DNA of 64,000 bases from an uncultured Bacteroidaceae bacterium. GTDB lineage: Bacteria; Bacteroidota; Bacteroidia; Bacteroidales; GCA-2748055. A program made the position numbers and the translations under genes. Below, one piece after another: positions 1 through 64,000 of the stretch (position 1 is the stretch's first letter; the number at the start of each line of letters is the position of its first letter). Location of the stretch: assembly GCA_964526475.1 (NCBI GenBank), contig CAZGKF010000002.1, positions 66,562 through 130,561 of the forward strand. The letters run 5' to 3'. Under the pieces are notes generated by a model, which was not told the DNA's origin, did not search any database, and saw only the letters and a list, made by a program, of their open reading frames with translations.

Positions 1-193
1 TACCTATTTCACGTATTGATTCAGCGAGTTCATCGAGTGACTCATCATCAAATTTCGATCTGGGTTGCCATGGATTGGTTTCTATGTCTTCAACAGCAAT
101 TTCATCTATCGAAGATAGCATCTTCACATCATCTTTGCCGGCATCCTCAATAAGGGCACCTAATCCCCTCCCTAATGCATTTTTTTTTGCCAT
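1..193 (-). CDS. parB: Chromosome partitioning protein ParB, N-terminal part (gene runs off window start)
   Basis: Manual translation from the ATG at 193-191 gives MAKKNALGRGLGALIEDAG...IETNPWQPRSKFDDESLDELAESIREIG, with the canonical ParB GRGLxALI and NPxQPR boxes. It starts 9 nt downstream of the parA stop. Confidence 0.85.
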   Translation of the reverse strand, partial: MAKKNALGRGLGALIEDAGKDDVKMLSSIDEIAVEDIETNPWQPRSKFDDESLDELAESIREIG

Positions 194-202
194 ATCTATA
201 AT

Positions 203-1003
203 TTATTCTAAAACCTTTTCTTTGTTACTTATCTGAGTTTGTTCATTTTTCTGCAGTATCTCCCTTGCAAGATTTAAATAATTCATTGATCCCTTTGACT
301 CTGCATCATACATGATAACTGGTTTACCAAAACTGGGAGCTTCACTAAGCTTGATATTCCTTTGAATGATTGTCTCAAAAACCATCTCCTGGAAATGTTT
401 GCGAACTTCCTCTACAACCTGGTTTGATAACCTGAGTCTTGAATCGTACATTGTAAGTAGAAAACCTTCGATCTCAAGCGCAGTATTCAACCTGCTCTGA
501 ATTATCTTAATAGTATTTAAAAGCTTCCCTAATCCTTCCAGAGCAAAATACTCACATTGAACAGGGATGATCAGAGAATCGGCAGCTGTAAGTGAATTTA
601 CGGTTATAAGACCTAGTGAGGGAGAACAGTCTATAAGTACAAAGTCATATTTATCCTTAACTTTATCGATTACCTTTTTTAGAATATATTCCCTTTCCGG
701 CATATTTAGCATTTCAATTTCAGCTCCTACAAGATCTATGTGTGAAGGTATCATATCCAGGTTCCCCAGTTCACTGTTCAGAATTATCTTATTAGGATCA
801 ACATTATCAATCAAACACTCGTATATGCTTGTTTTAATGTTTCTCAATTCAAAACCTGAACCGGAAGTTGCATTTGCCTGCGGGTCAGCGTCCACAATCA
901 ATACTTTCTTCTCAAGCACAACAAAGCTTGCGCCAAGGTTAATAGCTGTCGTTGTTTTACCAACCCCGCCTTTCTGGTTTGCCAGTGCAATTACTTTTCC
1001 CAT
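203..1003 (-). CDS. parA: ParA/Soj chromosome partitioning ATPase
   Basis: 266 aa with deviant Walker A NQKGGVGKTTT and the DADPQAN motif. Sits directly upstream of parB. Confidence 0.9.
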   Translation of the reverse strand: MGKVIALANQKGGVGKTTTAINLGASFVVLEKKVLIVDADPQANATSGSGFELRNIKTSIYECLIDNVDPNKIILNSELGNLDMIPSHIDLVGAEIEMLNMPEREYILKKVIDKVKDKYDFVLIDCSPSLGLITVNSLTAADSLIIPVQCEYFALEGLGKLLNTIKIIQSRLNTALEIEGFLLTMYDSRLRLSNQVVEEVRKHFQEMVFETIIQRNIKLSEAPSFGKPVIMYDAESKGSMNYLNLAREILQKNEQTQISNKEKVLE

Positions 1004-1410
1004 GAATATGTATTTTTCCCAAATTAAACAGAAAATTAAATGGACACAAATTTACTATTTTAAAATCTGTCTTTACCTGCCTTATCATTTCTGTTGTAAA
1101 CATTTTATTTTACCGTTATGAACATGATATTAACATGCGTGCTTTATTTCAAATATAAGACATATCATTGATCTTCAATTTACGAATGTAATTAATTTGA
1201 TAAATACTGATACAGTAATAGTTTATTAAAAGTAAAATTATTACATAAACGAGGTTCTAAAAAAATGATTTTCAACTTAATCCGGTGAACTTGATGATGT
1301 CATTTTATTTGTATTGACTATTCCGATATTAATCTCATGGATTTCACTGCTGAAATGAAAATAAAAATAAATGTATATTTGTAATTGCTAATTTCAAAAA
1401 GAAAACCGGG

Positions 1411-2349
1411 ATGACAAAAGATGAATGGCTTGTTATAGTCAATCCCAATGCAGGCACAGGAAAATGTAAAAAAGACTGGCCTCTGATTAACTCTATCCTG
1501 AAAAGCAGAAACTTCAGTTATTCCAGTGTTATGACTGAAAGAAGGTTTCATGCCATCCTGCTTACCAGAAACCTGATTAAAGAGGGTTACAGAAAGATTA
1601 TTGTGGTAGGAGGGGATGGCACTCTCAACGAAGTTATAAACGGGATATTTGCACAGAGTAGTTGTCCTTCTGATGATATTGTCATTGGGATGATTCCTGT
1701 TGGAACAGGTAATGACTGGGCAAGGATGTTTTCTATTCCACTTGATTATGAAAAAGCGGCCGACACAATCAAAGAACAAAAAGTTTTTCTGCAGGATGTG
1801 GGAAAAGTTCTTTTCTGCATTAAAAATAAACTCTTCAACAGGTATTTCATAAATATTGCAGGAACCGGTTTTGATGCTATTGTGGCAAAAAAAACTAATA
1901 CTCTGAAAGAGAAAGGAAAATCAGGAACACTGCTTTATTTCTATAATATTTTCACCTGTTTGCTGGGATATCGTTCTTCCGGTGTTACTATTGAAATTGA
2001 CGGTGAAAAATTCAAAGATGATATATTCAGTTTAAATATCGGAATTTGTAAATTTAATGGTGGGGGAATGATGCAGGTCCCAAATGCTGACCCTGCAGAT
2101 GGACTTTTTGACATAACTGTAATCCGAAAGATTGGCAAATTTTCTGTAATCCGCAATATCGGAAGATTATATAATGGAACCATAATCCGCCATCCGCGTG
2201 TACGTTCAATGAGAGGAAAATCAGTATGCGTTTATTCAAGTTCCCCCGTTTACCTGGAAACAGACGGAGAGAGTCTTGGTCATTCTCCTTTTGAGTTTGA
2301 AATTATTCCCGGAAGCTTAAGAATTATTCAGGGCAGGGCTATTGCCTGA
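1411..2349 (+). CDS. Diacylglycerol/lipid kinase family protein (YegS/BmrU-like)
   Basis: 312 aa with VVGGDGTLNEV and PVGTGNDWAR motifs of the DAGK catalytic domain. Confidence 0.75.
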   Translation: MTKDEWLVIVNPNAGTGKCKKDWPLINSILKSRNFSYSSVMTERRFHAILLTRNLIKEGYRKIIVVGGDGTLNEVINGIFAQSSCPSDDIVIGMIPVGTGNDWARMFSIPLDYEKAADTIKEQKVFLQDVGKVLFCIKNKLFNRYFINIAGTGFDAIVAKKTNTLKEKGKSGTLLYFYNIFTCLLGYRSSGVTIEIDGEKFKDDIFSLNIGICKFNGGGMMQVPNADPADGLFDITVIRKIGKFSVIRNIGRLYNGTIIRHPRVRSMRGKSVCVYSSSPVYLETDGESLGHSPFEFEIIPGSLRIIQGRAIA

Positions 2350-2354
2350 GGAAC

Positions 2355-3464
2355 TTATAATTTAATTAATTCTATCTGAAATATTTTCGGCCAGTATTTT
2401 CCTGTTACAAACAACCTCCTTCCCTCCTTGTCCCAGGCTATTCCATTTAAAACATCTATTCGTGAATGTTTGTCTTCCGGTTTTAATATACCCGTCAGAT
2501 CAATTTTACCTTCTACCCTCCCCGATTCGGGATCAATAATAACTATTTCGTCTGTAAGATAGCGGTTACCCCAAATTTTATTATCAATCCATTCGAGTTC
2601 ATTAATGGCAACTACCTGTCCATTGTGATCCATTACTTCAATCTTTCTGTTTACACTGAAATACTGTGGGTCCATAAAATATATAATGTTTGTTCCGTCA
2701 CTCAGTATCACCTCTTCACCATTATTTGCCAAACCCCATGCTTCTATATTCTGATAGTATATTTTTCTGATCAGTTCAAAAGTTCTAAGATTATATACAA
2801 ACCCAAGCTGTGAACGATATGTAACCTGATAAATATTATCATTAAATATAGTTATTCCCTCTCCAAAAAATTCAGAGGATATAGTACGAGCCATCAGTAC
2901 TTGTCCTGTAAGCATTTCTGTTTTCCTGACAGATGACTCGCCATACTGACCTGTTCCCTCATAGAAATAGCCTTCATGATATTCAAAACCTTGTGTAAAA
3001 GCTCTTTTGTCATGGGGAAATTCCTTTATTACCCGAAAAGCATATCTATCTGGTACGATATCTGATAAAACTTCAATCTGGGAGGAATAACTCTCCACCT
3101 TTCCGGAGTTCAGATGAACAACTGCGCGCAGATTTTTTATTCCGGGTAATATACCCTTTAAACTGATACTTGCAGTCAGCAAATCTTCACCCAGGAAAAT
3201 TAAAGGGCGGGAATCAAAAAAGATAATTGTAGAATCAATATGTTTTATTGAATCAATCCATTCCATTCTGATGGAAAAGGTCTGGCCAGTGGGTATCTTT
3301 TCCATGAAACCCGGACTGACCAGCTGCAAATGCCTGGCTTCCGGTGCAGTTTTACGATTATTATGCCCGGATCTTACTGCTCTTGTTCCTTCTCCGTTAC
3401 ATGCAAAGAGAACTAAAATACTAATACATAAAATTGCAATCCGGAAGGAAATTGATTGAAACAT
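2355..3464 (-). CDS. Glutaminyl-peptide cyclotransferase (beta-propeller type), lipoprotein
   Basis: 369 aa. Has a signal peptide with a lipobox-like FACNG. The FTQGFEYHEGYFYEGTGQYGESSVRK block is typical of plant/bacterial glutamine cyclotransferases. Confidence 0.65.
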   Translation of the reverse strand: MFQSISFRIAILCISILVLFACNGEGTRAVRSGHNNRKTAPEARHLQLVSPGFMEKIPTGQTFSIRMEWIDSIKHIDSTIIFFDSRPLIFLGEDLLTASISLKGILPGIKNLRAVVHLNSGKVESYSSQIEVLSDIVPDRYAFRVIKEFPHDKRAFTQGFEYHEGYFYEGTGQYGESSVRKTEMLTGQVLMARTISSEFFGEGITIFNDNIYQVTYRSQLGFVYNLRTFELIRKIYYQNIEAWGLANNGEEVILSDGTNIIYFMDPQYFSVNRKIEVMDHNGQVVAINELEWIDNKIWGNRYLTDEIVIIDPESGRVEGKIDLTGILKPEDKHSRIDVLNGIAWDKEGRRLFVTGKYWPKIFQIELIKL

Positions 3465-3466
3465 GA

Positions 3467-3901
3467 TTATTTAAATAACATTTTTATCCACCTGATCAAA
3501 GAAGGCCTTCCTTCGGTAAGCATGCGTAATTCCATCTCAGATGTCATATTCGTTGAAGGATTCAGCATCCTCCATATTTCTCCCCAACCATGAAACCCTC
3601 CAACATTTCTGTCATCAATAAAAACATCGGCCATGATCTTCCGGCTTAATTCCTTTTCATTAAATACTTCCTCAGGATAACTCTTGTTTACTGCATAAAA
3701 TTCCACTCCATTTTTCCGGCAATATTCAACAGCTTCATCAAGTTCTTTCCCGGATCTGAAGGTCCAGAGGATTAACTGATGATTTTGTTTTTGAAGAGCT
3801 TTGAGAGTATCAAACGCAAAAAGCATCTCTTTCCCAATAGCAGGATATTGGTGCTCAACAATGGTGCCATCAAAATCTACAGCAATTTTCATCAATAACA
3901 A
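3467..3901 (-). CDS. HAD-like fold small protein (DxDGT motif)
   Basis: ORF of 144 aa. The likely true start is MKIAVDFDGTIVEH at 3892. DFDGT and FIDDR resemble HAD motifs I and IV. Function unknown. Confidence 0.4.
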   Translation of the reverse strand: MLLMKIAVDFDGTIVEHQYPAIGKEMLFAFDTLKALQKQNHQLILWTFRSGKELDEAVEYCRKNGVEFYAVNKSYPEEVFNEKELSRKIMADVFIDDRNVGGFHGWGEIWRMLNPSTNMTSEMELRMLTEGRPSLIRWIKMLFK

Positions 3902-3964
3902 AGTATGAAAATATTTTGGAAAAAACCAAAATAAGTGTTTGGAAGAATACTATTTTTTTGCGAA

Positions 3965-4885
3965 TTATTGCACTGAAAAAAGATCATCAATTGAAAGATA
4001 TCGTTCCCCTGTATCATAGCAGAAGGTAAGAATTCGTGATCCATCCTGAAGTTCTTTTATCTTTTTACTCACTGCAGCTAATGAAGCTCCGGAGGATATC
4101 CCAATAAAAAGTCCTTCTTCTTTTGCTGCCCTGCGGGTAAATTCAAAAGCTTCTTCCTTGCTTACCCGGATTGTTCCATCCAGTAATTCTGTATGCAGAT
4201 TCGGGGGAATAAATCCTGCCCCGATTCCCTGTATAGGATGCGGTCCTGGTTCCCCTCCGCTTATCACTGGAGAGAGTTCAGGCTCAACAGCAAAAACCTT
4301 AATCTGAGGGAACTTCTCCTTTAACACTCTTGCAACACCCGTAATATGTCCTCCTGTGCCGACTCCTGTTATGAGATAGTCAAAACCATCCGGAAAATCA
4401 TTCAGAATCTCCTGAGCGGTGGCGGTCGCATGAATATCGGGGTTAGACGGGTTTTCAAATTGTAATGGCATCCAGGCTCCGGGTATTGATTCCACAAGTT
4501 CCCGTGCCCTTGCAATGGAGCCTTTCATCCCAAGTGTCCGTGGGGTAAGTTCAATTTCAGCACCATAAGCAGTCATGATACTCCTTCGTTCAACAGACAT
4601 TGATTCCGGCATTACGAGTATTAAACGGTATTTCTTCACTGCGGCCACCATAGCCAGACCTATCCCTGTATTGCCGCTTGTTGGTTCAATAATGACAGCC
4701 CCTTTCTTTAATATGCCCTTCTTCTCAGCATCTTCCACCATGCTGAGAGCAATACGGTCTTTTATGCTGCCACCAGGATTGGCCCTTTCAAGTTTAAGCC
4801 AAACCTTGTATCCGGAAGGATATAAATTATTAATTTTTACATGTGGAGTATTTCCGATGGTTTGGAGTATTGATTGTACTTTCAT
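3965..4885 (-). CDS. cysK: Cysteine synthase A (O-acetylserine sulfhydrylase)
   Basis: 306 aa with the PLP-lysine block NPGGSIKDR, the TSGNTG loop and GTGGHITG. Confidence 0.9.
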
Positions 4886-4923
4886 TGTATCACTGTTTTT
4901 ATAAATAACTAATATACTAAATT

Positions 4924-5757
4924 TTAAATCACCCAGTTCAAAGGTTCTTCAAAAGACTTACTGTCACGTATGATGGCTTTATGCTGACGATAAACAACAC
5001 TATGCGGAAGAACACTTTCAGTTAACCAGACATTACCCCCAATAATAGTGTCGTGACCTACAACCGTTTTGCCTCCGAGGATAGTACTACCTGCATAGAT
5101 AATAACATTATCTTCAATAGTTGGGTGGCGTTTGGTGTCTGCCATTTTCTTTTCCACATATATGGCACCAAGTGTGACCCCCTGATAAATTTTTACATTA
5201 TCACCCACCAGGGTTGTTTCACCTATGACAATTCCCGTTCCATGGTCGATAAAAAAATTCTTTCCTATTGTAGCCCCCGGATGAATATCTATCCCTGTTT
5301 TACCATGTGCATATTCACTCATTACCCTGGGTAGAACAGGAACCTTCAGATTATAGAGCACATGCGAAAGTCTGTGCACAACCAGGCTGTAAAACCCGGG
5401 ATAACAAAGAATTACCTCCTCAACTCTTTCTGCAGCAGGATCACAATGCATAAAAGTGTCTGCATCGTCAAGAAGAAGCTTATATACTTCCGGAAGTATC
5501 TCAAAAAATTCGGCAGCAAGCTCTTTCGGGGATTTATGAAGATCCTTCTCCAATGGGATCAGTAATTCCTTAAGCCTAAGTTTCATCCTGTCAAGTCTTA
5601 TCTCAATATCCCTCAGGTTAATGTTATTCTTTTCCTTTATAGGGAAAAGCAAGTAAACCATATCATCCACATATGCATGCGTATCTGTCATGGAGGGAAC
5701 ATCAGAACAATAATTACTGTTAATGCTGTATAAGAATTCTGCAAATTTTTTTCCCAT
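4924..5757 (-). CDS. cysE: Serine O-acetyltransferase
   Basis: 277 aa with a left-handed beta-helix hexapeptide region ([27 protein letters not shown]). Adjacent to cysK. Confidence 0.85.
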
Positions 5758-6008
5758 GTTTCATCGAATTTACCTGCAAAAATAGTGAATTTATGCGACT
5801 TCAACGCTATGGGTAATTTAAAATATGCCCTGAAATCTTAAAGTGCAAAAGCGGCATTACACAATAAAAACTTATCTTTGCGAAAATCCGTGTATAAATC
5901 AGATATAAAAATAGCAAAAAGAACCATGTTAGTTGTGAAGTACTATAAAAAGCATGTTATATAGTTCAATAGTACCGATTTAATATAAAAAACAGGAGAA
6001 ATTACACT

Positions 6009-7532
6009 ATGAACAAGATTATAAATTCAACAATTTCTATAATCATTATTACCTCACTTGTTTTTTCAACAGGTACATGCAGCACTGATACAGTACCCAA
6101 GCCTGATGCATCGAATGACAATGTCGTAACAAGTGTAAAATTGGATAGGACAATATTAAAACTGACTGTCGGTGGCGAACCAGTAGCTCTCAGTGCATCA
6201 GTTAAACCAGAAAATGCAGTTAATAAAGAAGTGACTTGGTCATCAAGTGATAATAGCGTGGCAACAGTTTCAAACGGAGTTATTACACCGGTAGCTGAGG
6301 GTACAGCTTTCATCACCGTAACAACTGTTGAAAAAAACTTTACGGATATATGTGAGGTAAAAGTCATGGACTCAACAACATGGGATCCATTATCCGTAAC
6401 TGATCTGCCTGCAGCATTGAAAGTTAAAAATGTCAATAATCATGCAAGTCTTTTAAATGCACTGGCCACAGTAAATCCAGGTGATCATATTGTCCTTGCG
6501 GATGGAAATTACAGCGGCATTTCAATAAGTCGCTCCGGCACTAAAGATTTTCCTATCGTAATAAAGGCCGACAAGTTGCTTGGAGCTAAAATCACTTCAG
6601 GAAGTGTATCCATTAAAGCGAAATGGGTAATCGTATATGGTCTTGATTTTGTAGTTAGTAACATAAAAATAGGTCAGGATAGTCCGGCTGAAGATGTTTC
6701 AATATGGCGTTGCCGTTTTCGTGACAATACTGGTGGAACTAATGATACAGGGATGAAAAGTGCCATCAGAACCTACAATGCAAAGAGAGTTGACATTGCG
6801 TATATTGAAGTCACAAACTGGAAGGGAGGATTACTGTTTGGAACTAAAGATGGTTCACGCGACATAACAGTGAGGTATTCACTGTTCAAAAATACACCTA
6901 AGGGATATGTAGAAAATGGCTCAGAAGCTATACGGACTTTGTCCGGACAACCTGAACTTTTTCTTGAGGAAATTAATCTGCTTGTCCACCGGAACAGATT
7001 TGCTGAATGGAACAGTGATAGTGAAACTATATCCATCAAAAGCAGCAAGGTAATAGTGCGGCAGAATACACAGGAAAATTGTTGGGGCACATTTAATAAT
7101 CGGAACGGTTCCGGCAATCTTTTTGATGCCAATTGGTCTAAAAACAGCATGGGGATAGGCATGCATGACGGTGATGCAACTGTATGTAAACCTAATATCA
7201 TGATCGGCAACAAAGTTGAAAATGCAACACGTGGTCTTACAGCAAAGGGGGGAGATGCTGAACCTTGCACAAACACTCACCCTGGATGGGCAAAAGCTTA
7301 TGATCTATGGGTCAGCAGCAATATCACCATCAATTGCAGCCTGATCGTTGGCTTTAATTATACTGATCATAAGGGGAATAAGGTAAAAAGAACAGTTATA
7401 TATAACCACACCGGGAACATTGAAATGCGGGATGAAGAGGAAACAATAGACAATCGAAACCAGCCAGACCCAACCTATACCCCAGGTGAGCTTATCTGGC
7501 TTGAAGATAGTGATGTAGGACCAGATGCATAA
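6009..7532 (+). CDS. Secreted lipoprotein with a Big_2 domain and a right-handed beta-helix, PL6-like polysaccharide lyase (chondroitinase-B/alginate lyase type)
   Basis: 507 aa. Signal peptide plus Cys (STGTCS). Big_2-like VTWSSSDNSVATVSNGVITPVAEGTAFITV. The block LLNALATVNPGDHIVLADGNYSG...PIVIKA resembles the PL6 N-terminus. Confidence 0.5.
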   Translation: MNKIINSTISIIIITSLVFSTGTCSTDTVPKPDASNDNVVTSVKLDRTILKLTVGGEPVALSASVKPENAVNKEVTWSSSDNSVATVSNGVITPVAEGTAFITVTTVEKNFTDICEVKVMDSTTWDPLSVTDLPAALKVKNVNNHASLLNALATVNPGDHIVLADGNYSGISISRSGTKDFPIVIKADKLLGAKITSGSVSIKAKWVIVYGLDFVVSNIKIGQDSPAEDVSIWRCRFRDNTGGTNDTGMKSAIRTYNAKRVDIAYIEVTNWKGGLLFGTKDGSRDITVRYSLFKNTPKGYVENGSEAIRTLSGQPELFLEEINLLVHRNRFAEWNSDSETISIKSSKVIVRQNTQENCWGTFNNRNGSGNLFDANWSKNSMGIGMHDGDATVCKPNIMIGNKVENATRGLTAKGGDAEPCTNTHPGWAKAYDLWVSSNITINCSLIVGFNYTDHKGNKVKRTVIYNHTGNIEMRDEEETIDNRNQPDPTYTPGELIWLEDSDVGPDA

Positions 7533-7572
7533 AAAATATTACAGGAAAACTAAGCTGTTACTTTTTATTTCA

Positions 7573-9798
7573 TCATAATTCTAACCATTCGGTAAGAAGT
7601 CTAAATAATTCAGCACTTGATCCCGCTGAAGAAATTTTTAAATTATTATCAGCATTCTTATTCATGAAAGCTTTCCTTATTACGGATAAATCTTCTTCAT
7701 AACTATCCATTTTTGCAATTTCCCCTTTTGCATCAGTAATATTCACCATAAGCAGTTTTCCGGGTGCAAGAGTCGCTGAAAGATCGGGCAGATCATATGA
7801 TGCAAGGGAAGCCGGAACGGCTCCTGTAATAAATGAGGACTTGTAATTTTCAGTAAATGCCAGGGAACGGTATGAAGGATAGGGCTCAATCAAAGCCACA
7901 CGGGTAATAAGAGGGTTAAATGCTGCGGCGTGTAAAAGTACAGGAGCTATCTCACCCCTGGCAACACTGTAAATCTCATCAGGTTCTAGTTTTTCTTTTA
8001 ACAAAAGAGCCAGTCTGTTGACATCACCTGCCCTTATACCGACCATACTTCTGCCAATGAGTATGGTTGCATACCAAAGATTATGGGACGTACCGTTGAT
8101 ATATGCATCGCCCTTATAATCACCTGGCCCTGTCTCTCCCATTCCGATAAGGTCGGGAGAAAGAACTGTAAAGCCCTGCCTGACAAACCATTCCATTTCT
8201 CCTCCCTCTGAAGCTTCGGCCGACTTACCTGATGGGTGCAGATAGATAATAGCCCTGTTGTTAGGTTTTTCAGGTATCATTAACAGGTAAGGAACAGGGT
8301 AATTGCCTTCGCCTTTAACATGGTACTTCTCTATTATATATCCATTCCTCTCTAAACGTCCGCTAAAAACAGGCTTGTCAACATATTCCGGTTCAAGGTA
8401 ACCACATAAATTTTTAGCCGATTCAATTACCCCGGGTAAATGTGTATTCATTTCCGCTCTGGATGAATTTAATTTATCCATGAGTTTTTCAGCATCTTTC
8501 CTGTTTACACTGAATGCCGTTTCACTGTTAAAGGAAGAAACAACCTGACCTGTCGGTGTAACTCTTATTTCATCCTCACTAAGTAGCTCTACTTCCTCAT
8601 CCAGTGTACTTCCCGGGTTGTTAAGGTGATTCTGGAAAAAGGCATACATAGCCTCCCTGTTCTTTTTTGTGGAAGCATGTCCTGCAATATCTTCCACCCG
8701 GCCAAAGTTTTCTTCTTTACTATAGGCACTATAAATCAGGGAAACCTCTTTTTCTGTTTCCCTTGCTCCCTGCATATTGAAGAAGTCATTGGTGGTGGTA
8801 ACCATCAAAGCAGGTTTGGGAGCACGTACGGCCAGAAAGTCCGGATGATCAAATCCCCTCCTGACAGCAGATAATAAATTCTGCTCGGCATCCTGTGGCC
8901 CAATAGACTGGAATAATCTGGTAAAGTTTGTGATAAAACATTCCGGTGCAGCAGCATAAATTCGTTCATCCATTGCAGCAATTAGTGCGGTTTGTGTTCC
9001 TCCACCCGAAATACCGGTTATCCCGATTCTTATTGAGTCAACCTCTTTACGTGTCAATAAATAATCAACAGCTCTTATCCCATCCCAGGTCATATATCCG
9101 GCCATAGAATTGCCAGTAAGGAAAATTTGTGATCCGGGATAGGAATGCTCCAGTGTAGGCCAGAATAATTTTGACCGTTTTGTTTCAGGATCGTAATACT
9201 GAATACGCTCACCCTGTCCTATAGGATCAATCGCGAAAACAATAAATCCTTTTTTAACTAAGTTAATGATAAGATGCTGGAATGACTCCACACGGTATGC
9301 TGTAGCTGAATGTCCGCTGCAGTGAATGATGACAGGTGATCTTCCTTTAAGTTTTTTTGGGATAAACATGGAGGAAGTAACAAAATATCCAGGCCTCGAT
9401 TCAAAAATTATATGATCGACCTTGTAGCTGTCCTTTTCCACAGTTCTTAGAATTTTTGCATTCAAAGGAGTTTTTTCAGGAAATGGACCAATAATATCAT
9501 GTAAGGTTTCCTTAAGCCAGTCCTGCCGTTGTTGCCAGTCTGCCAAAGAATGTATTCCTGATATATCGTCTTTACGTTTCTCAAGATACTCATATGCCTG
9601 TGATGAAATATGCCAATAAAGTGAATTGGAAACATCACTGAACTGCATCCAGTTATGTTTGTTTTTGCCGGAATAAAGAATATCCAGTTCATCCTGTGCA
9701 TGAATAATGCTGTTTGCAAACAATAATACTAATAAAAAACAAAACATATCTCTTATCAAAAAAGCAGGACTGTAACCTGGTTTGTTAAACAATTTCAT
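7573..9798 (-). CDS. Secreted two-domain alpha/beta hydrolase (acetyl-xylan-esterase/peptidase S9-like)
   Basis: 741 aa with a signal peptide and nucleophile elbow GISGGG. A second alpha/beta-like C-terminal half contains DLIGMGETG. Confidence 0.5.
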   Translation of the reverse strand: MKLFNKPGYSPAFLIRDMFCFLLVLLFANSIIHAQDELDILYSGKNKHNWMQFSDVSNSLYWHISSQAYEYLEKRKDDISGIHSLADWQQRQDWLKETLHDIIGPFPEKTPLNAKILRTVEKDSYKVDHIIFESRPGYFVTSSMFIPKKLKGRSPVIIHCSGHSATAYRVESFQHLIINLVKKGFIVFAIDPIGQGERIQYYDPETKRSKLFWPTLEHSYPGSQIFLTGNSMAGYMTWDGIRAVDYLLTRKEVDSIRIGITGISGGGTQTALIAAMDERIYAAAPECFITNFTRLFQSIGPQDAEQNLLSAVRRGFDHPDFLAVRAPKPALMVTTTNDFFNMQGARETEKEVSLIYSAYSKEENFGRVEDIAGHASTKKNREAMYAFFQNHLNNPGSTLDEEVELLSEDEIRVTPTGQVVSSFNSETAFSVNRKDAEKLMDKLNSSRAEMNTHLPGVIESAKNLCGYLEPEYVDKPVFSGRLERNGYIIEKYHVKGEGNYPVPYLLMIPEKPNNRAIIYLHPSGKSAEASEGGEMEWFVRQGFTVLSPDLIGMGETGPGDYKGDAYINGTSHNLWYATILIGRSMVGIRAGDVNRLALLLKEKLEPDEIYSVARGEIAPVLLHAAAFNPLITRVALIEPYPSYRSLAFTENYKSSFITGAVPASLASYDLPDLSATLAPGKLLMVNITDAKGEIAKMDSYEEDLSVIRKAFMNKNADNNLKISSAGSSAELFRLLTEWLEL

Positions 9799-9899
9799 AA
9801 CTTAATTTTTTAATATTAATCCGATAAATATACTAATTTCTCCTGTTATCATCGTTGCAATATCCCTGGGTGGAAAACATTTGATATTTTCAAACGTTT

Positions 9900-10095
9900 G
9901 TTTGCTAATGAATTAAATTTCATTCGCTGAAGTTCGGTTCAACTCTGCCGTTACGAATGACAGCAAGGCTGCTATTCGAGAGGAGACCCCTCACTGACAT
10001 TGCCAATGACAACGACATTGCTAATTGAGGGAAGATATCTCGCTATCGCTCGATATGACAGGCTTTCGAAGGAATAAAGAGGGTAAAGGGCTTTT
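9900..10095. repeat. GC-enriched non-coding patch with reiterated (C/G)AATGACA-like units
   Basis: Contains cgaatgacagc, ccaatgacaacgacattgc and cgatatgacaggc, plus cactgacattgc. There is no ORF of meaningful length. It contrasts with the AT-rich flanks. Confidence 0.3.
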
Positions 10096-10101
10096 AAACT
10101 T

Positions 10102-10123
10102 AAGTACGAATATTTTCGTACTT
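10102..10123 (-). terminator. Hairpin downstream of the small ORF 10172-10378
   Basis: aagtacgaa-tatt-ttcgtactt forms a perfect 9-bp stem. The sequence is T/A-rich after the stem on the minus strand. Confidence 0.3.
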
Positions 10124-10171
10124 GCTTTTTAGGTTCCGCACCATAATAATTATTCCTGTTTTTATAAAATC

Positions 10172-10378
10172 TTAGTGAAAAGTTTTATTTTCAAGACAAA
10201 AATGAAGTCCCCCACTCCATGGTTTTGTAACATCAACCAAAGCGGTTTGCCCATAGCCGCCTCCTCCCATATCATAAATTTCATGGTATCTAAATTTCAT
10301 TTCTTGTCCAAAAATTTGCATTGAACAACTTAGCATAATTAAAACGATAAAACAATTTTTCATTATAGATTTGTTCAA
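10172..10378 (-). CDS. Small secreted hypothetical protein (68 aa, Gly-rich)
   Basis: N-terminal signal-like MKNCFIVLIMLSCSMQIFGQ followed by the GGGGYG segment. No recognisable family. Confidence 0.3.
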   Translation of the reverse strand: MNKSIMKNCFIVLIMLSCSMQIFGQEMKFRYHEIYDMGGGGYGQTALVDVTKPWSGGLHFCLENKTFH

Positions 10379-10489
10379 ATGAAATAAAACGATTAATGCT
10401 TTGTACTCTTGAAATTTGTTAATGACTTTTGTAATAAAAAAAATGTATTACTGATATCCGGTAATATCAAAAAAATATTTTATTACAAG

Positions 10490-10547
10490 AGATTTTTTAA
10501 CATTACAATCGCAGGACTAATTTCGACAAGATTTTTTAACATTACAA
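10490..10547 (+). repeat. Two perfect 19-bp direct repeats (agattttttaacattacaa) 39 bp apart, upstream of ubiE
   Basis: The copies lie at 10490-10508 and 10529-10547, read directly from the sequence. Confidence 0.6.
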
Positions 10548-10601
10548 AACCATTTCTTACAGATTCAATTAATTTTACCAAAAATAAAATAATTTCTATT
10601 A

Positions 10602-11321
10602 ATGAAAAATGACATTCCCGAAAAGCGGCCTTTATTGAAAATGTTTACAGCTGTTCCCCCCTCATATGATTTTCTGAACCGTTTGTTAACTTTTGGATTT
10701 GATCAGGTATGGAGGAGTAAAGCAGTAAAAGAATGTCTGGAAAACAATCCTGTGAATATTCTCGATCTTTGTTGTGGCACAGGGGATCTTGCCATTAAAC
10801 TCAGGAAATCTGCTTTGCCCGGGGCACATATAGTGGCACTTGATTACAGCGAAACTATGCTTGAAACAGCAAAGAAAAAGGCCAGCAGACGAAATCTAAC
10901 CAGCATAGATTTTCATTATGCTGATGCATCCAATATTCCTTTTCCTGATGAATATTTTGATACCATCGGAATATCGTTTGCTTTCCGGAACCTTACATTT
11001 CATAATCCCGACAGGGATAAATTCCTGTCTGAAATCCTCAGGGTGCTTAAATCCTCAGGTCGCTTTGTTATAGTGGAAACCAGCCAGCCAAATAAACGAT
11101 TACTCCGAAAACTTTACCATATTTATCTTAAATGGATAACAGCTCCGCTTGGCGGATTATTATCGGGACATCATGGAGCTTATAATTATCTCTCCTATTC
11201 TGCCCGCAATTATTACAGCAATGAGGAACTTAAAAAACTGTTAACTGAAAAAGGATTCTCCAAAGTTCATTCAGGGACTTTTCTTGGTGGGATTGCCGGT
11301 CTGCATGTAGTTATTAAATAA
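10602..11321 (+). CDS. ubiE: Demethylmenaquinone/ubiquinone methyltransferase
   Basis: 239 aa. MFTAVPPSYDFLNRLLTFGFDQVWR is the UbiE/MenG signature. SAM motif I is LDLCCGTGD. Confidence 0.85.
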   Translation: MKNDIPEKRPLLKMFTAVPPSYDFLNRLLTFGFDQVWRSKAVKECLENNPVNILDLCCGTGDLAIKLRKSALPGAHIVALDYSETMLETAKKKASRRNLTSIDFHYADASNIPFPDEYFDTIGISFAFRNLTFHNPDRDKFLSEILRVLKSSGRFVIVETSQPNKRLLRKLYHIYLKWITAPLGGLLSGHHGAYNYLSYSARNYYSNEELKKLLTEKGFSKVHSGTFLGGIAGLHVVIK

Positions 11322-11494
11322 AATTACCGTTTGTACGGTTTACTGTGTAATTTATATCTGTTTCTTCCATTGATGAAACTACTTCCATCCTGAAAGGGTG
11401 AAATGTGAATAGCTCCTGAAGAAGAGGCTCAGGGATATTGTGTATCCGTCCATTAGTAAACAATCGAACACCAGGAGGAGCTTTATAGATATGT

Positions 11495-13549
11495 CTATTC
11501 CATCACCTTTATTGCTTTAGCCGATGCTTCGAGCAATGGCTTAATTGAAAGAGGGCCTCCCACAGCTTCATTCATCCAGAGCTGAGGGATAAGCCTTCCC
11601 TGCTGAAATATCCTTTGAACTTCATCAGCAAAGGATTTCCCTTCCATCTGTTTCTCCAGCTGATAGCTGATAAGGTGTCCCAGCGGATATGCTGAAAGAT
11701 AAAGAGGGTTATCAATCATATGTGAATAAACAGCAAGTACAGGTTCATCAGTAGTGTTGAAAACATCAGCATAATATTGATTCCAGACATCTTTAGCAAT
11801 CGAAATAACTGCTTCCTTTATCCGGGATTTATCCGCTTCGGGGTTTTGGTACAGCCACTTCCACAATCTTATATCTACCAGTGAAACACCCATGATCTCA
11901 TAACATGCCCAGAGAATATCAAGTGTCATTAACTCTTCTTTCAAACTACCTGACTCCTTTATTCCCAATACATCGAGGTCACGTTTCTGGAAGATAAATG
12001 CCAGTGCTTCGGTAAATGCAGTATTAGGAACCCCACTGAGCATGTAATAATCCACATCATGCAGAGTGATGATTTGTTCCACGGTATGTCCGAACTCATG
12101 CATCGCAATATTAAATCCCTTGTAATCCATTCCTGCAGCAGGTATTCGGGTACGTAAAAGTGCCAGGTCGCTGCGCATTGCTCCACCCCATGCATGACCT
12201 GCTCCCCGGGCTCCTTCTACTTTTATCCTCTCTTTAAAAAACTCTGCTTTCTCTTTATCCCATTTCAGGGAGGTGAGGATAGCCGGAATTTCCTTTTCAA
12301 AAGTTTCGGCACTCGTAAAACGCTGGCTTACTGCAGCATCGAGTTGTTCAGCCGGTATTCCGCTTCGGCTTTTAAATCCGTCATACCATATATCGAAAGG
12401 TTCAAGAGGCCTGCCAAGTCTCCTGCTTATTAAATTGCCCAGTTCTCTCACCTCATTGGACGAGACAAGGGCTATAAAGAGGTTTTCAACTTCATCGACA
12501 GATATTTCAAAACTACCTTCAAACTTTCGCTGAATATATGTTGGCAAACTGTGATGATATTTGTCCATATTCTTTAAGGCATTGAACAATTTTTCCACTT
12601 GTTCATAACGGGTATCCGGTTCTGAATGCAGTTCAACTATCTCCCCGTCTTTGCTAACCTCATTGGTGTATGGATTCCATTTATACTCCTTGCTGTTTAT
12701 CAGGTCTTCCGGTATTGACTGGTCAATAATGCGTTTCATCACCTGGTATATCATTTTCTGTCTTTCAAGTCCACTTTGTGTATCGTTATATTGTGATTTC
12801 AGTTCATCACGAAGACCCCAGTGGCTGATAAGCTTCTTATCTTCCGGAAAAAGAGTATTACCATCATTATTAACAAGGTATCCCACAGCAATATTATATT
12901 CACTAATGTAAGTATCGGCCCCGGTGCTGACTGTTGAATAATCCTGTTTATATATGGCCGGAATTCTGGAAGTTACAACATCCCCCATACGTGCGTAAGC
13001 CCATTCCCTGCGCGACCAGCTTTTACCCGATTCAGACTTTTCAGCAAGTGAGTATTCAGGGAAATTCAGAGCAATAATAAAGGCTATCTTATTTGCAAAC
13101 AAATCTTCGCTTAAGTGTGCACTGGCATTATACGCACCAAAAAGCTGGTCAATATATGTGAGGGGTCCGGTATCGAGATGAAGCGGTCGCATGAGATCTT
13201 TGCTGATACGCAGAAAATAACCGCTTAAAATCTCCAGCCCGCCGGATAACTTATGAAAAAGTACTTCAAGATCTTCTTCACCGGTAACAAACTGCTCCAG
13301 GCAAAATGCCTCAAAATCAGCAATACTCCCATCTGAACTTCTCCATAAACGTGCTGCCTGAGAGACTCCCCGTTCCGCCCTGAAATGAATTTCCTTCCCA
13401 TGAGCTTTGGTAAGTTGTGAAATCACATTCTGAACAACATTTTCAGGTACTGGAGAAAATGCTCTTTCTCCATCTTTTTCAACAGGCCTGTTACATTGAA
13501 TCATAATAGGAAGTAATAGTATTAGTAATAACCATTTTATTTTTTTCAT
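11495..13549 (-). CDS. Secreted gluzincin metallopeptidase (HEFGH, M3-like)
   Basis: 684 aa with a signal peptide, the HExxH motif AMHEFGHTVE and a downstream TEALAF Glu candidate. Confidence 0.5.
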   Translation of the reverse strand: MKKIKWLLLILLLPIMIQCNRPVEKDGERAFSPVPENVVQNVISQLTKAHGKEIHFRAERGVSQAARLWRSSDGSIADFEAFCLEQFVTGEEDLEVLFHKLSGGLEILSGYFLRISKDLMRPLHLDTGPLTYIDQLFGAYNASAHLSEDLFANKIAFIIALNFPEYSLAEKSESGKSWSRREWAYARMGDVVTSRIPAIYKQDYSTVSTGADTYISEYNIAVGYLVNNDGNTLFPEDKKLISHWGLRDELKSQYNDTQSGLERQKMIYQVMKRIIDQSIPEDLINSKEYKWNPYTNEVSKDGEIVELHSEPDTRYEQVEKLFNALKNMDKYHHSLPTYIQRKFEGSFEISVDEVENLFIALVSSNEVRELGNLISRRLGRPLEPFDIWYDGFKSRSGIPAEQLDAAVSQRFTSAETFEKEIPAILTSLKWDKEKAEFFKERIKVEGARGAGHAWGGAMRSDLALLRTRIPAAGMDYKGFNIAMHEFGHTVEQIITLHDVDYYMLSGVPNTAFTEALAFIFQKRDLDVLGIKESGSLKEELMTLDILWACYEIMGVSLVDIRLWKWLYQNPEADKSRIKEAVISIAKDVWNQYYADVFNTTDEPVLAVYSHMIDNPLYLSAYPLGHLISYQLEKQMEGKSFADEVQRIFQQGRLIPQLWMNEAVGGPLSIKPLLEASAKAIKVME

Positions 13550-13691
13550 TATTACAGGTTTTTAAAGGTAAATATTGTGTCTTACCCAGAAAATGCTTTA
13601 AGTCAACATACAAATGTAATAAAGCCTTCTGTCTAATACAAACCCGTTTATTTGTAATTTTCATCACTGTTTGAAGAGCTTCCATTTTATT

Positions 13692-14354
13692 TCAGTTACT
13701 GAGCGGCAGGTAAAAATACTGGCCAATACCCACTGTGAAGATAAGGTTACCATACAGCATATGTTCAGTGAATACCACAGGAAGTGATCTGCTTTTACGG
13801 TAAGTATAAGCAAACATTAGCCCTCCTAAAAAAGTAAGAACAATGGCAAGCCAGTTTCTGAAGATAATATGTGAAAAAGAAAACAGGGCTGCATTTACCA
13901 GAAAAAAACCTGTCTCATTGGATATCAGATCACGATACCGGTGGAAGAACCATGTGCGAAAAATAAATTCCTGGGGAAAAGCCGACCACAATGGATAGAA
14001 AACCATGATTATAAGCCATAAAAGAAAACGTTCCCTGGGTAAAAAAAACCAGTTTTCAGGTGATATAACTCTTACAATTATAACACTTGTAACAGCCAGA
14101 ATAATAAATCTCAATAATAAAGGCTTCCATCCATGGAATGTATTAAACCCCATATATCTGCGATCGAACTTCTTATCTCTTAAAATTATAAAAAGTAAAA
14201 GAAAAAAAACTATTAACAGGGGTATAGCTTTATGAAAAGGTATTTTATCGAAATAATATAATAGCGGCAAGCCGATAAACAGAATAATAAGTTCGGCCCA
14301 ACGGAAAACTGCGGTATTAAAAAAATCCTTAAATATTAAATTATATCCATTCAT
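13692..14354 (-). CDS. CPBP family intramembrane glutamic endopeptidase (CAAX protease-like)
   Basis: 220 aa, polytopic. Has the EFIFRTWFF (EExxxR-like) and FSHIIF (FxxxH) motifs. Confidence 0.7.
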   Translation of the reverse strand: MNGYNLIFKDFFNTAVFRWAELIILFIGLPLLYYFDKIPFHKAIPLLIVFFLLLFIILRDKKFDRRYMGFNTFHGWKPLLLRFIILAVTSVIIVRVISPENWFFLPRERFLLWLIIMVFYPLWSAFPQEFIFRTWFFHRYRDLISNETGFFLVNAALFSFSHIIFRNWLAIVLTFLGGLMFAYTYRKSRSLPVVFTEHMLYGNLIFTVGIGQYFYLPLSN

Positions 14355-14494
14355 TTAATTACCTTAATAAGTGAATTAACCAATAAAGAACAGATAAACA
14401 GGATTAATTCCTGTACTTTAGTTACTGTTGTAAATTTAACATTTCTATATTCAAAATGTTTATGTATTATTGTCGTTTATTTGAATAATTAATA

Positions 14495-15385
14495 ATGGAA
14501 TTCAACCTCTTCTCCGGCTATCTGCTTCCTGCAACTCTTGCCATAATTACTTTGGGAATGGGGTTATCCATTGAAGCAAGGGATTTCAGGAATCTTTTTC
14601 TATTTCCAAAAGCACTTCTAACCGGATTATCAAGTCAGTTGTTACTTTTACCAGTTATTGGTTTCCTTATTGCTTTCGGGTCAGGCCTTGATCCTATTTT
14701 TAAGGTAGGGATGATTTTAATTGCCGCATGTCCCGGTGGTGCTACAGCAAATCTTGTTAATTTTATGCTTAACGGGAACGTTGCTCTTTCCATCTCCATA
14801 ACAGTAATAAATAGTATTATAACACTGTTTACCATTCCCTTTCTGGTAAGTACCGGCTTATATATATTCCTTGGAAAAGACACCATTTTCCAGCTCCCAT
14901 ACCTGGAAACAATTTTAAATTTATTTATGGTAGTGGTTCTTCCTGCGTTTACCGGGGTAATGATCAGGCACCGTTATCCGAAATTTGCAATCGGACTTGA
15001 AAAACCCCTGCGGTATATACTTCCTGTTATCTTACTTACTGTTTACATAGGTGTTATTCTGATCGATGAAAGTGATGAGGCAGCTGAATTGATGGATTAT
15101 TTTAATATTTTACCATTTGTTATTCTGTTAAATGCAGTTTCCATGTTTTTTGGCTGGTTTGCAGCACGTTTATCAGGACTAAGCAATCGCAACCGTTTTA
15201 CTATTGCTGTTGAAGTGGGACTTCAAAACAGCACCCTTGCCATTTTTGTAGCCTCCACTCTGCTAAAAGACCAGATGATGGCAATCGTTCCGGTTATGTA
15301 TGGGTCAACTTCCTTTTTTATCACATGGTTTATGGGGTTTTTACTGAAAACGTATGGTGGGAGAAAGGGAGAAAAGAGAAATTAA
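14495..15385 (+). CDS. Bile acid:sodium symporter (BASS) family transporter
   Basis: 296 aa, polytopic, with the ACPGGATANLVNF signature. Confidence 0.75.
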   Translation: MEFNLFSGYLLPATLAIITLGMGLSIEARDFRNLFLFPKALLTGLSSQLLLLPVIGFLIAFGSGLDPIFKVGMILIAACPGGATANLVNFMLNGNVALSISITVINSIITLFTIPFLVSTGLYIFLGKDTIFQLPYLETILNLFMVVVLPAFTGVMIRHRYPKFAIGLEKPLRYILPVILLTVYIGVILIDESDEAAELMDYFNILPFVILLNAVSMFFGWFAARLSGLSNRNRFTIAVEVGLQNSTLAIFVASTLLKDQMMAIVPVMYGSTSFFITWFMGFLLKTYGGRKGEKRN

Positions 15386-15540
15386 GAAAATGAATAAGGA
15401 ACTTTCTGGTACATTATTTCCATTGAACGCGCTTCCCAAATTAATAACAACTATCTTTTAACTTATTAGCATGTATATTATTGATTTGCCCGATAAGGAT
15501 GTTTATTCTTATATTTGAAACCAGTATCAGATACAATGTC

Positions 15541-16986
15541 ATGATTCCTGTTTTTATTTGTTATCTCATTATCCTTATAGGTATAGTTCTATATTCGGCC
15601 CGAAGGTCTGAGACCAATGTTGACTTTGTAGTTGGCGGGAAGAAAATTTCAGGTTTTTCACTTGCTCTGTCAGAGAGAGCAACAGGTGAATCAGCATGGC
15701 TTCTGCTGGGGCTTACCGGTCATGCATATGCTGAAGGCATGTCGGCCATCTGGGTAGCCCTGGGCTGTATTGCAGGTATATTTTTCCTCTGGACATTCAT
15801 GGCTGAGCCTCTTCAGCGAATAACAACAAAGACGAATGCCCTGACTGTTACAGGCTTATTTACCAGATCATTTTCAGGAACCAGCCGAAGCCTTGGGATT
15901 CTGTCTTCCATTATTATCATATTCTTTTTCATCTTGTATATTTCAGCCCAGTTCAATGGTGCAGGAAAAATTTTTCACGACACTTTTAATATAGATCCTT
16001 TTTGGGGGATGGTTATAGGTTCTGCCATTGTTACTCTTTACACTATGCTTGGCGGATTTATTACAGTAGTAGCAACAGATGCTTTTCAGGCTTTGCTGAT
16101 GGTGGTAACCTGCATAGTTTTGCCCATTATCGCACTTTTTATTGCAGCTGCAAATAATTTAGAAATTGCCAATACCATAATCTCAGCAGATTTTACTGTT
16201 CCATTGAATATAGACCAGGTTCACTCTTCAACCGGTTTTTTGCTTATCCTTAACGGACTTAGCTGGGCATTTGGATATACAGGTCAGCCTCAACTCCTGA
16301 TTAGAATGATGGCCATGCGCAGCAGAAAAGAAACATTGAAGGCCCGGTGGCTGGCAATGAGCTGGACCATACTGGCATATAGTGGTGCATTTATGATAGG
16401 TATTACAGGATATCACCTTGTGCAGCAGGGTTTATTAGGGGAAAACGCTGCCCGCATAGCCGGTGATGCTGAGAAAATAATGCCCGTGATGGTGATCTCA
16501 TTACTGAATCCCATCCTTGCCGGGATATTACTCTCAGGAGCCGTTTCTGCCATGATGTCAACAGCATCCTCCCAGTTGATGGTTGTGTCATCAGGCATTA
16601 CGGAAGACTTTTATACCCAGACAAGCAGAAAAACTATTTCCGGAAAACAATTACTTTTTCTTAACAAGATACTAATTTTGCTTGTCGGAGTTGTTGCATT
16701 TATGCTTGCTGCAACTATGGAAGAAACGGTTTACGGACTGGTTTCATATGCATGGAGTGGTATCGGGGCCTCCTTTGGTCCTGCAATAATATTATTGCTA
16801 TTCTGGAAGAAATTTTCCCGGGCAGGAGTTTTTGCAGGTTTTATAACAGGAACAATTTCCACGATTATATGGAAAACATGGCTTACCGGATCAACCGGTA
16901 TTTCAGAGCGGCTTGCAAGTTACTTTCTGGCTTTTTGTATGGCAGTTGTGTTTAGTCTGCTGTTGCCGGAGAAGAAAAATAAGTGA
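15541..16986 (+). CDS. Sodium:solute symporter family protein (PutP-like)
   Basis: Polytopic protein of about 480 aa. The ATG at 15541 (MIPVFICYLI...) is preferred over the TTG at 15481. The overall pattern is SSS-like (GGKKISGF, SAQFNGAGK). Confidence 0.7.
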   Translation: MIPVFICYLIILIGIVLYSARRSETNVDFVVGGKKISGFSLALSERATGESAWLLLGLTGHAYAEGMSAIWVALGCIAGIFFLWTFMAEPLQRITTKTNALTVTGLFTRSFSGTSRSLGILSSIIIIFFFILYISAQFNGAGKIFHDTFNIDPFWGMVIGSAIVTLYTMLGGFITVVATDAFQALLMVVTCIVLPIIALFIAAANNLEIANTIISADFTVPLNIDQVHSSTGFLLILNGLSWAFGYTGQPQLLIRMMAMRSRKETLKARWLAMSWTILAYSGAFMIGITGYHLVQQGLLGENAARIAGDAEKIMPVMVISLLNPILAGILLSGAVSAMMSTASSQLMVVSSGITEDFYTQTSRKTISGKQLLFLNKILILLVGVVAFMLAATMEETVYGLVSYAWSGIGASFGPAIILLLFWKKFSRAGVFAGFITGTISTIIWKTWLTGSTGISERLASYFLAFCMAVVFSLLLPEKKNK

Positions 16987-17028
16987 ACGTATCAATAGCT
17001 ATATTGCGCGCATTAGCGACAAGCGCCA

Positions 17029-20000
17029 CTACTTTACCTTAGTACCCCGGATAGATATATTAAGGCTTTCAAGAAAGTTAATAAAGCGTTTTAAAACATC
17101 ATAATATAATAAAACGAAAAGGAACATTGTCATTATCCAGATTGCAAAAGTATTAAAGAAGAGGGTTCCGATCCTCAGATTACCAAATTGTTTATATGGC
17201 GCATAAAAATGTGCCCTCCCATATTTGGAGCCAGGCTTCATGTAAATTGGATCGGCTTTTTGGATCAGCTTCTTATCCGAATCATAAATTTTAACGGTAT
17301 TAAACCGGTTTAGAACTACATTGGCAATATTTTCATTATAATACATATCTCGAAGGCTTAAAAACTGTTCTTCCCCCATTTGCTCTATTATCCTTTTGTA
17401 AAGAGAATCACGCTGTAAAGCTAAAACTCTGCTTTTTTCTCTGAAGAAAGTCATTAAGCTGTCAAGGAATAGCTTTGTATTATCACCAATATTATCGTTG
17501 AATCTATTATAATCCAAATCGTTGAACCAATTGCTGTATTCTATTCCTGCAAGAAGTGAAAGCTCATTTATATGATACTTAATTTTTCTTAAATTGCTCT
17601 CCGAGTAATCACGATAAACCTGATCTTTTCCAGCTACCTGGCACTCCTCAACTTTTACCTTAAGAGTTGGAATTAGAAAAGAAGTTATCCAGACATTTTG
17701 ACTTATCTCCATATCTTTCTCAAAAAAAGGCTTCTGAAATTTGTTACTTTTAAATTCTTCTACCATAATTGCCTCATATGCCCATCGGGTAACCATAACT
17801 TCTCCAATCAATGGAACAAAATTCTTTCTGGTGATTGAATTGTGTAAATCGTCAAAACGGATCATTGCCCCTCCAAGGATAAGCATTGGCACTAGAAGAA
17901 GAGGAATCAGAATATAAATACTTACAGCTGTTTTCATCCCTGATGATATATTCAATCCCAGCATATTTCCAAAGCACGCTGTTGAAAAAAGTATCATCCA
18001 GTGCTGATAAATCATCCCTTTAACTTCAAGAAGAGAATTTGAAACCAGGACAAAGAGTAATGATTGTATCGCAGATAACCCGAAAAGAAAAGTAATCTTT
18101 GATATCAAATAACTTGCTCTGCTAATATTAAGAAATTTTTCTCTTTCCAGTATTTTCCGGTCACGGAATATTTCCTCGGCACTGACTGTAAGGCCAATAA
18201 AAAGTGCAACAATTACAGCCATAAACAGGAAAACATGATAATTCTTGTTTGCAGCAAAAACATATGAGCTATTCTCACTATACTTTGAAATGAAACCTAG
18301 AATTAAAGCAAGAAGTGGAGCCAGAAGTAAGTTTATAGTCATGTATTGCCGGTCGGCAAGTTTCCTGTTAATATTTCTTATTACAAAAGTCTTAACCTGG
18401 TCTCTCTTTTTTGGTACTCTGAAATTGCTCATGGGGAGAGATGATTTTTCAGGTCTCTCCTTAAGAACCGGCATCATATTATTCTTATATTTTTCGTGCC
18501 ATTCTTGTGGACTCACTTGTCTTTCCTTTCCTTCAAGACCTGAGTTATCAATTTCCCTGACCTCTATTATATTCAAAATATTATCAGTCTCTATATTACC
18601 ACAATTCGGACATTCACTTTCCGTAGCATTTACATGCGATATCTCCGTTTTGAAATAAACCAGTGCTTCAACAGGATCCTCATCGTAGATCATAAATCCA
18701 CCTTTATCGAGAATCCATAGCCTGTCAAACATTTTCATGATGGAAGAGGATGGCTGATGAATAATTGCAAAAACCAATCTCCCGCTTAAAGCTTGGTTTT
18801 TAAGTAATAACATCACCTTTTCGGAATCGAATGATGAAAGTCCTGATGTTGGCTCATCTATTAACAGAATTACCGGTTCACGCATCAGTTCGAGTCCGAT
18901 GTTGAGTCTTTTACGCTGACCACCGCTGATTTTCTTGTTAAGGGGATCACCAACCTGAAGATCTTTTATTTCATAAAGATCCAGGTCGAAAAGGACTCTT
19001 TCCACAGTAAAATTAAGTTGTTTCTCATCATAATCCCCAAAACATAAACGAGCATTATAATAAAGATTCTGAAAAACGGTCAACTCTTCAATCAGCAAAT
19101 CATCCTGTGGAACAAAACCAATTAATCCATTAAGCTTCTCTGAATCGGCATGAATATCATACCCGTTTATATACAGATTCCCGGTTTTAGGTTTGTTCTT
19201 TCCATTAAGAAGATTAAGCATCGTACTTTTCCCTACACCACTCCCCCCCATTAATCCAATCATATTACCGGATTCAATTCTGAAACTCATCTTCTGTATT
19301 CCATTGTCAGAATCCCCGAAAATGAACTCTATGTCATGTCCTTCGAAAAAAATCTTTTTAGAAAACTTCCTGGAAACAAACTTCTTATAAATCCTTGAAT
19401 AATAGATGGGGCTTATGTCCTGCCCTTTAATATTTACTCCTCTTTCAAGAAGATAAGGTTTGCCTGGAATTATATCACGTCCTTTAAAATAAAGGTGCAT
19501 GTTACCGTCATATGTCAATATAAGCGCTCCTGTACTTTCAATATGAAGAATAAAAAGATGCCCCTGGAATCCTTTCATCCTGATATGTCGCCACTTTTCA
19601 TAATTGGTAAAATTTTCAGAGGCCCAAAGTTCAGGTTTATCACTCTCAATAATAAGAATACATTCAGGTGAAACCTCATCATATTTACTGCCAATCATAA
19701 ATGAGACGGCATTATCATACTCCTTCTTCGATATATTGAAAGTTTTTGCAACTATATTAATAATTGTGTTCTCTTGTTCTGAGATCAATTCATCCTCAAA
19801 TGCAAATTCCAGAAGCTGAAGAAAAACGATCATTCTCTCCTCGAGAAATAATCCTTTTTTTATCTGCTGGCATATATTGGTTATTTGAAATGATATAAGA
19901 GATTCTTCAATAGAGAGTTCTGCATTATCCATGCTCTTAAGCTCGCTTGCATAAAACCCGAGATTGGTCTCAAAAAGAGCATAATATTCCTCTTCCAGTT

Positions 20001-20127
20001 CCCGGTTAAGATATCTTCTGAGATAATTGCGAAATAACTTTTTACCACTTGATGAAATACCCCTGGGATTAACTGTTGAAATAATAGAAAAGATATGTAT
20101 TAATGCAAGTAATACAGATTCTCTCAT
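17029..20127 (-). CDS. ABCG-type half-transporter (NBD followed by ABC-2 permease) with a roughly 280-aa N-terminal extension
   Basis: 1032 aa. Walker A is GGSGVGKST, signature SGGQRKR, Walker B LLIDEPTSGLS. The C-terminal half is polytopic. Confidence 0.8.
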   Translation of the reverse strand: MRESVLLALIHIFSIISTVNPRGISSSGKKLFRNYLRRYLNRELEEEYYALFETNLGFYASELKSMDNAELSIEESLISFQITNICQQIKKGLFLEERMIVFLQLLEFAFEDELISEQENTIINIVAKTFNISKKEYDNAVSFMIGSKYDEVSPECILIIESDKPELWASENFTNYEKWRHIRMKGFQGHLFILHIESTGALILTYDGNMHLYFKGRDIIPGKPYLLERGVNIKGQDISPIYYSRIYKKFVSRKFSKKIFFEGHDIEFIFGDSDNGIQKMSFRIESGNMIGLMGGSGVGKSTMLNLLNGKNKPKTGNLYINGYDIHADSEKLNGLIGFVPQDDLLIEELTVFQNLYYNARLCFGDYDEKQLNFTVERVLFDLDLYEIKDLQVGDPLNKKISGGQRKRLNIGLELMREPVILLIDEPTSGLSSFDSEKVMLLLKNQALSGRLVFAIIHQPSSSIMKMFDRLWILDKGGFMIYDEDPVEALVYFKTEISHVNATESECPNCGNIETDNILNIIEVREIDNSGLEGKERQVSPQEWHEKYKNNMMPVLKERPEKSSLPMSNFRVPKKRDQVKTFVIRNINRKLADRQYMTINLLLAPLLALILGFISKYSENSSYVFAANKNYHVFLFMAVIVALFIGLTVSAEEIFRDRKILEREKFLNISRASYLISKITFLFGLSAIQSLLFVLVSNSLLEVKGMIYQHWMILFSTACFGNMLGLNISSGMKTAVSIYILIPLLLVPMLILGGAMIRFDDLHNSITRKNFVPLIGEVMVTRWAYEAIMVEEFKSNKFQKPFFEKDMEISQNVWITSFLIPTLKVKVEECQVAGKDQVYRDYSESNLRKIKYHINELSLLAGIEYSNWFNDLDYNRFNDNIGDNTKLFLDSLMTFFREKSRVLALQRDSLYKRIIEQMGEEQFLSLRDMYYNENIANVVLNRFNTVKIYDSDKKLIQKADPIYMKPGSKYGRAHFYAPYKQFGNLRIGTLFFNTFAIWIMTMFLFVLLYYDVLKRFINFLESLNISIRGTKVK

Positions 20128-20148
20128 AAAGATACATGTAAAAAAAAA

Positions 20149-20391
20149 GAGGCTGTCTAAAAAGCCTTATGAATTAGAATTCACTTTCAATTTGTAAGTT
20201 ATTCTATAAAAACCTCTGTGACCCTCTGTGTCTCCTCTGTGACCCTCTGTGTAATATATTAAAGTATAATTGGTTACACAGAGGACCACAGAGAAGGCAG
20301 AGTGTACACAGAGAGATAATTGGTTAATAACAGCGTTTTACTTTCAATTTGTAATCTATTAATTCAATGATTAGTCTTTTTAGACAGCCTC
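20149..20391. repeat. 243-bp element with perfect 16-bp terminal inverted repeats and an internal CTCTGTG/CACAGAG hairpin (MITE-like, or a terminator split by an insertion)
   Basis: gaggctgtctaaaaag (20149-20164) pairs with ctttttagacagcctc (20376-20391). Internal direct repeats of actttcaatttgtaa lie at 20183-20197 and 20340-20354, and of ataattggtta at 20266-20276 and 20316-20326. Tandem cctctgtgaccctctgtg units oppose cacagaggaccacagag. Confidence 0.55.
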
Positions 20392-20409
20392 CATACAATT
20401 ATGTAAAAA

Positions 20410-21231
20410 TCATAAAATAATCTGACTTCTTATCCCTTCGATGACTTCCGTAATATCAGTAATATTTTGCTTTGAAAGACTAGTGGAGAGACCGGCATAA
20501 ACCTGTTTAACCGGATCAAGCAATTTTAGAAACTCGTTCAAATCGGGATCATCTGCAAAAGGTTTGGTAAGTTCAAGATAAAGCTCAAATGATTTTTTCT
20601 GTTCAAGTAATATTCTTGAAATGCCTGCAATATGGTAAGCTTCTTCAGATACCTGAGTTGTAAGATACATTCCCTCCACCCAGGCTCCGCCTACAATAAG
20701 AAATGCCAATGCTTGCTGATTATTGTCACTAAGATAAGCATACGTGCTATTAAAGGCATCAGTAAGGATATATACAAGTGAATCTTTATTATCAACATTA
20801 ATTTTGATTTTTTCGTAAAGAGATTCATCATAGATATTTGACATATTTAACTCATCTGCCAGTGACCTTATGGCAGTCAGATAGTTTATAACTTCTTGCT
20901 GAACATTGTAAAGTGTAGCATAACTGAGATCGGCTCCAAATACACCAAGGTTTGTTGCACGTTTTGTACCCCTGAAATATTTTTTTACATTCTCAACAGG
21001 ATTTGAAATACCATTTACGTAATCAACTCCCATATCTGACAACATCATAATCACTTCCGCTGAGTTAAGCAAAGGATAACCAATTTTTTCAATTTCACTT
21101 TTAGAGATTTCAACCTTTTCCAGCTCTATTTTCTTTTGTTCCACTTTGTCAGATCTGTTCTTACATGAAGTTAGTCCTGAAAAACTAAATATAAGGAATG
21201 GAATCATAGCAAAACATAATATCTTTTTCAT
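20410..21231 (-). CDS. Hypothetical lipoprotein
   Basis: 273 aa with a signal peptide and lipobox GLTSC. No recognisable family. Confidence 0.4.
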   Translation of the reverse strand: MKKILCFAMIPFLIFSFSGLTSCKNRSDKVEQKKIELEKVEISKSEIEKIGYPLLNSAEVIMMLSDMGVDYVNGISNPVENVKKYFRGTKRATNLGVFGADLSYATLYNVQQEVINYLTAIRSLADELNMSNIYDESLYEKIKINVDNKDSLVYILTDAFNSTYAYLSDNNQQALAFLIVGGAWVEGMYLTTQVSEEAYHIAGISRILLEQKKSFELYLELTKPFADDPDLNEFLKLLDPVKQVYAGLSTSLSKQNITDITEVIEGIRSQIIL

Positions 21232-21422
21232 CTTTAATTAAAATTTTAGTTAAAAACACCTGTAAAAATAATAATAATTACTATTAAATAGTCTTTTTAG
21301 TTATCATTTATTTTGAACTTGCATTATACTTGTAAACCATTCTAAAATCGTTTCAGCTCATTAATTCCTTTAATAACTTTAATTATTTAATTTTACACCT
21401 GAATTCTTAAAGAAAAAATTTC

Positions 21423-21899
21423 ATGAAACCAATACAGATCGGAGACAAAATCCCTGCTTTTTCACTCCCTGACCAGTATGGTGAACTTTTTGATATCAAT
21501 ACTTACCTGGGAAGGAAAAAACTGGTTATCTTTTTTTACCCTCAGGATGGTAGTCTGAATTGCACCAAAGAAGCCTGTTATTTCCGTGATCTTTCTGATG
21601 TCTTTAAGGAAGTGGATGCAATTGTAATAGGAATTAGCGGGCAGTCAGTTGAAAGTCATAAGAAATTTGCCCAAGAAAACAAGCTCAACTATACAATTTT
21701 AAGCGATGAGAAAAATGTAGTAAGGAAACTATTTGGAGTACCATCAAGAGTTTTTGGATTAATTCCCGGACGTGTTACCTATGTTGCAGACAGGTCGGGT
21801 GAAGTAGTATATATTTTCGATTCACAAAAAGAGGTTCAACGTCATGCAGATGAAGCTCTTAAGATTTGTATGGTGCTGAAAAGAACTGAATTTGAATGA
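21423..21899 (+). CDS. bcp: Thiol peroxidase, Bcp/PrxQ-type peroxiredoxin
   Basis: 158 aa. YPQDGSLNCTKEAC fits PxxxS/TxxC with a resolving Cys five residues later. Confidence 0.8.
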   Translation: MKPIQIGDKIPAFSLPDQYGELFDINTYLGRKKLVIFFYPQDGSLNCTKEACYFRDLSDVFKEVDAIVIGISGQSVESHKKFAQENKLNYTILSDEKNVVRKLFGVPSRVFGLIPGRVTYVADRSGEVVYIFDSQKEVQRHADEALKICMVLKRTEFE

Positions 21900-22008
21900 A
21901 ATATTATAAACATTTCCGGATTTTTTCTGTCTAATCTTCCCTGACCATCCTTCGAATTCTTTGGATTAAAGAGTCTTTTTTTGTATTTTGCGGAAAACCT
22001 CTTTTATC

Positions 22009-24198
22009 ATGAAAGAAATTGAAAAACTTGACAGGATTGCCATTACCGTGAGGTCTCACAGGCTCCTTAAAGTTCTTATGAGAGAAAATCCTGAACTTGA
22101 AGTGATAATGCAGAATTCCAAAAATGAAACAGAGGTAATGGTTGGAGTGAAGAGCTGGATTGAAAAAACATTCGAAGACCGGAAATCTCTTTATGAATAT
22201 TACAATTGCGATCAACCTACAAGAGAACTTTTTGATAACCTTGAATGGCAGGATTATGCAATTATCAGGCTGCTCGATTACATTGAGCACGCCGGCATCG
22301 AGCTCCCCGATCTCAATCTCAGGGGAGAAAAAGCAGTCAGTCATCCTCTCAGATTATTATGGCTTGCAGTAAATAAAGGTACAGGAGGAGCAAAACCTGA
22401 CTTTTTTATAGATATGATCGAGTTATTCAGGCAAATCCGGGGTGAAAGTAAACAGAAATCCCCTTCAAAGAAGGAAATTGAGAATTGGATGGACAGGTAT
22501 CCCAGCGGGTTGGATCCAAGGATTGTTCAGTTGAGAGAAGAAAATCGTGACCGCATTCTTACTATCCTCATCGAAAAGCTGGAAAGCGGTGAAATTGCCA
22601 GCGATAAATATGTTTTTCCTGAGGGCAGTTCCTTTGAAGTAAAAATGAATCTGGCTCTTACCTGGTGGAATAACGATAAGTTCCACCTGCACTTTGCAAT
22701 ACGCTCACCGAAATTACTGAACGAAATGCTTAATTATTCCCTCGATCCCGATACTCTCAGAATACTTGATGAAGCACGGGAGACAGGAATACCTTTTTTT
22801 ATAAACCTCTATTATCTTTCTTTGCTTCATGTGCGGGTACCATATTTTGCTGTGGGTGCCGATCTTGCCATACGATATTATGTGCTATACAGCAAACAGC
22901 TGGTAAATGAATTCGGTCATATTGTAGCATGGGAAAAAGAAGATAAAGTGGAACCCGGTAAACCTAACGCTGCCGGTTGGTTACTCCCTTATGGCAATAA
23001 TATCCACAGACGTTACCCTGAAGTTGCAATACTTATTCCCGATACCATGGGTCGTGCTTGCGGGGGATTATGTTCTTCATGTCAGCGAATGTACAATTTT
23101 CAGTCGGGACACCTGAACTTTAACCTCGACAAGCTGAAGCCTGCAGAAAAATGGCCGGAAAAATTAAAAAATCTGCTGAAATATTTTGAAGAGGATGCTC
23201 AATTAAGGGATATACTCATTACAGGAGGAGATGCATTTATGAGCTCTGACAAGGCCATTGAAAATATACTTGATGAGGTTTATGAAATGGCCTTGAGAAA
23301 GAAAAACAGGAATAAAGAATTGCCTGATAATCAAAAACATGCCGAAATTATTCGGGTGCGCTTCGGAACACGTTTACCTGCCTATCTCCCCCAGCGTATC
23401 AACAGAGGCCTTATCACTATTCTTCGTAATTTCAGACAGAAAGCCTCTAAAATAGGTATAAAACAGTTTATTGTTCAGACCCATTTTGAATCAGCGATGG
23501 AAATTACCCCTGAAACAGCCACGGCTATAAGTAGGCTTATATCCGCAGGATGGATAGTAACCAACCAGCTTGTTTTTACAACAGCTGCTTCACGTCGCGG
23601 ACATTCAGGAAAACTCCGCAAGGTACTGAATGATATAGGGGTACTGCCTTATTATACCTTCACAGTAAAGGGTTATATGGAAAATAACTTCTGCTTTACA
23701 CCAAACGCCCGCATTGTACAGGAAGAACTTGAAGAAAAGATCCTGGGCAAAATAGAAAAAGAATATTTCCCCATGATCAGTAAATTTGTGGAAAAACCAG
23801 AACAAATCGTTGATAACATTGATAATTTAAGAACAGAACTCAATATTCCCTTTCTCGCAACCGACAGAAATGTTCTGAATCTTCCCGGAGTCGGTAAGAG
23901 TATGTCTTTCAGGGTAATAGGAATTACACGATATGGAAGGCGGATACTGGAATTTGAACATGATGTAACACGTACCCATAGTCCGATAATTGAAAAAATG
24001 GGTAAAATTATAATCATTGAATCCAAATCGATTCATGAATATCTCCAACAGCTTGAAGGACTAGGGGAAGATAAAAAGGAATATAGAGGATTATATGGAT
24101 ACTCTATGGGACAGACAGAAGAAAGACTGCCTATATATGAGTACCCGGAATATGAATATGAACTTACAAGGGAATATACTAACCTCGAAATTGATTAG
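22009..24198 (+). CDS. KamA-family (lysine-2,3-aminomutase-like) radical SAM protein, long form
   Basis: About 730 aa from the ATG at 22009 (the track start at 21988 is TTG). CxxxCxxC cluster motif CGGLCSSCQRMY. ILITGGDAFMSS matches the KamA (V/I)xxTGGD(P/A) block. Has a roughly 340-aa N-terminal extension. Confidence 0.7.
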   Translation: MKEIEKLDRIAITVRSHRLLKVLMRENPELEVIMQNSKNETEVMVGVKSWIEKTFEDRKSLYEYYNCDQPTRELFDNLEWQDYAIIRLLDYIEHAGIELPDLNLRGEKAVSHPLRLLWLAVNKGTGGAKPDFFIDMIELFRQIRGESKQKSPSKKEIENWMDRYPSGLDPRIVQLREENRDRILTILIEKLESGEIASDKYVFPEGSSFEVKMNLALTWWNNDKFHLHFAIRSPKLLNEMLNYSLDPDTLRILDEARETGIPFFINLYYLSLLHVRVPYFAVGADLAIRYYVLYSKQLVNEFGHIVAWEKEDKVEPGKPNAAGWLLPYGNNIHRRYPEVAILIPDTMGRACGGLCSSCQRMYNFQSGHLNFNLDKLKPAEKWPEKLKNLLKYFEEDAQLRDILITGGDAFMSSDKAIENILDEVYEMALRKKNRNKELPDNQKHAEIIRVRFGTRLPAYLPQRINRGLITILRNFRQKASKIGIKQFIVQTHFESAMEITPETATAISRLISAGWIVTNQLVFTTAASRRGHSGKLRKVLNDIGVLPYYTFTVKGYMENNFCFTPNARIVQEELEEKILGKIEKEYFPMISKFVEKPEQIVDNIDNLRTELNIPFLATDRNVLNLPGVGKSMSFRVIGITRYGRRILEFEHDVTRTHSPIIEKMGKIIIIESKSIHEYLQQLEGLGEDKKEYRGLYGYSMGQTEERLPIYEYPEYEYELTREYTNLEID

Positions 24199-24203
24199 AC
24201 AGA

Positions 24204-24746
24204 ATGGAAAGAGTAATAAAAGTTGAAACATCAAATGATATTCTTCCCGTTTATCAAAATACTCCAATCGGGTTACTCCTGGAATATCATAATTTGAACC
24301 GGAATCTCGATGCATATACAAACGGGCAATTATTGATTGGGATGTGTATGGATAATCGAAAGAGTCTGAGAATCCCCGATAATTTCGCATTTATTATCCG
24401 CGCAGGTGGGGCAAACCTGCGGTATAGTGAATTTAAAGTTTCGTATGCAATCGCAATAGGGAATATAAGGTATATAGCCATTATAGGACACGACAACTGC
24501 GGCATGGTAAATCTTGTCTCACGAAAAAATGAGTTCATCAGTGGATTGGTAGAAAAAGCCGGATGGGATAAAGAATGGGCGGAAGAACACTTCATGCATT
24601 TTGCCCCAATGTTTGAAACAGGAAATGAAATTGATTTTGTTATCAGTGAAGCTAAACGATTACGCTTAAGATATCCGAAAATAGTTGTGGCACCATTATT
24701 TTACAAGGTAAGCAACAATAAACTCTATTTACTGCGGGAAAATTGA
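24204..24746 (+). CDS. Beta-carbonic-anhydrase-fold protein
   Basis: 180 aa. CMDNR fits CxDxR, FIIRAGGAN is present, and IAIIGHDNCGM fits HxxCG, all in beta-CA order and spacing. Starts 5 nt after the KamA-like stop. Confidence 0.55.
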   Translation: MERVIKVETSNDILPVYQNTPIGLLLEYHNLNRNLDAYTNGQLLIGMCMDNRKSLRIPDNFAFIIRAGGANLRYSEFKVSYAIAIGNIRYIAIIGHDNCGMVNLVSRKNEFISGLVEKAGWDKEWAEEHFMHFAPMFETGNEIDFVISEAKRLRLRYPKIVVAPLFYKVSNNKLYLLREN

Positions 24747-24783
24747 TAAAGGAATATTAATGATCTTTTTCATTATTTATTAG

Positions 24784-25112
24784 AACCGCTTGTGCGGTTT
24801 AATGACATGTAACCGTTTAGCAACACAACCCGGAGGGTTGAAATTAGAATAGCCCAGGGCGCTTGTGCCCTGGATTAACTGCATCGATATCCACGCAACC
24901 CAGGATAGGGGTTGACATATCCGTGGATGTGGCAGTTCAACCCTTTCAGACATTGTCGTCAAATTAAGAAGATAAACGGGAAAGGTTCATTGGCATGTTG
25001 ATTATGACGATTTGGAGTCTCTGGTTTAATTTCACAGGTATTTGATTAAGTTTACGGATGTATGAAAATCGCCTTCTTCTTCTGCGATTATAACTGTCCT
25101 TTCCTCCCCTTG
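24784..25112 (-). ncRNA. Candidate structured non-coding RNA immediately 3' of tRNA-Lys (class unknown)
   Basis: GC-enriched non-coding stretch with nested helices. A 9-bp long-range pair joins 24834-24842 and 24936-24944. Hairpins lie at 24854-24873, 24784-24799 and inside 24891-24926. A 7-bp pair joins 24979-24985 and 25098-25104. Strand is inferred only from adjacency to the tRNA. Confidence 0.35.
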
Positions 25113-25185
25113 CCGGTCCGGAGGGAATCGAACCCTCGACCCCATGATTAAGAGTCACGTGCTCTGCCAGCTGAGCTACGGACCG
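25113..25185 (-). tRNA. tRNA-Lys (anticodon CTT)
   Basis: Manual cloverleaf: acceptor CGGTCCG/CGGACCG, D arm GCTC-AGCTGGCA-GAGC, anticodon loop CTCTTAA, T arm GAGGG-TTCGATT-CCCTC. CCA is not encoded. Confidence 0.9.
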
Positions 25186-25442
25186 GATATAAATGCAAAT
25201 TTAGCCTAATTATTTTCAATCTGAAAGGATTTCAACTTTCATTAAGATTTCCTCCCTATTTTCTCAACGCAGATTGCATATCCTGACTTTCGCTATAAAT
25301 GATGCTGCGTACTTTCTTCCAGATAAGGATGATTTTGCAGCAGTAAAGGGGCTTTTGACAGCATATACATGAAGATCAAAATGAATGATTTATAGCTTAT
25401 TTTAAACAATTACATATTGGCTGTTAATTATCAAACGTCTTT

Positions 25443-26024
25443 TTACCTGATAAGGTGTATAAATCCGTTCTTTCCTTTTCCTGTCTGACCGTCAAGCTTC
25501 TCAATAACAAAATAGTAGATACCGGCACTTAATGGTTGTCCGGAGAGGCTCCGCCCATCCCATATCAGATCTGGAGATTCAGTTTTATAAACTAAAATCC
25601 CGGATCTGGTATAAACAGAAAAAGAAAATATATTTAATCCGTTAGTACGAACCATAAAATAATCATTTATCCCATCTCCATTTGGAGAAAAAACATTCGG
25701 CACATCAATAATATCTGCACATGGTCCATTATATACTAATATCAGATCTGTTTCTGTGATGGTAGTTGTATTGTTAATAACACAGGAAACGGAATATAAA
25801 CCCGGAGTATTAAATTTTACAACAGGATTTAACTCATTATCGATAGTAATACCGTTGCTGAATGACCAGGATATTGAGCTTACAGTTGATGCTGTTTGTG
25901 GAGGATACAGACGGAATGTAACTGAAACTGAATCGCAACCAGAAGTCGGATCTGCAAAAATGGATATTTGTCCGGACAGATTTATACTAAGTAAAAAAAG
26001 AATAATGCAGATACAGTATTTCAT
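25443..26024 (-). CDS. T9SS type-B sorting domain (gliding-motility C-terminal domain) protein with a PKD-like domain
   Basis: 193 aa with a signal peptide. VPNVFSPNGDGINDYF is the hallmark of the CHU_C/T9SS type-B C-terminal domain. Confidence 0.75.
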   Translation of the reverse strand: MKYCICIILFLLSINLSGQISIFADPTSGCDSVSVTFRLYPPQTASTVSSISWSFSNGITIDNELNPVVKFNTPGLYSVSCVINNTTTITETDLILVYNGPCADIIDVPNVFSPNGDGINDYFMVRTNGLNIFSFSVYTRSGILVYKTESPDLIWDGRSLSGQPLSAGIYYFVIEKLDGQTGKGKNGFIHLIR

Positions 26025-26174
26025 TCTTTTTATGTTCGTAACAAGTTGGGGAATATCCTTCCCCAGTCTTTCAAGGGAACCCGCAAATCAATCATTATTG
26101 ATTCTTTTAAAAACAATTTCGATTTTATCAGATATAATTGTATTCCGTAAAGATATTCAATATGCATAAAAACA

Positions 26175-27281
26175 TTAAATCTTTCGCGTCAATTTTTTAA
26201 CAATACGGAAGTTATTGAAAAAAACTTTTGCAAACACCCTCATTATCGTATAAGCAGGTATGGCAAGTATCATCCCGGGAATACCAGCCATACTTCCGGC
26301 CATCATAATAACAAGAAATATCTCCAGAGGGTGTGCACTTACTGATGTTGAAAAAATAAATGGTTGAAAAATAACATTATCAATAGCCTGAACTATTATA
26401 AAAACAAGCATCATATACCCTCCAAGCACCAAAAGATCAGTAATTTCAAGATGTATGTTAAATGCAAGTCCCAAAAGAATTCCCAGGGCTGACCCAATTA
26501 ATGGTCCGAGATAAGGAACAATATTTAAGAGGGCTGCTGTTAATCCTATTAGTAAACTTTGCTTGAAAGACAATCCAATTATAGACATCCCTGAAGTTAC
26601 CAGGATCAGAATACCAGTCAGCTGCAATAAAATACCTATCAAATACCTGGAAAGCAGCTGTTTTATGGAATTAAGGGCTGTTTTGAAATTTTCTTCATAC
26701 TCCTCAGGAACGAAAATAAGGATCATTTCGGTAAGAAGGTTTTCTTCTTTCAACAGGAAGAATGTAATGAAGGATATGGCAAATATCGCAACAAAGATAT
26801 CACCAAGGAATGATGCCAAAGATCTGAAGAAATTTGAAAGTACCGATTCTTTGAAAACGGAGCTTAACTTTTGTTCCAGATATGTCTCGAAACTAATTTT
26901 ATTATCGGATATATTAAGATCCTCATAAAAATTTTCAACAGCCTCTATAGGTTCTTTCAACCTGTCAACAAAAGATTCCACATCTATAGTTGACAACTGA
27001 TTTGCTTCACTTGCAACAATTGGAATAAATACCCGGAAAAAACTAATCACTAAAAACCACAACAAGAGCAATGTAAAAAGGGCTCTTAAGGATATTGGTA
27101 TGGTAAATCCCCTGATTTTCAGTTTGCCCATGATTTTCACAAGGGGTCTTCCTATTAGAGTCAATACTGCAGCAACAACAATGTAAGCAACAATAATACT
27201 GAAATACCAAAAGAACAGCACTGTAAGCAGGGATGTTACACCAAGCAGAATGTATTTTGCGATTTGACTCATTCCGGACAA
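26175..27281 (-). CDS. AI-2E family transporter (PerM/UPF0118)
   Basis: 368 aa, polytopic, with the C-terminal block NIVPYLGPLIG typical of the family. Confidence 0.7.
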   Translation of the reverse strand: MSGMSQIAKYILLGVTSLLTVLFFWYFSIIVAYIVVAAVLTLIGRPLVKIMGKLKIRGFTIPISLRALFTLLLLWFLVISFFRVFIPIVASEANQLSTIDVESFVDRLKEPIEAVENFYEDLNISDNKISFETYLEQKLSSVFKESVLSNFFRSLASFLGDIFVAIFAISFITFFLLKEENLLTEMILIFVPEEYEENFKTALNSIKQLLSRYLIGILLQLTGILILVTSGMSIIGLSFKQSLLIGLTAALLNIVPYLGPLIGSALGILLGLAFNIHLEITDLLVLGGYMMLVFIIVQAIDNVIFQPFIFSTSVSAHPLEIFLVIMMAGSMAGIPGMILAIPAYTIMRVFAKVFFNNFRIVKKLTRKI

Positions 27282-27583
27282 TATTTAATGCGAAGATAAA
27301 AAAAATGCAAGATTTGTAATTATTATATTTATTCATTTAACTGTATGCTGTCTCCCTCCTGCTCAAATGCCATATCAAACAAATGATATTTATAAAAATA
27401 CACTATTTTTACTTTTTCATAATAAACAGCTCAACAAATCATATCCTCAGGTGTTTATGAATATAAATACATTTACCTGTATTTTCCAATTCCAATACTC
27501 TAATAGTTTTTCCTGATAATCAAAATGTGTATTTTTGGAAAAATCTAAAGAAAATATATATCCATTTGTAAAACAATACTTTA

Positions 27584-28378
27584 ATGCAACAATATTTAGA
27601 CCTCCTTCAACATGTATTGAAAGAAGGAACAAAGAAAGAAGATCGAACCGGTATTGGCACCCAAAGTGTTTTCGGATATCAGATGCGTTTCAGCCTGGAT
27701 GAGGGTTTCCCTTTAATGACAACAAAAAAACTGCATCTGAAGTCGATTATTTATGAACTTTTGTGGTTTCTGAAGGGCGATACCAATATTAAATATCTTC
27801 ATAATAATAATGTGTCGATCTGGGATGAGTGGGCTGACATTAACGGGGATCTTGGCAGGATTTATGGCCACCAGTGGAGATCATGGAAATCTGAAGATGG
27901 AAAGGAAATCGACCAGATTGGGGAGGTAATTAAGACCATTAAAGAAAATCCTGATTCCCGACGACATCTTGTAAGCGCATGGAATGTCGGAGATCTTAAC
28001 AAGATGGCTCTCTTGCCATGCCACATATTATTCCAGTTTTACGTAGCAAACGGAATGTTATCGTGTCAGTTATATCAACGAAGCGCAGACATTTTCCTCG
28101 GCGTGCCTTTCAACATTGCCTCCTATTCCTTGTTATTATTAATGATGGCTCAGGTAACCGGCTTTAAGGCAGGTGAGTTTATACATACCCTGGGGGATGC
28201 CCATATTTATCTAAATCATATTGAACAGGTAAATCTTCAGCTAACAAGAAAACCCAGACAACTTCCTTCAATACATATTAACCCTGAAATTCATAATATC
28301 TTCGATTTCAAATACGAAGATTTTACGATAACAGGATATGATCCTCATCCTCATATTAAAGGGAAAATTGCAGTGTAA
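27584..28378 (+). CDS. thyA: Thymidylate synthase
   Basis: 264 aa with [12 protein letters not shown]...DRTGIGT, the active-site LLPCH and DAHIYLNH. Confidence 0.95.
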
Positions 28379-28396
28379 CAATAAAATGTAAAGAAA

Positions 28397-28894
28397 ATGG
28401 CAAAACACAATATCTCCATAATTGCAGCTGTTGACAATAACAATGGTATAGGGAAGGATAATAAGCTTCTTTGTCATTTACCTGAGGATCTTAAACGTTT
28501 TAAAAGGATTACAAGCGGTCACACGGTTATCATGGGAAGAAATACCTGCCTTTCATTACCCGGAGGAGCGCTTCCAGATCGCATTAATATTGTAATAACA
28601 GATATTGCCAATGAGCAGTTTCCTGACTGCCTTATGGCCAGTTCTATTGAAAATGCACTGACAATATCTGATGAGTATGACGAATGTTTTGTTATCGGTG
28701 GAGGCATGATCTACAGGCAATTTTTACCTCATGCATCCAAACTTTATATCACACATATTCACAGCAACTTCGACGCTGACACATTTTTTCCTGAAATTAA
28801 TTATGACGAATGGGAAGAAATTTCACGTGAAAATTTTCAAAATCAGGGAGAAGCAAAAATTTCATTTTCATTTGTAATTTATAAAAGAAAATAA
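28397..28894 (+). CDS. folA: Dihydrofolate reductase
   Basis: 165 aa with IAAVDNNNGIGKDNKLLCHLPEDLKRFK and VIMGRNT. Lies 18 nt after thyA. Confidence 0.9.
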   Translation: MAKHNISIIAAVDNNNGIGKDNKLLCHLPEDLKRFKRITSGHTVIMGRNTCLSLPGGALPDRINIVITDIANEQFPDCLMASSIENALTISDEYDECFVIGGGMIYRQFLPHASKLYITHIHSNFDADTFFPEINYDEWEEISRENFQNQGEAKISFSFVIYKRK

Positions 28895-29028
28895 GCAACT
28901 ATTCATTTTCTTTCTACAGTCTGCCGTACGATATTTTTTGCATCTGAACTTAATTTTTCATCTGCTTAACTGTTTGCTACTTAAAAAAATTTAGTACTTT
29001 GGTGCTCGTAAAACCAAAATATATTAAT

Positions 29029-29568
29029 ATGAAAAAATTATTTCTCTTTTTCTTTATTGCTTCCTTTGCTCTATGTTTTCTTAATGGACAGAAAAGCGTA
29101 AAACTGGAGGCAGGTATGAAAGCACCTGAATGGAAATTTCAGGATGCAGACCGAAAAGAATTTACAATGGATTCATGGAAAGGGAAAGTACTCCAGATCA
29201 ATTATGTTGATCCTGATGAATCTGATCTTAATGATCCATTCAATGATGCTGTGAAGAAAGCCAAGGATATTGATAAACGAATCGACGGAGATGTATTTAA
29301 AGGATTCGGAATAGTTGACTGTAAATCTACGTGGAAACCCAATATATTGATCAGGACGATTGCAGGTAATAAAGCCAAAAAATACGACACTACCATATTA
29401 TTCGATTATGATGCTACTTTACAAAATTCATGGGGACTTCCAGGTGACAGTTATAGTGTGATGATTCTGGATAAAAACCGTGTGTGTCGTGCTGTTTATC
29501 GCGGTAAAATACCCGATTCAGAAATTGAAGGGATAATTAATCTAATTATAGAGCTTGGAAAAGAATAA
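29029..29568 (+). CDS. YtfJ-like periplasmic thioredoxin-fold protein
   Basis: The ATG at 29029 gives a signal peptide MKKLFLFFFIASFALCF. Its length and blocks (WKGKVLQINYVDPDES..., SYSVMILDKNRV) recall the YtfJ family. Recognised from memory only. Confidence 0.4.
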   Translation: MKKLFLFFFIASFALCFLNGQKSVKLEAGMKAPEWKFQDADRKEFTMDSWKGKVLQINYVDPDESDLNDPFNDAVKKAKDIDKRIDGDVFKGFGIVDCKSTWKPNILIRTIAGNKAKKYDTTILFDYDATLQNSWGLPGDSYSVMILDKNRVCRAVYRGKIPDSEIEGIINLIIELGKE

Positions 29569-29601
29569 AAAGAGAAATTACCTTCTTTAACAATCAAAAA
29601 A

Positions 29602-29632
29602 AGCAGGGATACTTTAAAATTGTATCCCTGCT
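29602..29632. terminator. Bidirectional intrinsic terminator hairpin between convergent genes
   Basis: agcagggatac-tttaaaatt-gtatccctgct forms an 11-bp stem. It is flanked by an A-run upstream and a T-rich stretch downstream. Confidence 0.55.
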
Positions 29633-29817
29633 TCATTATTTCATTTTGTTTGAAAATGTACACTTTATTAGTTACGTAATCGCTCATTTTACTGATATTC
29701 CAATTCCATAAACGCATTATATTAATCCCATAATCTGTTCATTACAATACTCCGGACAATCAGATTTCAATTGTTTTCAAGTTTAAATATACTGGCGCGC
29801 TATGAACGACACATATA

Positions 29818-30750
29818 TCATTTCAATTTATCCATCATCTGATTATCTACATCTAACTTCAAAGGATTAATTTTATCACCCCAATAAATAGTTGTGTGAG
29901 GAAACGGGATTTCAATATTATTCTTGTCGAAAGCATATTTCAGGCGTTTCCTGTATTCACGACCTACTGACCATTGCTGAATTGGTTTTGTTTTTATCCG
30001 TGCCCTTATAACAATAGCGCTATCCCCGAATTTATCAAGGCCGAATATTTCAATAGGTTCAATAATTCTACCACTAAATTCCGGATCATTCTGCAATTCA
30101 TCGCCAACCTGTTTCATTATATCCATCACCTCCTGTGGGTTCTCTTTATAGGCAACGCCAAAATCAAAAACCATAGCAGACCAGTCTTTTGTCATATTGG
30201 AAATAGTGTTGATCTTTCCATTCTGAAAAACATGAACAACACCCGATAAATCACGAAGAGTGATAGTCCTGAATTCTATCTTTTCAACCAATCCGCCAGT
30301 TCCATTTATAATTGCCACATCGCCTGCACGTACCTGATTTTCAAGTATCATGAAAAACCCTGAGATAAAATCCCGCACCAATTCCTGTGCCCCAAAACCA
30401 ACAGCAAGACCTATGATGCCGGCGCTTGCCAAAACCGGTGCGATATTTACACCAAATTTCTGCAGGACAATCATTAGGAGTATTACCAAAAGTACTACTC
30501 TGATTACACCATGAATTAAAGAAACAAGGGTATATATCCTTTTCTCTGTCTCAACAGTATCAGTGCTTTCATCTTTCTCAGCGCGTTTTAAAAGTGTTTC
30601 TTTTACCTTTCTGAAGAAAATTCTGACTATTTTCAAAACCAAAAAAAACAGAACTAATACAATTACCAATCCCGGAAGTTCTGTAATCGCCCAATCCTGG
30701 GCTTTTTTAATAAGCTCTGTCCAAAAAGTGGTTTCTAAAATTTGTTCCAT
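29818..30750 (-). CDS. Small-conductance mechanosensitive channel (MscS family)
   Basis: 310 aa. TM helices are followed by the conserved GDVAIINGTGGLVEKIEFRTITLRD beta-domain block. Confidence 0.8.
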   Translation of the reverse strand: MEQILETTFWTELIKKAQDWAITELPGLVIVLVLFFLVLKIVRIFFRKVKETLLKRAEKDESTDTVETEKRIYTLVSLIHGVIRVVLLVILLMIVLQKFGVNIAPVLASAGIIGLAVGFGAQELVRDFISGFFMILENQVRAGDVAIINGTGGLVEKIEFRTITLRDLSGVVHVFQNGKINTISNMTKDWSAMVFDFGVAYKENPQEVMDIMKQVGDELQNDPEFSGRIIEPIEIFGLDKFGDSAIVIRARIKTKPIQQWSVGREYRKRLKYAFDKNNIEIPFPHTTIYWGDKINPLKLDVDNQMMDKLK

Positions 30751-31097
30751 AACTATCTATTATTTTTGAAATTATTATACATAGCTTATTTTAATAAAAG
30801 CTTATTGATAAACTTAAAAATACGAATACTTTTTCTTAAAACTAACAATAAGTGGCTGGAATTGCATTTTATTTATAAAACCTTTTTCTTATAACAAATA
30901 AAATGAATCACTACTGACCGATTTGTTATGTAGGATTCTTTGCTTCACTTTGTTAAGCTCAGAATCTCATTATGATTTTAATAAATTACCCGCTTACTAC
31001 TGAAAAAGAATATAGATATAAAAGTGCTACTATGAAAAAAAAGAAAGGCAATTATTTTGTTCTTAAAAAATTGCCTTTCTTTTTTATAATATTTCGG

Positions 31098-31172
31098 GGT
31101 GGAAGACCGGGCTCGAACCGGCGACCTTCGGAACCACAATCCGACGCTCTAACCTGCTGAGCTACATCCACC
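31098..31172 (-). tRNA. tRNA-His (anticodon GTG) with encoded G-1
   Basis: Manual cloverleaf: G-1 plus acceptor GTGGATG/CTTCCAC, anticodon stem TCGGA/TCCGA with loop TTGTGGT, T arm GCCGG-TTCGAGC-CCGGT, discriminator C. Confidence 0.9.
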
Positions 31173-31220
31173 ATTTGAGGACTGCAAATTTAATTTTTTT
31201 TATTGAAGAAAAAAACCATT

Positions 31221-32834
31221 TTATAATTTCTGTTGAGACGCAATCCATTTCTCCGTTTCGTTTAAATACCATTGTATTATTATGGAATTGTAAGAGTTTC
31301 CGTATGTTTTTATTTTTCTCCCTTTATTAAATGCATCCTTTATCAGGTAATCAGTAATTTCATTGTAATATATTCTATCATTTCTGCGGATAAATAATCT
31401 TTTTATGCTCTCCGGCAGGTAATACTTAATTTTATCCCTATTCTTCCTTCGCTGTATCATTCTTTCATCTGCTTCAAGTTCATAGTCAAAATTAAGTTTA
31501 TAAGGATCAAAATAATGACTGATGAGAACATCATTGTAAAGGTACTTGTTGATGCGCGCCTCTAAAGGCAGGTCCCTGAAAAACTCTATCAAATCAGTAT
31601 CCCAGAATGGAAAACGGAATTCATACCCAAAGAAGGTGTATGTATTTGCTGAATTAAAGTTAAATTTAGCCAGTTTCTCCTTGAAATCCCAATCTTCATG
31701 AATAGAATATGCCAGGCTGTTATCATCTGTATATTTCTCCTGCAGAGACTTTTCAATTCTCTGAATAATTTTCTCCTTTAATGATCCGTGAGGTCTTTTA
31801 TAAATATACTTGGTGAAGAAAATTCTGTTGGCTAATTCCCTGTAACTTTCTTCACTAAAAACATTCCCGTGTTTATTAAGCTGACTACCCCCGAGAAAAT
31901 CACCTGAATGTCCCAGAGCAACTACTGTATCATCAGGTATTAAAGCTTTTTCCTTTATATGCCGGGCCGCAAAATAATCCTGCAAAAAAAACATGGAGGT
32001 AAGATTGGAAGAATATCTGTAAAATTCCACAAAATCATTATCCGGAAATCCACGGATCATATTTTCATCATAAATAATTTTCAACAATCTGAAATCAAGT
32101 TTTTCAGCCACCTTTGTTGCCAGTAACATGTCAGGATTGTTTTCCCTTCCATAGGTCATACATATAACATTATGGTAATTATATTTTTTAAGCATGACAG
32201 CAATTAATCTGCTGTCATACCCTCCGCTGAGGCTGACGAGAACCGTACGTCCATTCAAAGATGAAATGAATTTCTCAAATGCATTATCAAAAAGCTTTAT
32301 ACTTTTTTCTCTCCTCTCGTTGTAATCATATTCGAGAACCCCAGGTGTATGAAAGCTAAAATAGAATTTTTGCCTGATATCCCTATTGCCTAAATTTAGT
32401 ATCTCACCTGCCTGAACCTGTCTGATTCCTTTTATAAGTGTTTCATTACCTGTTACGTATCCTGTTGCAAGAAATTCTTTGCAGGCTGAAGGATTCAGTT
32501 GCGGAACTGACTGCAGACCTGCAAGGTGATATGCATCATCGGAAATGATCCAATGTTTCCCTTCTCTTAAATAGAAAAGAGGAAAAGACCTGATGGTGTC
32601 GGCAGCGATATAGCAATTGTTATCATCTGTATCAACAATAACTGAAAATACACCGGAAGCATATTTCACCCTCTCCTCCAGGTCGATATAGTTATGGATA
32701 TCCTTAAAATACTCAAGCAGTTTTTTATCGCTGTAATATCTGTCAGCTTTGTCAGTTAAATACCCCTTTACGTAAATACCTGCGGTTTGATACCAACGGA
32801 AACCCTTGTTAAATTTAAGTTCTATTGTGTTCAT
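31221..32834 (-). CDS. Asparagine synthase B-family amidotransferase-like protein (PP-loop), polysaccharide-cluster type
   Basis: 537 aa with PP-loop SLSGGYDSRL. The N-terminus MNTIELKF lacks the Cys2 glutaminase nucleophile. Confidence 0.65.
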   Translation of the reverse strand: MNTIELKFNKGFRWYQTAGIYVKGYLTDKADRYYSDKKLLEYFKDIHNYIDLEERVKYASGVFSVIVDTDDNNCYIAADTIRSFPLFYLREGKHWIISDDAYHLAGLQSVPQLNPSACKEFLATGYVTGNETLIKGIRQVQAGEILNLGNRDIRQKFYFSFHTPGVLEYDYNERREKSIKLFDNAFEKFISSLNGRTVLVSLSGGYDSRLIAVMLKKYNYHNVICMTYGRENNPDMLLATKVAEKLDFRLLKIIYDENMIRGFPDNDFVEFYRYSSNLTSMFFLQDYFAARHIKEKALIPDDTVVALGHSGDFLGGSQLNKHGNVFSEESYRELANRIFFTKYIYKRPHGSLKEKIIQRIEKSLQEKYTDDNSLAYSIHEDWDFKEKLAKFNFNSANTYTFFGYEFRFPFWDTDLIEFFRDLPLEARINKYLYNDVLISHYFDPYKLNFDYELEADERMIQRRKNRDKIKYYLPESIKRLFIRRNDRIYYNEITDYLIKDAFNKGRKIKTYGNSYNSIIIQWYLNETEKWIASQQKL

Positions 32835-34038
32835 AAATAGTCTCCTTTATCAGTTTATGCCATTGAGAAGATACTGCTTTATAACTGAAATGATTCATAG
32901 TATGATCACGGATCTTTTTCTGGTTGTAATCTCCATAATTCAGATACATCTTTTCCATAGCTTCCGAAAGTCCTTCCGCATCGCGCACCGGAACAAGAAG
33001 TCCGGATTCGGAGTTAACAATTGACTGTGGTCCTCCGGATTTCGTTGCAATTACAGGCAGGCCAACAGCCATGGCCTCAATGAGGACAACTCCAAATGCT
33101 TCAATAATACTGGGAAGAATGAAAACATGTGATTGTTGCATAGCCTCTTTAACGCCTTTTTTAGTCAGAAACCCCGGAAATCTTACTTTACCCTTCAGTC
33201 CCAGTTCCACCGAGTACTTTTTCAGGTTTTTTTCAAGACTTCCGGCGCCTGCAATATGAAGTTCGAAATTCCCCTGTACCCGTTTTAAAAATTCATGAAA
33301 GGCTTCGAGAAGATATCTTAGTCCTTTAACCTCTTCCAGTAATGCAACTGAAATGAAAATGAATGGGCTGGTGTCTCTTTTCTCTGAAGGGGTGAAGAAA
33401 TCTGTATTAACAAGATCCGGTATAACTGAAATCGTGTTTTTTACTTCAGGTTCTATTTTCTCAATGCCTGCGCATAGAGAATCACTTACCACTACAATTC
33501 TTTCTGCCCCGGCAAATATCTTTTTTAATTCACACATATGCCAATCTCTGAAAAAACCCCTGGCCAGCCTGTCGGCAGTTGCGAATCTGCTTCTGTGTTC
33601 ATACAGTATGAAAGGAATGCTGAAAGTATGTGATACTCTTATAGCAACAGCCCCACCCCAGACAGCACTATGAGCGATAATTACATCCGGCTGTCCGTAA
33701 TCTTTAAAATATATCCTAATTTGTCTGATATAAGACTTTATCCATAACCTTATACTCATCTTTTCCAATAAAGGCAGTTTTATGAAACCTTCCCGTTGCA
33801 CAAGCACCCCGTTTTCATTTTCTGTTCTTCTTTTATATGTATTTATAATGTTAACCAATGAGTTTCCGGATAAGCCAATGATCCTTTTTACTATAACATG
33901 AACTTCATATTCCTCATTACACAATGCCTCAGCATGATCCCGAAAGAATTCCCCTCCATCGGGAGGATACCATGAAGGAATTATTAAAATCCTTATTTTT
34001 CTATTTTTCTTTTTCATCATTGATCCTGTTGTATTCAA
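32815..34038 (-). CDS. Glycosyltransferase family 4 (GT-B, GT1-type domain)
   Basis: 407 aa. The C-terminal block PSIIEAFGVVLIEAMAVGLPVIATKSGG is typical of GT4. The start may be an internal Met at 34020 or 34017. Confidence 0.75.
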   Translation of the reverse strand: MNTTGSMMKKKNRKIRILIIPSWYPPDGGEFFRDHAEALCNEEYEVHVIVKRIIGLSGNSLVNIINTYKRRTENENGVLVQREGFIKLPLLEKMSIRLWIKSYIRQIRIYFKDYGQPDVIIAHSAVWGGAVAIRVSHTFSIPFILYEHRSRFATADRLARGFFRDWHMCELKKIFAGAERIVVVSDSLCAGIEKIEPEVKNTISVIPDLVNTDFFTPSEKRDTSPFIFISVALLEEVKGLRYLLEAFHEFLKRVQGNFELHIAGAGSLEKNLKKYSVELGLKGKVRFPGFLTKKGVKEAMQQSHVFILPSIIEAFGVVLIEAMAVGLPVIATKSGGPQSIVNSESGLLVPVRDAEGLSEAMEKMYLNYGDYNQKKIRDHTMNHFSYKAVSSQWHKLIKETIYEHNRT

Positions 34039-34828
34039 GCGCTACATTAAAATATGCCTTTGGAAATGTCCATTTTGTAAATTCAGATGACGGGATTTTT
34101 TGTCTTATAAAAACAACAGATCTTGTGTGAGCAATGTAGTAAATGTATGTGTGCAACTCTCCCGGCAGGCCATCAAGGATACCCGCCAGTACTTCAAATC
34201 TGATATCACCTGAAATATTTTTATAGTCATGCCATACTACAATTGAATTTTCATGAACAAGATGCTTAAAAACCTCTTCAGTATCGTTTCGGACAGCATC
34301 ATAATGGTGGTCACCATCTATAAAAATCAAATCGAATTTTAATCCGGGCGATTGAAAATCGAACTTCATCGAATCCCCTTTAAGGTGAATAATATTTTCT
34401 TTACTATTGGAAAAAAATCCATGTTGATCTATGTATTCTTTTGGTAATCCACGGATTTTCATTTCTTCATCCGACAGATTTAATGTATAACAGATATCTG
34501 CAACATCAGAAACATTAACTACACTCTCTCCTCTCCAGGTTCCGATCTCAAAATACTTACACCGCTCAAACTTTCTGGCCAGCAACTTCAGAAGTGCCAA
34601 ATCTGTAGGTAAAGAACCTCCCTCCAGAAAAGAGAATAATTCAAGTTTCTCCCCGAATGAATTGCCAGACAAATCATCGGGAAATATTGTCGGAAAACCA
34701 TTAATGGCTCTGTACTTCCGAAAAACATATTTTTCCCAGACTACCTGTTCATTTAGAATTTTATTCAGTAAAAAAGGATTTCTAATGATCCATCCTATTG
34801 CTTTAAATGCCTTGAATATCCTGTTCAT
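34001..34828 (-). CDS. Class I SAM-dependent methyltransferase-like protein
   Basis: 275 aa with FEIGTWRGES and DLIFIDGDHHYDAV blocks, as in Methyltransf_24/O-MT family 3. Confidence 0.5.
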   Translation of the reverse strand: MNRIFKAFKAIGWIIRNPFLLNKILNEQVVWEKYVFRKYRAINGFPTIFPDDLSGNSFGEKLELFSFLEGGSLPTDLALLKLLARKFERCKYFEIGTWRGESVVNVSDVADICYTLNLSDEEMKIRGLPKEYIDQHGFFSNSKENIIHLKGDSMKFDFQSPGLKFDLIFIDGDHHYDAVRNDTEEVFKHLVHENSIVVWHDYKNISGDIRFEVLAGILDGLPGELHTYIYYIAHTRSVVFIRQKIPSSEFTKWTFPKAYFNVALEYNRINDEKEK

Positions 34829-36149
34829 TCATAAAAAATATTTCCGGTTTGACTGATCCGGCCAGATGAGTTTGTTTGTCGGCAAGAACCGAAAGTCTCA
34901 AATACCAGAAAAAAGTATATAAAGTAACTAAGGTACTGGTAAAACTGAAACAAATCAATAATATATATATATCTGACAGGTATATACCAATGGCTATTGA
35001 AAGTATCCGGGTAAATAACTTCACAATGTCAATCCACATTGCCTTTTTTTGCATTCCTAACATATCGGGAAGGAAAGATAATGGGGAAGATAAATAGCTT
35101 ATGAATATCCAGGGCATTAGAATCTGCATATAGCGGCCTGCTTCTGTCCATTCCCTGCCAAAAACAAATCCGAACACCCAGGGTAAGGACAAAATGACTG
35201 AAAATAAGAATGGGAACAATCCCAGATACAATATTTTTCTTAAAAAACTTCTTACGACGGCCCTAATGTCTTTTCCTTCATTAAATCTGCTGACTGTCTG
35301 TTGGGATATTACTTGCGTCAAAGAATTCGTTATAAGATTAACCGGCCGGAACACCATAAGAAATGCCAGGGAATACAATCCTGTCTCAATAGTTGAATAC
35401 CATGCACTTATAGCAAATACCGGCAAGCTGGAGGATAAATTATTAACTAAATAGTGTGGCATGCTGAACTTTGGAAATAGTCTGAACTCACTTATGCATC
35501 GTATAATTTCTTTACCAGAAATTAAAGTGAGCAATTTCCGGTCTTTCCTGTAGATATCTGTAATATAAATCATTGCTCCCACAAACTGTCCAACAACAGA
35601 ACCTGCTATAAGGCCACCGGCATTTGGCAGTACCTCTGAAGCAGTTATTTTAATACCTGAGTTTGCTACAGATTGGGAAACATTAGCACCTGCTATTCTC
35701 CTGTAGCGTTTATTACGGTTTGACCAACAGGATAATGTCTGAAACACGGAGACCAAAAAAGTAGAAACAGGTACTAAATACAACCATGGCCATATATTCT
35801 CATTTCCAAGGATTATAGAAAATCTTCTGCCAAAAAGAATGACTAACAGAAGTAATAATATACTGAAGAATAAAGAAAGTAAAACTGACAACACTGTAAT
35901 ATGTATAGACTTCTTGTCGCTTTTAGGCATTAAAACCGCCAGATCATACTTTCCTGTGGATATTATTGCGGTAATTGCAACAATACTCATGTAAATACTA
36001 AATATCCCGTGTTCCTCCTTTTCATAAATCCTTGTAAGTACCGGATAAATAAGGAATGCTATAGCTTGAGCAACACTCGTTGCAGAAATGAGAGTGAAAA
36101 CATTTCTGTAAAATTCGTTGGTAAACAAATTCTTAATTTTGGCCAACAT
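34803..36149 (-). CDS. Oligosaccharide flippase (Wzx/MOP superfamily)
   Basis: 448 aa, about 12 TM, first gene of the overlapping polysaccharide operon. Confidence 0.65.
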   Translation of the reverse strand: MLAKIKNLFTNEFYRNVFTLISATSVAQAIAFLIYPVLTRIYEKEEHGIFSIYMSIVAITAIISTGKYDLAVLMPKSDKKSIHITVLSVLLSLFFSILLLLLVILFGRRFSIILGNENIWPWLYLVPVSTFLVSVFQTLSCWSNRNKRYRRIAGANVSQSVANSGIKITASEVLPNAGGLIAGSVVGQFVGAMIYITDIYRKDRKLLTLISGKEIIRCISEFRLFPKFSMPHYLVNNLSSSLPVFAISAWYSTIETGLYSLAFLMVFRPVNLITNSLTQVISQQTVSRFNEGKDIRAVVRSFLRKILYLGLFPFLFSVILSLPWVFGFVFGREWTEAGRYMQILMPWIFISYLSSPLSFLPDMLGMQKKAMWIDIVKLFTRILSIAIGIYLSDIYILLICFSFTSTLVTLYTFFWYLRLSVLADKQTHLAGSVKPEIFFMNEQDIQGI

Positions 36150-36346
36150 GATTTATTCTCTACCTGAGCAAAAACATTTAAACAAAATTAACATTAAATA
36201 TACCGTTTTATTCAAAATCGTAACATTTTCAAACTTAACCCCTGTCCCTTTTTAATAGTGACCTGTTAGCTATAATTTGGCATATCATTTGACTGCTTCA
36301 ATATTCGAATAAACTGATTTTAATAATTCATGAAAAACTGACAAAA

Positions 36347-37099
36347 ATGGCTATATCAAGATCATCAAATCCTGTTTTGAATAAAGGAACATTCAAAATT
36401 GCTGGTTATACTGGTACTGGGAGTTCGGTTATGACAATAAAAGGAACTGTAAATAAGATTTTCCTTATGACCTTACTGGTAGTTCTCGGTGCTGCCTACA
36501 CATGGAACCTGATGATTCAGGGAAACATGGGAGCTGTGGGAATTTATATGATTGGCGGAGGAATTGGAGGATTCATACTGGCACTCATCACAGTCTTTAA
36601 AAAAACCTGGTCCCCATTTACAGCTCCTGTTTATTCAGTGCTTCAGGGATTGTTGCTGGGAGGTATTTCTGCCCAGTTTAACCAGGCATACCCGGGTATT
36701 GTTTTGCAGGCTGTTACTCTCACATTCGGAACACTGTTTGCTTTACTTTTTGCATACAGATCAGGTTTGATAAAAGTAACTGAAAATTTCAAACTGGGAG
36801 TGGTTGCGGCAACAGGCGGGGTTTTTATAGCATATATGCTTTCATTTTTACTTGGACTTTTTGGAGTGAATATTGGATTCATGCACAGTAATGGGCCGGT
36901 TGGAATCATCATCAGCCTGGTAGTAATAGTCATCGCATCCCTTAATCTGGTGATGGATTTCGATTTTATAGAAAACGGGGCAGAAATGGGAGCACCAAAA
37001 TACATGGAATGGTATGCAGCATTTGGCCTAATGGTAACACTCATCTGGCTATATGTTGAATTCCTCCGGCTATTATCAAAAATCTCAAGCAGGAGATAA
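36347..37099 (+). CDS. Bax inhibitor-1/YccA-like membrane protein
   Basis: 250 aa with N-terminal SSNPVL and seven hydrophobic segments. Recognised by overall pattern. Confidence 0.55.
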   Translation: MAISRSSNPVLNKGTFKIAGYTGTGSSVMTIKGTVNKIFLMTLLVVLGAAYTWNLMIQGNMGAVGIYMIGGGIGGFILALITVFKKTWSPFTAPVYSVLQGLLLGGISAQFNQAYPGIVLQAVTLTFGTLFALLFAYRSGLIKVTENFKLGVVAATGGVFIAYMLSFLLGLFGVNIGFMHSNGPVGIIISLVVIVIASLNLVMDFDFIENGAEMGAPKYMEWYAAFGLMVTLIWLYVEFLRLLSKISSRR

Positions 37100-37375
37100 A
37101 TTCCCGATATAATGTTATAAAGCCTTTAATCTGCAGATCACTTGCTTCTTTAGTACCTCAAGTAGTTCACTAAAATTTTTTCAAATGAAGATGTCAATTA
37201 CCATATCATAAAGATATTTTATAGAAAAAGCCTATATTTACATTGATATCAATATATAAATGCTTTCGCAATATAATTTATTATTTTTTAACACTGTTGT
37301 CCGGCAAAATATCAGAACATTAAAAAAGATAATAACTTTAGCACATATTAATTTCTTAAAGAACAGAACGACTGA

Positions 37376-38611
37376 ATGACCATTTTGGAAGTAAAAAACA
37401 GGATTACAGAGAAAGAGTTTCTAAAAGTACCTAAAACTCTTTATAAAGATGACCAGGTCTGGGTTTGTCCTTTGGATGAGGATATAACAGATCTTTTCAA
37501 TCCTTCCAGAAATGCTCATCTTAGAAATGGAGATGCCTGTCGCTGGATTCTGAAAAGCAAAAAAGGTAAATTGATTGGGAGGATTTCTGCTTTTTACCAT
37601 GGACAAAAACCTTCTGCCGATAATATCAGAACTGCAGGTGTCGGCCACTTTGAATGTATCAATGATCAGGAGGCTGCTGACCTTCTTTTTAATACAGCAA
37701 AACAATGGCTTGAATCAAAAGGTTTTCAGGCAATGGATGGCCCTGTAAATTTTGGTGAGAATGACAGTAACTGGGGGCTTCTTGTTGATGGGTTCACTCA
37801 CCCTGCTTATGGTATGCCTTATAATCATCCATATTATAAAGACCTTTTTGAGAATTATGGGTTCAAATTATATTTCAGGCAATATAGTTATCACCTCGAT
37901 CTGGATAAAAAATTCCCTGAACGTTTCTGGAAAATTGCAGAATGGGTATGCCGAAAACCTGATTTCAAATTCGAGCATTTCTCATGGAAAGAGGCTGACA
38001 GATTTGCATCTGATTTGGTTTACATTTACAATCTTGCCTGGTCAAATTTCAAGGAAGACTTCACCCCTCTCCATCCTGCTGATGTAAAGGCCGGATTAAA
38101 AAAATCAAAACCTGTCCTTGACGAGGAATTAGTTTGGTTTGCGTACCATAAAGATGAACCAATTGGATTTTTTATTATGCTCCCTGACATAAATCAGATT
38201 CTCAGGAAACTAAATGGAAAACTTCATTCTTTCAACAAACTGCGTTTTTATTTTCTTAAAAAAAGAAAAACTATTAACAGAATTCGTGCCCAGGTAGCGG
38301 GAGTAATCCCAAAATACCAGAATTCAGGGATAGAATCAGGAATTTTCTGGAATCTTCGCCAAAAAATGGATCATAAGCCTCAATACAAAGAAATTGAATT
38401 ATCCTGGGTAGGCGATTTTAATCCAAAGATGATAGCACTTTATGAAGCTGTTGGAGGCGTAAGAGCTAAAACCCATCATACATACAGATATATGATCGAC
38501 CAGAGCATTCCTTTTGAGCGTTTTATGCCGGGAATGATTGATGTGCCCCTCTCACAGAAAAAAGCAAGGCAAATAAATAATATTGAGCAATCCGGTAATG
38601 AGGCTTTGTGA
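37376..38611 (+). CDS. Hypothetical protein, possibly a long GNAT-like acyltransferase
   Basis: 411 aa. The N-terminal EFLKVPKTLYKDDQVWVCPL resembles a family usually annotated as N-acetyltransferase. Weak assignment from memory only. Confidence 0.3.
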   Translation: MTILEVKNRITEKEFLKVPKTLYKDDQVWVCPLDEDITDLFNPSRNAHLRNGDACRWILKSKKGKLIGRISAFYHGQKPSADNIRTAGVGHFECINDQEAADLLFNTAKQWLESKGFQAMDGPVNFGENDSNWGLLVDGFTHPAYGMPYNHPYYKDLFENYGFKLYFRQYSYHLDLDKKFPERFWKIAEWVCRKPDFKFEHFSWKEADRFASDLVYIYNLAWSNFKEDFTPLHPADVKAGLKKSKPVLDEELVWFAYHKDEPIGFFIMLPDINQILRKLNGKLHSFNKLRFYFLKKRKTINRIRAQVAGVIPKYQNSGIESGIFWNLRQKMDHKPQYKEIELSWVGDFNPKMIALYEAVGGVRAKTHHTYRYMIDQSIPFERFMPGMIDVPLSQKKARQINNIEQSGNEAL

Positions 38612-38664
38612 AATTTAATTATTGAGGACAAAACAGCATCAGTATTTGGAAGTTTTGTTTTTTT

Positions 38665-39804
38665 ATGTTCTCCAAAATATTCAATATGTATATTAAGCTG
38701 ATAACTTTTTTTATTATTTCTCCGATCTTTTTGTTTACCGCCTGTAATCAAAAAACGAATCAACCTCCGGAGCGCACCATCTTATTCATTATCGACGGGA
38801 TGACTCCGGGTATTAATGACAGTATTCATATGCCCAACTTTTCATCCTTATTAAGTGAGGGTGTACTTTTCAGGGAAGTTTACTTACCTCTTGCCGCTCA
38901 TCCGGATTCCAGCACTGAATATCCCTGGACCAGTTCAATCCCCAATCCTGTACTTATGTCAGGTACTGTATTCATTGGTCAGGAAGGTATCAGGAAAAAC
39001 CTGCTTCAACATTCTTTTACCAATCGACCGACGGCCTTCCTTGTTAATGCGGGGGCATACTCTTCAATTAGCGATGACTATACAATCTATATGGAATTTC
39101 AGAATGTATTTAATGACGAACAAGTTATAAAATCAGCCCGGGAAGTTATTGTTAATAACAATCCGGAATTCATAAGAATTCACTGTCAGGGGCCCGGATC
39201 AGCCGGGTTCAGAAGTCAGAAAGAGCTTAACCAGCCATATACCCATAATATCTGGCATGAAACCTCCCCTTACCGCACTCAAAATACATATGTTGATTCC
39301 TTATTAGGTGATTTCATACAGTGGATGAAGGAAAAAGATATATTTGAGAACAGTGTCATAATTATTATCGGTGACCATGGACAATCAGACATGGGAGGGC
39401 ATCTCCCTGATGATCCTAGTGCAGCTGTAACACAGGCTCTTTTCATCGGAAAAGATATTAGAAAAGGAATCGCTTATGATTTTGCAGAGATAACAGATAT
39501 TGCTCCAACTATAACCTGGCTTCATCAATTGCCTCCTCCAAAATATAATATCGGAAGGGTGCTTAAGGAAATTAAATATGAAACTGATCAATCCGGAGAA
39601 CCGGAAAAACTGATCAAAGAACTCAATAATGTTCTGGTTGAGTATTTTTCTATACCGGATGAGCAAAAAACCAGTGACTTTTTATCTATTTTCGAAATCG
39701 GAAAATGGCACCTGTCTCCCTCCGGAACAGATTTAAGATCATTTGTTGAGCAGCAAAAAAGATCCCTCGAAACACTAAAGCAAAATCCGAACGCAACTCC
39801 TTAA
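38665..39804 (+). CDS. Alkaline-phosphatase-superfamily lipoprotein (nucleotide pyrophosphatase/phosphodiesterase-like)
   Basis: 379 aa with lipobox LFTAC. The metal-site blocks FIIDGMTPG and IIGDHGQSDMGGH are present. Confidence 0.5.
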   Translation: MFSKIFNMYIKLITFFIISPIFLFTACNQKTNQPPERTILFIIDGMTPGINDSIHMPNFSSLLSEGVLFREVYLPLAAHPDSSTEYPWTSSIPNPVLMSGTVFIGQEGIRKNLLQHSFTNRPTAFLVNAGAYSSISDDYTIYMEFQNVFNDEQVIKSAREVIVNNNPEFIRIHCQGPGSAGFRSQKELNQPYTHNIWHETSPYRTQNTYVDSLLGDFIQWMKEKDIFENSVIIIIGDHGQSDMGGHLPDDPSAAVTQALFIGKDIRKGIAYDFAEITDIAPTITWLHQLPPPKYNIGRVLKEIKYETDQSGEPEKLIKELNNVLVEYFSIPDEQKTSDFLSIFEIGKWHLSPSGTDLRSFVEQQKRSLETLKQNPNATP

Positions 39805-39810
39805 ATATAA

Positions 39811-43026
<3,216 letters not shown>

Positions 43027-43212
43027 ATTGAGATTACAGAAAAATTGTCATAGAAGGTAAAAACCAATAGCCCGTAGGGCTTTAGGTATTGTAGCAACAA
43101 TTATACATACGGCAATATACCTCGTAGAGGTTATAGGCGATCATCCCAGAAATCAAACAGAAATTGCTGGTCAAATTCTATCTCATTTTTAGTAAGAATG
43201 TCGCTATATTCT

Positions 43213-44844
43213 TTACTTAACTTTCAGCAGGTACACATTGTGTAATTCTTTTTCCCTGGTTTTGGGATTTAAGAATGCAGGTGAAAAAATGGACATCTTT
43301 TTATTATAAAACTTTTCCTCATAAACAATCCTGGAGGCTGCCAGACTGCGCAGATCTTCATATCCTTTCGGGGAAACAAAGAACCAGGTACCTTCCTGAG
43401 ATAAAATCTTTTCCAGATGATGCGTATCCGTAACTCTTTCAGAAATGGTTTTTGGGTAGAAGTAAGTTTCAAACTCCTTATAATTATATGTATACAGAAT
43501 ATCACTATCCGAAGCTAATTCATTAAAACGGTAGGAAGCATTTATAACTCCCTGGTATTTATAGGCTGATGGAAGAAAATGTGTGTTTATTGTGAAATTC
43601 AATGCAATTGCAGATAAGGCTAAGGGAAGTATCAGCTTATGTTTTCTGGTTTTATATAATGTGAATCCATAAATCAGCAATAATAACATAAATCCAACAG
43701 GAAACCATATAAAAATATCGGTAGTTGGGAATACCACAATAATAATTATTCCGGTTATTACCCAGAGTAAAATAATAACGAAAATCCTGAATCCCATCAT
43801 CCATTTATACACGCTATTCAAACCGGAAATATTTGAAACCTTATGAATAAAATCAGCTACTACAATTGAAAGGAAAGGGATAACAGGAAACAGGTAATGA
43901 GGTGCTTTTTGCCGGGATATGGATAAAATAAATGTATAGATTAATATCACCGAATAGGTAAAATATTCCGGACGTACCCTGTGGTTTTTATTTTTATGAA
44001 CCAGTTGCCTTATGTGGAAGTAGAAAGCTGTGAAAGCAAATAATGACCATGGCAGGAAAATATAAATCAGCGTGTGAAAATAAAAGAAATAATCCTTGCT
44101 TTTCCCCGCGACTTCACCGGTGATACGTCCAACATTATTTGTCAGAAAATAAAATCTGATGCCATCCCACCCGAATTGATCATAAATTCCTTTTAGTGTA
44201 GGAAAAATAATTATTATAAGTACAGGTAATCCAATTAACCATTCAGGGGGAAAAATATTCGGCCAATCACGTTTCATGATAAGATGACCTCCTATTGCAA
44301 ACGCTGGTATGGCAAGTCCGATGGGACCCTTGGTAATCATTGCAAGACCAATTCCAATAAACCCAGCGATTAAATGAAGTAACTTCTTATTATGCAGATA
44401 TTCTGCAACTTGCCAGGTACCGAAAATAATATTGGCTGTTAATAATGCATCCGTATGCAAATCATTTGTATACAGGAAAAGCATCTGAGAAGTAGCAAAT
44501 ATTATTGCTGAAAGTTTTCCTGCACTTACGCCATAATATAACTTCGCCAGGCGAAATGTTGAATAAACTCCCAGGACAGAAAATAATAAGGACGGAAGCT
44601 TAAATGCGAACATGGAAAGCCCGAATACTGAAAAAGAAAAAGCCGATAACCAGAACATAAGCAGAGGTTTCTGCAAATATGGTTCTCCATGAATCTTCAG
44701 ATGAATCAAATCACCGCTTTCATGCATATACCTGCTTACAGCAGCATATTTTGCAGCATCAATACTGACATCAGGGAAAAGCCCGGTAATGTACACTGCA
44801 ACACACAAAACGGACAGAATAATAATAAATACCTTCAATTTCAT
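43213..44844 (-). CDS. Glycosyltransferase family 39 (ArnT/PMT-like, lipid-linked sugar transferase)
   Basis: 543 aa, polytopic, with an N-terminal DAAKYAAVSR loop characteristic of ArnT-like GT-C enzymes. Confidence 0.65.
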   Translation of the reverse strand: MKLKVFIIILSVLCVAVYITGLFPDVSIDAAKYAAVSRYMHESGDLIHLKIHGEPYLQKPLLMFWLSAFSFSVFGLSMFAFKLPSLLFSVLGVYSTFRLAKLYYGVSAGKLSAIIFATSQMLFLYTNDLHTDALLTANIIFGTWQVAEYLHNKKLLHLIAGFIGIGLAMITKGPIGLAIPAFAIGGHLIMKRDWPNIFPPEWLIGLPVLIIIIFPTLKGIYDQFGWDGIRFYFLTNNVGRITGEVAGKSKDYFFYFHTLIYIFLPWSLFAFTAFYFHIRQLVHKNKNHRVRPEYFTYSVILIYTFILSISRQKAPHYLFPVIPFLSIVVADFIHKVSNISGLNSVYKWMMGFRIFVIILLWVITGIIIIVVFPTTDIFIWFPVGFMLLLLIYGFTLYKTRKHKLILPLALSAIALNFTINTHFLPSAYKYQGVINASYRFNELASDSDILYTYNYKEFETYFYPKTISERVTDTHHLEKILSQEGTWFFVSPKGYEDLRSLAASRIVYEEKFYNKKMSIFSPAFLNPKTREKELHNVYLLKVK

Positions 44845-45106
44845 AAAAAATTCTTATTCTATTCAACGAATTTAAAAAAAAGTTCACTAAGGAGTCAGAA
44901 ATACAGTTTATTTTTATTCACAAAGGTTTAATTATTTATACATATTATATTATTTACTGCTCAAGTCGGGATCATTCTCATAAACAATTTCACTCTTCAG
45001 GTTATTTTTCCGGCGCAATTTACCGAAAATATCTTTAGTATAATACTACCCAAATTTAGGACCACTGGTTAAGTTGAAATTTTAATATTAATTTTAACCA
45101 GTAGTT

Positions 45107-45331
45107 ATGACAAAATCAAGAAGAAAATTTAACAGTGCCTTTAAGGCCAAAGTAGCTATTGAGACGCTCAAGGAGCGGGAATCATTAGCTGAATTATCCA
45201 GGCGTTTTGAGGTTCATCCGAACATTATAAGCAAATGGAAGAAAGAATTTATTGAGAATTCTTCAGCTGCATTTGAAAGCAAGTGTCCCCAGGAAAAGGA
45301 GGTGGATACTGAGAAGCTGTATGCCAAGATT
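45107..45331 (+). mobile_element. Truncated IS3-family transposase OrfA (remnant with no orfB)
   Basis: MTKSRRKFNSAFKAKVAIETLKERESLAELSRRFEVHPNIISKWKKEF...DTEKLYAKI is a typical IS3 OrfA HTH/leucine-zipper N-terminus. Similarity stops at about codon 75, and the ORF then runs into unrelated AT-rich sequence. Confidence 0.7.
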
Positions 45332-45526
45332 AGCTTTATAATTTGCATAGTATCATGCATATCCGCAAATACCTAAAGTTTTGCATACCTCATTTCAAGT
45401 GAAGCAACTTTCTTAGAATCAATGATATAAATCGATAGTATAAAACTACTAAAAAGGATAATCAGTCAAGATAGAATTGAAAACCAAAAAATATTTTTTG
45501 TAATTGAATAGATAATAAGAATTTTA

Positions 45527-45558
45527 TATATTTGTATTCTATTAATTCGATAGAATAC
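45527..45558 (+). promoter_or_regulatory. Bacteroidetes -7 box (TAtaTTTG) abutting a 9-7-9 palindrome, a candidate Rrf2 operator
   Basis: tatatttg lies at 45527-45534. gtattctat-taattcg-atagaatac lies at 45534-45558, 12 nt before the Rrf2 ATG. Confidence 0.35.
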
Positions 45559-45570
45559 TTATATTAAAAA

Positions 45571-45984
45571 ATGAAACTCAATACCAAAGTAAGGTACGGT
45601 TTGCGGGCAATGGTGGATATTGCTGAATATCAGCAGAATGAAGGAATACTACAAAAAGATATTGCCGAACGTCAGGAGATACCCCTTAAATATCTGGATG
45701 CTATAATAACCGGTTTACGTAACCATGGCTTGATCATAAATATACGCGGTAAACGCAGTGGGTATAAACTTATCAAACCGGCTTCCGATGTCTCGGTTTA
45801 TGATATTTATCGCGCTTTTGAACCGGAACTGACTTTGGTAAATTGTCTGTGTGAATCGCTGGACTGCAACCGCTCCGGAATTTGTCCAGCCAAAGATTAT
45901 TGGTTCGAACTGAACAAACACCTGAAGTCGCTAATGCAGAATACATCACTTCAAGAGGTAATATTGGGTACTTTCAGGTTATGA
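45571..45984 (+). CDS. Rrf2-family transcriptional regulator with a Cys cluster
   Basis: 137 aa. The N-terminus MKLNTKVRYGLRAMVDIA is the Rrf2 wHTH. The C-terminal Cys residues in NCLCESLDCNRSGIC suggest Fe-S ligation. Confidence 0.85.
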   Translation: MKLNTKVRYGLRAMVDIAEYQQNEGILQKDIAERQEIPLKYLDAIITGLRNHGLIINIRGKRSGYKLIKPASDVSVYDIYRAFEPELTLVNCLCESLDCNRSGICPAKDYWFELNKHLKSLMQNTSLQEVILGTFRL

Positions 45985-46051
45985 AAAGAAACAATGAATT
46001 AATATATTAACACTGCTGAGTTCGCTTATTTTTCTATATTCAGAGAAGCTT

Positions 46052-47191
46052 ATGACATATCTACTAACAAGAAGACGACAGGGCTATAACAGGAAGGCAA
46101 TAACTATTGCAATCTTTATCTTTTTTTTTCATGGTAGAACTTTTACTCAGGACAACTCGGCTGTTTCCGGATTTTTAAATTCGGGCAATGCTTATGCCAC
46201 TATGTTTTTCGAGTACTATTACATACATCAGGGCGATGATACTTACCCGGGGCGTTCACAATTTGCCAAAAACAAAACAGGTGATAATGCATTTTCTTTC
46301 CGAAGGGTTTATTTAGGTTATCAGCACACTTTTTCTGATAAATTCTCAGGCAAAGTTCAGTTCGAAGTGACCGACAGGACGATTCTTGGAGGAGGTCAGC
46401 GGGCACCATTCTTAAAAGAAGCCAATTTGATCTGGAAAGACTTTTACCCAATGGCCGATTTAATTATTGGTCATAGCCTCACTCCCATTTGGTCAATAGA
46501 AGGCGCTGAATTTATTTGGCAATACCGGTCCATAGAACGTACCATTGCAGATATGCGCGGCCTGCGCTCATCCAACGACTCGGGCATCAGGATTAAAGGG
46601 AGCTTTAACCAATCACGAACATACGGGTATAACTTTATGGTGGGGAATAATAACGGTGCCCGGCCCGAGAACGATAAATTCAAACTGGTTTATTTTAACT
46701 TATGGTCAAAGTTTTTCAATAAAAGATTTTACCTCGAAATATATCAGGATTACAATAAGGCTGCTGAAAACAGGCATATTACAACCACAAAGGGGGTTTT
46801 TGCATGGAAAACCCCAACCTACACGCTTGCTGCCGAAATGGTAAATCAAGATCGGGGCAGATTTGGGGCTGATAATGACGATATCATCATTCAGGGCATT
46901 AGTATCTTTGCCCACGCCAACATTTTGAATAATAATTTAAGGGCTTTCGGGCGCTTCGACTCTTACAACCCCGATGTTAACTTCTTTGCAGGTCATTATG
47001 CCACTGATGCTATAAAACCCTTCGATGAAAAGTTCTATACCTTTGGCCTGGATTTTACTCCTCATAATAATATCCATGTAATGCCAAATATCTGGATAAA
47101 CTCATATAAAAACAAGATGGACAGTCAGGAAACCCCAAAAACTGAGATTGTAGCCAGACTTACTTTTAATGTTAACTTTAAACAGAAATAA
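46052..47191 (+). CDS. Putative outer-membrane porin (phosphate-selective porin O/P-like)
   Basis: 379 aa with alternating beta-strand-like pattern, aromatic girdles and a C-terminal ...RLTFNVNFKQK. Family assignment is tentative. Confidence 0.4.
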   Translation: MTYLLTRRRQGYNRKAITIAIFIFFFHGRTFTQDNSAVSGFLNSGNAYATMFFEYYYIHQGDDTYPGRSQFAKNKTGDNAFSFRRVYLGYQHTFSDKFSGKVQFEVTDRTILGGGQRAPFLKEANLIWKDFYPMADLIIGHSLTPIWSIEGAEFIWQYRSIERTIADMRGLRSSNDSGIRIKGSFNQSRTYGYNFMVGNNNGARPENDKFKLVYFNLWSKFFNKRFYLEIYQDYNKAAENRHITTTKGVFAWKTPTYTLAAEMVNQDRGRFGADNDDIIIQGISIFAHANILNNNLRAFGRFDSYNPDVNFFAGHYATDAIKPFDEKFYTFGLDFTPHNNIHVMPNIWINSYKNKMDSQETPKTEIVARLTFNVNFKQK

Positions 47192-47253
47192 ATGTGTAGT
47201 GTAAAAAAAGTGATAGTTGATTTTAATTTGGTATTGTTTCTGGAAAGCAATGA

Positions 47254-48171
47254 ATGCAATTAACCAATAATTCTATGGGAAAATCAGAAAATAAAGACAA
47301 ACTCGCACGTCGTACGTTTTTGCGAAGTGCACTATTAACAGGTGCCACAGCCGGACTGGCAACTGCGGGTGTGATAGTTTCGCGTACTGGGAAACAGGGC
47401 GATACGCCTCTTGGTGAAGATACTATCCGCCTCATTTCAGAACCAGATACAATAAAACTCAATGAAGAATCGGATGTCCTGCTTCGAATGCAGGCAGAAT
47501 TGCGCACTGCGCTGAAAAAACCAGTTGAACAACGCAAATGGATTATGGTGATTGATACCCGTAAATGCGTGGGGTGTCACGCCTGCACGGTAGCATGTAT
47601 TGCTGAAAACAAGTTACCACCGGGGGTTGTTTACCGGCCGGTTGTTCAGGAGGAGTTTGGCAGGTATCCAAATGTTCAGTTGCGTTTTTTTCCCAGACCT
47701 TGCATGCAATGTGAATCCCCTTCGTGCACTACCGTATGTCCGGTAAAAGCCACCTGGAAACGGGAAGACGGAATTACAGTTGTTGATTACGAAAAGTGCA
47801 TTGGCTGCCGTTACTGCCTGACAGCTTGTCCTTACGGGGCAAGAACGAGCGACTTTGGGGAATATTACACTCAGGGAACACCTGAATTACAACCTTATGA
47901 GCTTCTTCCTAATAATGAGTATGGCAAAGCCTGGAACCGGTCAGAGGGGCATAGTTCACCCAAGGGCAATGCACGTAAATGTCATTTTTGCCTCCACCGT
48001 CTCGATGAAGGGCTTTTGCCACAGTGCGTTACTACCTGCATTGGCCGTGCTACCTATTTTGGCGATGCCAATAACCCTGAAAGCCTGATATCGGAACTTT
48101 CACGCTTACCGAACCAGATAAAGCTTCTCGAAGAAAAAGGGACAAAACCTAATGTCATTTATCTTATCTGA
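47254..48171 (+). CDS. ttrB: Tetrathionate-reductase-type 4Fe-4S ferredoxin subunit
   Basis: 305 aa with the twin-arginine-like [17 protein letters not shown]. Four Cys groups are present ([41 protein letters not shown]...CVTTC). Confidence 0.7.
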
Positions 48172-48177
48172 TCGGTC

Positions 48178-49320
48178 ATGGATAATAAAACACAAAATAT
48201 ATTGAAATTGATCTGGGCGCTCTTATTCATCATTGGATCAATAGCCCTGATCACTAAGTTCGCCACCGGTGAACGGTTGGTTGGTTACGGAAGCTACGTA
48301 CCTTGGGGGCTTTGGGTCGCCCTGTATTTCCATTTTGTGGGAATAGCAGGTGGAGTTTTTGTGATTGGGGCAGGTGGTTACATCTTGAACCTTCCCGGCT
48401 TTCGCGAGAATATCCGTTCCATCATGATCATTGCTGCTTCATCTGTGGTTGCAGGACTTTTATCTATCTGGCTTGACCTGGGACAGCCTTTCCGGTTCCA
48501 AAATATATTCATGTCTCCAAACTTTGGGTCAATGATGACATTTAATGCATGGTCTTACACCGCTTTTCTTATTATGATGGCTGCTATTTTTTACTTATCA
48601 TTTAAGAAAAATAACATCTCTGATTTAAATGACCGCACAGGCTGGTTACTTCCAATAATGATTTTAGGGATATTCATCTCAGTGGCTTTCCCCAGCCAAA
48701 GCGGTTCTTTCTTTGGGGTTGTGGATGCTAAACCATTCTGGAACTCGGGTCTTTTGTCTGTTATGTTCCTTACTTCGGCTATTACTTCGGGGGCAGCCGT
48801 TTTAATGTTTTATTTTACGGTTATTTCAAAAAGTGCCCGGCCAGATGATGCAACATTCAACTACTTGTTAAAAGTCCTGGTTGGCGGAATCCTGGCGTAT
48901 CTGGCCTCTGAATTTGCTGAATACAGTATTGCTTACTGGTCGCCCAATTCACATACCTTCGAAGCGGCAAAACTGGTTATTCAAGGGCCATTCTGGTGGG
49001 TATTCTGGTTAGTGCATATCGGTGGTGCAATTTTAGCACTGGTAATGCTTTTTACATTGAAAACGAAAGCATCGTATGGCATTGCAGCGTTCATCATCGC
49101 GGTAACTTTTGTTTCGGCTCGTTTGAATGTGTTGATTCCGGGGCAGAGCATTGAACAGCTTCACGGACTTAGAGAAGCTTTCTCGCACGATCGTTTAAGT
49201 TTTGTTTATACAGCGACTAAACTCGAGTACCTGGTGTCTTTTTTCATCGCGACCTTGCCTGTCGGGATGTCATACATCGGGATTATCTTATTGAGAAAGT
49301 TTGAGGCAATAATAAAATAG
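48178..49320 (+). CDS. ttrC: NrfD/PsrC-family integral membrane quinol-interacting subunit
   Basis: 380 aa, about 9-10 TM, located between the FeS and catalytic subunits. Confidence 0.65.
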   Translation: MDNKTQNILKLIWALLFIIGSIALITKFATGERLVGYGSYVPWGLWVALYFHFVGIAGGVFVIGAGGYILNLPGFRENIRSIMIIAASSVVAGLLSIWLDLGQPFRFQNIFMSPNFGSMMTFNAWSYTAFLIMMAAIFYLSFKKNNISDLNDRTGWLLPIMILGIFISVAFPSQSGSFFGVVDAKPFWNSGLLSVMFLTSAITSGAAVLMFYFTVISKSARPDDATFNYLLKVLVGGILAYLASEFAEYSIAYWSPNSHTFEAAKLVIQGPFWWVFWLVHIGGAILALVMLFTLKTKASYGIAAFIIAVTFVSARLNVLIPGQSIEQLHGLREAFSHDRLSFVYTATKLEYLVSFFIATLPVGMSYIGIILLRKFEAIIK

Positions 49321-49328
49321 ACAAGAAT

Positions 49329-52300
49329 ATGGACAAAAAAAATCAAAATATATCACGCAGGGGTTTTCTGGGGAAAGGTGCTTTATTGGGAACAGGTTTG
49401 GGCATTTTACCTGCTTCAAACCTGCTCGGCGCAAATGAGGGAAAAATCCTGAAGAACAAAAGAGAAGATGTAGATTATCAATTAAATAATCCTGAGAACA
49501 TCATGTATTCGGTATGCTTGAATTGTAATACCGGTTGTGGAATAAAATGTAAAATTCAGGAAGGAGTATTGGTGAAAATTGATGGAAATCCATACAATCC
49601 ATGGACCATGGTTCCTCACTTACCCATGAGTGCCAAAATGGATGAAACGGCAATAGTTGATGGAGGGCTTTGCCCAAAAGGCCAGGCAGGTGTGCAAATA
49701 GCCTATGACCCATACCGCATTCGCAAAGCGCTTAAACGTTCCGGTAAGCGGGGTGAGAACAAATGGATAAGCATTCCTTTCGATCAGGCCATTACAGAAA
49801 TTGTTGAAGGGGGCAATCTTTTTACTGAAGTTCCCGGTGAGGAAAACCGAAAAGTAGAAGGTTTACGTTCCATCATGGCACTAACGGATAAAAAGGTAGC
49901 CAAAGAGATGTCCAAAAGCGTTCAGGCAATTTGGGACGAAAAAGATGAAATCAGGAAAGCCAAATTGGTAAATAATTTTCAACAAACTTTTACCCACCAT
50001 CTTGAAGCACTTATTGACCCGTTGCACCCCGATTTGGGGCCAAAAAACAACCAGTTTGTTATCGCCTGGGGACGGTTAAAAAACGGACGCAAGGAGTTTA
50101 TTTCAAAATTGGGTGAAGCTTTTGGTACCACCAACCTTCATGGTCACACTACCGTTTGTCAGGGTTCCTTGTATTTTACCTGCAAAGCCATAAGTGAACA
50201 ATACATTGGCGGAAAGTTTAGCGGGGGTAATAAATTCTACTGGCAGACTGATATTGAACATGCCCGTTATATTTTATTTGTGGGTGCCAACCTGTTTGAT
50301 GCCAACTATGGGCCTACAAACCGAACAGTGAGGTTAACTAAAAACCTGGAAAGTGGCTATACAAAAATTGGTGTGGCTGATCCAAGGTATTCAAAACTTG
50401 CAAGCAAAGCAGAAACATGGCTGCCCATTAAGCCCGGGCAGGATGCAGCCCTGGCCTTAGCGATTATGCAATGGATGTTTCAAAATGAACGATTCGATAA
50501 GAAATTTCTTGCCAATGCCAATAAGGCTGCGGCAATTGCATCAGGAGAACCAAGCTGGACAAATGCATCGCTGCTTGTTGAAATGATCGATGGTGTACCT
50601 GGAAAACTACTGCGGGCTTCTGATCTTGGGCTCTGTTCCCCCGCTCAAAAATCACTTACCGATGGCACAAAATACGTAGAAAAATATTTGGTCGCTTCGG
50701 TAAACGGAAATCCGGTAAAAGTAGATCCAAACGATGATGCGTTTGCCATTTATGGCGATTTGTTTGTTGACAGGATTTTTACAAGAAAAGATGGTACGAA
50801 AGTAGCAGTGAAGTCGGCACTTCAGCTCTTAAAAGAAGAAGCCAATAAATATTCGTTTGCTGATTGGTGCGAGTTGGCAGGACTCAAGGAAAAAGATGTT
50901 GAAAAAGTGGCCAGGGAGCTTACCAGCTATGGCAAACAAGCATCAGTTGATATTCACCGGGGAGTAGCACAACACACGAATGGCTTTTACAATGTATTTT
51001 CATGGATGAGCGTGAATATGTTACTGGGCAATTATGACTGGCAAGGGGGTATGTCCAAAGCCACAACTTATAAGTATGATGGTTCAGGCGGAGGAAAATT
51101 TAACCTGAAAAATAATCCGGGTAAGATTCAAACCTTCGGCATCAGCAGTATCCGGCATGACATTGATTATGAAAAAACAACATTATTTGAAGGATACCCC
51201 GCGAAACGAAACTGGTACCCGCTTTCGAGTGATATATACGAAGAGATTATTCCCAGCATCGGTGAAGCATATCCTTATCCCGTTAAAGCACTTTTCACCT
51301 ATATGGGTGCACCCACTTACTCCCTGCCTGCCGGTCATACAAATATTGAGGTACTTACCGATTTGGAAAAACTTCCCCTGCATTTTACCAGCGATATACT
51401 TATTGGCTCCACCTCCATGTATGCCGATTATATTTTCCCCGATCTATCCTATTTGGAGCGTTGGGAGTTTCAGGGTTCCCACCCTAACATGATCTGCAAG
51501 GTGGAAAACATAAGGCAACCTGTTATTTCCCCCATACCTGAAACGGTGAAAGTTTATGGCGAAGAAATGCCTGTTTCAATGGAAACCACCTTAATGGCCA
51601 TTAGCGAAAAACTTGGGCTGGAATCGTTTGGGAAAAATGCCTTGGGGGATGGCATAGATTTTACCCGTCCTGAAGATTTATACCTGAGAGGTGTAGCAAA
51701 TATTGCCCTTGGAGATGCCCCCGGGAAAGAAGTCCCGGATGCCGACAAACGCGAATTGGAAATTTTCAGCCTCGCCCGTCGGCATTTGCCCAAAACGGTG
51801 TTTGATGAGGCAAGATGGAAAACTATTGTTGGCGAAGATATGTGGCCAAAAGTCGTTTACTTGCTTAACCGTGGAGGCCGGTATGCTGAAGCCGGGACAA
51901 ATGCCGATGGTAAGTTGACCAATAAATATGGCGCTTACATGAATTTATACCAGGAGAAAACAGCAGAAAAGAAATATTCAGGAACAGGAAAACCTTATTT
52001 TGGTTTACCGCAGTATATTCCACAGAAGAACTACGCAGGTGAAACACTTGAAAAGTTAAGTGAAGGGTACGATTTACATTTGATCACAAGTCGTACCATA
52101 ACGCAAACCAAATCCAGAACTGTATCAGCATACTGGCTTGAAGGAATATTACCGGAGAACTCCATTATAATAAATGCTCTTGATGCTGAAAGACTGGGCT
52201 TTGATGATGGTGAGGAAGCCAGGATTGTAAGTGCAACCAACCCAGAAGGAAAATGGGATTTTAAAAATGGTAAAACGAAGTTTATTATAGGGAGAATAAA

Positions 52301-52547
52301 AAAAACGGAAGCCATACGCCCTGGAATTATAAGTTTTTACCTGGGTTTTGGTCATTGGGCCACCGGAGCAGATGATGTGGAAATTAATGGGGAAATTGTA
52401 AAGGGCGACCCCCGGCGTGCTAAAGGATTTCATGCTAACGCCGTTATGTGGACAGACAGCTCTTTAAAAAATAATACCTGCATGGTTGATCCCGTAGGTG
52501 GAAGTGTTTCGTTTTACGACACTAAAGTTAAACTGGTTAAAGTATAA
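49329..52547 (+). CDS. ttrA: Molybdopterin (bis-MGD) oxidoreductase catalytic subunit, tetrathionate reductase TtrA-like
   Basis: 1072 aa with Tat signal SRRGFLGKGALLG. The N-terminal FeS motif is CLNCNTGC...CPKG. Its size (over 1000 aa) and the B-C-A gene order match Salmonella ttrBCA rather than psr/phs (A-B-C) or arr (A-B). Confidence 0.65.
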   Translation: MDKKNQNISRRGFLGKGALLGTGLGILPASNLLGANEGKILKNKREDVDYQLNNPENIMYSVCLNCNTGCGIKCKIQEGVLVKIDGNPYNPWTMVPHLPMSAKMDETAIVDGGLCPKGQAGVQIAYDPYRIRKALKRSGKRGENKWISIPFDQAITEIVEGGNLFTEVPGEENRKVEGLRSIMALTDKKVAKEMSKSVQAIWDEKDEIRKAKLVNNFQQTFTHHLEALIDPLHPDLGPKNNQFVIAWGRLKNGRKEFISKLGEAFGTTNLHGHTTVCQGSLYFTCKAISEQYIGGKFSGGNKFYWQTDIEHARYILFVGANLFDANYGPTNRTVRLTKNLESGYTKIGVADPRYSKLASKAETWLPIKPGQDAALALAIMQWMFQNERFDKKFLANANKAAAIASGEPSWTNASLLVEMIDGVPGKLLRASDLGLCSPAQKSLTDGTKYVEKYLVASVNGNPVKVDPNDDAFAIYGDLFVDRIFTRKDGTKVAVKSALQLLKEEANKYSFADWCELAGLKEKDVEKVARELTSYGKQASVDIHRGVAQHTNGFYNVFSWMSVNMLLGNYDWQGGMSKATTYKYDGSGGGKFNLKNNPGKIQTFGISSIRHDIDYEKTTLFEGYPAKRNWYPLSSDIYEEIIPSIGEAYPYPVKALFTYMGAPTYSLPAGHTNIEVLTDLEKLPLHFTSDILIGSTSMYADYIFPDLSYLERWEFQGSHPNMICKVENIRQPVISPIPETVKVYGEEMPVSMETTLMAISEKLGLESFGKNALGDGIDFTRPEDLYLRGVANIALGDAPGKEVPDADKRELEIFSLARRHLPKTVFDEARWKTIVGEDMWPKVVYLLNRGGRYAEAGTNADGKLTNKYGAYMNLYQEKTAEKKYSGTGKPYFGLPQYIPQKNYAGETLEKLSEGYDLHLITSRTITQTKSRTVSAYWLEGILPENSIIINALDAERLGFDDGEEARIVSATNPEGKWDFKNGKTKFIIGRIKKTEAIRPGIISFYLGFGHWATGADDVEINGEIVKGDPRRAKGFHANAVMWTDSSLKNNTCMVDPVGGSVSFYDTKVKLVKV

Positions 52548-52570
52548 TTACCAGGTTTAGTAAATGATTA

Positions 52571-52691
52571 TTACTCCGAGTTATGGTTTCTAATGCTAAA
52601 TGTAATGAAACCAAAACCGATGGGACAGACGGGAAACCTGCTGTCCTCCCGATTTGCGTCTGTGGCGTAATGAATTTGGAAAGGAGCAGTA
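52571..52691 (+). promoter_or_regulatory. Molybdenum-cofactor (Moco/Tuco) riboswitch-like aptamer
   Basis: The conserved Moco-motif strings occur in order: ACUCCGAG (52573-80), ACGGGAAAC (52629-37), GUCCUCCC (52643-50), GGAAAGGAG (52678-86). Supporting hairpins are ggtttc/gaaacc (52585-90/52607-12) and gacag/ctgtc (52624-28/52641-45). Confidence 0.65.
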
Positions 52692-52776
52692 AATATTTTT
52701 CAGTCATTGTAAGCATTCCGAAAGGGACAAAATTGTTCTTTTCCGGTTAGTTGTTCTATGACCGAAAAAACAAGTA

Positions 52777-52810
52777 CTCCTCTTTTCTATGCGAAAAGAG
52801 GTTTTTTTTT
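52777..52810 (+). terminator. Intrinsic terminator acting as the riboswitch expression platform
   Basis: cctcttttc-tatgc-gaaaagagg is followed by nine T (52802-52810). It lies 17 nt before the ATG at 52827. Confidence 0.6.
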
Positions 52811-52826
52811 ATTTTCAGAAAGCACG

Positions 52827-54554
52827 ATGAAAAGCGATGTGACATTGAGCGATACCTGGCTGAAGGCCTCCATACTGGGCGCAACATGGGCTGCCTCCGA
52901 AATTATCTTAGGAAGCTTTCTGCATAATTTACGTATCCCATTTAAAGGCAATATCCTGACTACTATCGCTTTTATCCTGCTAATAGCGGTTAGTTACAAA
53001 TGGAATGACCGTGGATTATTCTGGCGCTCGGGGCTGGTTTGTGCATTAATGAAGACCATGTCTCCCAGTGCGGTAATTTTTGGTCCTATGGTAGCCATTT
53101 TTATGGAGTCGCTTCTGCTTGATCTTTCAGTGAGACTTTTAGGCCGGAACGTTTTAGGCTTTTTGTTAGGATCAGTAATTGCTATGTCGTGGATATTAGC
53201 ACAAAAGATATTCAACTATATACTTTTCTATGGGCATGGTCTGATTGATATCTATAGCCAGCTTATGATATTTATTGAAAAACAGTTGCAATTTCAATTC
53301 AATCTGGTTTGGGCGCCCATTGTTATATTGCTGGGCATTAATCTCCTTTTTGGCCTTATTGCTGTTGCTTTGGGTATGTATGCAGGACGAAACCTGATAA
53401 ACGAATCTAATACCTTAGAAAAAGCTCAGGGATTTAAGCAGCACGACCTGCCGGTTCAAAAACCAGGGCATTTCCCTTACTCGGTGCCATGGCTGATTGT
53501 AAATATCGCAGTGCTATTGGGTATGTTGTTTATTCTAAACAGAAGCCCTTTATGGCTTTGGGCCCCAACCACAATTATCGTAATCTCTGTATGGAGCCAT
53601 CGCTACGGTCGTGCTTTACGACAGCTATCCAAACCTAAATTCTGGGTATTCTTTGTGGGTATAACAATGGTATCCGCTTTTATAATCACTGCTATCCAAA
53701 ACAATGGAGACAACTGGGTGCAAGGATTGCTCGCGGGCTTGCAAATGAATTTCAGGGCAGCAATTGTTATTAGCGGATTCACTGTTCTTGGAACAGAGCT
53801 TTACAATCCAATAATCAGGCAATTTTTTTCCCGAAGCACCTTTAAACAATTGCCTGTGGCTTTAAATCTGGCATTTGAAACGCTCCCTTATGTTATCGGT
53901 AAATTACCCGATGTTAAAAGCATTCTAAAATATCCTGTTACTGTTATCAGACTATTGGTCAATCACGCGGAAGATCGGTTTAAGGAGCTGAAAAGCATTC
54001 AGAAGAAGCCTGTTTTTTTAATTACCGGGGATAAATCAGAAGGTAAAACACGATTTACTAAAGAACTCATTGAGTCTTTACAATCTGGAAAAATATCGGT
54101 TGGAGGAGTACTCTCCTGTAAAATAACAATTAATGGAACTACCTCGGGCTATGATCTTATTGATATTGCTACTGGCGAAAGGATGCAATTTCTTAAAATA
54201 AACGGGGAATTAACTTCACATAAAGTTGGGAGGTTCGAAATTAATTCACAAACATTATTACAAGGGAAACAAATTCTTCACCCATCAAAGCTTTCAATGC
54301 ATGATGTTGTAGTTATTGATGAGACAGGCAAATTGGAAGTTCAGGGAAAAGGATGGGCCGATAGTATTGAAGGAATCCTGAAAGCAAATAGTCATCCATT
54401 AGTTATAACCGTCAGAACTGATTTTATCAACGCGGTCATCGAAAAATTTGGTCTTGAAAACCCTCTTATTCATCGCGTTTCTGATAGCAATAGTCATCAG
54501 GTTGCAAATAATATTATTGAGGCATGCATAGAAATGAAGAGATTACCGGAATAA
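52827..54554 (+). CDS. Fusion protein: polytopic membrane domain of about 390 aa plus a C-terminal THEP1/NTPase_1-type P-loop NTPase
   Basis: The start is placed at 52827 (MKSDVTL) because the track start at 52758 would span the terminator. Walker A is ITGDKSEGKT and Walker B is VVVIDETGKLE. The GYDLIDIATGE and HKVGRFEIN blocks resemble THEP1. Confidence 0.55.
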   Translation: MKSDVTLSDTWLKASILGATWAASEIILGSFLHNLRIPFKGNILTTIAFILLIAVSYKWNDRGLFWRSGLVCALMKTMSPSAVIFGPMVAIFMESLLLDLSVRLLGRNVLGFLLGSVIAMSWILAQKIFNYILFYGHGLIDIYSQLMIFIEKQLQFQFNLVWAPIVILLGINLLFGLIAVALGMYAGRNLINESNTLEKAQGFKQHDLPVQKPGHFPYSVPWLIVNIAVLLGMLFILNRSPLWLWAPTTIIVISVWSHRYGRALRQLSKPKFWVFFVGITMVSAFIITAIQNNGDNWVQGLLAGLQMNFRAAIVISGFTVLGTELYNPIIRQFFSRSTFKQLPVALNLAFETLPYVIGKLPDVKSILKYPVTVIRLLVNHAEDRFKELKSIQKKPVFLITGDKSEGKTRFTKELIESLQSGKISVGGVLSCKITINGTTSGYDLIDIATGERMQFLKINGELTSHKVGRFEINSQTLLQGKQILHPSKLSMHDVVVIDETGKLEVQGKGWADSIEGILKANSHPLVITVRTDFINAVIEKFGLENPLIHRVSDSNSHQVANNIIEACIEMKRLPE

Positions 54555-55093
54555 TACTGGCTGGTGGTAAAAGCACCAGAATGGGCATCGACAAATCAAA
54601 CTTGTTGTTCCGTGGAAAAAGATTGATAGAGTATCCCTATGAGCTGATGCGGGAGAAGTGTCAAAAAATAATTATAAGCACTAATACCAGCAGTTTAAAA
54701 CTGCCGGGGGTAAGCTATGTGCCCGACAACTACAAGGATATAGGTCCACTGGCCGGACTGGAAGCCGGATTAAGGCTTTCAGATACCCGGTGGAATTTTG
54801 TTTTGCCCTGCGACATGCCTTTTGTTAATAGTGAATTATTCTCAGTCATGCAGGATGAACTCGATGGTTACGATTACATAGTTCCCCAGACTGCTGATGG
54901 AAAGGTAACTCCATTGGCGGGGTTTTTCAACCGCAATATTCTTAATGTAATCGTTCAGCAAATTAAGTCCGGCGATTATAAAGCAGGAAACCTTTTAAAA
55001 AGGTTAAAGGTGAAATATTTTCACACCACGAACAATCTTGTTACAGTAAACTTCAATACCCTAAACGATTTGGAGCCCTTTCTCGATAAATAA
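54524..55093 (+). CDS. mobA: Molybdenum cofactor guanylyltransferase
   Basis: 189 aa with GIILAGGKSTRMGIDKSNL and GPLAGLEAGL...LPCDMPF signatures. Overlaps the upstream gene by 31 nt. Confidence 0.8.
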   Translation: MHRNEEITGIILAGGKSTRMGIDKSNLLFRGKRLIEYPYELMREKCQKIIISTNTSSLKLPGVSYVPDNYKDIGPLAGLEAGLRLSDTRWNFVLPCDMPFVNSELFSVMQDELDGYDYIVPQTADGKVTPLAGFFNRNILNVIVQQIKSGDYKAGNLLKRLKVKYFHTTNNLVTVNFNTLNDLEPFLDK

Positions 55094-55120
55094 TCTACAA
55101 TAAAACTACTCTTTTCCAAC

Positions 55121-57088
55121 ATGAAGTATGTAATTATAACATTCCGGTTAATTTTTCTCGCGCTTGGCGTACATTCACAAGCAACAAGCGATTCAATTAA
55201 ATATAAAATGTATTTTCTGGGTGAAGTGGTTATTAGTGAGCATATTGATAAAAACACACTATCGGCGGATGAGATCCGAAAAAACAATGCTAATGATGTA
55301 AGTTCGGCTCTGAATTTAATGCCTTCTGTGGTAATAAATAAAGTGGGCAATCGAAACGAAAGTACAGTGTATATAAGAGGATTTGATATTCGCGGCATTC
55401 CTGTTTTTATTGATGGTATTCCGGTGTATGTGCCCTACGATGGGTATGTTGATTTGGCACGTTTTACTACCTATGATATATCGGGAATTGATGTTTCAAA
55501 GGGATTCTCTTCCATGATGTATGGTGCCAATACTATCGGTGGGGCCATTAATTTAATAAGTGCGAAACCAAAAAACCGCCTGGAAATTGATACCAGATTG
55601 GGTATGATGAGCGGTAAAGGATACGACACCAAAGTAAATATCGGTAGTAATATGGGTAAAATGTATTTTCAAGCTGGTCTTTCTATCCTTGAAAGAAAAT
55701 TTTTTCCCCTTTCTGCACATTTTGACACTACACCTACTGAAACAGATAATAAACGCGACAATTCAAATCGAAAAGACATGAAAGGAAACTTTAAAATAGG
55801 CTATACTCCCAATGGCAGCGATGAATACGCGATTAATTATATTTATTCGCATGGCAGCAAAGGAAATCCGGTGTATTTGGGTCATGATGACAATATGCCT
55901 CTTCGTTACTGGGATTGGCCATATTGGGATAAGCAGAGCCTTTATTTTATCTCTAAAACAACCCTGGGAACAAACTCGTATCTTAAAACCCGTTTCTATT
56001 TTGATCAATTTAAAAACAGGCTGGATAGTTACGATGATGAAAGCTATTCATCCCAAACAAGAGGCTATGCTTTCACGAGTTTTTACGATGATCATACCCT
56101 GGGAGGTAATCTTGAGCTGGTGAGCAATTTGGATAATAAAAATACGGTGAAATTCTCTGTTCACCTTAAAAACGATAATCATAGTGAGCATAATGCAGGA
56201 GAGCCACTAAGAAGAGTTGCCGATAATACCATCTCATTAGGTATCGAGCATATTTTAAAGGCCGGTGACAAACTAAGTTTTATACCCGGTTTTGCTTACC
56301 ACCTGCGTCAAAGCTTGCAGGCAGATAATTATAATCCGGCAGATCAATCTATTTCTCAATTTCCTAAAAATACCAATGATGCTTTTAACGCGCAATTGGG
56401 AACCTACTATCGAATTTCAGATTTTATAAGAATGAATTTCAATATGGCATATAAAACCCGTTTTGCCACCATGAAAGACCGATATTCATACCGATCGGGA
56501 AGGAGTCTGGCTAATCCTGGTTTGCGATCGGAATCGGCTTTGAGTTTTGAATATGCAACAAGTTTTTCTTTGGGTGAAAAATTAGCGTTAATACCTGAAA
56601 TTTTCTTCACCCGACTTAACAATACCATTCAAATGGTGGACAATGTAAGAGGGAATCTTTCGCAAGTACAAAATACAGGCAAGGCAAACTATACCGGAGC
56701 CGACATCAGTTTGATTTATACTGCTATAAAAAAACTAAGATGGCACACCTCCTATTCTTATATCAAACGGGAGAATTTGAGTAATTCCGACATTCTGTTC
56801 ACCGATATTCCGGAACATAAAGTTCTTACTTCTTTAGAGTACCTGTCTGCAGAAATAATCAATGGAAATCTCACGTTCGAATATAATTCCGGACGCAATT
56901 CATCAAGTGATGGCTCCAGGATTTCTTCCGCTTACTTTTTAACAAATGTCAATATATTTTTTAGTTTATCAGAACACTCCAACATAGAAACCGGAGTAAA
57001 CAATATTTTAGATAAAAACTATACGATTGAAGAAGGCTATCCCGAAATGGGACGCAACTTTTATTTCGCACTGAATTTTACTTTTTAA
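55121..57088 (+). CDS. TonB-dependent outer-membrane receptor
   Basis: 655 aa with a signal peptide. The plug domain contains VYIRGFDIRGIPVFIDGIPV, and the terminal strand is GRNFYFALNFTF. Confidence 0.85.
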   Translation: MKYVIITFRLIFLALGVHSQATSDSIKYKMYFLGEVVISEHIDKNTLSADEIRKNNANDVSSALNLMPSVVINKVGNRNESTVYIRGFDIRGIPVFIDGIPVYVPYDGYVDLARFTTYDISGIDVSKGFSSMMYGANTIGGAINLISAKPKNRLEIDTRLGMMSGKGYDTKVNIGSNMGKMYFQAGLSILERKFFPLSAHFDTTPTETDNKRDNSNRKDMKGNFKIGYTPNGSDEYAINYIYSHGSKGNPVYLGHDDNMPLRYWDWPYWDKQSLYFISKTTLGTNSYLKTRFYFDQFKNRLDSYDDESYSSQTRGYAFTSFYDDHTLGGNLELVSNLDNKNTVKFSVHLKNDNHSEHNAGEPLRRVADNTISLGIEHILKAGDKLSFIPGFAYHLRQSLQADNYNPADQSISQFPKNTNDAFNAQLGTYYRISDFIRMNFNMAYKTRFATMKDRYSYRSGRSLANPGLRSESALSFEYATSFSLGEKLALIPEIFFTRLNNTIQMVDNVRGNLSQVQNTGKANYTGADISLIYTAIKKLRWHTSYSYIKRENLSNSDILFTDIPEHKVLTSLEYLSAEIINGNLTFEYNSGRNSSSDGSRISSAYFLTNVNIFFSLSEHSNIETGVNNILDKNYTIEEGYPEMGRNFYFALNFTF

Positions 57089-57198
57089 TACAAACTGTTC
57101 CCTGTCCCTGCGTTCAGAAGAAAAGATGAAAATGTAATAAAAATTATTTTTTTTTGTATTTTAAATATCGTATGTTTACGACATTAGAAATTAAGATT

Positions 57199-57582
57199 AT
57201 GAATAAATCAGAAAAATTTGACCCATCCTTACAGGAATTGTCTCGCTTTGCAAAGGCAATTGCTCATCCAGCCAGGCTGGCTATTTTGGAACATCTTGCT
57301 GAGACTAAAACCTGCATATCCGGTGATATATCCGATTTTCTTCCATTGAGCAGGACAACAGTTTCCCAACACCTTAAAGAACTCAGGGATTTGGGATTGA
57401 TCCACGGCACAATAGATGGTCTTAAAGTAAACTATTGTCTTGATCATTCTGTCATTGAAACTTATCTCTCCATGTTTGATTCTTTTTTTGAACCCATAAA
57501 ATCAGTCAACGTGGAATGCCTGAACGGCCATCATCATGTTAAAAAATCAAAGCGTGAAAAATCGATAGTAATAAACAAATAA
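57199..57582 (+). CDS. arsR: ArsR/SmtB-family metalloregulator
   Basis: FAKAIAHPARLAILEHL...CISGDISDFLPLSRTTVSQHLKELRDLGLI is the wHTH with a Cys near the alpha3 metal site. The start at 57199 is preferred, but 57172 is possible. Confidence 0.8.
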   Translation: MNKSEKFDPSLQELSRFAKAIAHPARLAILEHLAETKTCISGDISDFLPLSRTTVSQHLKELRDLGLIHGTIDGLKVNYCLDHSVIETYLSMFDSFFEPIKSVNVECLNGHHHVKKSKREKSIVINK

Positions 57583-57593
57583 AATTCATTAAA

Positions 57594-57971
57594 ATGAGAA
57601 CCTTAAAGAATCAATTGACTTTTTGTTTATTTGGCGGAATCCTGATTATTGCGAATGCATGCACTAATACACATGCGGAAAATAAACAATCCCCCGAAAA
57701 CACGCCGGTTGTTTCCGCAAATGCGGAAAGCAAAGCAGAAACCACCCCTAAAAATAATTCTGAGTTTCAAAGCGCCCTGGATAAAGCAAAGAGTGCCGGA
57801 CAAGCAGCGTTTGTAGTTGTTACAGGGAATGGAGTTGCTGAAACTGAAAAAGTAATACTGAGTGTTCAGAAACTCTCAAACGCAAGCCGCTTAAAAAAGG
57901 GAATTCTTCATTTCCATTATTCAGACAGAACAGCTGCGGCACAGGACCAGGATGTTGCGGTTAAATTATAA
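57594..57971 (+). CDS. Hypothetical lipoprotein within the ars cassette
   Basis: 125 aa with a signal peptide and lipobox IANAC. No recognisable family. Confidence 0.35.
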   Translation: MRTLKNQLTFCLFGGILIIANACTNTHAENKQSPENTPVVSANAESKAETTPKNNSEFQSALDKAKSAGQAAFVVVTGNGVAETEKVILSVQKLSNASRLKKGILHFHYSDRTAAAQDQDVAVKL

Positions 57972-57983
57972 ATTTTTATAATC

Positions 57984-58430
57984 ATGAAAATAACAGAACA
58001 AGGTATGAAAGTTTTAATCCTTTGTACGGGAAACAGTTGCCGTAGCCAGATGGCTCATGGCTTTCTGCAAAGTTTTGATAAAAATCTTATGGTTCATTCA
58101 GCGGGTACAGACGCTTCCGGTAAGTTAAACCAGAAGGCTGTTTCAGTCATGAAAGAAATCGGAATCGATATAAGTCACCACACTTCAGATTCTGTTGAAA
58201 AATACCTGGGAGAAGAATGGGACTTTGTGATTACGGTATGTGGGGGAGCAAACGAAGCTTGTCCTGCTTTTTTTGGTAAGGTAAAGCATCGCCTGCATAT
58301 TGGTTTTAACGACCCTTCGCATGTTACCGGAACGGATGATTACATTTGGAGTGAGTTCCGTCGTGTAAGGGATGAGATTAAGGAGGAATTTTACAAGCTG
58401 TATAAAGAAGAAATTGAACCTCAATTATAG
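57984..58430 (+). CDS. arsC: Arsenate reductase, LMW-PTPase (thioredoxin-coupled) type
   Basis: 148 aa with P-loop CTGNSCRS (CX5R). A downstream Cys pair VCGGANEAC is equivalent to the Cys82/Cys89 relay. Confidence 0.85.
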   Translation: MKITEQGMKVLILCTGNSCRSQMAHGFLQSFDKNLMVHSAGTDASGKLNQKAVSVMKEIGIDISHHTSDSVEKYLGEEWDFVITVCGGANEACPAFFGKVKHRLHIGFNDPSHVTGTDDYIWSEFRRVRDEIKEEFYKLYKEEIEPQL

Positions 58431-58472
58431 AATGGTATTAAAAATATTACAAAACCTATAAACCATATAATT

Positions 58473-58844
58473 ATGAAATCACTTGCAATATTGGGAACCG
58501 ACCTGTCACCAGCTTCGGATAAGCTAATAGAATGTGCACATGAGTATAGAAATCTTGGAATAAAGAAAATAACTCTTGTCCACGCATTGGGATTAAAGCA
58601 CATACAGGCATTTGAAGATATATTGAGAAAGGATACTGACGAGAAACTTGAAGTGCAAAAAAAGAAACTGGAAGAACAGGGTTTTGAGGTTGACTACAAA
58701 GTCAAGCCCCACCTGGCAAAAGATGAACTACAGAAGCTGGCAGAAGATTCCGGCGCTGCTTTGATTATTATCGGCACTCATGGCATTCCGATTCCAACGT
58801 ATTATTTGTTCCATTACCAGGAAATTAGATCTGTTTTTTCGTAA
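58473..58844 (+). CDS. Universal stress protein family, apparently C-terminally truncated
   Basis: 123 aa, Usp-like up to ALIIIGTHG. It then diverges (IPIPTYYLFHYQEIRSVFS) where Usp proteins carry the G-x2-G-x9-GS(V/T) ATP-binding end. Confidence 0.45.
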   Translation: MKSLAILGTDLSPASDKLIECAHEYRNLGIKKITLVHALGLKHIQAFEDILRKDTDEKLEVQKKKLEEQGFEVDYKVKPHLAKDELQKLAEDSGAALIIIGTHGIPIPTYYLFHYQEIRSVFS

Positions 58845-58949
58845 GTTAACCAGTTTAAGCATAAATTAAACAGCTATCGCTACAGGTGGTGATTAAAATT
58901 TATCATTTTTTGAAATAATAATTTGTAAAACCGATAAATAATAATTCAA

Positions 58950-59978
58950 ATGATTCAAAAGAAAACAATAAGCTTTTTCGATAAATACTTAACTGTCTGG
59001 GTTGCTCTCGGAATCCTTGCAGGGATTCTGATTGGTCATCTGGCAGGTGACAGCATCGAAATAATAAGCAGCATGGAGATAGCAAAGGTGAATATCCCGG
59101 TTGCCATCCTTATCTGGCTGATGATCTATCCCATGATGCTTCAGATCGATTTTACCAGTATCCGGAAGATTGGTAAAAAGCCACGGGGTGTGATCTGGAC
59201 TGTAGTTATCAATTGGCTCATTAAGCCTTTCACCATGACCTTTTTTGCCTGGATATTTTTTACTAAACTTTATTCCGCATGGATCGACCCTGCGCTGGCT
59301 GGAGAATACATTGCCGGGGCGATTCTGCTGGGAGCAGCACCCTGCACAGCCATGGTATTTGTATGGTCATATCTTTCTGATGGAGATCCAAATTACACAC
59401 TTGTACAAGTCTCGGTGAACGACCTGATTATTCTGGTGGCGTTTATCCCCATAGTTGGATTATTGCTTGGTATAACCAATGTGGTGATCCCTTATGACAC
59501 CCTGGTAGCAAGCATTCTAATTTTCGTCGTTATACCGCTTGTTGCAGGAGTTATAACCCAGCGGATTTTGTTAAAATCGAAAGGTGAAGAATGGTTTAAA
59601 AAGGAATTTCTGCCTAAACTTAAACCGGTGAGTATAGTGGCACTACTTGTTACCCTGGTATTCCTTTTCGCGTTCCAGGGACAAAACATCATCAATAATC
59701 CCCTGATTATTCTTTTAGCAGCTGTTCCTTTGGTAATACAGACCTACTTTATTTTTTTCATTGCCTGGTACGGCGGAAAAAAACTCAAACTCCCCTACCC
59801 TGTTTGTGCTCCTGCAGCCATGATCGGAGCCAGCAACTTCTTTGAACTGGCCGTGGCTGTTGCCATTGCATTATTCGGGTTACAGTCACCGGCTGCCTTA
59901 GTAACGGTAGTAGGGGTTCTGGTTGAAGTGCCTGTGATGTTGTCGCTGGTGGCTTTTGCGAACAGGAGGAGATATTAA
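58950..59978 (+). CDS. acr3: ACR3-family arsenite efflux transporter
   Basis: 342 aa, 10 TM. Blocks IQKKTISFFDKYLTVWV, MIYPMM and GAAPCTAMV (conserved Cys) are typical of Acr3. Confidence 0.9.
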   Translation: MIQKKTISFFDKYLTVWVALGILAGILIGHLAGDSIEIISSMEIAKVNIPVAILIWLMIYPMMLQIDFTSIRKIGKKPRGVIWTVVINWLIKPFTMTFFAWIFFTKLYSAWIDPALAGEYIAGAILLGAAPCTAMVFVWSYLSDGDPNYTLVQVSVNDLIILVAFIPIVGLLLGITNVVIPYDTLVASILIFVVIPLVAGVITQRILLKSKGEEWFKKEFLPKLKPVSIVALLVTLVFLFAFQGQNIINNPLIILLAAVPLVIQTYFIFFIAWYGGKKLKLPYPVCAPAAMIGASNFFELAVAVAIALFGLQSPAALVTVVGVLVEVPVMLSLVAFANRRRY

Positions 59979-60130
59979 AGGGAAATCCATGGTTCTCTTT
60001 ATATAAATACTGTATGGGAAAGGAGCGGACAGTTTAAGGATATACGACAATAGACAATATCCCAAAAAATTATTGCTCTAATCAACCCCTTCACCTAACA
60101 TATAGACGTATAGCCGGAAAGCCCATGCAG

Positions 60131-60165
60131 AAAAGCCCGTTATCATTCAGGTGTTAACGGGCTTT
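60131..60165 (+). terminator. Intrinsic terminator-like hairpin
   Basis: aaaagcccgtta-tcattcaggtg-taacgggctttt forms a 12-bp stem including A/T arms. Confidence 0.45.
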
Positions 60166-60199
60166 TCGGTCTATACAATATGACTGGGCATACAAAGGG

Positions 60200-60325
60200 T
60201 TATTGTCTCTCGATTTGGCAGCACCAGCAGCCATAATAGGCCCATGTAACTTTTTCGAACTTTCAGTGGCAGTTGTTATTGTTCTGTTTGGCTTAAATTC
60301 GGGGAATACGCTGGCCACTTTTTAA
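60200..60325 (+). pseudogene. 3' remnant of a second, divergent acr3 gene
   Basis: Manual translation of 60215-60325 gives LAAPAAIIGPCNFFELSVAVVIVLFGLNSGNTLATF*. It aligns with the C-terminus of the intact Acr3 (CAPAAMIGASNFFELAVAVAIALFGLQSPAALVT), with 22 of 34 residues identical by hand alignment. No upstream remainder of the gene is present. Confidence 0.6.
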
Positions 60326-60417
60326 TTTTCAATTCCTCCTGTTTCGCTAAATATTAAGGTTATTTTTACGAAATGGTAACCTTTCATTAACATGAACTTA
60401 ATTTTTAATATATCTGT

Positions 60418-61152
60418 ATGACGTATTTTTACGTCAAAAGTATAGATATGAAATATTCAAACTTCTTAAATAAACAGTGGAAGAAAGAATCGATATATGA
60501 ATTTTCAGCAAGCTTCTTTTTTGTGCTCTTGTATTTCCTCTCCATTGAACATGCTATTGATCTGTTTTCGTCATCCTTAACAGTTTTCGGATCGGTTATT
60601 TATACAATACTCTATTTTTTGATTGTTACAATACTTTCTAAAATGGCATCAGTACACATTCTGCCTGTTGTCTCGTTTATTGAATATCTCAATACGGGTA
60701 GCTTGTACTATTTCTTTTGCAAGGTGGCCAACCAGTTTATGGGTGCATTGTTGGCTATAATACTTCATATTTGGGTTTTAAGGTATGGTTCTGATTCTGA
60801 TCTCAGCAATTACGCCACACCATTAAATCCATTCTTTATTGGATTATTTACCGGTTTCCTATCACAAATCATATATTTATTGCATCTTATTCTTTGGCGA
60901 TTGCAAATATACCGGATTAGCCGATACTTTCTATTTTCAGTTGGGTTGGGATTCGTGTTTGCAATAATCTCTGTTATTGGAAGTATTACCCTGCTAAACC
61001 CATTCGGTTTACTATTGCACTACCTGATAAGCGGAAATCCAATTACGATTAAACTCATATTTACGGGTAGCATGGTGCATATTTTAATACCCATGATATT
61101 TGTAAGTGGCACACATTATTTTCTAAAAGGTTTTGTTATTAAAGGTTTGTAA
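60418..61152 (+). CDS. Six-TM membrane protein, possibly a divergent MIP/aquaporin-family channel
   Basis: 244 aa. SVHILPVVSF sits where MIPs have GAHxNPAVTF. A second-half LLNPFG sits where MIPs have the second NPA. Size and TM count fit. Tentative. Confidence 0.3.
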   Translation: MTYFYVKSIDMKYSNFLNKQWKKESIYEFSASFFFVLLYFLSIEHAIDLFSSSLTVFGSVIYTILYFLIVTILSKMASVHILPVVSFIEYLNTGSLYYFFCKVANQFMGALLAIILHIWVLRYGSDSDLSNYATPLNPFFIGLFTGFLSQIIYLLHLILWRLQIYRISRYFLFSVGLGFVFAIISVIGSITLLNPFGLLLHYLISGNPITIKLIFTGSMVHILIPMIFVSGTHYFLKGFVIKGL

Positions 61153-61175
61153 TAGCCCTACAATAAAAATGCACA

Positions 61176-62303
61176 ATGGATAAATTAAGAAATGTAACCC
61201 GTCAACCCAGGCCTTTAGACGTTTTTGATGCTTTTGCAAACGAGAAAAAGTTCCTGATTCTTATTTTAGCAGGATTTATTTTACCTGCAGTTTTTATTAA
61301 AAGTAACTCATTTTTAATGTGGACGGGGTTTTTGTTTGCCTCTTATGCCGCAGTTTCCAATGATAGCATTCAATCATTGGGGACATTTATTGAAAGCAAT
61401 AAGAAAAAGAAATGGTGGGTACTCTGGCTATTTGTAGGCACTATATTTCTGTTAACAGTTGCCTTTAGCTGGTTTTATTTCGATGGAGATGTAACCTATC
61501 AGCGCTTGTTGGATTCGAATGGAGTATCGAAATATCCACACCCGGAAAAATTCAATTATTTTCAGGTTATAGCGCCACTTGTACTTCTAATATTAACAAG
61601 GCTTCGGATGCCTGTCTCAACAACATTCCTGTTACTGAGTGTGTTTAGTGCCACATCCTCCGGCATCAGTTCAATGGTTTTAAAAAGCTTATCAGGTTAT
61701 GCTCTGGCTTTTATTCTATCATTTTTGATTTGGTACCTGAGTTATAATTTTATTAAGAAATATTTTAAGAAACGAAAAACACACATTGCATGGACTCTGG
61801 TTCAATGGACTGTCAGCGGTTCACTTTGGGCAACATGGGTCATGCAGGACGGAGCGAATATCGCGGTATATCTACCAAGGCAACAGACCCCTTTACAATT
61901 CGTCATTTTTTCAGCAACCATATTTTTGGGATTAGGTTTGATTTTCTATTTACGAGGAGATAAAATTCAACGGATTGTCAGCGAAAAAATCAGAATTTCT
62001 GATGTCCGGGCCGCAACATTAGTCGATTTCACCTATGTGTTATTGCTTATTTATAAACTATTTATCAGTACCGTTCCAATGAGCACTACCTGGGTATTTC
62101 TGGGGGTTATTGGCGGAAGGGAAATAGCTGTATCTCTTTCAAGAAGTAAAAAGGGGAAAAAGCATAAAGTAAAAGCCGGCAGAATGATTATCAGGGATGT
62201 GGCTTATGCACTTTTCGGCCTCCTTATTTCAGTTGCATTGGCATCGGGAGCTAATAACTCCATCCGGGGTGAAATTGTAAACTTTATAAAAAGTCTGTTT
62301 TAA
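61176..62303 (+). CDS. Polytopic membrane protein with PiT/PHO4-like repeat motifs
   Basis: 375 aa. AVSNDSIQSLGTF resembles GANDVANxFGT. MPVSTTF and VPMSTTWVFLGVIGG resemble the PiT P(V/I)STTHxxxGAxxG repeats. Divergent. Confidence 0.35.
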   Translation: MDKLRNVTRQPRPLDVFDAFANEKKFLILILAGFILPAVFIKSNSFLMWTGFLFASYAAVSNDSIQSLGTFIESNKKKKWWVLWLFVGTIFLLTVAFSWFYFDGDVTYQRLLDSNGVSKYPHPEKFNYFQVIAPLVLLILTRLRMPVSTTFLLLSVFSATSSGISSMVLKSLSGYALAFILSFLIWYLSYNFIKKYFKKRKTHIAWTLVQWTVSGSLWATWVMQDGANIAVYLPRQQTPLQFVIFSATIFLGLGLIFYLRGDKIQRIVSEKIRISDVRAATLVDFTYVLLLIYKLFISTVPMSTTWVFLGVIGGREIAVSLSRSKKGKKHKVKAGRMIIRDVAYALFGLLISVALASGANNSIRGEIVNFIKSLF

Positions 62304-62742
62304 TATCTCTTTTCGACTAAAGACTAATTCCAATGTAAAATGATGAATTACAAAATCAACTCTCTACATAATCAAATAATCTAAATCCCCGCTCTCTAAT
62401 TTATAAAATAAACCTGGCCATCTGCTGCACGGGCAGCAAAGGTTAGAAAACAAAGGTATAAATTGAGGTGCCCTCTCCATAATCTTCCTGCAAACGACTT
62501 GGGCTTAGGGCTTATGTCGGTTATCCTTTACCAGGAAGTGTGATTGTTTTATGTCCAAACTTGTTATAAGTATGGTACCTGAGGATTTTTGGGATTGGAT
62601 GGAGATTAATTAATAGTCGTTAGAATTTCGGGAAAAAATTTAACGATTACTTCAAATCATCTTTTAGGTAAAGGTTTGTAACCGCATTATATTTGCCAAA
62701 TATGTTTTACGAAAATTTCGATTAACCAATAATCTTACAATT

Positions 62743-63129
62743 ATGTTAATCACTTTTCTATCAATCGCCTTTTTACTAATTATCCTTTTTGTGATCCTGT
62801 TTCAATTGGCCTTAGTATTTGGTGCCCCATGGGGTGAATATACTATGGGAGGGAGGTTTAGCGGTAAATTACCCTTAAAAATAAGGATTGCCGTGTTGTT
62901 CCAACTCTTTGTACTTATTCTTTTTTCATTTATCGTTCTGGCCAAAACACAGCTGGCATTTGAGCAGTATCAAGATTTTGGCAGGATTGGTATGTGGTTT
63001 ATTGTTGGTTTTTTTATACTGGGTACCATCCTCAATTTAGCCACCCCAAGCAAAAAGGAGAGGAACCTGTGGGGACCAGTTAATTTAATAGCATTGGCAA
63101 TTAGCTTAATTCTAGCACTCGGAAGTTAA
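62743..63129 (+). CDS. Small hypothetical membrane protein (4 TM)
   Basis: 128 aa and hydrophobic, with no recognisable family. Confidence 0.35.
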   Translation: MLITFLSIAFLLIILFVILFQLALVFGAPWGEYTMGGRFSGKLPLKIRIAVLFQLFVLILFSFIVLAKTQLAFEQYQDFGRIGMWFIVGFFILGTILNLATPSKKERNLWGPVNLIALAISLILALGS

Positions 63130-63267
63130 GGTTTGAAGTAACTATAAAAACAAATGGTATTTAGTTTTTTTTAAAATAATGTATATATTTATATACATTA
63201 TGTAAATTATATATATCTTTGTGTCGTTATTTGTTTACATATAGTATGAATTAATCGACAAAAGGAA

Positions 63268-63720
63268 GTGACTATGGGACATCAAGAAAAGCAATCAATT
63301 GTATCCATCATCGGCTCGGTGCTGATAATTGGATTTTACTCAATGTACGTTTACAAAAACTACGTTGCCGGGGATTTGGAAATTCTTAACAACTTCCAGT
63401 TCTGGGGGAAATCGTTTCTCTACCTTATTCCTATTGGAATTGTAGTGCAAATTGTAATTCACATCGTGTTTGCCATTGCAAACCGGATTATTACTCAGGA
63501 AGATATGCCCGACATAACCGATGAGCGGGATAAACTTATTGAGCTAAAGTCCATCCGTATTTCGCACTGGATTTTCATCTTCGGTTTTATGCTTGCAATG
63601 GGCTCGTTGGCTATGGGGATGAAGCCATACGTAATGTTTCTCACACTCATTTCATCAGGATTTTTGGCCAGCTTAGCCTCAGAGGTTGCCAAGATTATCT
63701 ACTACCGAAAGGGGGTGTAG
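63268..63720 (+). CDS. Small membrane protein partnered with an XRE regulator
   Basis: 150 aa, about 4 TM. Its stop lies 1 nt before the start of the downstream HTH gene. Confidence 0.4.
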
Positions 63721-63721
63721 T

Positions 63722-63997
63722 ATGGGAAAAGACACTATTCTAATAACCAACAGCATCCGTAAGTTCCGCTTCTTTGCCGATGAAATGACTCAGCAAGAGT
63801 TGGCGGATCGTACTGGGGTAACCCGCCAAACCATTGTGGCTATCGAGAATGGCAAGTACTTCCCATCGCTGGAGCTGGCATTCCGTATGGCGCATATCTT
63901 TAAAGTTTCATTGTCGGAAGTGTTTACTTATAATCCTGAGGATGATCAAGTTCTTAAGAAAATAAAAGATAAACAAACCAAAGATGAAAAGCGATAG
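63722..63997 (+). CDS. XRE-family helix-turn-helix transcriptional regulator
   Basis: The ATG at 63722 gives [60 protein letters not shown], a classic Cro/C1 HTH. Confidence 0.8.
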
Positions 63998-64000
63998 GAT

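Follow-up and report, generated by a model that had tools for sequence, protein, structure and literature searches.

A Tetrathionate Reductase-Like Operon on an Arsenic Island Gained by Horizontal Transfer in a Bacteroidales Bacterium: A Candidate Respiratory Arsenate Reductase

Which substrate is reduced by a three-subunit molybdoenzyme that resembles tetrathionate reductase (Ttr), is encoded near arsenic genes and is preceded by an Rrf2-type regulator? A first-pass annotation of the 64,000 nucleotides of DNA analysed here (the window) had considered tetrathionate, thiosulfate, polysulfide and thioarsenate. Open reading frames and profile searches gave the plus-strand order Rrf2 regulator, porin-like protein, FeS subunit, NrfD subunit and Mo-bisPGD catalytic subunit, embedded in the following features:

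45107–45376, plus strand: IS3-type transposase fragment (HTH_Tnp_1; Pfam PF01527, E 1.7e-8), the upstream island edge.
45534–45558, no strand assigned: perfect 9-7-9 inverted repeat, candidate Rrf2 operator, ending 12 nt 5' of the Rrf2 ATG.
45571–45984, plus strand: Rrf2-family regulator (PF02082, 107.6 bits; TIGR00738, 114 bits).
46052–47191, plus strand: 16-strand outer-membrane porin (AlphaFold model and Foldseek; no Pfam match).
47254–48171, plus strand: Tat-exported 4x[4Fe-4S] electron-transfer subunit, TtrB/DsrO/ArrB-like (Fer4_11 and related matches).
48178–49320, plus strand: NrfD/PsrC-type integral membrane quinol-oxidising anchor (PF03916, 102.7 bits).
49329–52547, plus strand: catalytic Mo-bisPGD subunit, 1072 aa, with Tat signal SRRGFLG, FS0 Cys motif, Mo ligand Cys277 and Gly248-Arg249.
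52562–52702, plus strand: Moco/Tuco riboswitch (Rfam RF01055 at 59.5 bits; gathering score 36).
52758–57088, plus strand: membrane protein-NTPase_1 fusion, MobA (NF001457, 108.9 bits) and TonB-dependent receptor (Pfam).
57154–59978, plus strand: cassette of ArsR, a 125-aa protein of unknown function, LMW-PTPase-type ArsC, Usp and Acr3 (Pfam HTH_5/HTH_20, LMWPc, Usp, SBF).

The proposed gene order FeS-NrfD-catalytic was confirmed, with intergenic gaps of 6 and 8 nt; all five operon genes are intact, tightly spaced and equipped with clean signals. Across 46–54 kb the GC content is 0.42–0.44, up from about 0.36, and the catalytic gene and its operon occur in none of 40 relatives. The whole block is a horizontally acquired arsenic island. 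Its arsenic cassette (ArsR 57154–57582, ArsC 57984–58430, Acr3 58950–59978) is linked to the reductase genes, as had been noted, but not contiguous with them, the Moco-riboswitch operon at 52562–57088 lying between. The nearest homologue, with 83–86% identity, stems from Bacteroidales MAGs and supports the assumed Bacteroidota context. In agreement with the reported absence of TtrS/TtrR, neither a histidine kinase nor a response regulator was found among the neighbours of the operon.

The catalytic subunit had been described as exceeding 1000 aa and as bearing a Tat signal and a CxxCxxxC motif, and all three traits could be verified, the last as FS0 motif C62-x2-C65-x3-C69...C114. It reaches 452.2 bits against the TtrA equivalog NF011567 (cut-off 1750), 198 bits against Psr/Phs (PhsA, NF012032; cut-off 694) and 105 bits against ArrA (NF041714; cut-off 1600), each below the cut-off. 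In NCBIfam and PDB sequence searches the order of nearness is Ttr, then Psr/Phs, then Arr, the best PDB match by sequence being PsrA (2vpw, 114 bits). The trees (FastTree with 103 rows, IQ-TREE with 44 rows) agree with the earlier view that the enzyme is nearer to Ttr than to Psr/Phs or Arr. Both split Psr, Arr and Ttr-like sequences with SH-aLRT values of 100 (IQ-TREE) and 97 (FastTree). Identity with Arr was rejected on the score and on the separate position of Arr in the trees, identity with Psr/Phs on the score and the outgroup position of that family.

Within the Ttr-like superclade, the window protein belongs to a subclade (SH-aLRT 96) apart from that of annotated TtrA (SH-aLRT 100); in that other major subclade, annotated TtrA groups with Azospirillum Ttr (SH-aLRT 100). 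Its closest company is a tight clade (SH-aLRT 100) with Limisphaera sp. 4302-co (locus L017, 62% identity) and with proteins of Anaeromyxobacter MAGs and Geobacteraceae, both at about 55% identity. This clade spans more than 587 species genomes. Judged from its sequence, the enzyme belongs to a widespread sister group of the gut-pathogen-type tetrathionate reductase. Of the original Ttr call, the superclade holds. Identity as bona fide TtrA was rejected on the low score, 28% identity to annotated TtrA, the other subclade, a Gly-Arg motif and the absence of TtrSR. The caution on the substrate was justified, and tetrathionate should not be assumed.

The structural model of the catalytic subunit (pTM 0.80) has ArrA (6cz7) and PsrA (2vpw) among its top structural matches. 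The stretch W-G248-R249 aligns with RGRY of ArrA, at the position of Arg165, where TtrA of an E. coli plasmid reads TNTS. Furthermore, C277, H273 and T274 align with C193, H189 and S190 of ArrA, and R249, H273 and C277 are invariant in an alignment of 19 clade and sister-clade sequences. According to literature, the Gly-Arg pair is common to Ttr-like arsenate reductases, Arr and Arx and is missing from true Ttr (PMC12949373). Since several further Ttr-like subclades whose function is unknown have it too, the motif is not specific.

The arsenic linkage, a side remark in the first-pass annotation, recurs across the clade. Counting only Acr3, ArsC, ArsP, ArsA and ArsD within 10 kb or less of the operon, arsenic genes occur at 20 of 83 clade loci; restricted to loci of at least 20 kb, the count is 16 of 41, so that about 60% of the long loci have no arsenic gene nearby. 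ArsR-type genes are located just 5' of the operon in Desulfobulbus, Geobacteraceae and Anaeromyxobacteraceae. The operon is flanked by ArsC and Acr3 in one clade locus (L010) and by ArsR, Acr3 and Usp in another (L012); in a sister subclade (P0127), ArsA and ArsD flank the locus. A Phycisphaeraceae locus (L003) also encodes a Porin_O_P protein and a PHO4 phosphate transporter, and next to the operon both there and in L002 lie PstSCAB-PhoU genes. Arsenate is a phosphate analogue. By their record titles, the MAGs that hold the closest relatives are from the Salar de Ascotan, an arsenic-rich salt flat. The recurrence of arsenic genes across the clade suggests that arsenate is the likeliest substrate.

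Ttr-like arsenate reductases are already known from published work (PMC5492636, PMC11462812, PMC12949373, PMC13608581). Limisphaera sp. 4302-co respires arsenate, but neither selenate nor thiosulfate, and its authors assign arsenate reduction to the L017 complex (PMC13608581). We found no ArrA in this genome, and L017 is its sole match to the TtrA model. Ttr-like arsenate reductases are described as forming clades distinct from true Ttr and as unable to reduce tetrathionate (PMC12949373); the TtrA homologue of Anaeromyxobacter sp. PSR-1 (WP_059435911.1; Muramatsu 2020) is cited in PMC11462812 and PMC12949373. Support for an arsenate role of the clade consists of induction, proteomics and growth correlation; in the literature searched, which did not cover the primary Anaeromyxobacter study, no purified and assayed member of this exact clade was found. 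For Melioribacter roseus the authors favoured a Psr/Phs-type enzyme as main arsenate reductase and the Ttr-type as auxiliary (PMC5492636), and Ttr-like enzymes have also been tied to thiosulfate disproportionation (PMC12949373).

With moderate confidence we conclude that the operon encodes a menaquinol-dependent periplasmic arsenate reductase. Enzymes of this kind, Ttr-like and outside Arr, have been described since 2017–2020, and the window operon would be a further member. The complex is a respiratory oxidoreductase with three subunits, from the Ttr-like branch of the DMSO-reductase family; its catalytic side would lie in the periplasm, with electrons drawn from the quinol pool. The NrfD subunit, which matches the TtrC model only at E 1.8e-4, would oxidise menaquinol in the inner membrane, and the electrons would then cross the Tat-exported FeS subunit by way of its four [4Fe-4S] clusters. 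This protein has four Cys groups and RRTFLR as its twin-arginine stretch, matches the NCBIfam models DsrO, TtrB and ArrB with 170.7, 168.3 and 151.3 bits, each under its cut-off, and has a homologue adjoining the catalytic gene in 78 of 83 clade loci. From there the electrons would pass via FS0 (C62, C65, C69, C114) to the Cys277-ligated Mo-bis-MGD, where As(V) would be reduced to As(III) with Arg249, His273 and Thr274 at the positions of the arsenate-binding residues Arg165, His189 and Ser190 of ArrA. Arsenic entering the cytoplasm would be handled by the ArsR-ArsC-Acr3 cassette. Of this picture, the data show gene content, signals, clade membership, motif, linkage and horizontal acquisition directly, whereas the substrate, the electron path, the role of the porin and the target of Rrf2 are inferred.

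The Cys-rich Rrf2 regulator and the palindrome in its promoter, both pointed out previously, were confirmed. The predicted protein combines an Rrf2 domain with three candidate cluster-ligand cysteines (C92, C99, C105) and a further cysteine, C94. Six other clade loci carry an Rrf2 homologue upstream of the operon; C92 and C105 are kept in all six, C99 in five. The palindrome is the sole perfect copy in the window, with one further match at 3 mismatches and 0.05 expected by chance, and L010 has a diverged copy at the equivalent position 5' of its Rrf2 gene. The regulator probably binds this palindrome, which overlaps its own promoter, and probably ties expression of the operon to redox or Fe-S status. 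That the regulator of the window locus is Rrf2 and not ArsR counts against the arsenate reading.

A porin-like gene preceding the operon had likewise been recognized. Its AlphaFold model (pLDDT 76.7) shows 16 strands, and Foldseek retrieved OmpT, OprP, Omp32 and OprO with probability 1.0 and TM values of 0.55–0.64. No Pfam family matched the protein, PF07396 (Porin_O_P) included. Among 11 members of the porin family, BBP2 was matched by four, Porin_4 by two and Porin_O_P by one (E 1.7e-4), and hhalign against a Porin_O_P protein gave a probability of 8%. The assignment as phosphate-selective porin O/P was therefore dropped in favour of a general 16-strand porin fold. Homologues lie directly 5' of the operon in 10–12 clade loci. 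Possibly this porin is the entry route of the substrate, in that the co-transcribed protein would pass the oxyanion across the outer membrane.

Downstream, the riboswitch is followed by a terminator-like hairpin at 52779–52801, and the genes at 52758–57088 likely serve cofactor or metal supply for the reductase. MoaA (C-terminal domain), MoaC, MoaE, MoeA and ModA are absent from the host genome (98.35% complete), and MoaC and MoeA are also missing in both same-genus genomes. The host seems unable to make the molybdenum cofactor of its enzyme. It contains no other PF00384 enzyme and hence no ArrA. In 18 of 41 related genomes PF00384 enzymes are present without MoaC or MoeA, and the membrane-protein/NTPase/MobA module tracks molybdoenzymes in relatives without cofactor synthesis, which hints at cofactor salvage; in L110 the same triad adjoins a Psr-like operon. 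It is conceivable, if rather doubtful, that the host runs an acquired Ttr-like arsenate reductase on imported ready-made Moco or a pterin precursor. Uptake would proceed through the riboswitch-gated TonB-dependent receptor and an ECF-like membrane protein/NTPase, followed by conversion to bis-MGD by MobA, and the triad would likewise serve Psr-like enzymes in related genomes without moa and moe. If true, it would constitute the first Moco salvage pathway in bacteria.

The missing cofactor genes in host and genus mean that the host may have no active enzyme, and together with the IS fragment, the GC shift and the absence of the operon from all 40 relatives they could suggest a recently acquired, non-functional passenger. 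We regard this as quite unlikely. The genes are intact with clean signals, the island brings its own MobA, Moco riboswitch and receptor/transporter module, and moa genes may sit on an unbinned contig; the 18 relatives with PF00384 enzymes in the same situation speak for another, functioning supply and against decay. A true tetrathionate reductase under a different regulator would explain TtrA as the top-scoring named model, a gene order matching that of ttr on the E. coli plasmid and the compatible length and Tat signals. It is, however, very unlikely given 452 bits against a cut-off of 1750, the 28% identity, the separate well-supported subclade, the lack of TtrSR and the Gly-Arg motif missing from bona fide Ttr (PMC12949373); the citation of Muramatsu et al. 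in PMC12949373 speaks against it as well.

A different substrate, namely selenate (SrdBCA-like), antimonate, thioarsenate, thiosulfate or polysulfide, with the ars genes marking a general metalloid island, has somewhat more in its favour and is nevertheless unlikely. SrdBCA, with its genes in the identical order, is listed among the nearest characterised homologues of the Limisphaera enzyme (PMC13608581), Ttr-like enzymes occur in sulfur disproportionators (PMC12949373), some loci are neighboured by rhodanese, thioredoxin and CMD genes, and the substrate range of the family is notoriously plastic. Against this stand the acceptor range of Limisphaera 4302-co, whose enzyme is 62% identical, and the recurrent neighbours Acr3, ArsC, ArsA/D and ArsP, which are arsenic-specific and not Se- or S-specific, with the reservation that the trees are without SrdA. 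Finally, the complex might work oxidatively, as an Arx-like arsenite oxidase feeding the quinone pool. Arr is closely related to Arx, and both can run in either direction in vitro; sister subclades have as neighbours a kinase, a sigma-54 regulator and a periplasmic sensor of the phosphonate-binding type, recalling AioXSR. Sensors of this type are also used in TtrS-like detection of tetrathionate and thiosulfate and are therefore not diagnostic. With no such sensor at the window locus, no nitrate reductase or terminal oxidase gene in the 64-kb window, no other Mo-bisPGD enzyme in the genome and only arsenate reducers among the cultured clade members in the cited literature, arsenite oxidation appears extremely improbable.

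Compared with known systems, PsrABC/PhsABC (2vpw) shares three subunits including the NrfD anchor, but has the order A-B-C, a catalytic subunit of about 750 aa and an outgroup position in the trees. ArrAB of Shewanella sp. ANA-3 (6cz7) shares the proposed substrate and Arg, His, Ser/Thr and Cys at equivalent active-site positions, and its ArrA is one of the two best structural matches to the window model; ArrA differs in its length of about 850 aa, its own clade and the usual lack of an NrfD gene between B and A. With TtrBCA-TtrSR (Salmonella type; E. coli plasmid pC27A-4, L007) the operon has in common the B-C-A order, the subunit types, Tat export, the Cys Mo ligand and a catalytic subunit of about 1020–1070 aa, whereas 28% identity, the other major subclade, TNTS instead of WGR and the presence of TtrSR in L007 set them apart. 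The plasmid operon of Citrobacter arsenatis LY-1 (L006) is also a BCA Ttr-like operon with the Gly-Arg motif, located beside arsRDABC; with 30.8% identity and a place in the subclade of true TtrA it represents a separate, independent instance of such an enzyme with arsenic genes alongside.

The closest likeness is to the Ttr-like arsenate reductases of Limisphaera 4302-co, Anaeromyxobacter PSR-1 and Melioribacter roseus (MROS_1076, PMC5492636), the latter two likened by description. Unlike in these systems, the window host is without Moco biosynthesis. At the window locus and in a few FCB-group relatives, the operon also opens with Rrf2 followed by a dedicated porin gene, whereas in the clade members from Desulfobacterota and Myxococcota the FeS gene lies directly 5' of the catalytic gene, often with ArsR upstream. 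Shared are the clade of the Limisphaera enzyme, the Gly-Arg motif, a Tat-exported catalytic subunit of more than 1000 aa, the lack of ArrA and the linkage to ars genes.

The five-gene operon described in the first-pass annotation is real and intact, as borne out by gene calls, Pfam matches and sequence motifs. All five genes point in one direction and are embedded in the following surroundings.

Features of the reductase locus
Upstream of the operon: IS3-type transposase fragment
45571-52547, forward strand: operon of five genes, namely
Rrf2 regulator, 137 aa (PF02082, 107.6 bits)
second operon gene, protein of 379 aa, no family match
FeS protein, 305 aa, with a twin-arginine stretch and four Cys groups
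NrfD-type membrane protein, 380 aa
Mo-bisPGD catalytic subunit, 1072 aa, with Tat signal SRRGFLG and FS0 motif C62-x2-C65-x3-C69...C114
52562-57088, downstream block: Moco riboswitch (RF01055, 59.5 bits), followed by an NTPase_1-fused membrane protein (598 aa, 52758-54554), MobA and a TonB-dependent receptor
After the receptor, in this order: ArsR, small ORF, ArsC, Usp, Acr3

The genes for the FeS protein, the NrfD-type protein and the catalytic subunit are consecutive in the order first proposed, with intergenic gaps of 6 and 8 nt, and the size above 1000 aa, the Tat signal and the CxxCxxxC motif attributed to the catalytic subunit were all found. No two-component system adjoins the operon, in agreement with the reported absence of TtrS/TtrR. 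The suggested link to an arsenic cassette also holds, with ArsR, ArsC, Usp and Acr3 lying beyond the riboswitch, membrane-NTPase, MobA and receptor genes. Promoter and terminator scans gave background level only. Between arsR and arsC sits a 125-aa ORF (57594-57971) with no Pfam match and no homologue in any of 83 loci of the enzyme's clade. The block was acquired horizontally: its GC content is 0.42–0.44 compared to about 0.36 outside, the IS fragment marks its upstream edge, and the reductase gene was not found at E 1e-50 or better in any of 40 relatives (two congeners, 22 further members of the family and 16 of the order).

The catalytic subunit had been assigned to tetrathionate reductase in preference to Psr/Phs or Arr. 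According to trees and model scores this assignment stands at the level of a Ttr-like superclade, but not for TtrA in the strict sense. The subunit reaches 452 bits with the TtrA model (cut-off 1750), 198 with PhsA and 105 with ArrA, and matches PsrA and ArrA sequences from the PDB with 114 and 77 bits. It is 28% identical to annotated TtrA of enterobacterial plasmids and 30–32% identical to three other Ttr-like types, from Citrobacter arsenatis-type plasmids, haloarchaea and Azospirillum. Besides true TtrA, a tblastn search of plasmids recovered three other Ttr-like types, and no Arr or Psr. A structure model of the subunit returned generic Mo-bisPGD matches only, with ArrA and PsrA on top by target TM-score.

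Trees were calculated with FastTree (103 sequences) and IQ-TREE (44 sequences), both without SrdA and the Anaeromyxobacter PSR-1, Geobacter OR-1 and M. roseus proteins. Annotated TtrA of an E. coli plasmid served as TtrA reference, Psr/Phs-like proteins with 436–537 bits to PhsA as Psr/Phs references, and Geobacterales proteins matching the ArrA model end to end with about 1000–1100 bits (strict cut-off 1600) as Arr references; an ArrA reference search within Enterobacterales, the order with which one MAG is labelled, found none. Both trees place Psr/Phs outside and Arr as sister to the Ttr-like superclade (SH-aLRT 100 in IQ-TREE, 97 in FastTree), which comprises three major subclades in IQ-TREE and four in the larger FastTree analysis. 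One subclade (SH-aLRT 100) unites true TtrA with Azospirillum Ttr and the Citrobacter arsenatis type. The window's protein belongs to another (96), together with haloarchaeal, Methanoperedens and Bathyarchaeia sequences, and inside this subclade to a tight clade (100) shared with Limisphaera sp. 4302-co, Phycisphaeraceae, Chloroflexota, Melioribacteraceae, Rhodohalobacter, Anaeromyxobacter and Geobacteraceae. In the phylogeny that had been proposed as a check, the protein is therefore found within neither Psr/Phs nor Arr, but also not in the TtrA subclade; the enzyme is Ttr-like and not a bona fide Ttr.

Relatives are widely distributed. The best 120 of 3451 matching proteins from a set of 5.8 billion are all at least 61% identical and span Bacteroidota, Ignavibacteriota, Rhodothermota, Spirochaetota, Chloroflexota, Nitrospirota, Planctomycetota and Verrucomicrobiota. 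Scanning species-representative genomes gave at least 587 confirmed relatives, from which 80 loci, all at least 53% identical, were retained. Within the clade, NrfD and catalytic subunits are fused in some Actinomycetota (Gaiellaceae; 1470–1489 aa), and a Desulfobulbus MAG carries a 1107-aa enzyme in two copies on separate contigs. A different Ttr-like operon of the same FeS-NrfD-catalytic order occurs on a plasmid of Citrobacter arsenatis LY-1 (L006, 6058-10862; 30.8% identity, true-TtrA subclade). It is divergent from arsRDABC and resides on conjugative IncFII plasmids in Citrobacter, Salmonella, Enterobacter and E. coli; its catalytic subunit bears a generic name only, its FeS gene is annotated as DsrO and its membrane gene as hypothetical.

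Arsenate is the substrate that we favour, with little more than even confidence because several points discussed below weaken it: the enzymology, the preference in M. roseus, clade loci free of ars genes and the absence of SrdA from the tree. Limisphaera sp. 4302-co, which lacks ArrABC, can use arsenate as respiratory acceptor but neither selenate nor thiosulfate, and its Ttr-like complex was credited with arsenate reduction by the authors (PMC13608581). We found no ArrA in its genome, and the single TtrA-model match is the 62%-identical clade member. Ttr-like arsenate reductases were described as phylogenetically apart from both true Ttr and Arr, and as sharing with other arsenic enzymes a Gly-Arg pair (Arg corresponding to ArrA R165) that is absent from true Ttr (PMC12949373). 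In our alignment W-G248-R249 of the window's protein lies opposite RGRY of ArrA, whereas true TtrA shows TNTS or LSSV at this position. Further, H273, T274 and C277 correspond to H189, S190 and C193 of ArrA, and R249, H273 and C277 are invariant across 19 sequences. This reading of the active site, drawn from the alignment, would be consistent with arsenate but not decisive, since the Gly-Arg pair also occurs in other uncharacterised Ttr-like subclades. True tetrathionate reduction is highly improbable, as Ttr-like arsenate reductase is reported not to reduce tetrathionate (PMC12949373) and the window's protein carries the Gly-Arg pair.

Transcript data point in the same direction as the arsenate reading: in paddy-soil metatranscriptomes, 'ttrA' homologues defined on the basis of PSR-1 and OR-1 are the dominant putative arsenate reductase transcripts (PMC11462812), and the Ttr-type gene of M. 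roseus is induced by arsenate. For the latter, however, the authors leaned towards a Psr/Phs-type enzyme as main reductase, which counts against arsenate (PMC5492636). Our literature search, which did not extend to the primary Anaeromyxobacter report, found no direct enzymology for the clade. Another metalloid or sulfur compound as substrate appears unlikely. Among the matches listed, those nearest to the window's protein come from MAGs with Salar de Ascotan in their record titles. This salt flat is rich in arsenic.

Acr3, ArsC, ArsP, ArsA or ArsD genes lie within 10 kb in 20 of the 83 clade loci, and in 16 of the 41 loci of at least 20 kb. Given the few ars operons per genome, such proximity to a random gene would be expected no more often than in a few per cent. 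Nevertheless, nearby ars genes are absent from most clade loci, which weakens the arsenate reading. In the two closest Bacteroidales loci the operon is followed by ArsC and Acr3 (L010) or by ArsR, Acr3, Usp, ArsD and ArsA (L012). ArsR-type genes are located immediately upstream in several Desulfobacterota and Myxococcota loci, and one sister subclade has ArsA and ArsD on its flanks. PstSCAB-PhoU genes adjoin the operon in the Rhodohalobacter (L002) and Phycisphaeraceae (L003) loci, the latter also with a Porin_O_P gene and a PHO4 phosphate transporter. In sister Ttr-like subclades, a phosphonate-binding-type periplasmic protein and an sCache_3_2 kinase with regulator precede the genes (L113, L114, L115); such sensors were rejected as arsenic-specific, not being diagnostic. 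One of these subclades (P0143) lies within an MtrB/PioB porin-cytochrome cluster.

The porin-like gene noted ahead of the reductase genes could be substantiated. While the 379-aa protein itself has no Pfam match, 11 same-position homologues from related loci match BBP2 (four), Porin_4 (two) or Porin_O_P (one). A model built on their alignment (pLDDT 76.7, pTM 0.73) shows 16 strands and an inward loop bearing a helix, and Foldseek matched it to the trimeric general and anion-selective porins OmpT, OprP, Omp32 and OprO (probability 1.0, TM 0.55–0.64). The profile comparison (hhalign) with a Porin_O_P protein was not significant, and the label 'phosphate-type porin' was dropped. On these grounds the protein is classed as a general 16-strand porin, with no selectivity named. 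The Rhodohalobacter locus (1367-13219) has one porin gene followed by two tandem FeS-NrfD-catalytic sets, the first with its catalytic gene split into pieces of 802 and 266 aa.

The palindrome reported in the promoter region of the Rrf2 gene was confirmed by direct reading as a perfect 9-7-9 repeat at 45534-45558, ending 12 nt 5' of the start codon. No further perfect copy exists in the window, the sole other match having three mismatches (chance expectation 0.05), and no second copy of this candidate operator was found 5' of the porin or FeS genes. The closest related locus, L010, shows only a diverged palindrome at the equivalent position. Rrf2 genes precede the operon in six other clade loci, with identities of 70% in L010 and 25–34% in the Limisphaera, Verrucomicrobiota and Planctomycetota loci. 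C92 and C105 are kept in all six and C99 in five; their spacing is that of IscR/NsrR-type cluster ligands. The regulator may respond to redox or Fe-S status, or to As(III) captured by its thiols. Since other clade members have ArsR, OmpR-type or sigma-54 two-component systems, or Crp instead, the Rrf2 pairing is recurrent but not universal.

The host genome contains TatC, and its one PF00384 protein is the 1072-aa enzyme. MoaA C-terminal domain, MoaC, MoaE, MoeA and ModA were not found in the 98.35%-complete assembly, and the lone MoCF_biosynth match is a 428-aa ORF; ORFs of this kind are also matched in B. thetaiotaomicron and T. maritima, the controls lacking Moco. These genes are thus missing from a genome that does carry a Mo-bisPGD enzyme, a Moco riboswitch and MobA. 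Of 41 related genomes, 30 have PF00384 enzymes and an identical set of 13 has MoaC and MoeA, so that an enzyme without MoaC or MoeA is found in 18; both genes are absent from the two same-genus genomes. The membrane part of the 598-aa protein has homologues in 14 of the 18 enzyme-only, 2 of the 13 biosynthesis-positive and none of the 10 genomes with neither, a pattern rather than a statistical test because the relatives are not independent. In one enzyme-only genome, a locus (L110, 8094-10517) encodes NTPase_1, MobA and the membrane protein ahead of a Psr-like A-B-C set and of sulfur transporters. A search beside the triads in L110-L112 gave no Moco riboswitch. A feature-based comparison of the membrane part pointed to ECF T and S components, weak leads with scores of 0.75–0.77 below the trustworthy range. 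Together, the membrane protein, NTPase_1 and MobA form a candidate module for the salvage of Moco or a pterin. That salvage of the cofactor or a precursor supplies the host enzyme appears unlikely. Our literature search found no description of bacterial Moco uptake. MoaC is present in the five other FCB-group genomes carrying the clade enzyme. The gap could also be explained by synthesis along an unknown route, by moa genes that were left unbinned or by enzymes that are inactive.

Genes of this type are routinely annotated as 'tetrathionate reductase' or plain 'molybdopterin oxidoreductase'. These names probably mask a mode of arsenate respiration with a very wide distribution (more than 587 species genomes of many phyla), which bears on how much arsenic mobilisation is estimated for sediments, aquifers and paddy soils. 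A host without the cofactor pathway also raises a question beyond arsenic, whether bacteria can scavenge molybdenum cofactor; the cofactor source is the unexpected question posed by the host context. The enzyme itself belongs to a clade that is coming to be regarded as one of alternative arsenate reductases. The locus extends this clade to a Bacteroidales host, where the enzyme travels on a mobile arsenic island that has, as local features, an Rrf2 regulator, a dedicated porin and a linked candidate cofactor-supply module of its own.

Follow-up and report, generated by a model that had tools for sequence, protein, structure and literature searches.

A riboswitch-controlled operon with a membrane/THEP1-NTPase fusion protein as a candidate molybdenum and tungsten supply module in an uncultured Bacteroidaceae bacterium

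How Bacteroidota acquire molybdenum and tungsten (Mo/W) is poorly known, even though they count among the main anaerobes in guts, sediments and digesters, and tungsten enzymes have by now been linked to gut metabolism. A locus from an uncultured Bacteroidaceae bacterium (assembly GCA_964526475.1) poses this question in a specific form. Known Moco/Tuco riboswitches (Rfam RF01055) gate cofactor supply through modABC, tupABC or moa genes, whereas the riboswitch found here, which would also gate cofactor supply, precedes genes for a TonB-dependent outer-membrane receptor (TBDR) and an uncharacterised membrane-NTPase protein in place of an ABC transporter. What does such an operon provide, and what could the membrane protein contribute? 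We analysed a stretch of 64,000 nt, referred to as the window (contig CAZGKF010000002.1, positions 66,562-130,561 of the forward strand), and compared it with about 100 related loci. The features are collected in Table 1.

Table 1. Features of the riboswitch-controlled operon and the preceding enzyme genes, in window coordinates.
Feature	Position	Strand	Basis
Fe-S subunit, TtrA-like enzyme	47254-48171	+	Fer4_11, TtrB/DsrO-like matches
NrfD-type membrane subunit, TtrA-like enzyme	48178-49320	+	NrfD, DsrP-like matches
TtrA-like Tat-exported molybdopterin oxidoreductase	49329..52547	+	Pfam domains, NF011567
Moco/Tuco riboswitch aptamer (RF01055), P3-less class	52562..52702	+	Rfam covariance model
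Intrinsic terminator, 9-bp stem, 5-nt loop, U9 (expression platform)	52779..52810	+	Terminator scan
Fusion protein, membrane domain, residues 1-391, about 9-10 helices, two lobes	52827..53999	+	
Fusion protein, THEP1/NTPase_1-like P-loop domain, residues 392-575	54000..54554	+	Pfam PF03266
mobA-like molybdenum cofactor guanylyltransferase gene	54524..55093	+	NTP_transf_3, NCBIfam MobA models
Small TonB-dependent outer-membrane receptor (TBDR), 655 aa	55121..57088	+	Plug, TIGR01785

The layout agrees with what the initial annotation had described, namely an aptamer with its own terminator directly 3' of ttrA, a gene for a 575-aa membrane/THEP1-NTPase fusion protein, a mobA gene overlapping it by 31 nt and a TBDR gene starting 27 nt past the mobA end. 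The mechanical ORF for the fusion protein opens at 52758 and comprises 598 aa, so that the terminator would fall inside it; the start at ATG 52827 gives the 575-aa protein, whose N-terminus aligns with the N-termini of homologues. The reported absence of modABC from the window also stands, as a non-exhaustive survey of window ORFs, by profiles and by reading translations, picked out no ModABC-like gene and likewise no moa or moe gene; mog genes were equally not recognised within the 64 kb.

The enzyme encoded upstream of the aptamer carries the Pfam domains Molybdopterin, Molydop_binding and Molybdop_Fe4S4 and an N-terminal SRRGFL twin-arginine motif, and its closest PDB entries are PsrA (2VPW) and ArrA. 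Against NF011567 it reaches 452 bits at a cut-off of 1750, and we rejected its assignment as a bona fide TtrA equivalog; it belongs to the Ttr/Psr type within the DMSO reductase family. This TtrA-like oxidoreductase is likely the client enzyme of the operon.

The aptamer is a strong match to RF01055, as had been anticipated (59.5 bits, gathering score 36, E 9.7e-12; cmscan, full model 1-135). Its earlier placement holds except for the start, which had been set at 52571, 9 nt inside the match. Fifteen model positions of the P3 stem are deleted in this alignment; P3 is likewise deleted in the aptamers of two related loci (L001 and L024), and P2 shows compensatory changes across all three. The aptamer otherwise shares the full consensus of known Moco/Tuco riboswitches and, like them, a terminator-type OFF platform, and its alignment places it in the P3-less class. 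A P3 stem marks the Moco-sensing class, while P3-less aptamers correlate with the metabolism of the tungsten cofactor, Tuco (PMC2408646), and in Eubacterium limosum P3-less riboswitches control tupABC as well as two iron ABC transporters (PMC11725836). Since the window aptamer is P3-less, its ligand would, by this published correlation, be Tuco. The P3-less class is thereby found in a new phylum, the host genome being of Bacteroidota type, which the survey of Regulski et al. 2008 (PMC2408646) does not list, and it occupies a new site within an operon.

Regarding the expression platform, the terminator hairpin (52779-52801, -10.7 kcal/mol) is followed by T9 and lies 26 nt 5' of ATG 52827. Its 5' arm has an alternative partner in the aptamer's 3' P1 strand, giving an antiterminator computed at -15.4 kcal/mol, and the two structures are mutually exclusive. 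The terminator is kept in L001 and L024, where the order ttrA, aptamer, terminator and fusion gene is identical. Unlike in known systems, the aptamer follows the stop codon of the enzyme gene after a gap of only 14 nt, and no promoter-like box was found nearby; hence, the riboswitch is most likely an internal attenuator of the ttr transcript. The Rrf2-porin-ttrBCA unit upstream is the most likely source of transcription. With ample metal-pterin cofactor, the aptamer would close P1 and the hairpin with its U9 tract would end transcription, whereas at scarce cofactor the 3' P1 strand would pair with the terminator's 5' arm and allow read-through. Such OFF-switch logic is consistent with the gated genes being needed at low cofactor. 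A riboswitch ahead of the fusion gene is restricted to the window and two of about 100 related loci, its closest relatives, all from the TtrA-linked clade, and the expectation that Moco riboswitches accompany the fusion as a family trait was thus not borne out.

Residues 1-390 of the fusion protein are all-helical and polytopic, and a disordered loop at ~198-212 splits them into the two hydrophobic lobes that had been seen to divide near residue 200. The full-length AF2 model has a pLDDT of 91. The domain matched no characterised family in any search: Pfam and NCBIfam gave no match to it, the best match of a PDB profile search was a designed coil (E 0.17), and Foldseek with models of pLDDT 78 and 91 gave best E-values of at least 3e-3 and TM-scores of at most 0.20. 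Judged from these models, the fold of the membrane domain is absent from the PDB. No internal repeat was detected in it. An ECF, MFS or other structurally known transporter fold was rejected, as no significant sequence or structure similarity was found, and a CbiQ match in one homologue (E 6.5) was taken as noise. An ABC-type molybdate/tungstate transporter was likewise rejected, since neither ABC_tran nor any permease family matches the protein. Among polar residues, E25 and H33 are invariant and R67, K76, R310 and E324 nearly so, and the conserved charged residues sit within helices. The family is large, uncharacterised and found mainly in Bacteroidota (more than 1758 homologues; 1039 clusters at 50% identity); some members are stand-alone membrane-domain proteins of about 390-410 aa that have no NTPase.

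The C-terminal domain had been read as a THEP1/NTPase_1-like P-loop, and score, motifs and fold all concur. Residues 397-563 match Pfam NTPase_1 (PF03266) with 70.3 bits at a cut-off of 23.9, DUF2478 matching more weakly. By phmmer, Walker A (GDKSEGKT) and Walker B (VVVIDETG) align with 1YE8 (E 1.6e-3), and Foldseek with the fusion model retrieves the THEP1/NTPCR structures 2I3B and 1YE8 for the NTPase domain only (TM 0.71 and 0.75). Across 130 sequences, the Walker residues G401, G406, K407, D498 and E499 hardly vary, and the NTPase motifs are intact. Against the NCBIfam equivalog PRK13695 (stand-alone THEP1) the domain scores 82 bits, below the cut-off of 156. Known THEP1/NTPCR members are soluble, single-domain proteins whose physiological role is unknown, whereas the window protein joins it to a 390-aa membrane domain; to our knowledge, no transport role has been described for this class. 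For metals or oxyanions, the pairing of a polytopic carrier with a small non-ABC P-loop NTPase is known from FeoB, where the NTPase is fused, and from ArsAB, where it is optional, since ArsB functions with or without ArsA. These two arrangements have a parallel in the fused and stand-alone members of the fusion family, yet no homology to either was detected and the domain order is reversed relative to FeoB.

Genomic context was collected from 99 unique loci with relatives of the fusion, with denominators that vary by neighbour; the loci come from metagenomes and are not independent in phylogeny, and the neighbour calls rely on crude ORF and tblastn methods. DUF364, which is missing from the window, is the most frequent partner and is encoded directly upstream of the fusion in 40 of 86 loci, often with overlapping stop and start codons. 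An orthologous TBDR (50-61% identity) lies just upstream in 12/62 loci; of the three TBDR orthologues looked up from the receptor side (57-60% identity), each has DUF364 and then the fusion behind it. Proteins with a ModE N-terminal repressor domain occur in 14/58 loci (TIGR00637, E 1e-17 to 1e-23), typically in the order ModE-N, TBDR, (DUF364), fusion. MobA adjoins the fusion in 4/69 loci (about 6%), Psr/Ttr-type molybdoenzymes are near it in 6/42, a MocA/DVU_1551-like transferase in five and XdhC in four. Among the 42 loci with at least 3.5 kb on both flanks, 27 have at least one Mo/W-linked partner and 15 have no Mo/W-linked neighbour. The proposed company of MobA and a TBDR therefore recurs in the family, that of the riboswitch hardly. 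Because the client molybdoenzymes come from different families, a common step is indicated, that is, supply of metal or cofactor. In one locus (L023), a membrane domain that has no NTPase still stands behind a ModE-N gene, which places a Mo-linked function in the membrane part. A role of the operon in Mo/W cofactor supply is well supported.

The mobA product matches NTP_transf_3 (PF12804) with 114 bits (E 1e-32); of the NCBIfam models, those for MobA score highest (109 and 101 bits, under the cut-offs of 164 and 152), and the MocA model scores well under these (48.6 bits). With its NTPase domain encoded directly 5' of, and overlapping, mobA, the locus resembles a mobB-mobA pair, and the fusion could be a membrane-anchored factor for cofactor maturation or insertion, a MobB-like NTPase beside MobA that perhaps couples loading to Tat export. 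Fusion, MobA and molybdoenzyme genes follow each other in this order in L002, L003 and L021; in L102, MobA comes before the fusion, with the enzyme gene encoded upstream in the other direction; and in L081, which is cut upstream of it, a MobA fragment precedes the fusion. The XdhC and MocA-like maturation genes of other loci fit as well, and one stand-alone membrane homologue adjoins tatC. We nevertheless consider this reading unlikely, given that MobA is far rarer beside the fusion than DUF364 and TBDR, that NTPase-less forms retain the ModE-N context (L023), and that a 390-aa domain of ~10 helices with conserved intramembrane charges exceeds the needs of an anchor. Moreover, MobB was rejected as the identity of the NTPase, since the window protein has no PF03205 match; one homologue has such a match at E 3e-3, limited to the P-loop.

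Transport by the fusion is the reading that we prefer. Since no transporter similarity was found by sequence or structure, it is drawn from architecture and context. In other phyla DUF364 genes form part of, or adjoin, modABC and transporter loci for tungstate and vanadium (PMC2954201), and in M. maripaludis it adjoins molybdate/tungstate transporters according to a preprint (bioRxiv 10.1101/2024.03.05.583561). The fusion in Bacteroidota holds the same DUF364-adjacent place, which argues for a transporter. The intrahelical conserved charges, the nearly invariant Walker motifs, the TBDR-DUF364-fusion succession and the ModE-N context of the NTPase-less form in L023 count in the same direction.

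The receptor complicates the question of cargo, as a TBDR is unexpected for molybdate or tungstate, which as small oxyanions normally pass through porins. The receptor has a Plug domain (75.7 bits, E 5e-21), aligns over residues 44-655 to TIGR01785 and has orthologues carrying PF00593; its nearest solved structure by sequence is BtuB, in the plug region only. Receptors for haem, siderophores and B12 are its weak family matches, and orthologues are labelled 'iron complex outermembrane receptor'. Receptor and fusion might then import iron or an iron chelate, iron supply being tied to cofactor regulation on account of the many Fe-S clusters in Mo/W enzymes such as TtrABC. The two iron ABC transporters of E. 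limosum under P3-less Tuco riboswitches (PMC11725836) set a precedent, five loci carry FeoB or FeoAB no more than a few kb away, and published DUF364 contexts include an iron transporter (PMC2954201). However, the 'iron complex' labels are generic automatic names, the scores of the receptor against substrate-specific models are all far below curated cut-offs, and the recurrent neighbours are ModE-type, MobA, MocA-like, XdhC and molybdoenzyme genes and not Fur-type or iron genes, so that we hold iron as the cargo to be quite unlikely.

Opine metallophore operons of the cntOLMI type encode a TBDR together with a SAM-using enzyme and a protein of the inner membrane, and the TBDR-DUF364-fusion modules of related loci resemble them in gene logic. 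Formation of an azetidine carboxylate from a SAM derivative is nicotianamine-type chemistry. The first and so far sole characterised DUF364 enzyme, a SAM-cyclising azetidine synthase, forms azetidine carboxylate in this way (PMC12930334). DUF364 might accordingly make a SAM-derived chelator that the fusion exports and the TBDR retakes as a metal complex; the order TBDR, DUF364, fusion recurs with overlapping genes, and a TBDR suits a chelate better than a free oxyanion. Yet DUF364 is missing from the window and from several TBDR-fusion loci, the module would then encode no inner-membrane importer, and archaeal DUF364 sits in import (modABC) operons (bioRxiv 10.1101/2024.03.05.583561). In addition, there is no sequence relationship to cntOLMI, and regulators and neighbours point to Mo/W and not, as there, to Ni, Zn or Co. 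We judge an exported metallophore to be improbable.

Finally, the cargo could be a pterin, with salvage of Moco, Tuco, MPT or a precursor following the logic by which B12 and thiamine riboswitches gate a TBDR and an inner-membrane importer, MobA then being the only biosynthetic step needed. Moco is extremely labile outside proteins, which speaks against it, and ModE-type regulation together with the DUF364-modABC link favours an oxyanion. A cofactor-sensing riboswitch whose gated genes are just those for a small BtuB-like TBDR, a protein of the inner membrane and MobA would nonetheless fit, as would the lack of recognised moa, moe and mog genes, although their absence from one window is uninformative on the genome. 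Ligands of flavin or pterin type were predicted in the DUF364 structure paper (PMC2954201), and L004, L035 (same place as L004) and L083 have close by a gene for a TrsS-type radical SAM enzyme with a domain (PF23545) that takes its name from a pterin methylase. Overall, pterin salvage strikes us as very improbable.

Altogether, we see an even chance that the operon is a cofactor-repressed accessory unit behind the TtrA-like Mo/W bis-MGD enzyme, serving Mo/W uptake and cofactor conversion by MobA. The receptor and the fusion had initially been proposed to form an uptake route; of this, their joint role in Mo/W supply gains independent backing from about 100 related loci, while transport by the fusion, its direction and its cargo are what we infer, as is the ligand of the riboswitch. 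The TBDR would bring a Mo/W species across the outer membrane, either trace molybdate/tungstate or a chelated form, the membrane domain would move it over the inner membrane in a step that the NTPase energises or gates, and MobA would convert Mo/W-MPT to the dinucleotide cofactor for the Tat-exported enzyme. The fusion is the best candidate for a new inner-membrane Mo/W supply route. It would take the role of ModABC, TupABC and WtpABC, i.e. NTP-driven Mo/W uptake at the inner membrane, and its systems share with these the Moco/Tuco riboswitch, the ModE logic and the DUF364 neighbour. Unlike these, the fusion has no ABC ATPase, ABC permease or periplasmic binding protein but a THEP1-type NTPase and a membrane domain unrelated by sequence and fold search, and an outer-membrane TonB-dependent step is added.

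More tentatively, and with some doubt, we propose that the membrane domain represents a new fold and class of metal or oxyanion carrier, optionally powered by a THEP1-type NTPase, and that with a dedicated TBDR, and often DUF364, it forms the main Mo/W acquisition path of many Bacteroidota, replacing or supplementing ModABC/TupABC and here placed under a Tuco-type riboswitch inside an enzyme operon. If so, a widespread uptake route of more than 1000 sequence clusters would be defined, whose inner-membrane component couples a PDB-absent fold to an NTPase family of unknown function. The THEP1/NTPCR family would gain its first physiological role, Mo/W uptake an active outer-membrane step, and DUF364 a concrete functional setting. 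The fusion family also has cultured hosts, among them Lutibacter sp. B1 (locus L007).

The elements described in the initial annotation were all found where it had placed them (Table), and both the 31-nt overlap of mobA with the fusion gene and the 27-nt spacing between mobA and the receptor gene were confirmed from the coordinates. Its Moco-type aptamer is a strong match to RF01055 (59.5 bits against a gathering threshold of 36; E 9.7e-12) that spans the whole model. The genes upstream encode Fe-S and NrfD subunits and a molybdopterin oxidoreductase (1072 aa, Tat signal), whose best NCBIfam match is TtrA (452 bits, against an equivalog cut-off of 1750) and whose closest solved relatives are PsrA and ArrA. 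As the start of the fusion gene, a mechanically called 598-aa ORF from 52758 was rejected in favour of the ATG at 52827, because it would include the terminator and outreach the N-termini of the homologues, which line up with the Met at the latter position. Riboswitch, MobA and receptor belong to known kinds.

Table. Positions of features in the window and in related loci (L numbers)
Feature	Position	Description
Window ORF	21988-24198	736 aa; no Pfam match at E ≤ 1e-4
tRNA gene	25113-25185 (-)	67.1 bits (Rfam)
tRNA gene	31098-31171 (-)	63.4 bits (Rfam)
-7 box	45527	TAnnTTTG
Rrf2-family regulator gene	45571-45984	behind the -7 box
379-aa protein	46052-47191	no match in Pfam or NCBIfam
Aptamer	52562-52702 (+)	RF01055
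Terminator-like hairpin	52779-52801	9 bp, then T9; 26 nt before the fusion ATG
Fusion gene	52827 (ATG)	575 aa
Fusion NTPase domain	residues 397-563	NTPase_1, 70.3 bits (Pfam/NCBIfam); weaker DUF2478 match
mobA	54524-55093	MobA-like NTP transferase (Pfam, NCBIfam)
Receptor gene	55121-57088	Plug domain (Pfam, NCBIfam)
Arsenic-resistance gene row	57154-59978	directly 3' of the receptor gene; arsR, unknown secreted 125-aa protein, LMW-phosphatase-type arsC, universal-stress-like protein, ACR3
Two polytopic membrane proteins	60418-62303	244 and 375 aa, 3' of the ars genes; no match in NCBIfam scan
L004 (= L035) cluster	2795-15026	DUF364 and fusion among families named after Desulfovibrio genes
L004 aldehyde dehydrogenase	12002-13552	NF050084, 771 bits
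L028 ABC pair	5397-7108	ATPase and ABC-2 type permease
L110 ABC pair	3231-4943	as in L028
L112 ABC pair	3265-4973	as in L028
L090 cobalamin riboswitch	12688-12905	RF00174, 90.9 bits
L109 stand-alone membrane homologue P0201	747-2941 (with tatC)	406 aa, 32% identity

The fusion has more than 1758 homologues, which carry only the names 'THEP1' or 'DUF2478'; the 120 listed ones are all of ~550-590 aa, and most belong to MAGs of Bacteroidales, Saprospiraceae, Salinivirgaceae and Draconibacterium. The NTPase looks functional: among 130 sequences there is almost no variation in Walker A (G401, G406, K407) or Walker B (D498, E499), and the domain can be aligned with THEP1 of Aquifex (1YE8). The membrane domain consists of ~9-10 helices in two lobes with conserved polar and charged residues inside the helices, E25 and H33 being invariant and N34, R67, K76, S79, S81, R310 and E324 nearly so. 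Searched alone against 1.84 billion cluster representatives, it gave 1039 matches at E ≤ 1e-3 and 290 at E ≤ 1e-30, among them stand-alone proteins of ~390-410 aa. Residues 1-390 found no match in Pfam, NCBIfam, relaxed Pfam scans or a PDB profile search, and neither did an earlier model of the domain alone in a fold search of the PDB. With a diverse alignment as input, AlphaFold gave a confident full-length model (pLDDT 91.0, pTM 0.87), which matched PDB entries in Foldseek only via the NTPase domain (2I3B and 1YE8, TM 0.71-0.75); the remaining matches all had E > 0.01 and TM ≤ 0.35, with membrane-domain alignments to transporters and receptors at TM ≤ 0.2. Judged from these models and searches, the membrane domain belongs to no curated family and has no structural relative in the PDB. 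An ECF-type architecture (S-component-like N lobe, EcfT-like C lobe) was dismissed, as the lone hint was CbiQ at E 6.5 in one homologue and Foldseek and PDB profile searches lent no support; so was the idea that the lobes arose by duplication within the protein (hhalign probability 0.2%). No paper was found on the fusion family, on DUF2478, on a link between THEP1 and molybdenum, or on uptake of Mo/W by TonB-dependent receptors in Bacteroidota.

All 15 positions of stem P3 are absent from the window aptamer in the cmscan alignment. Regulski et al. (PMC2408646) distinguished a class of the motif with P3 from one without, the latter accompanying metabolism of the tungsten cofactor (Tuco), and in Eubacterium limosum P3-less aptamers, some of which act via terminators, are taken as Tuco sensors for WOR1, tupABC, two iron transporters and focA (PMC11725836). 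The E. limosum precedent, together with FeoB neighbours and the generic names of the receptors, speaks for a rival reading in which receptor and fusion take up iron. The terminator's 5' arm and the 3' P1 strand (UGGAAAGGAGCAGU) can form a duplex computed at -15.4 kcal/mol, against -10.7 kcal/mol for the terminator hairpin on its own, and this arrangement is that of a classical OFF switch by transcription termination. A promoter of its own for the three-gene operon was rejected: the + strand from 52083 to the aptamer holds no Bacteroidota -7 box, and a sigma-70 scan did not rise above shuffled controls. Such a box is present directly before the Rrf2 gene, the first of the gene row upstream; the 379-aa protein at the head of the ttrBCA-like genes looks by sequence like an outer-membrane beta-barrel porin. 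Since the aptamer starts 14 nt downstream of the ttrA stop codon and has no -7 box nearby, we infer that the riboswitch is an internal attenuator of the ttr transcript. With sufficient cofactor this transcript would stop at the switch, and under scarcity it would continue past it into the accessory genes, three in number.

The order ttrA, aptamer, terminator, fusion is kept in two related loci, L001 and L024 (67% and 86% protein identity, respectively), and P2 shows compensatory changes. For a P3-less aptamer, the phylum, the position and the cargo genes are all new. A riboswitch as a family-wide trait was rejected, as the motif was detected in the window, L001 and L024 but in no other locus scanned; the survey comprised Rfam gathering scans of L001-L024 and 12 further loci, and a scan of ~1.25 Mb with our own covariance model, which is narrow, being built from three sequences. 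A cobalamin or haem cargo was rejected, a cobalamin riboswitch lying upstream of no module. One such element in L090 lies ~4.4 kb 3' of the fusion gene, from which a Psr-like oxidoreductase gene and an Fe-S gene separate it.

In 99 unique loci (from 24 genome and 80 metagenome loci plus several look-ups), neighbouring genes were sorted by tblastn and ORF clustering and annotated with Pfam and NCBIfam. In these counts, which are based on crude ORF calls and metagenomic contigs from related organisms, a DUF364/DUF4213 gene lies immediately upstream of the fusion in 40/86 loci, often with overlapping stop and start codons. A ModE N-terminal repressor-domain protein of 110-120 aa (TIGR00637, E 1e-17 to 1e-23) accompanies it in 14/58, usually in the order ModE-N, receptor, (DUF364), fusion. 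The proposed partnership of receptor and fusion gained support: an orthologous receptor (50-61% identity) stands directly upstream in 12/62 loci, and DUF364 and the fusion come behind all three receptor orthologues at 57-60% identity, though not behind one at 49%. Psr/Ttr-type oxidoreductases with Fe-S and NrfD subunits were found in 6/42 loci, adjacent MobA in 4/69, a MocA/DVU_1551-like transferase in five loci, an XdhC-type maturation factor in four, and a cluster of TrsS radical-SAM protein, DVU_1556 methyltransferase and DVU_1553 ligase in 3/41. Where at least 3.5 kb was available on both sides, 27 of 42 loci have at least one of these partners and 15 have none.

Several further arrangements recur. 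In L004, L083 and L058, DUF364 and fusion sit within a cluster of families that NCBIfam names after Desulfovibrio genes, comprising a pyridine-nucleotide-disulfide/dicluster protein (NF045663), a TrsS radical SAM (seleno)protein with DUF5714 (NF045646), the DVU_1556 methyltransferase, the DVU_1553 AMP ligase, the DVU_1551/MocA-like transferase and an XdhC-type aldehyde-oxidoreductase maturation factor. An aldehyde dehydrogenase of the L-piperidine-6-carboxylate-dehydrogenase type recurs beside ModE-N and fusion genes in L004, L071 (= L077), L079 and L080. In three loci, probably from one lineage, an ABC pair immediately precedes receptor, DUF364 and fusion; a GH97 gene precedes the pair in L028 and L110, and that of L112 lies farther upstream.

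Links of the fusion family extend to at least two families of molybdoenzymes with their maturation genes, the DMSO reductase type (MobA) and the xanthine oxidase type (XdhC and the MocA-like transferase), and to two kinds of Mo-type regulator, riboswitch and ModE-N. As several enzyme families and kinds of regulator are involved, the step common to the clients would be supply of metal or cofactor core, and the family very probably serves Mo/W cofactor supply. A MobB-like maturation factor instead of a transporter and pterin or cofactor salvage are rival readings of this context. For DUF364, the structure paper (PMC2954201) describes genomic associations with transporters of tungstate, molybdate, vanadium and iron, and with ABC systems in general; in Methanococcus maripaludis, the modABC operon that contains the DUF364 gene is cofit with nifH (bioRxiv 10.1101/2024.03.05.583561). 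The first characterised member cyclises methylated SAM to azetidine carboxylate (PMC12930334); a further rival makes the fusion a metallophore exporter working with DUF364.

That the family is an inner-membrane importer of a Mo/W species we consider evenly balanced. A Mo/W carrier is the best single reading because the fusion adjoins DUF364, as ABC Mo/W importers do elsewhere, is accompanied by a dedicated TonB-dependent receptor and would be turned on at low cofactor, and because the Mo-type context persists without the NTPase. In L023 a stand-alone membrane-only gene lies directly behind a ModE-N gene; of two short-contig contexts of stand-alone homologues looked up, one (L109, a single case) has tatC behind the homologue and one was uninformative. 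The THEP1 domain would be the energising or gating module of the carrier, and FeoB and ArsAB are its nearest parallels in logic. The carrier reading remains an inference, since transporter homology is lacking, many loci have no informative neighbours, and free oxyanions normally need no TonB-dependent receptor. The system is a variant of cofactor-regulated Mo/W acquisition not described before, and its inner-membrane component could be categorically new.

The contigs of L005, L006 and L024 are labelled as Deltaproteobacteria, Chloroflexota and Desulfobacteraceae MAGs; their fusion genes share 46-86% identity with the Bacteroidales-type protein of the window, whose ttrA-riboswitch junction recurs in L024, and the bins are probably contaminated. 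Ars-type genes, as found behind the receptor gene in the window, also turn up a few kb or less from the fusion gene in four other loci (ArsR alone in L029 and L101, ArsR and ArsC in L056, ArsR, ArsC and ACR3 in L027), which may reflect chance or a common oxyanion theme.
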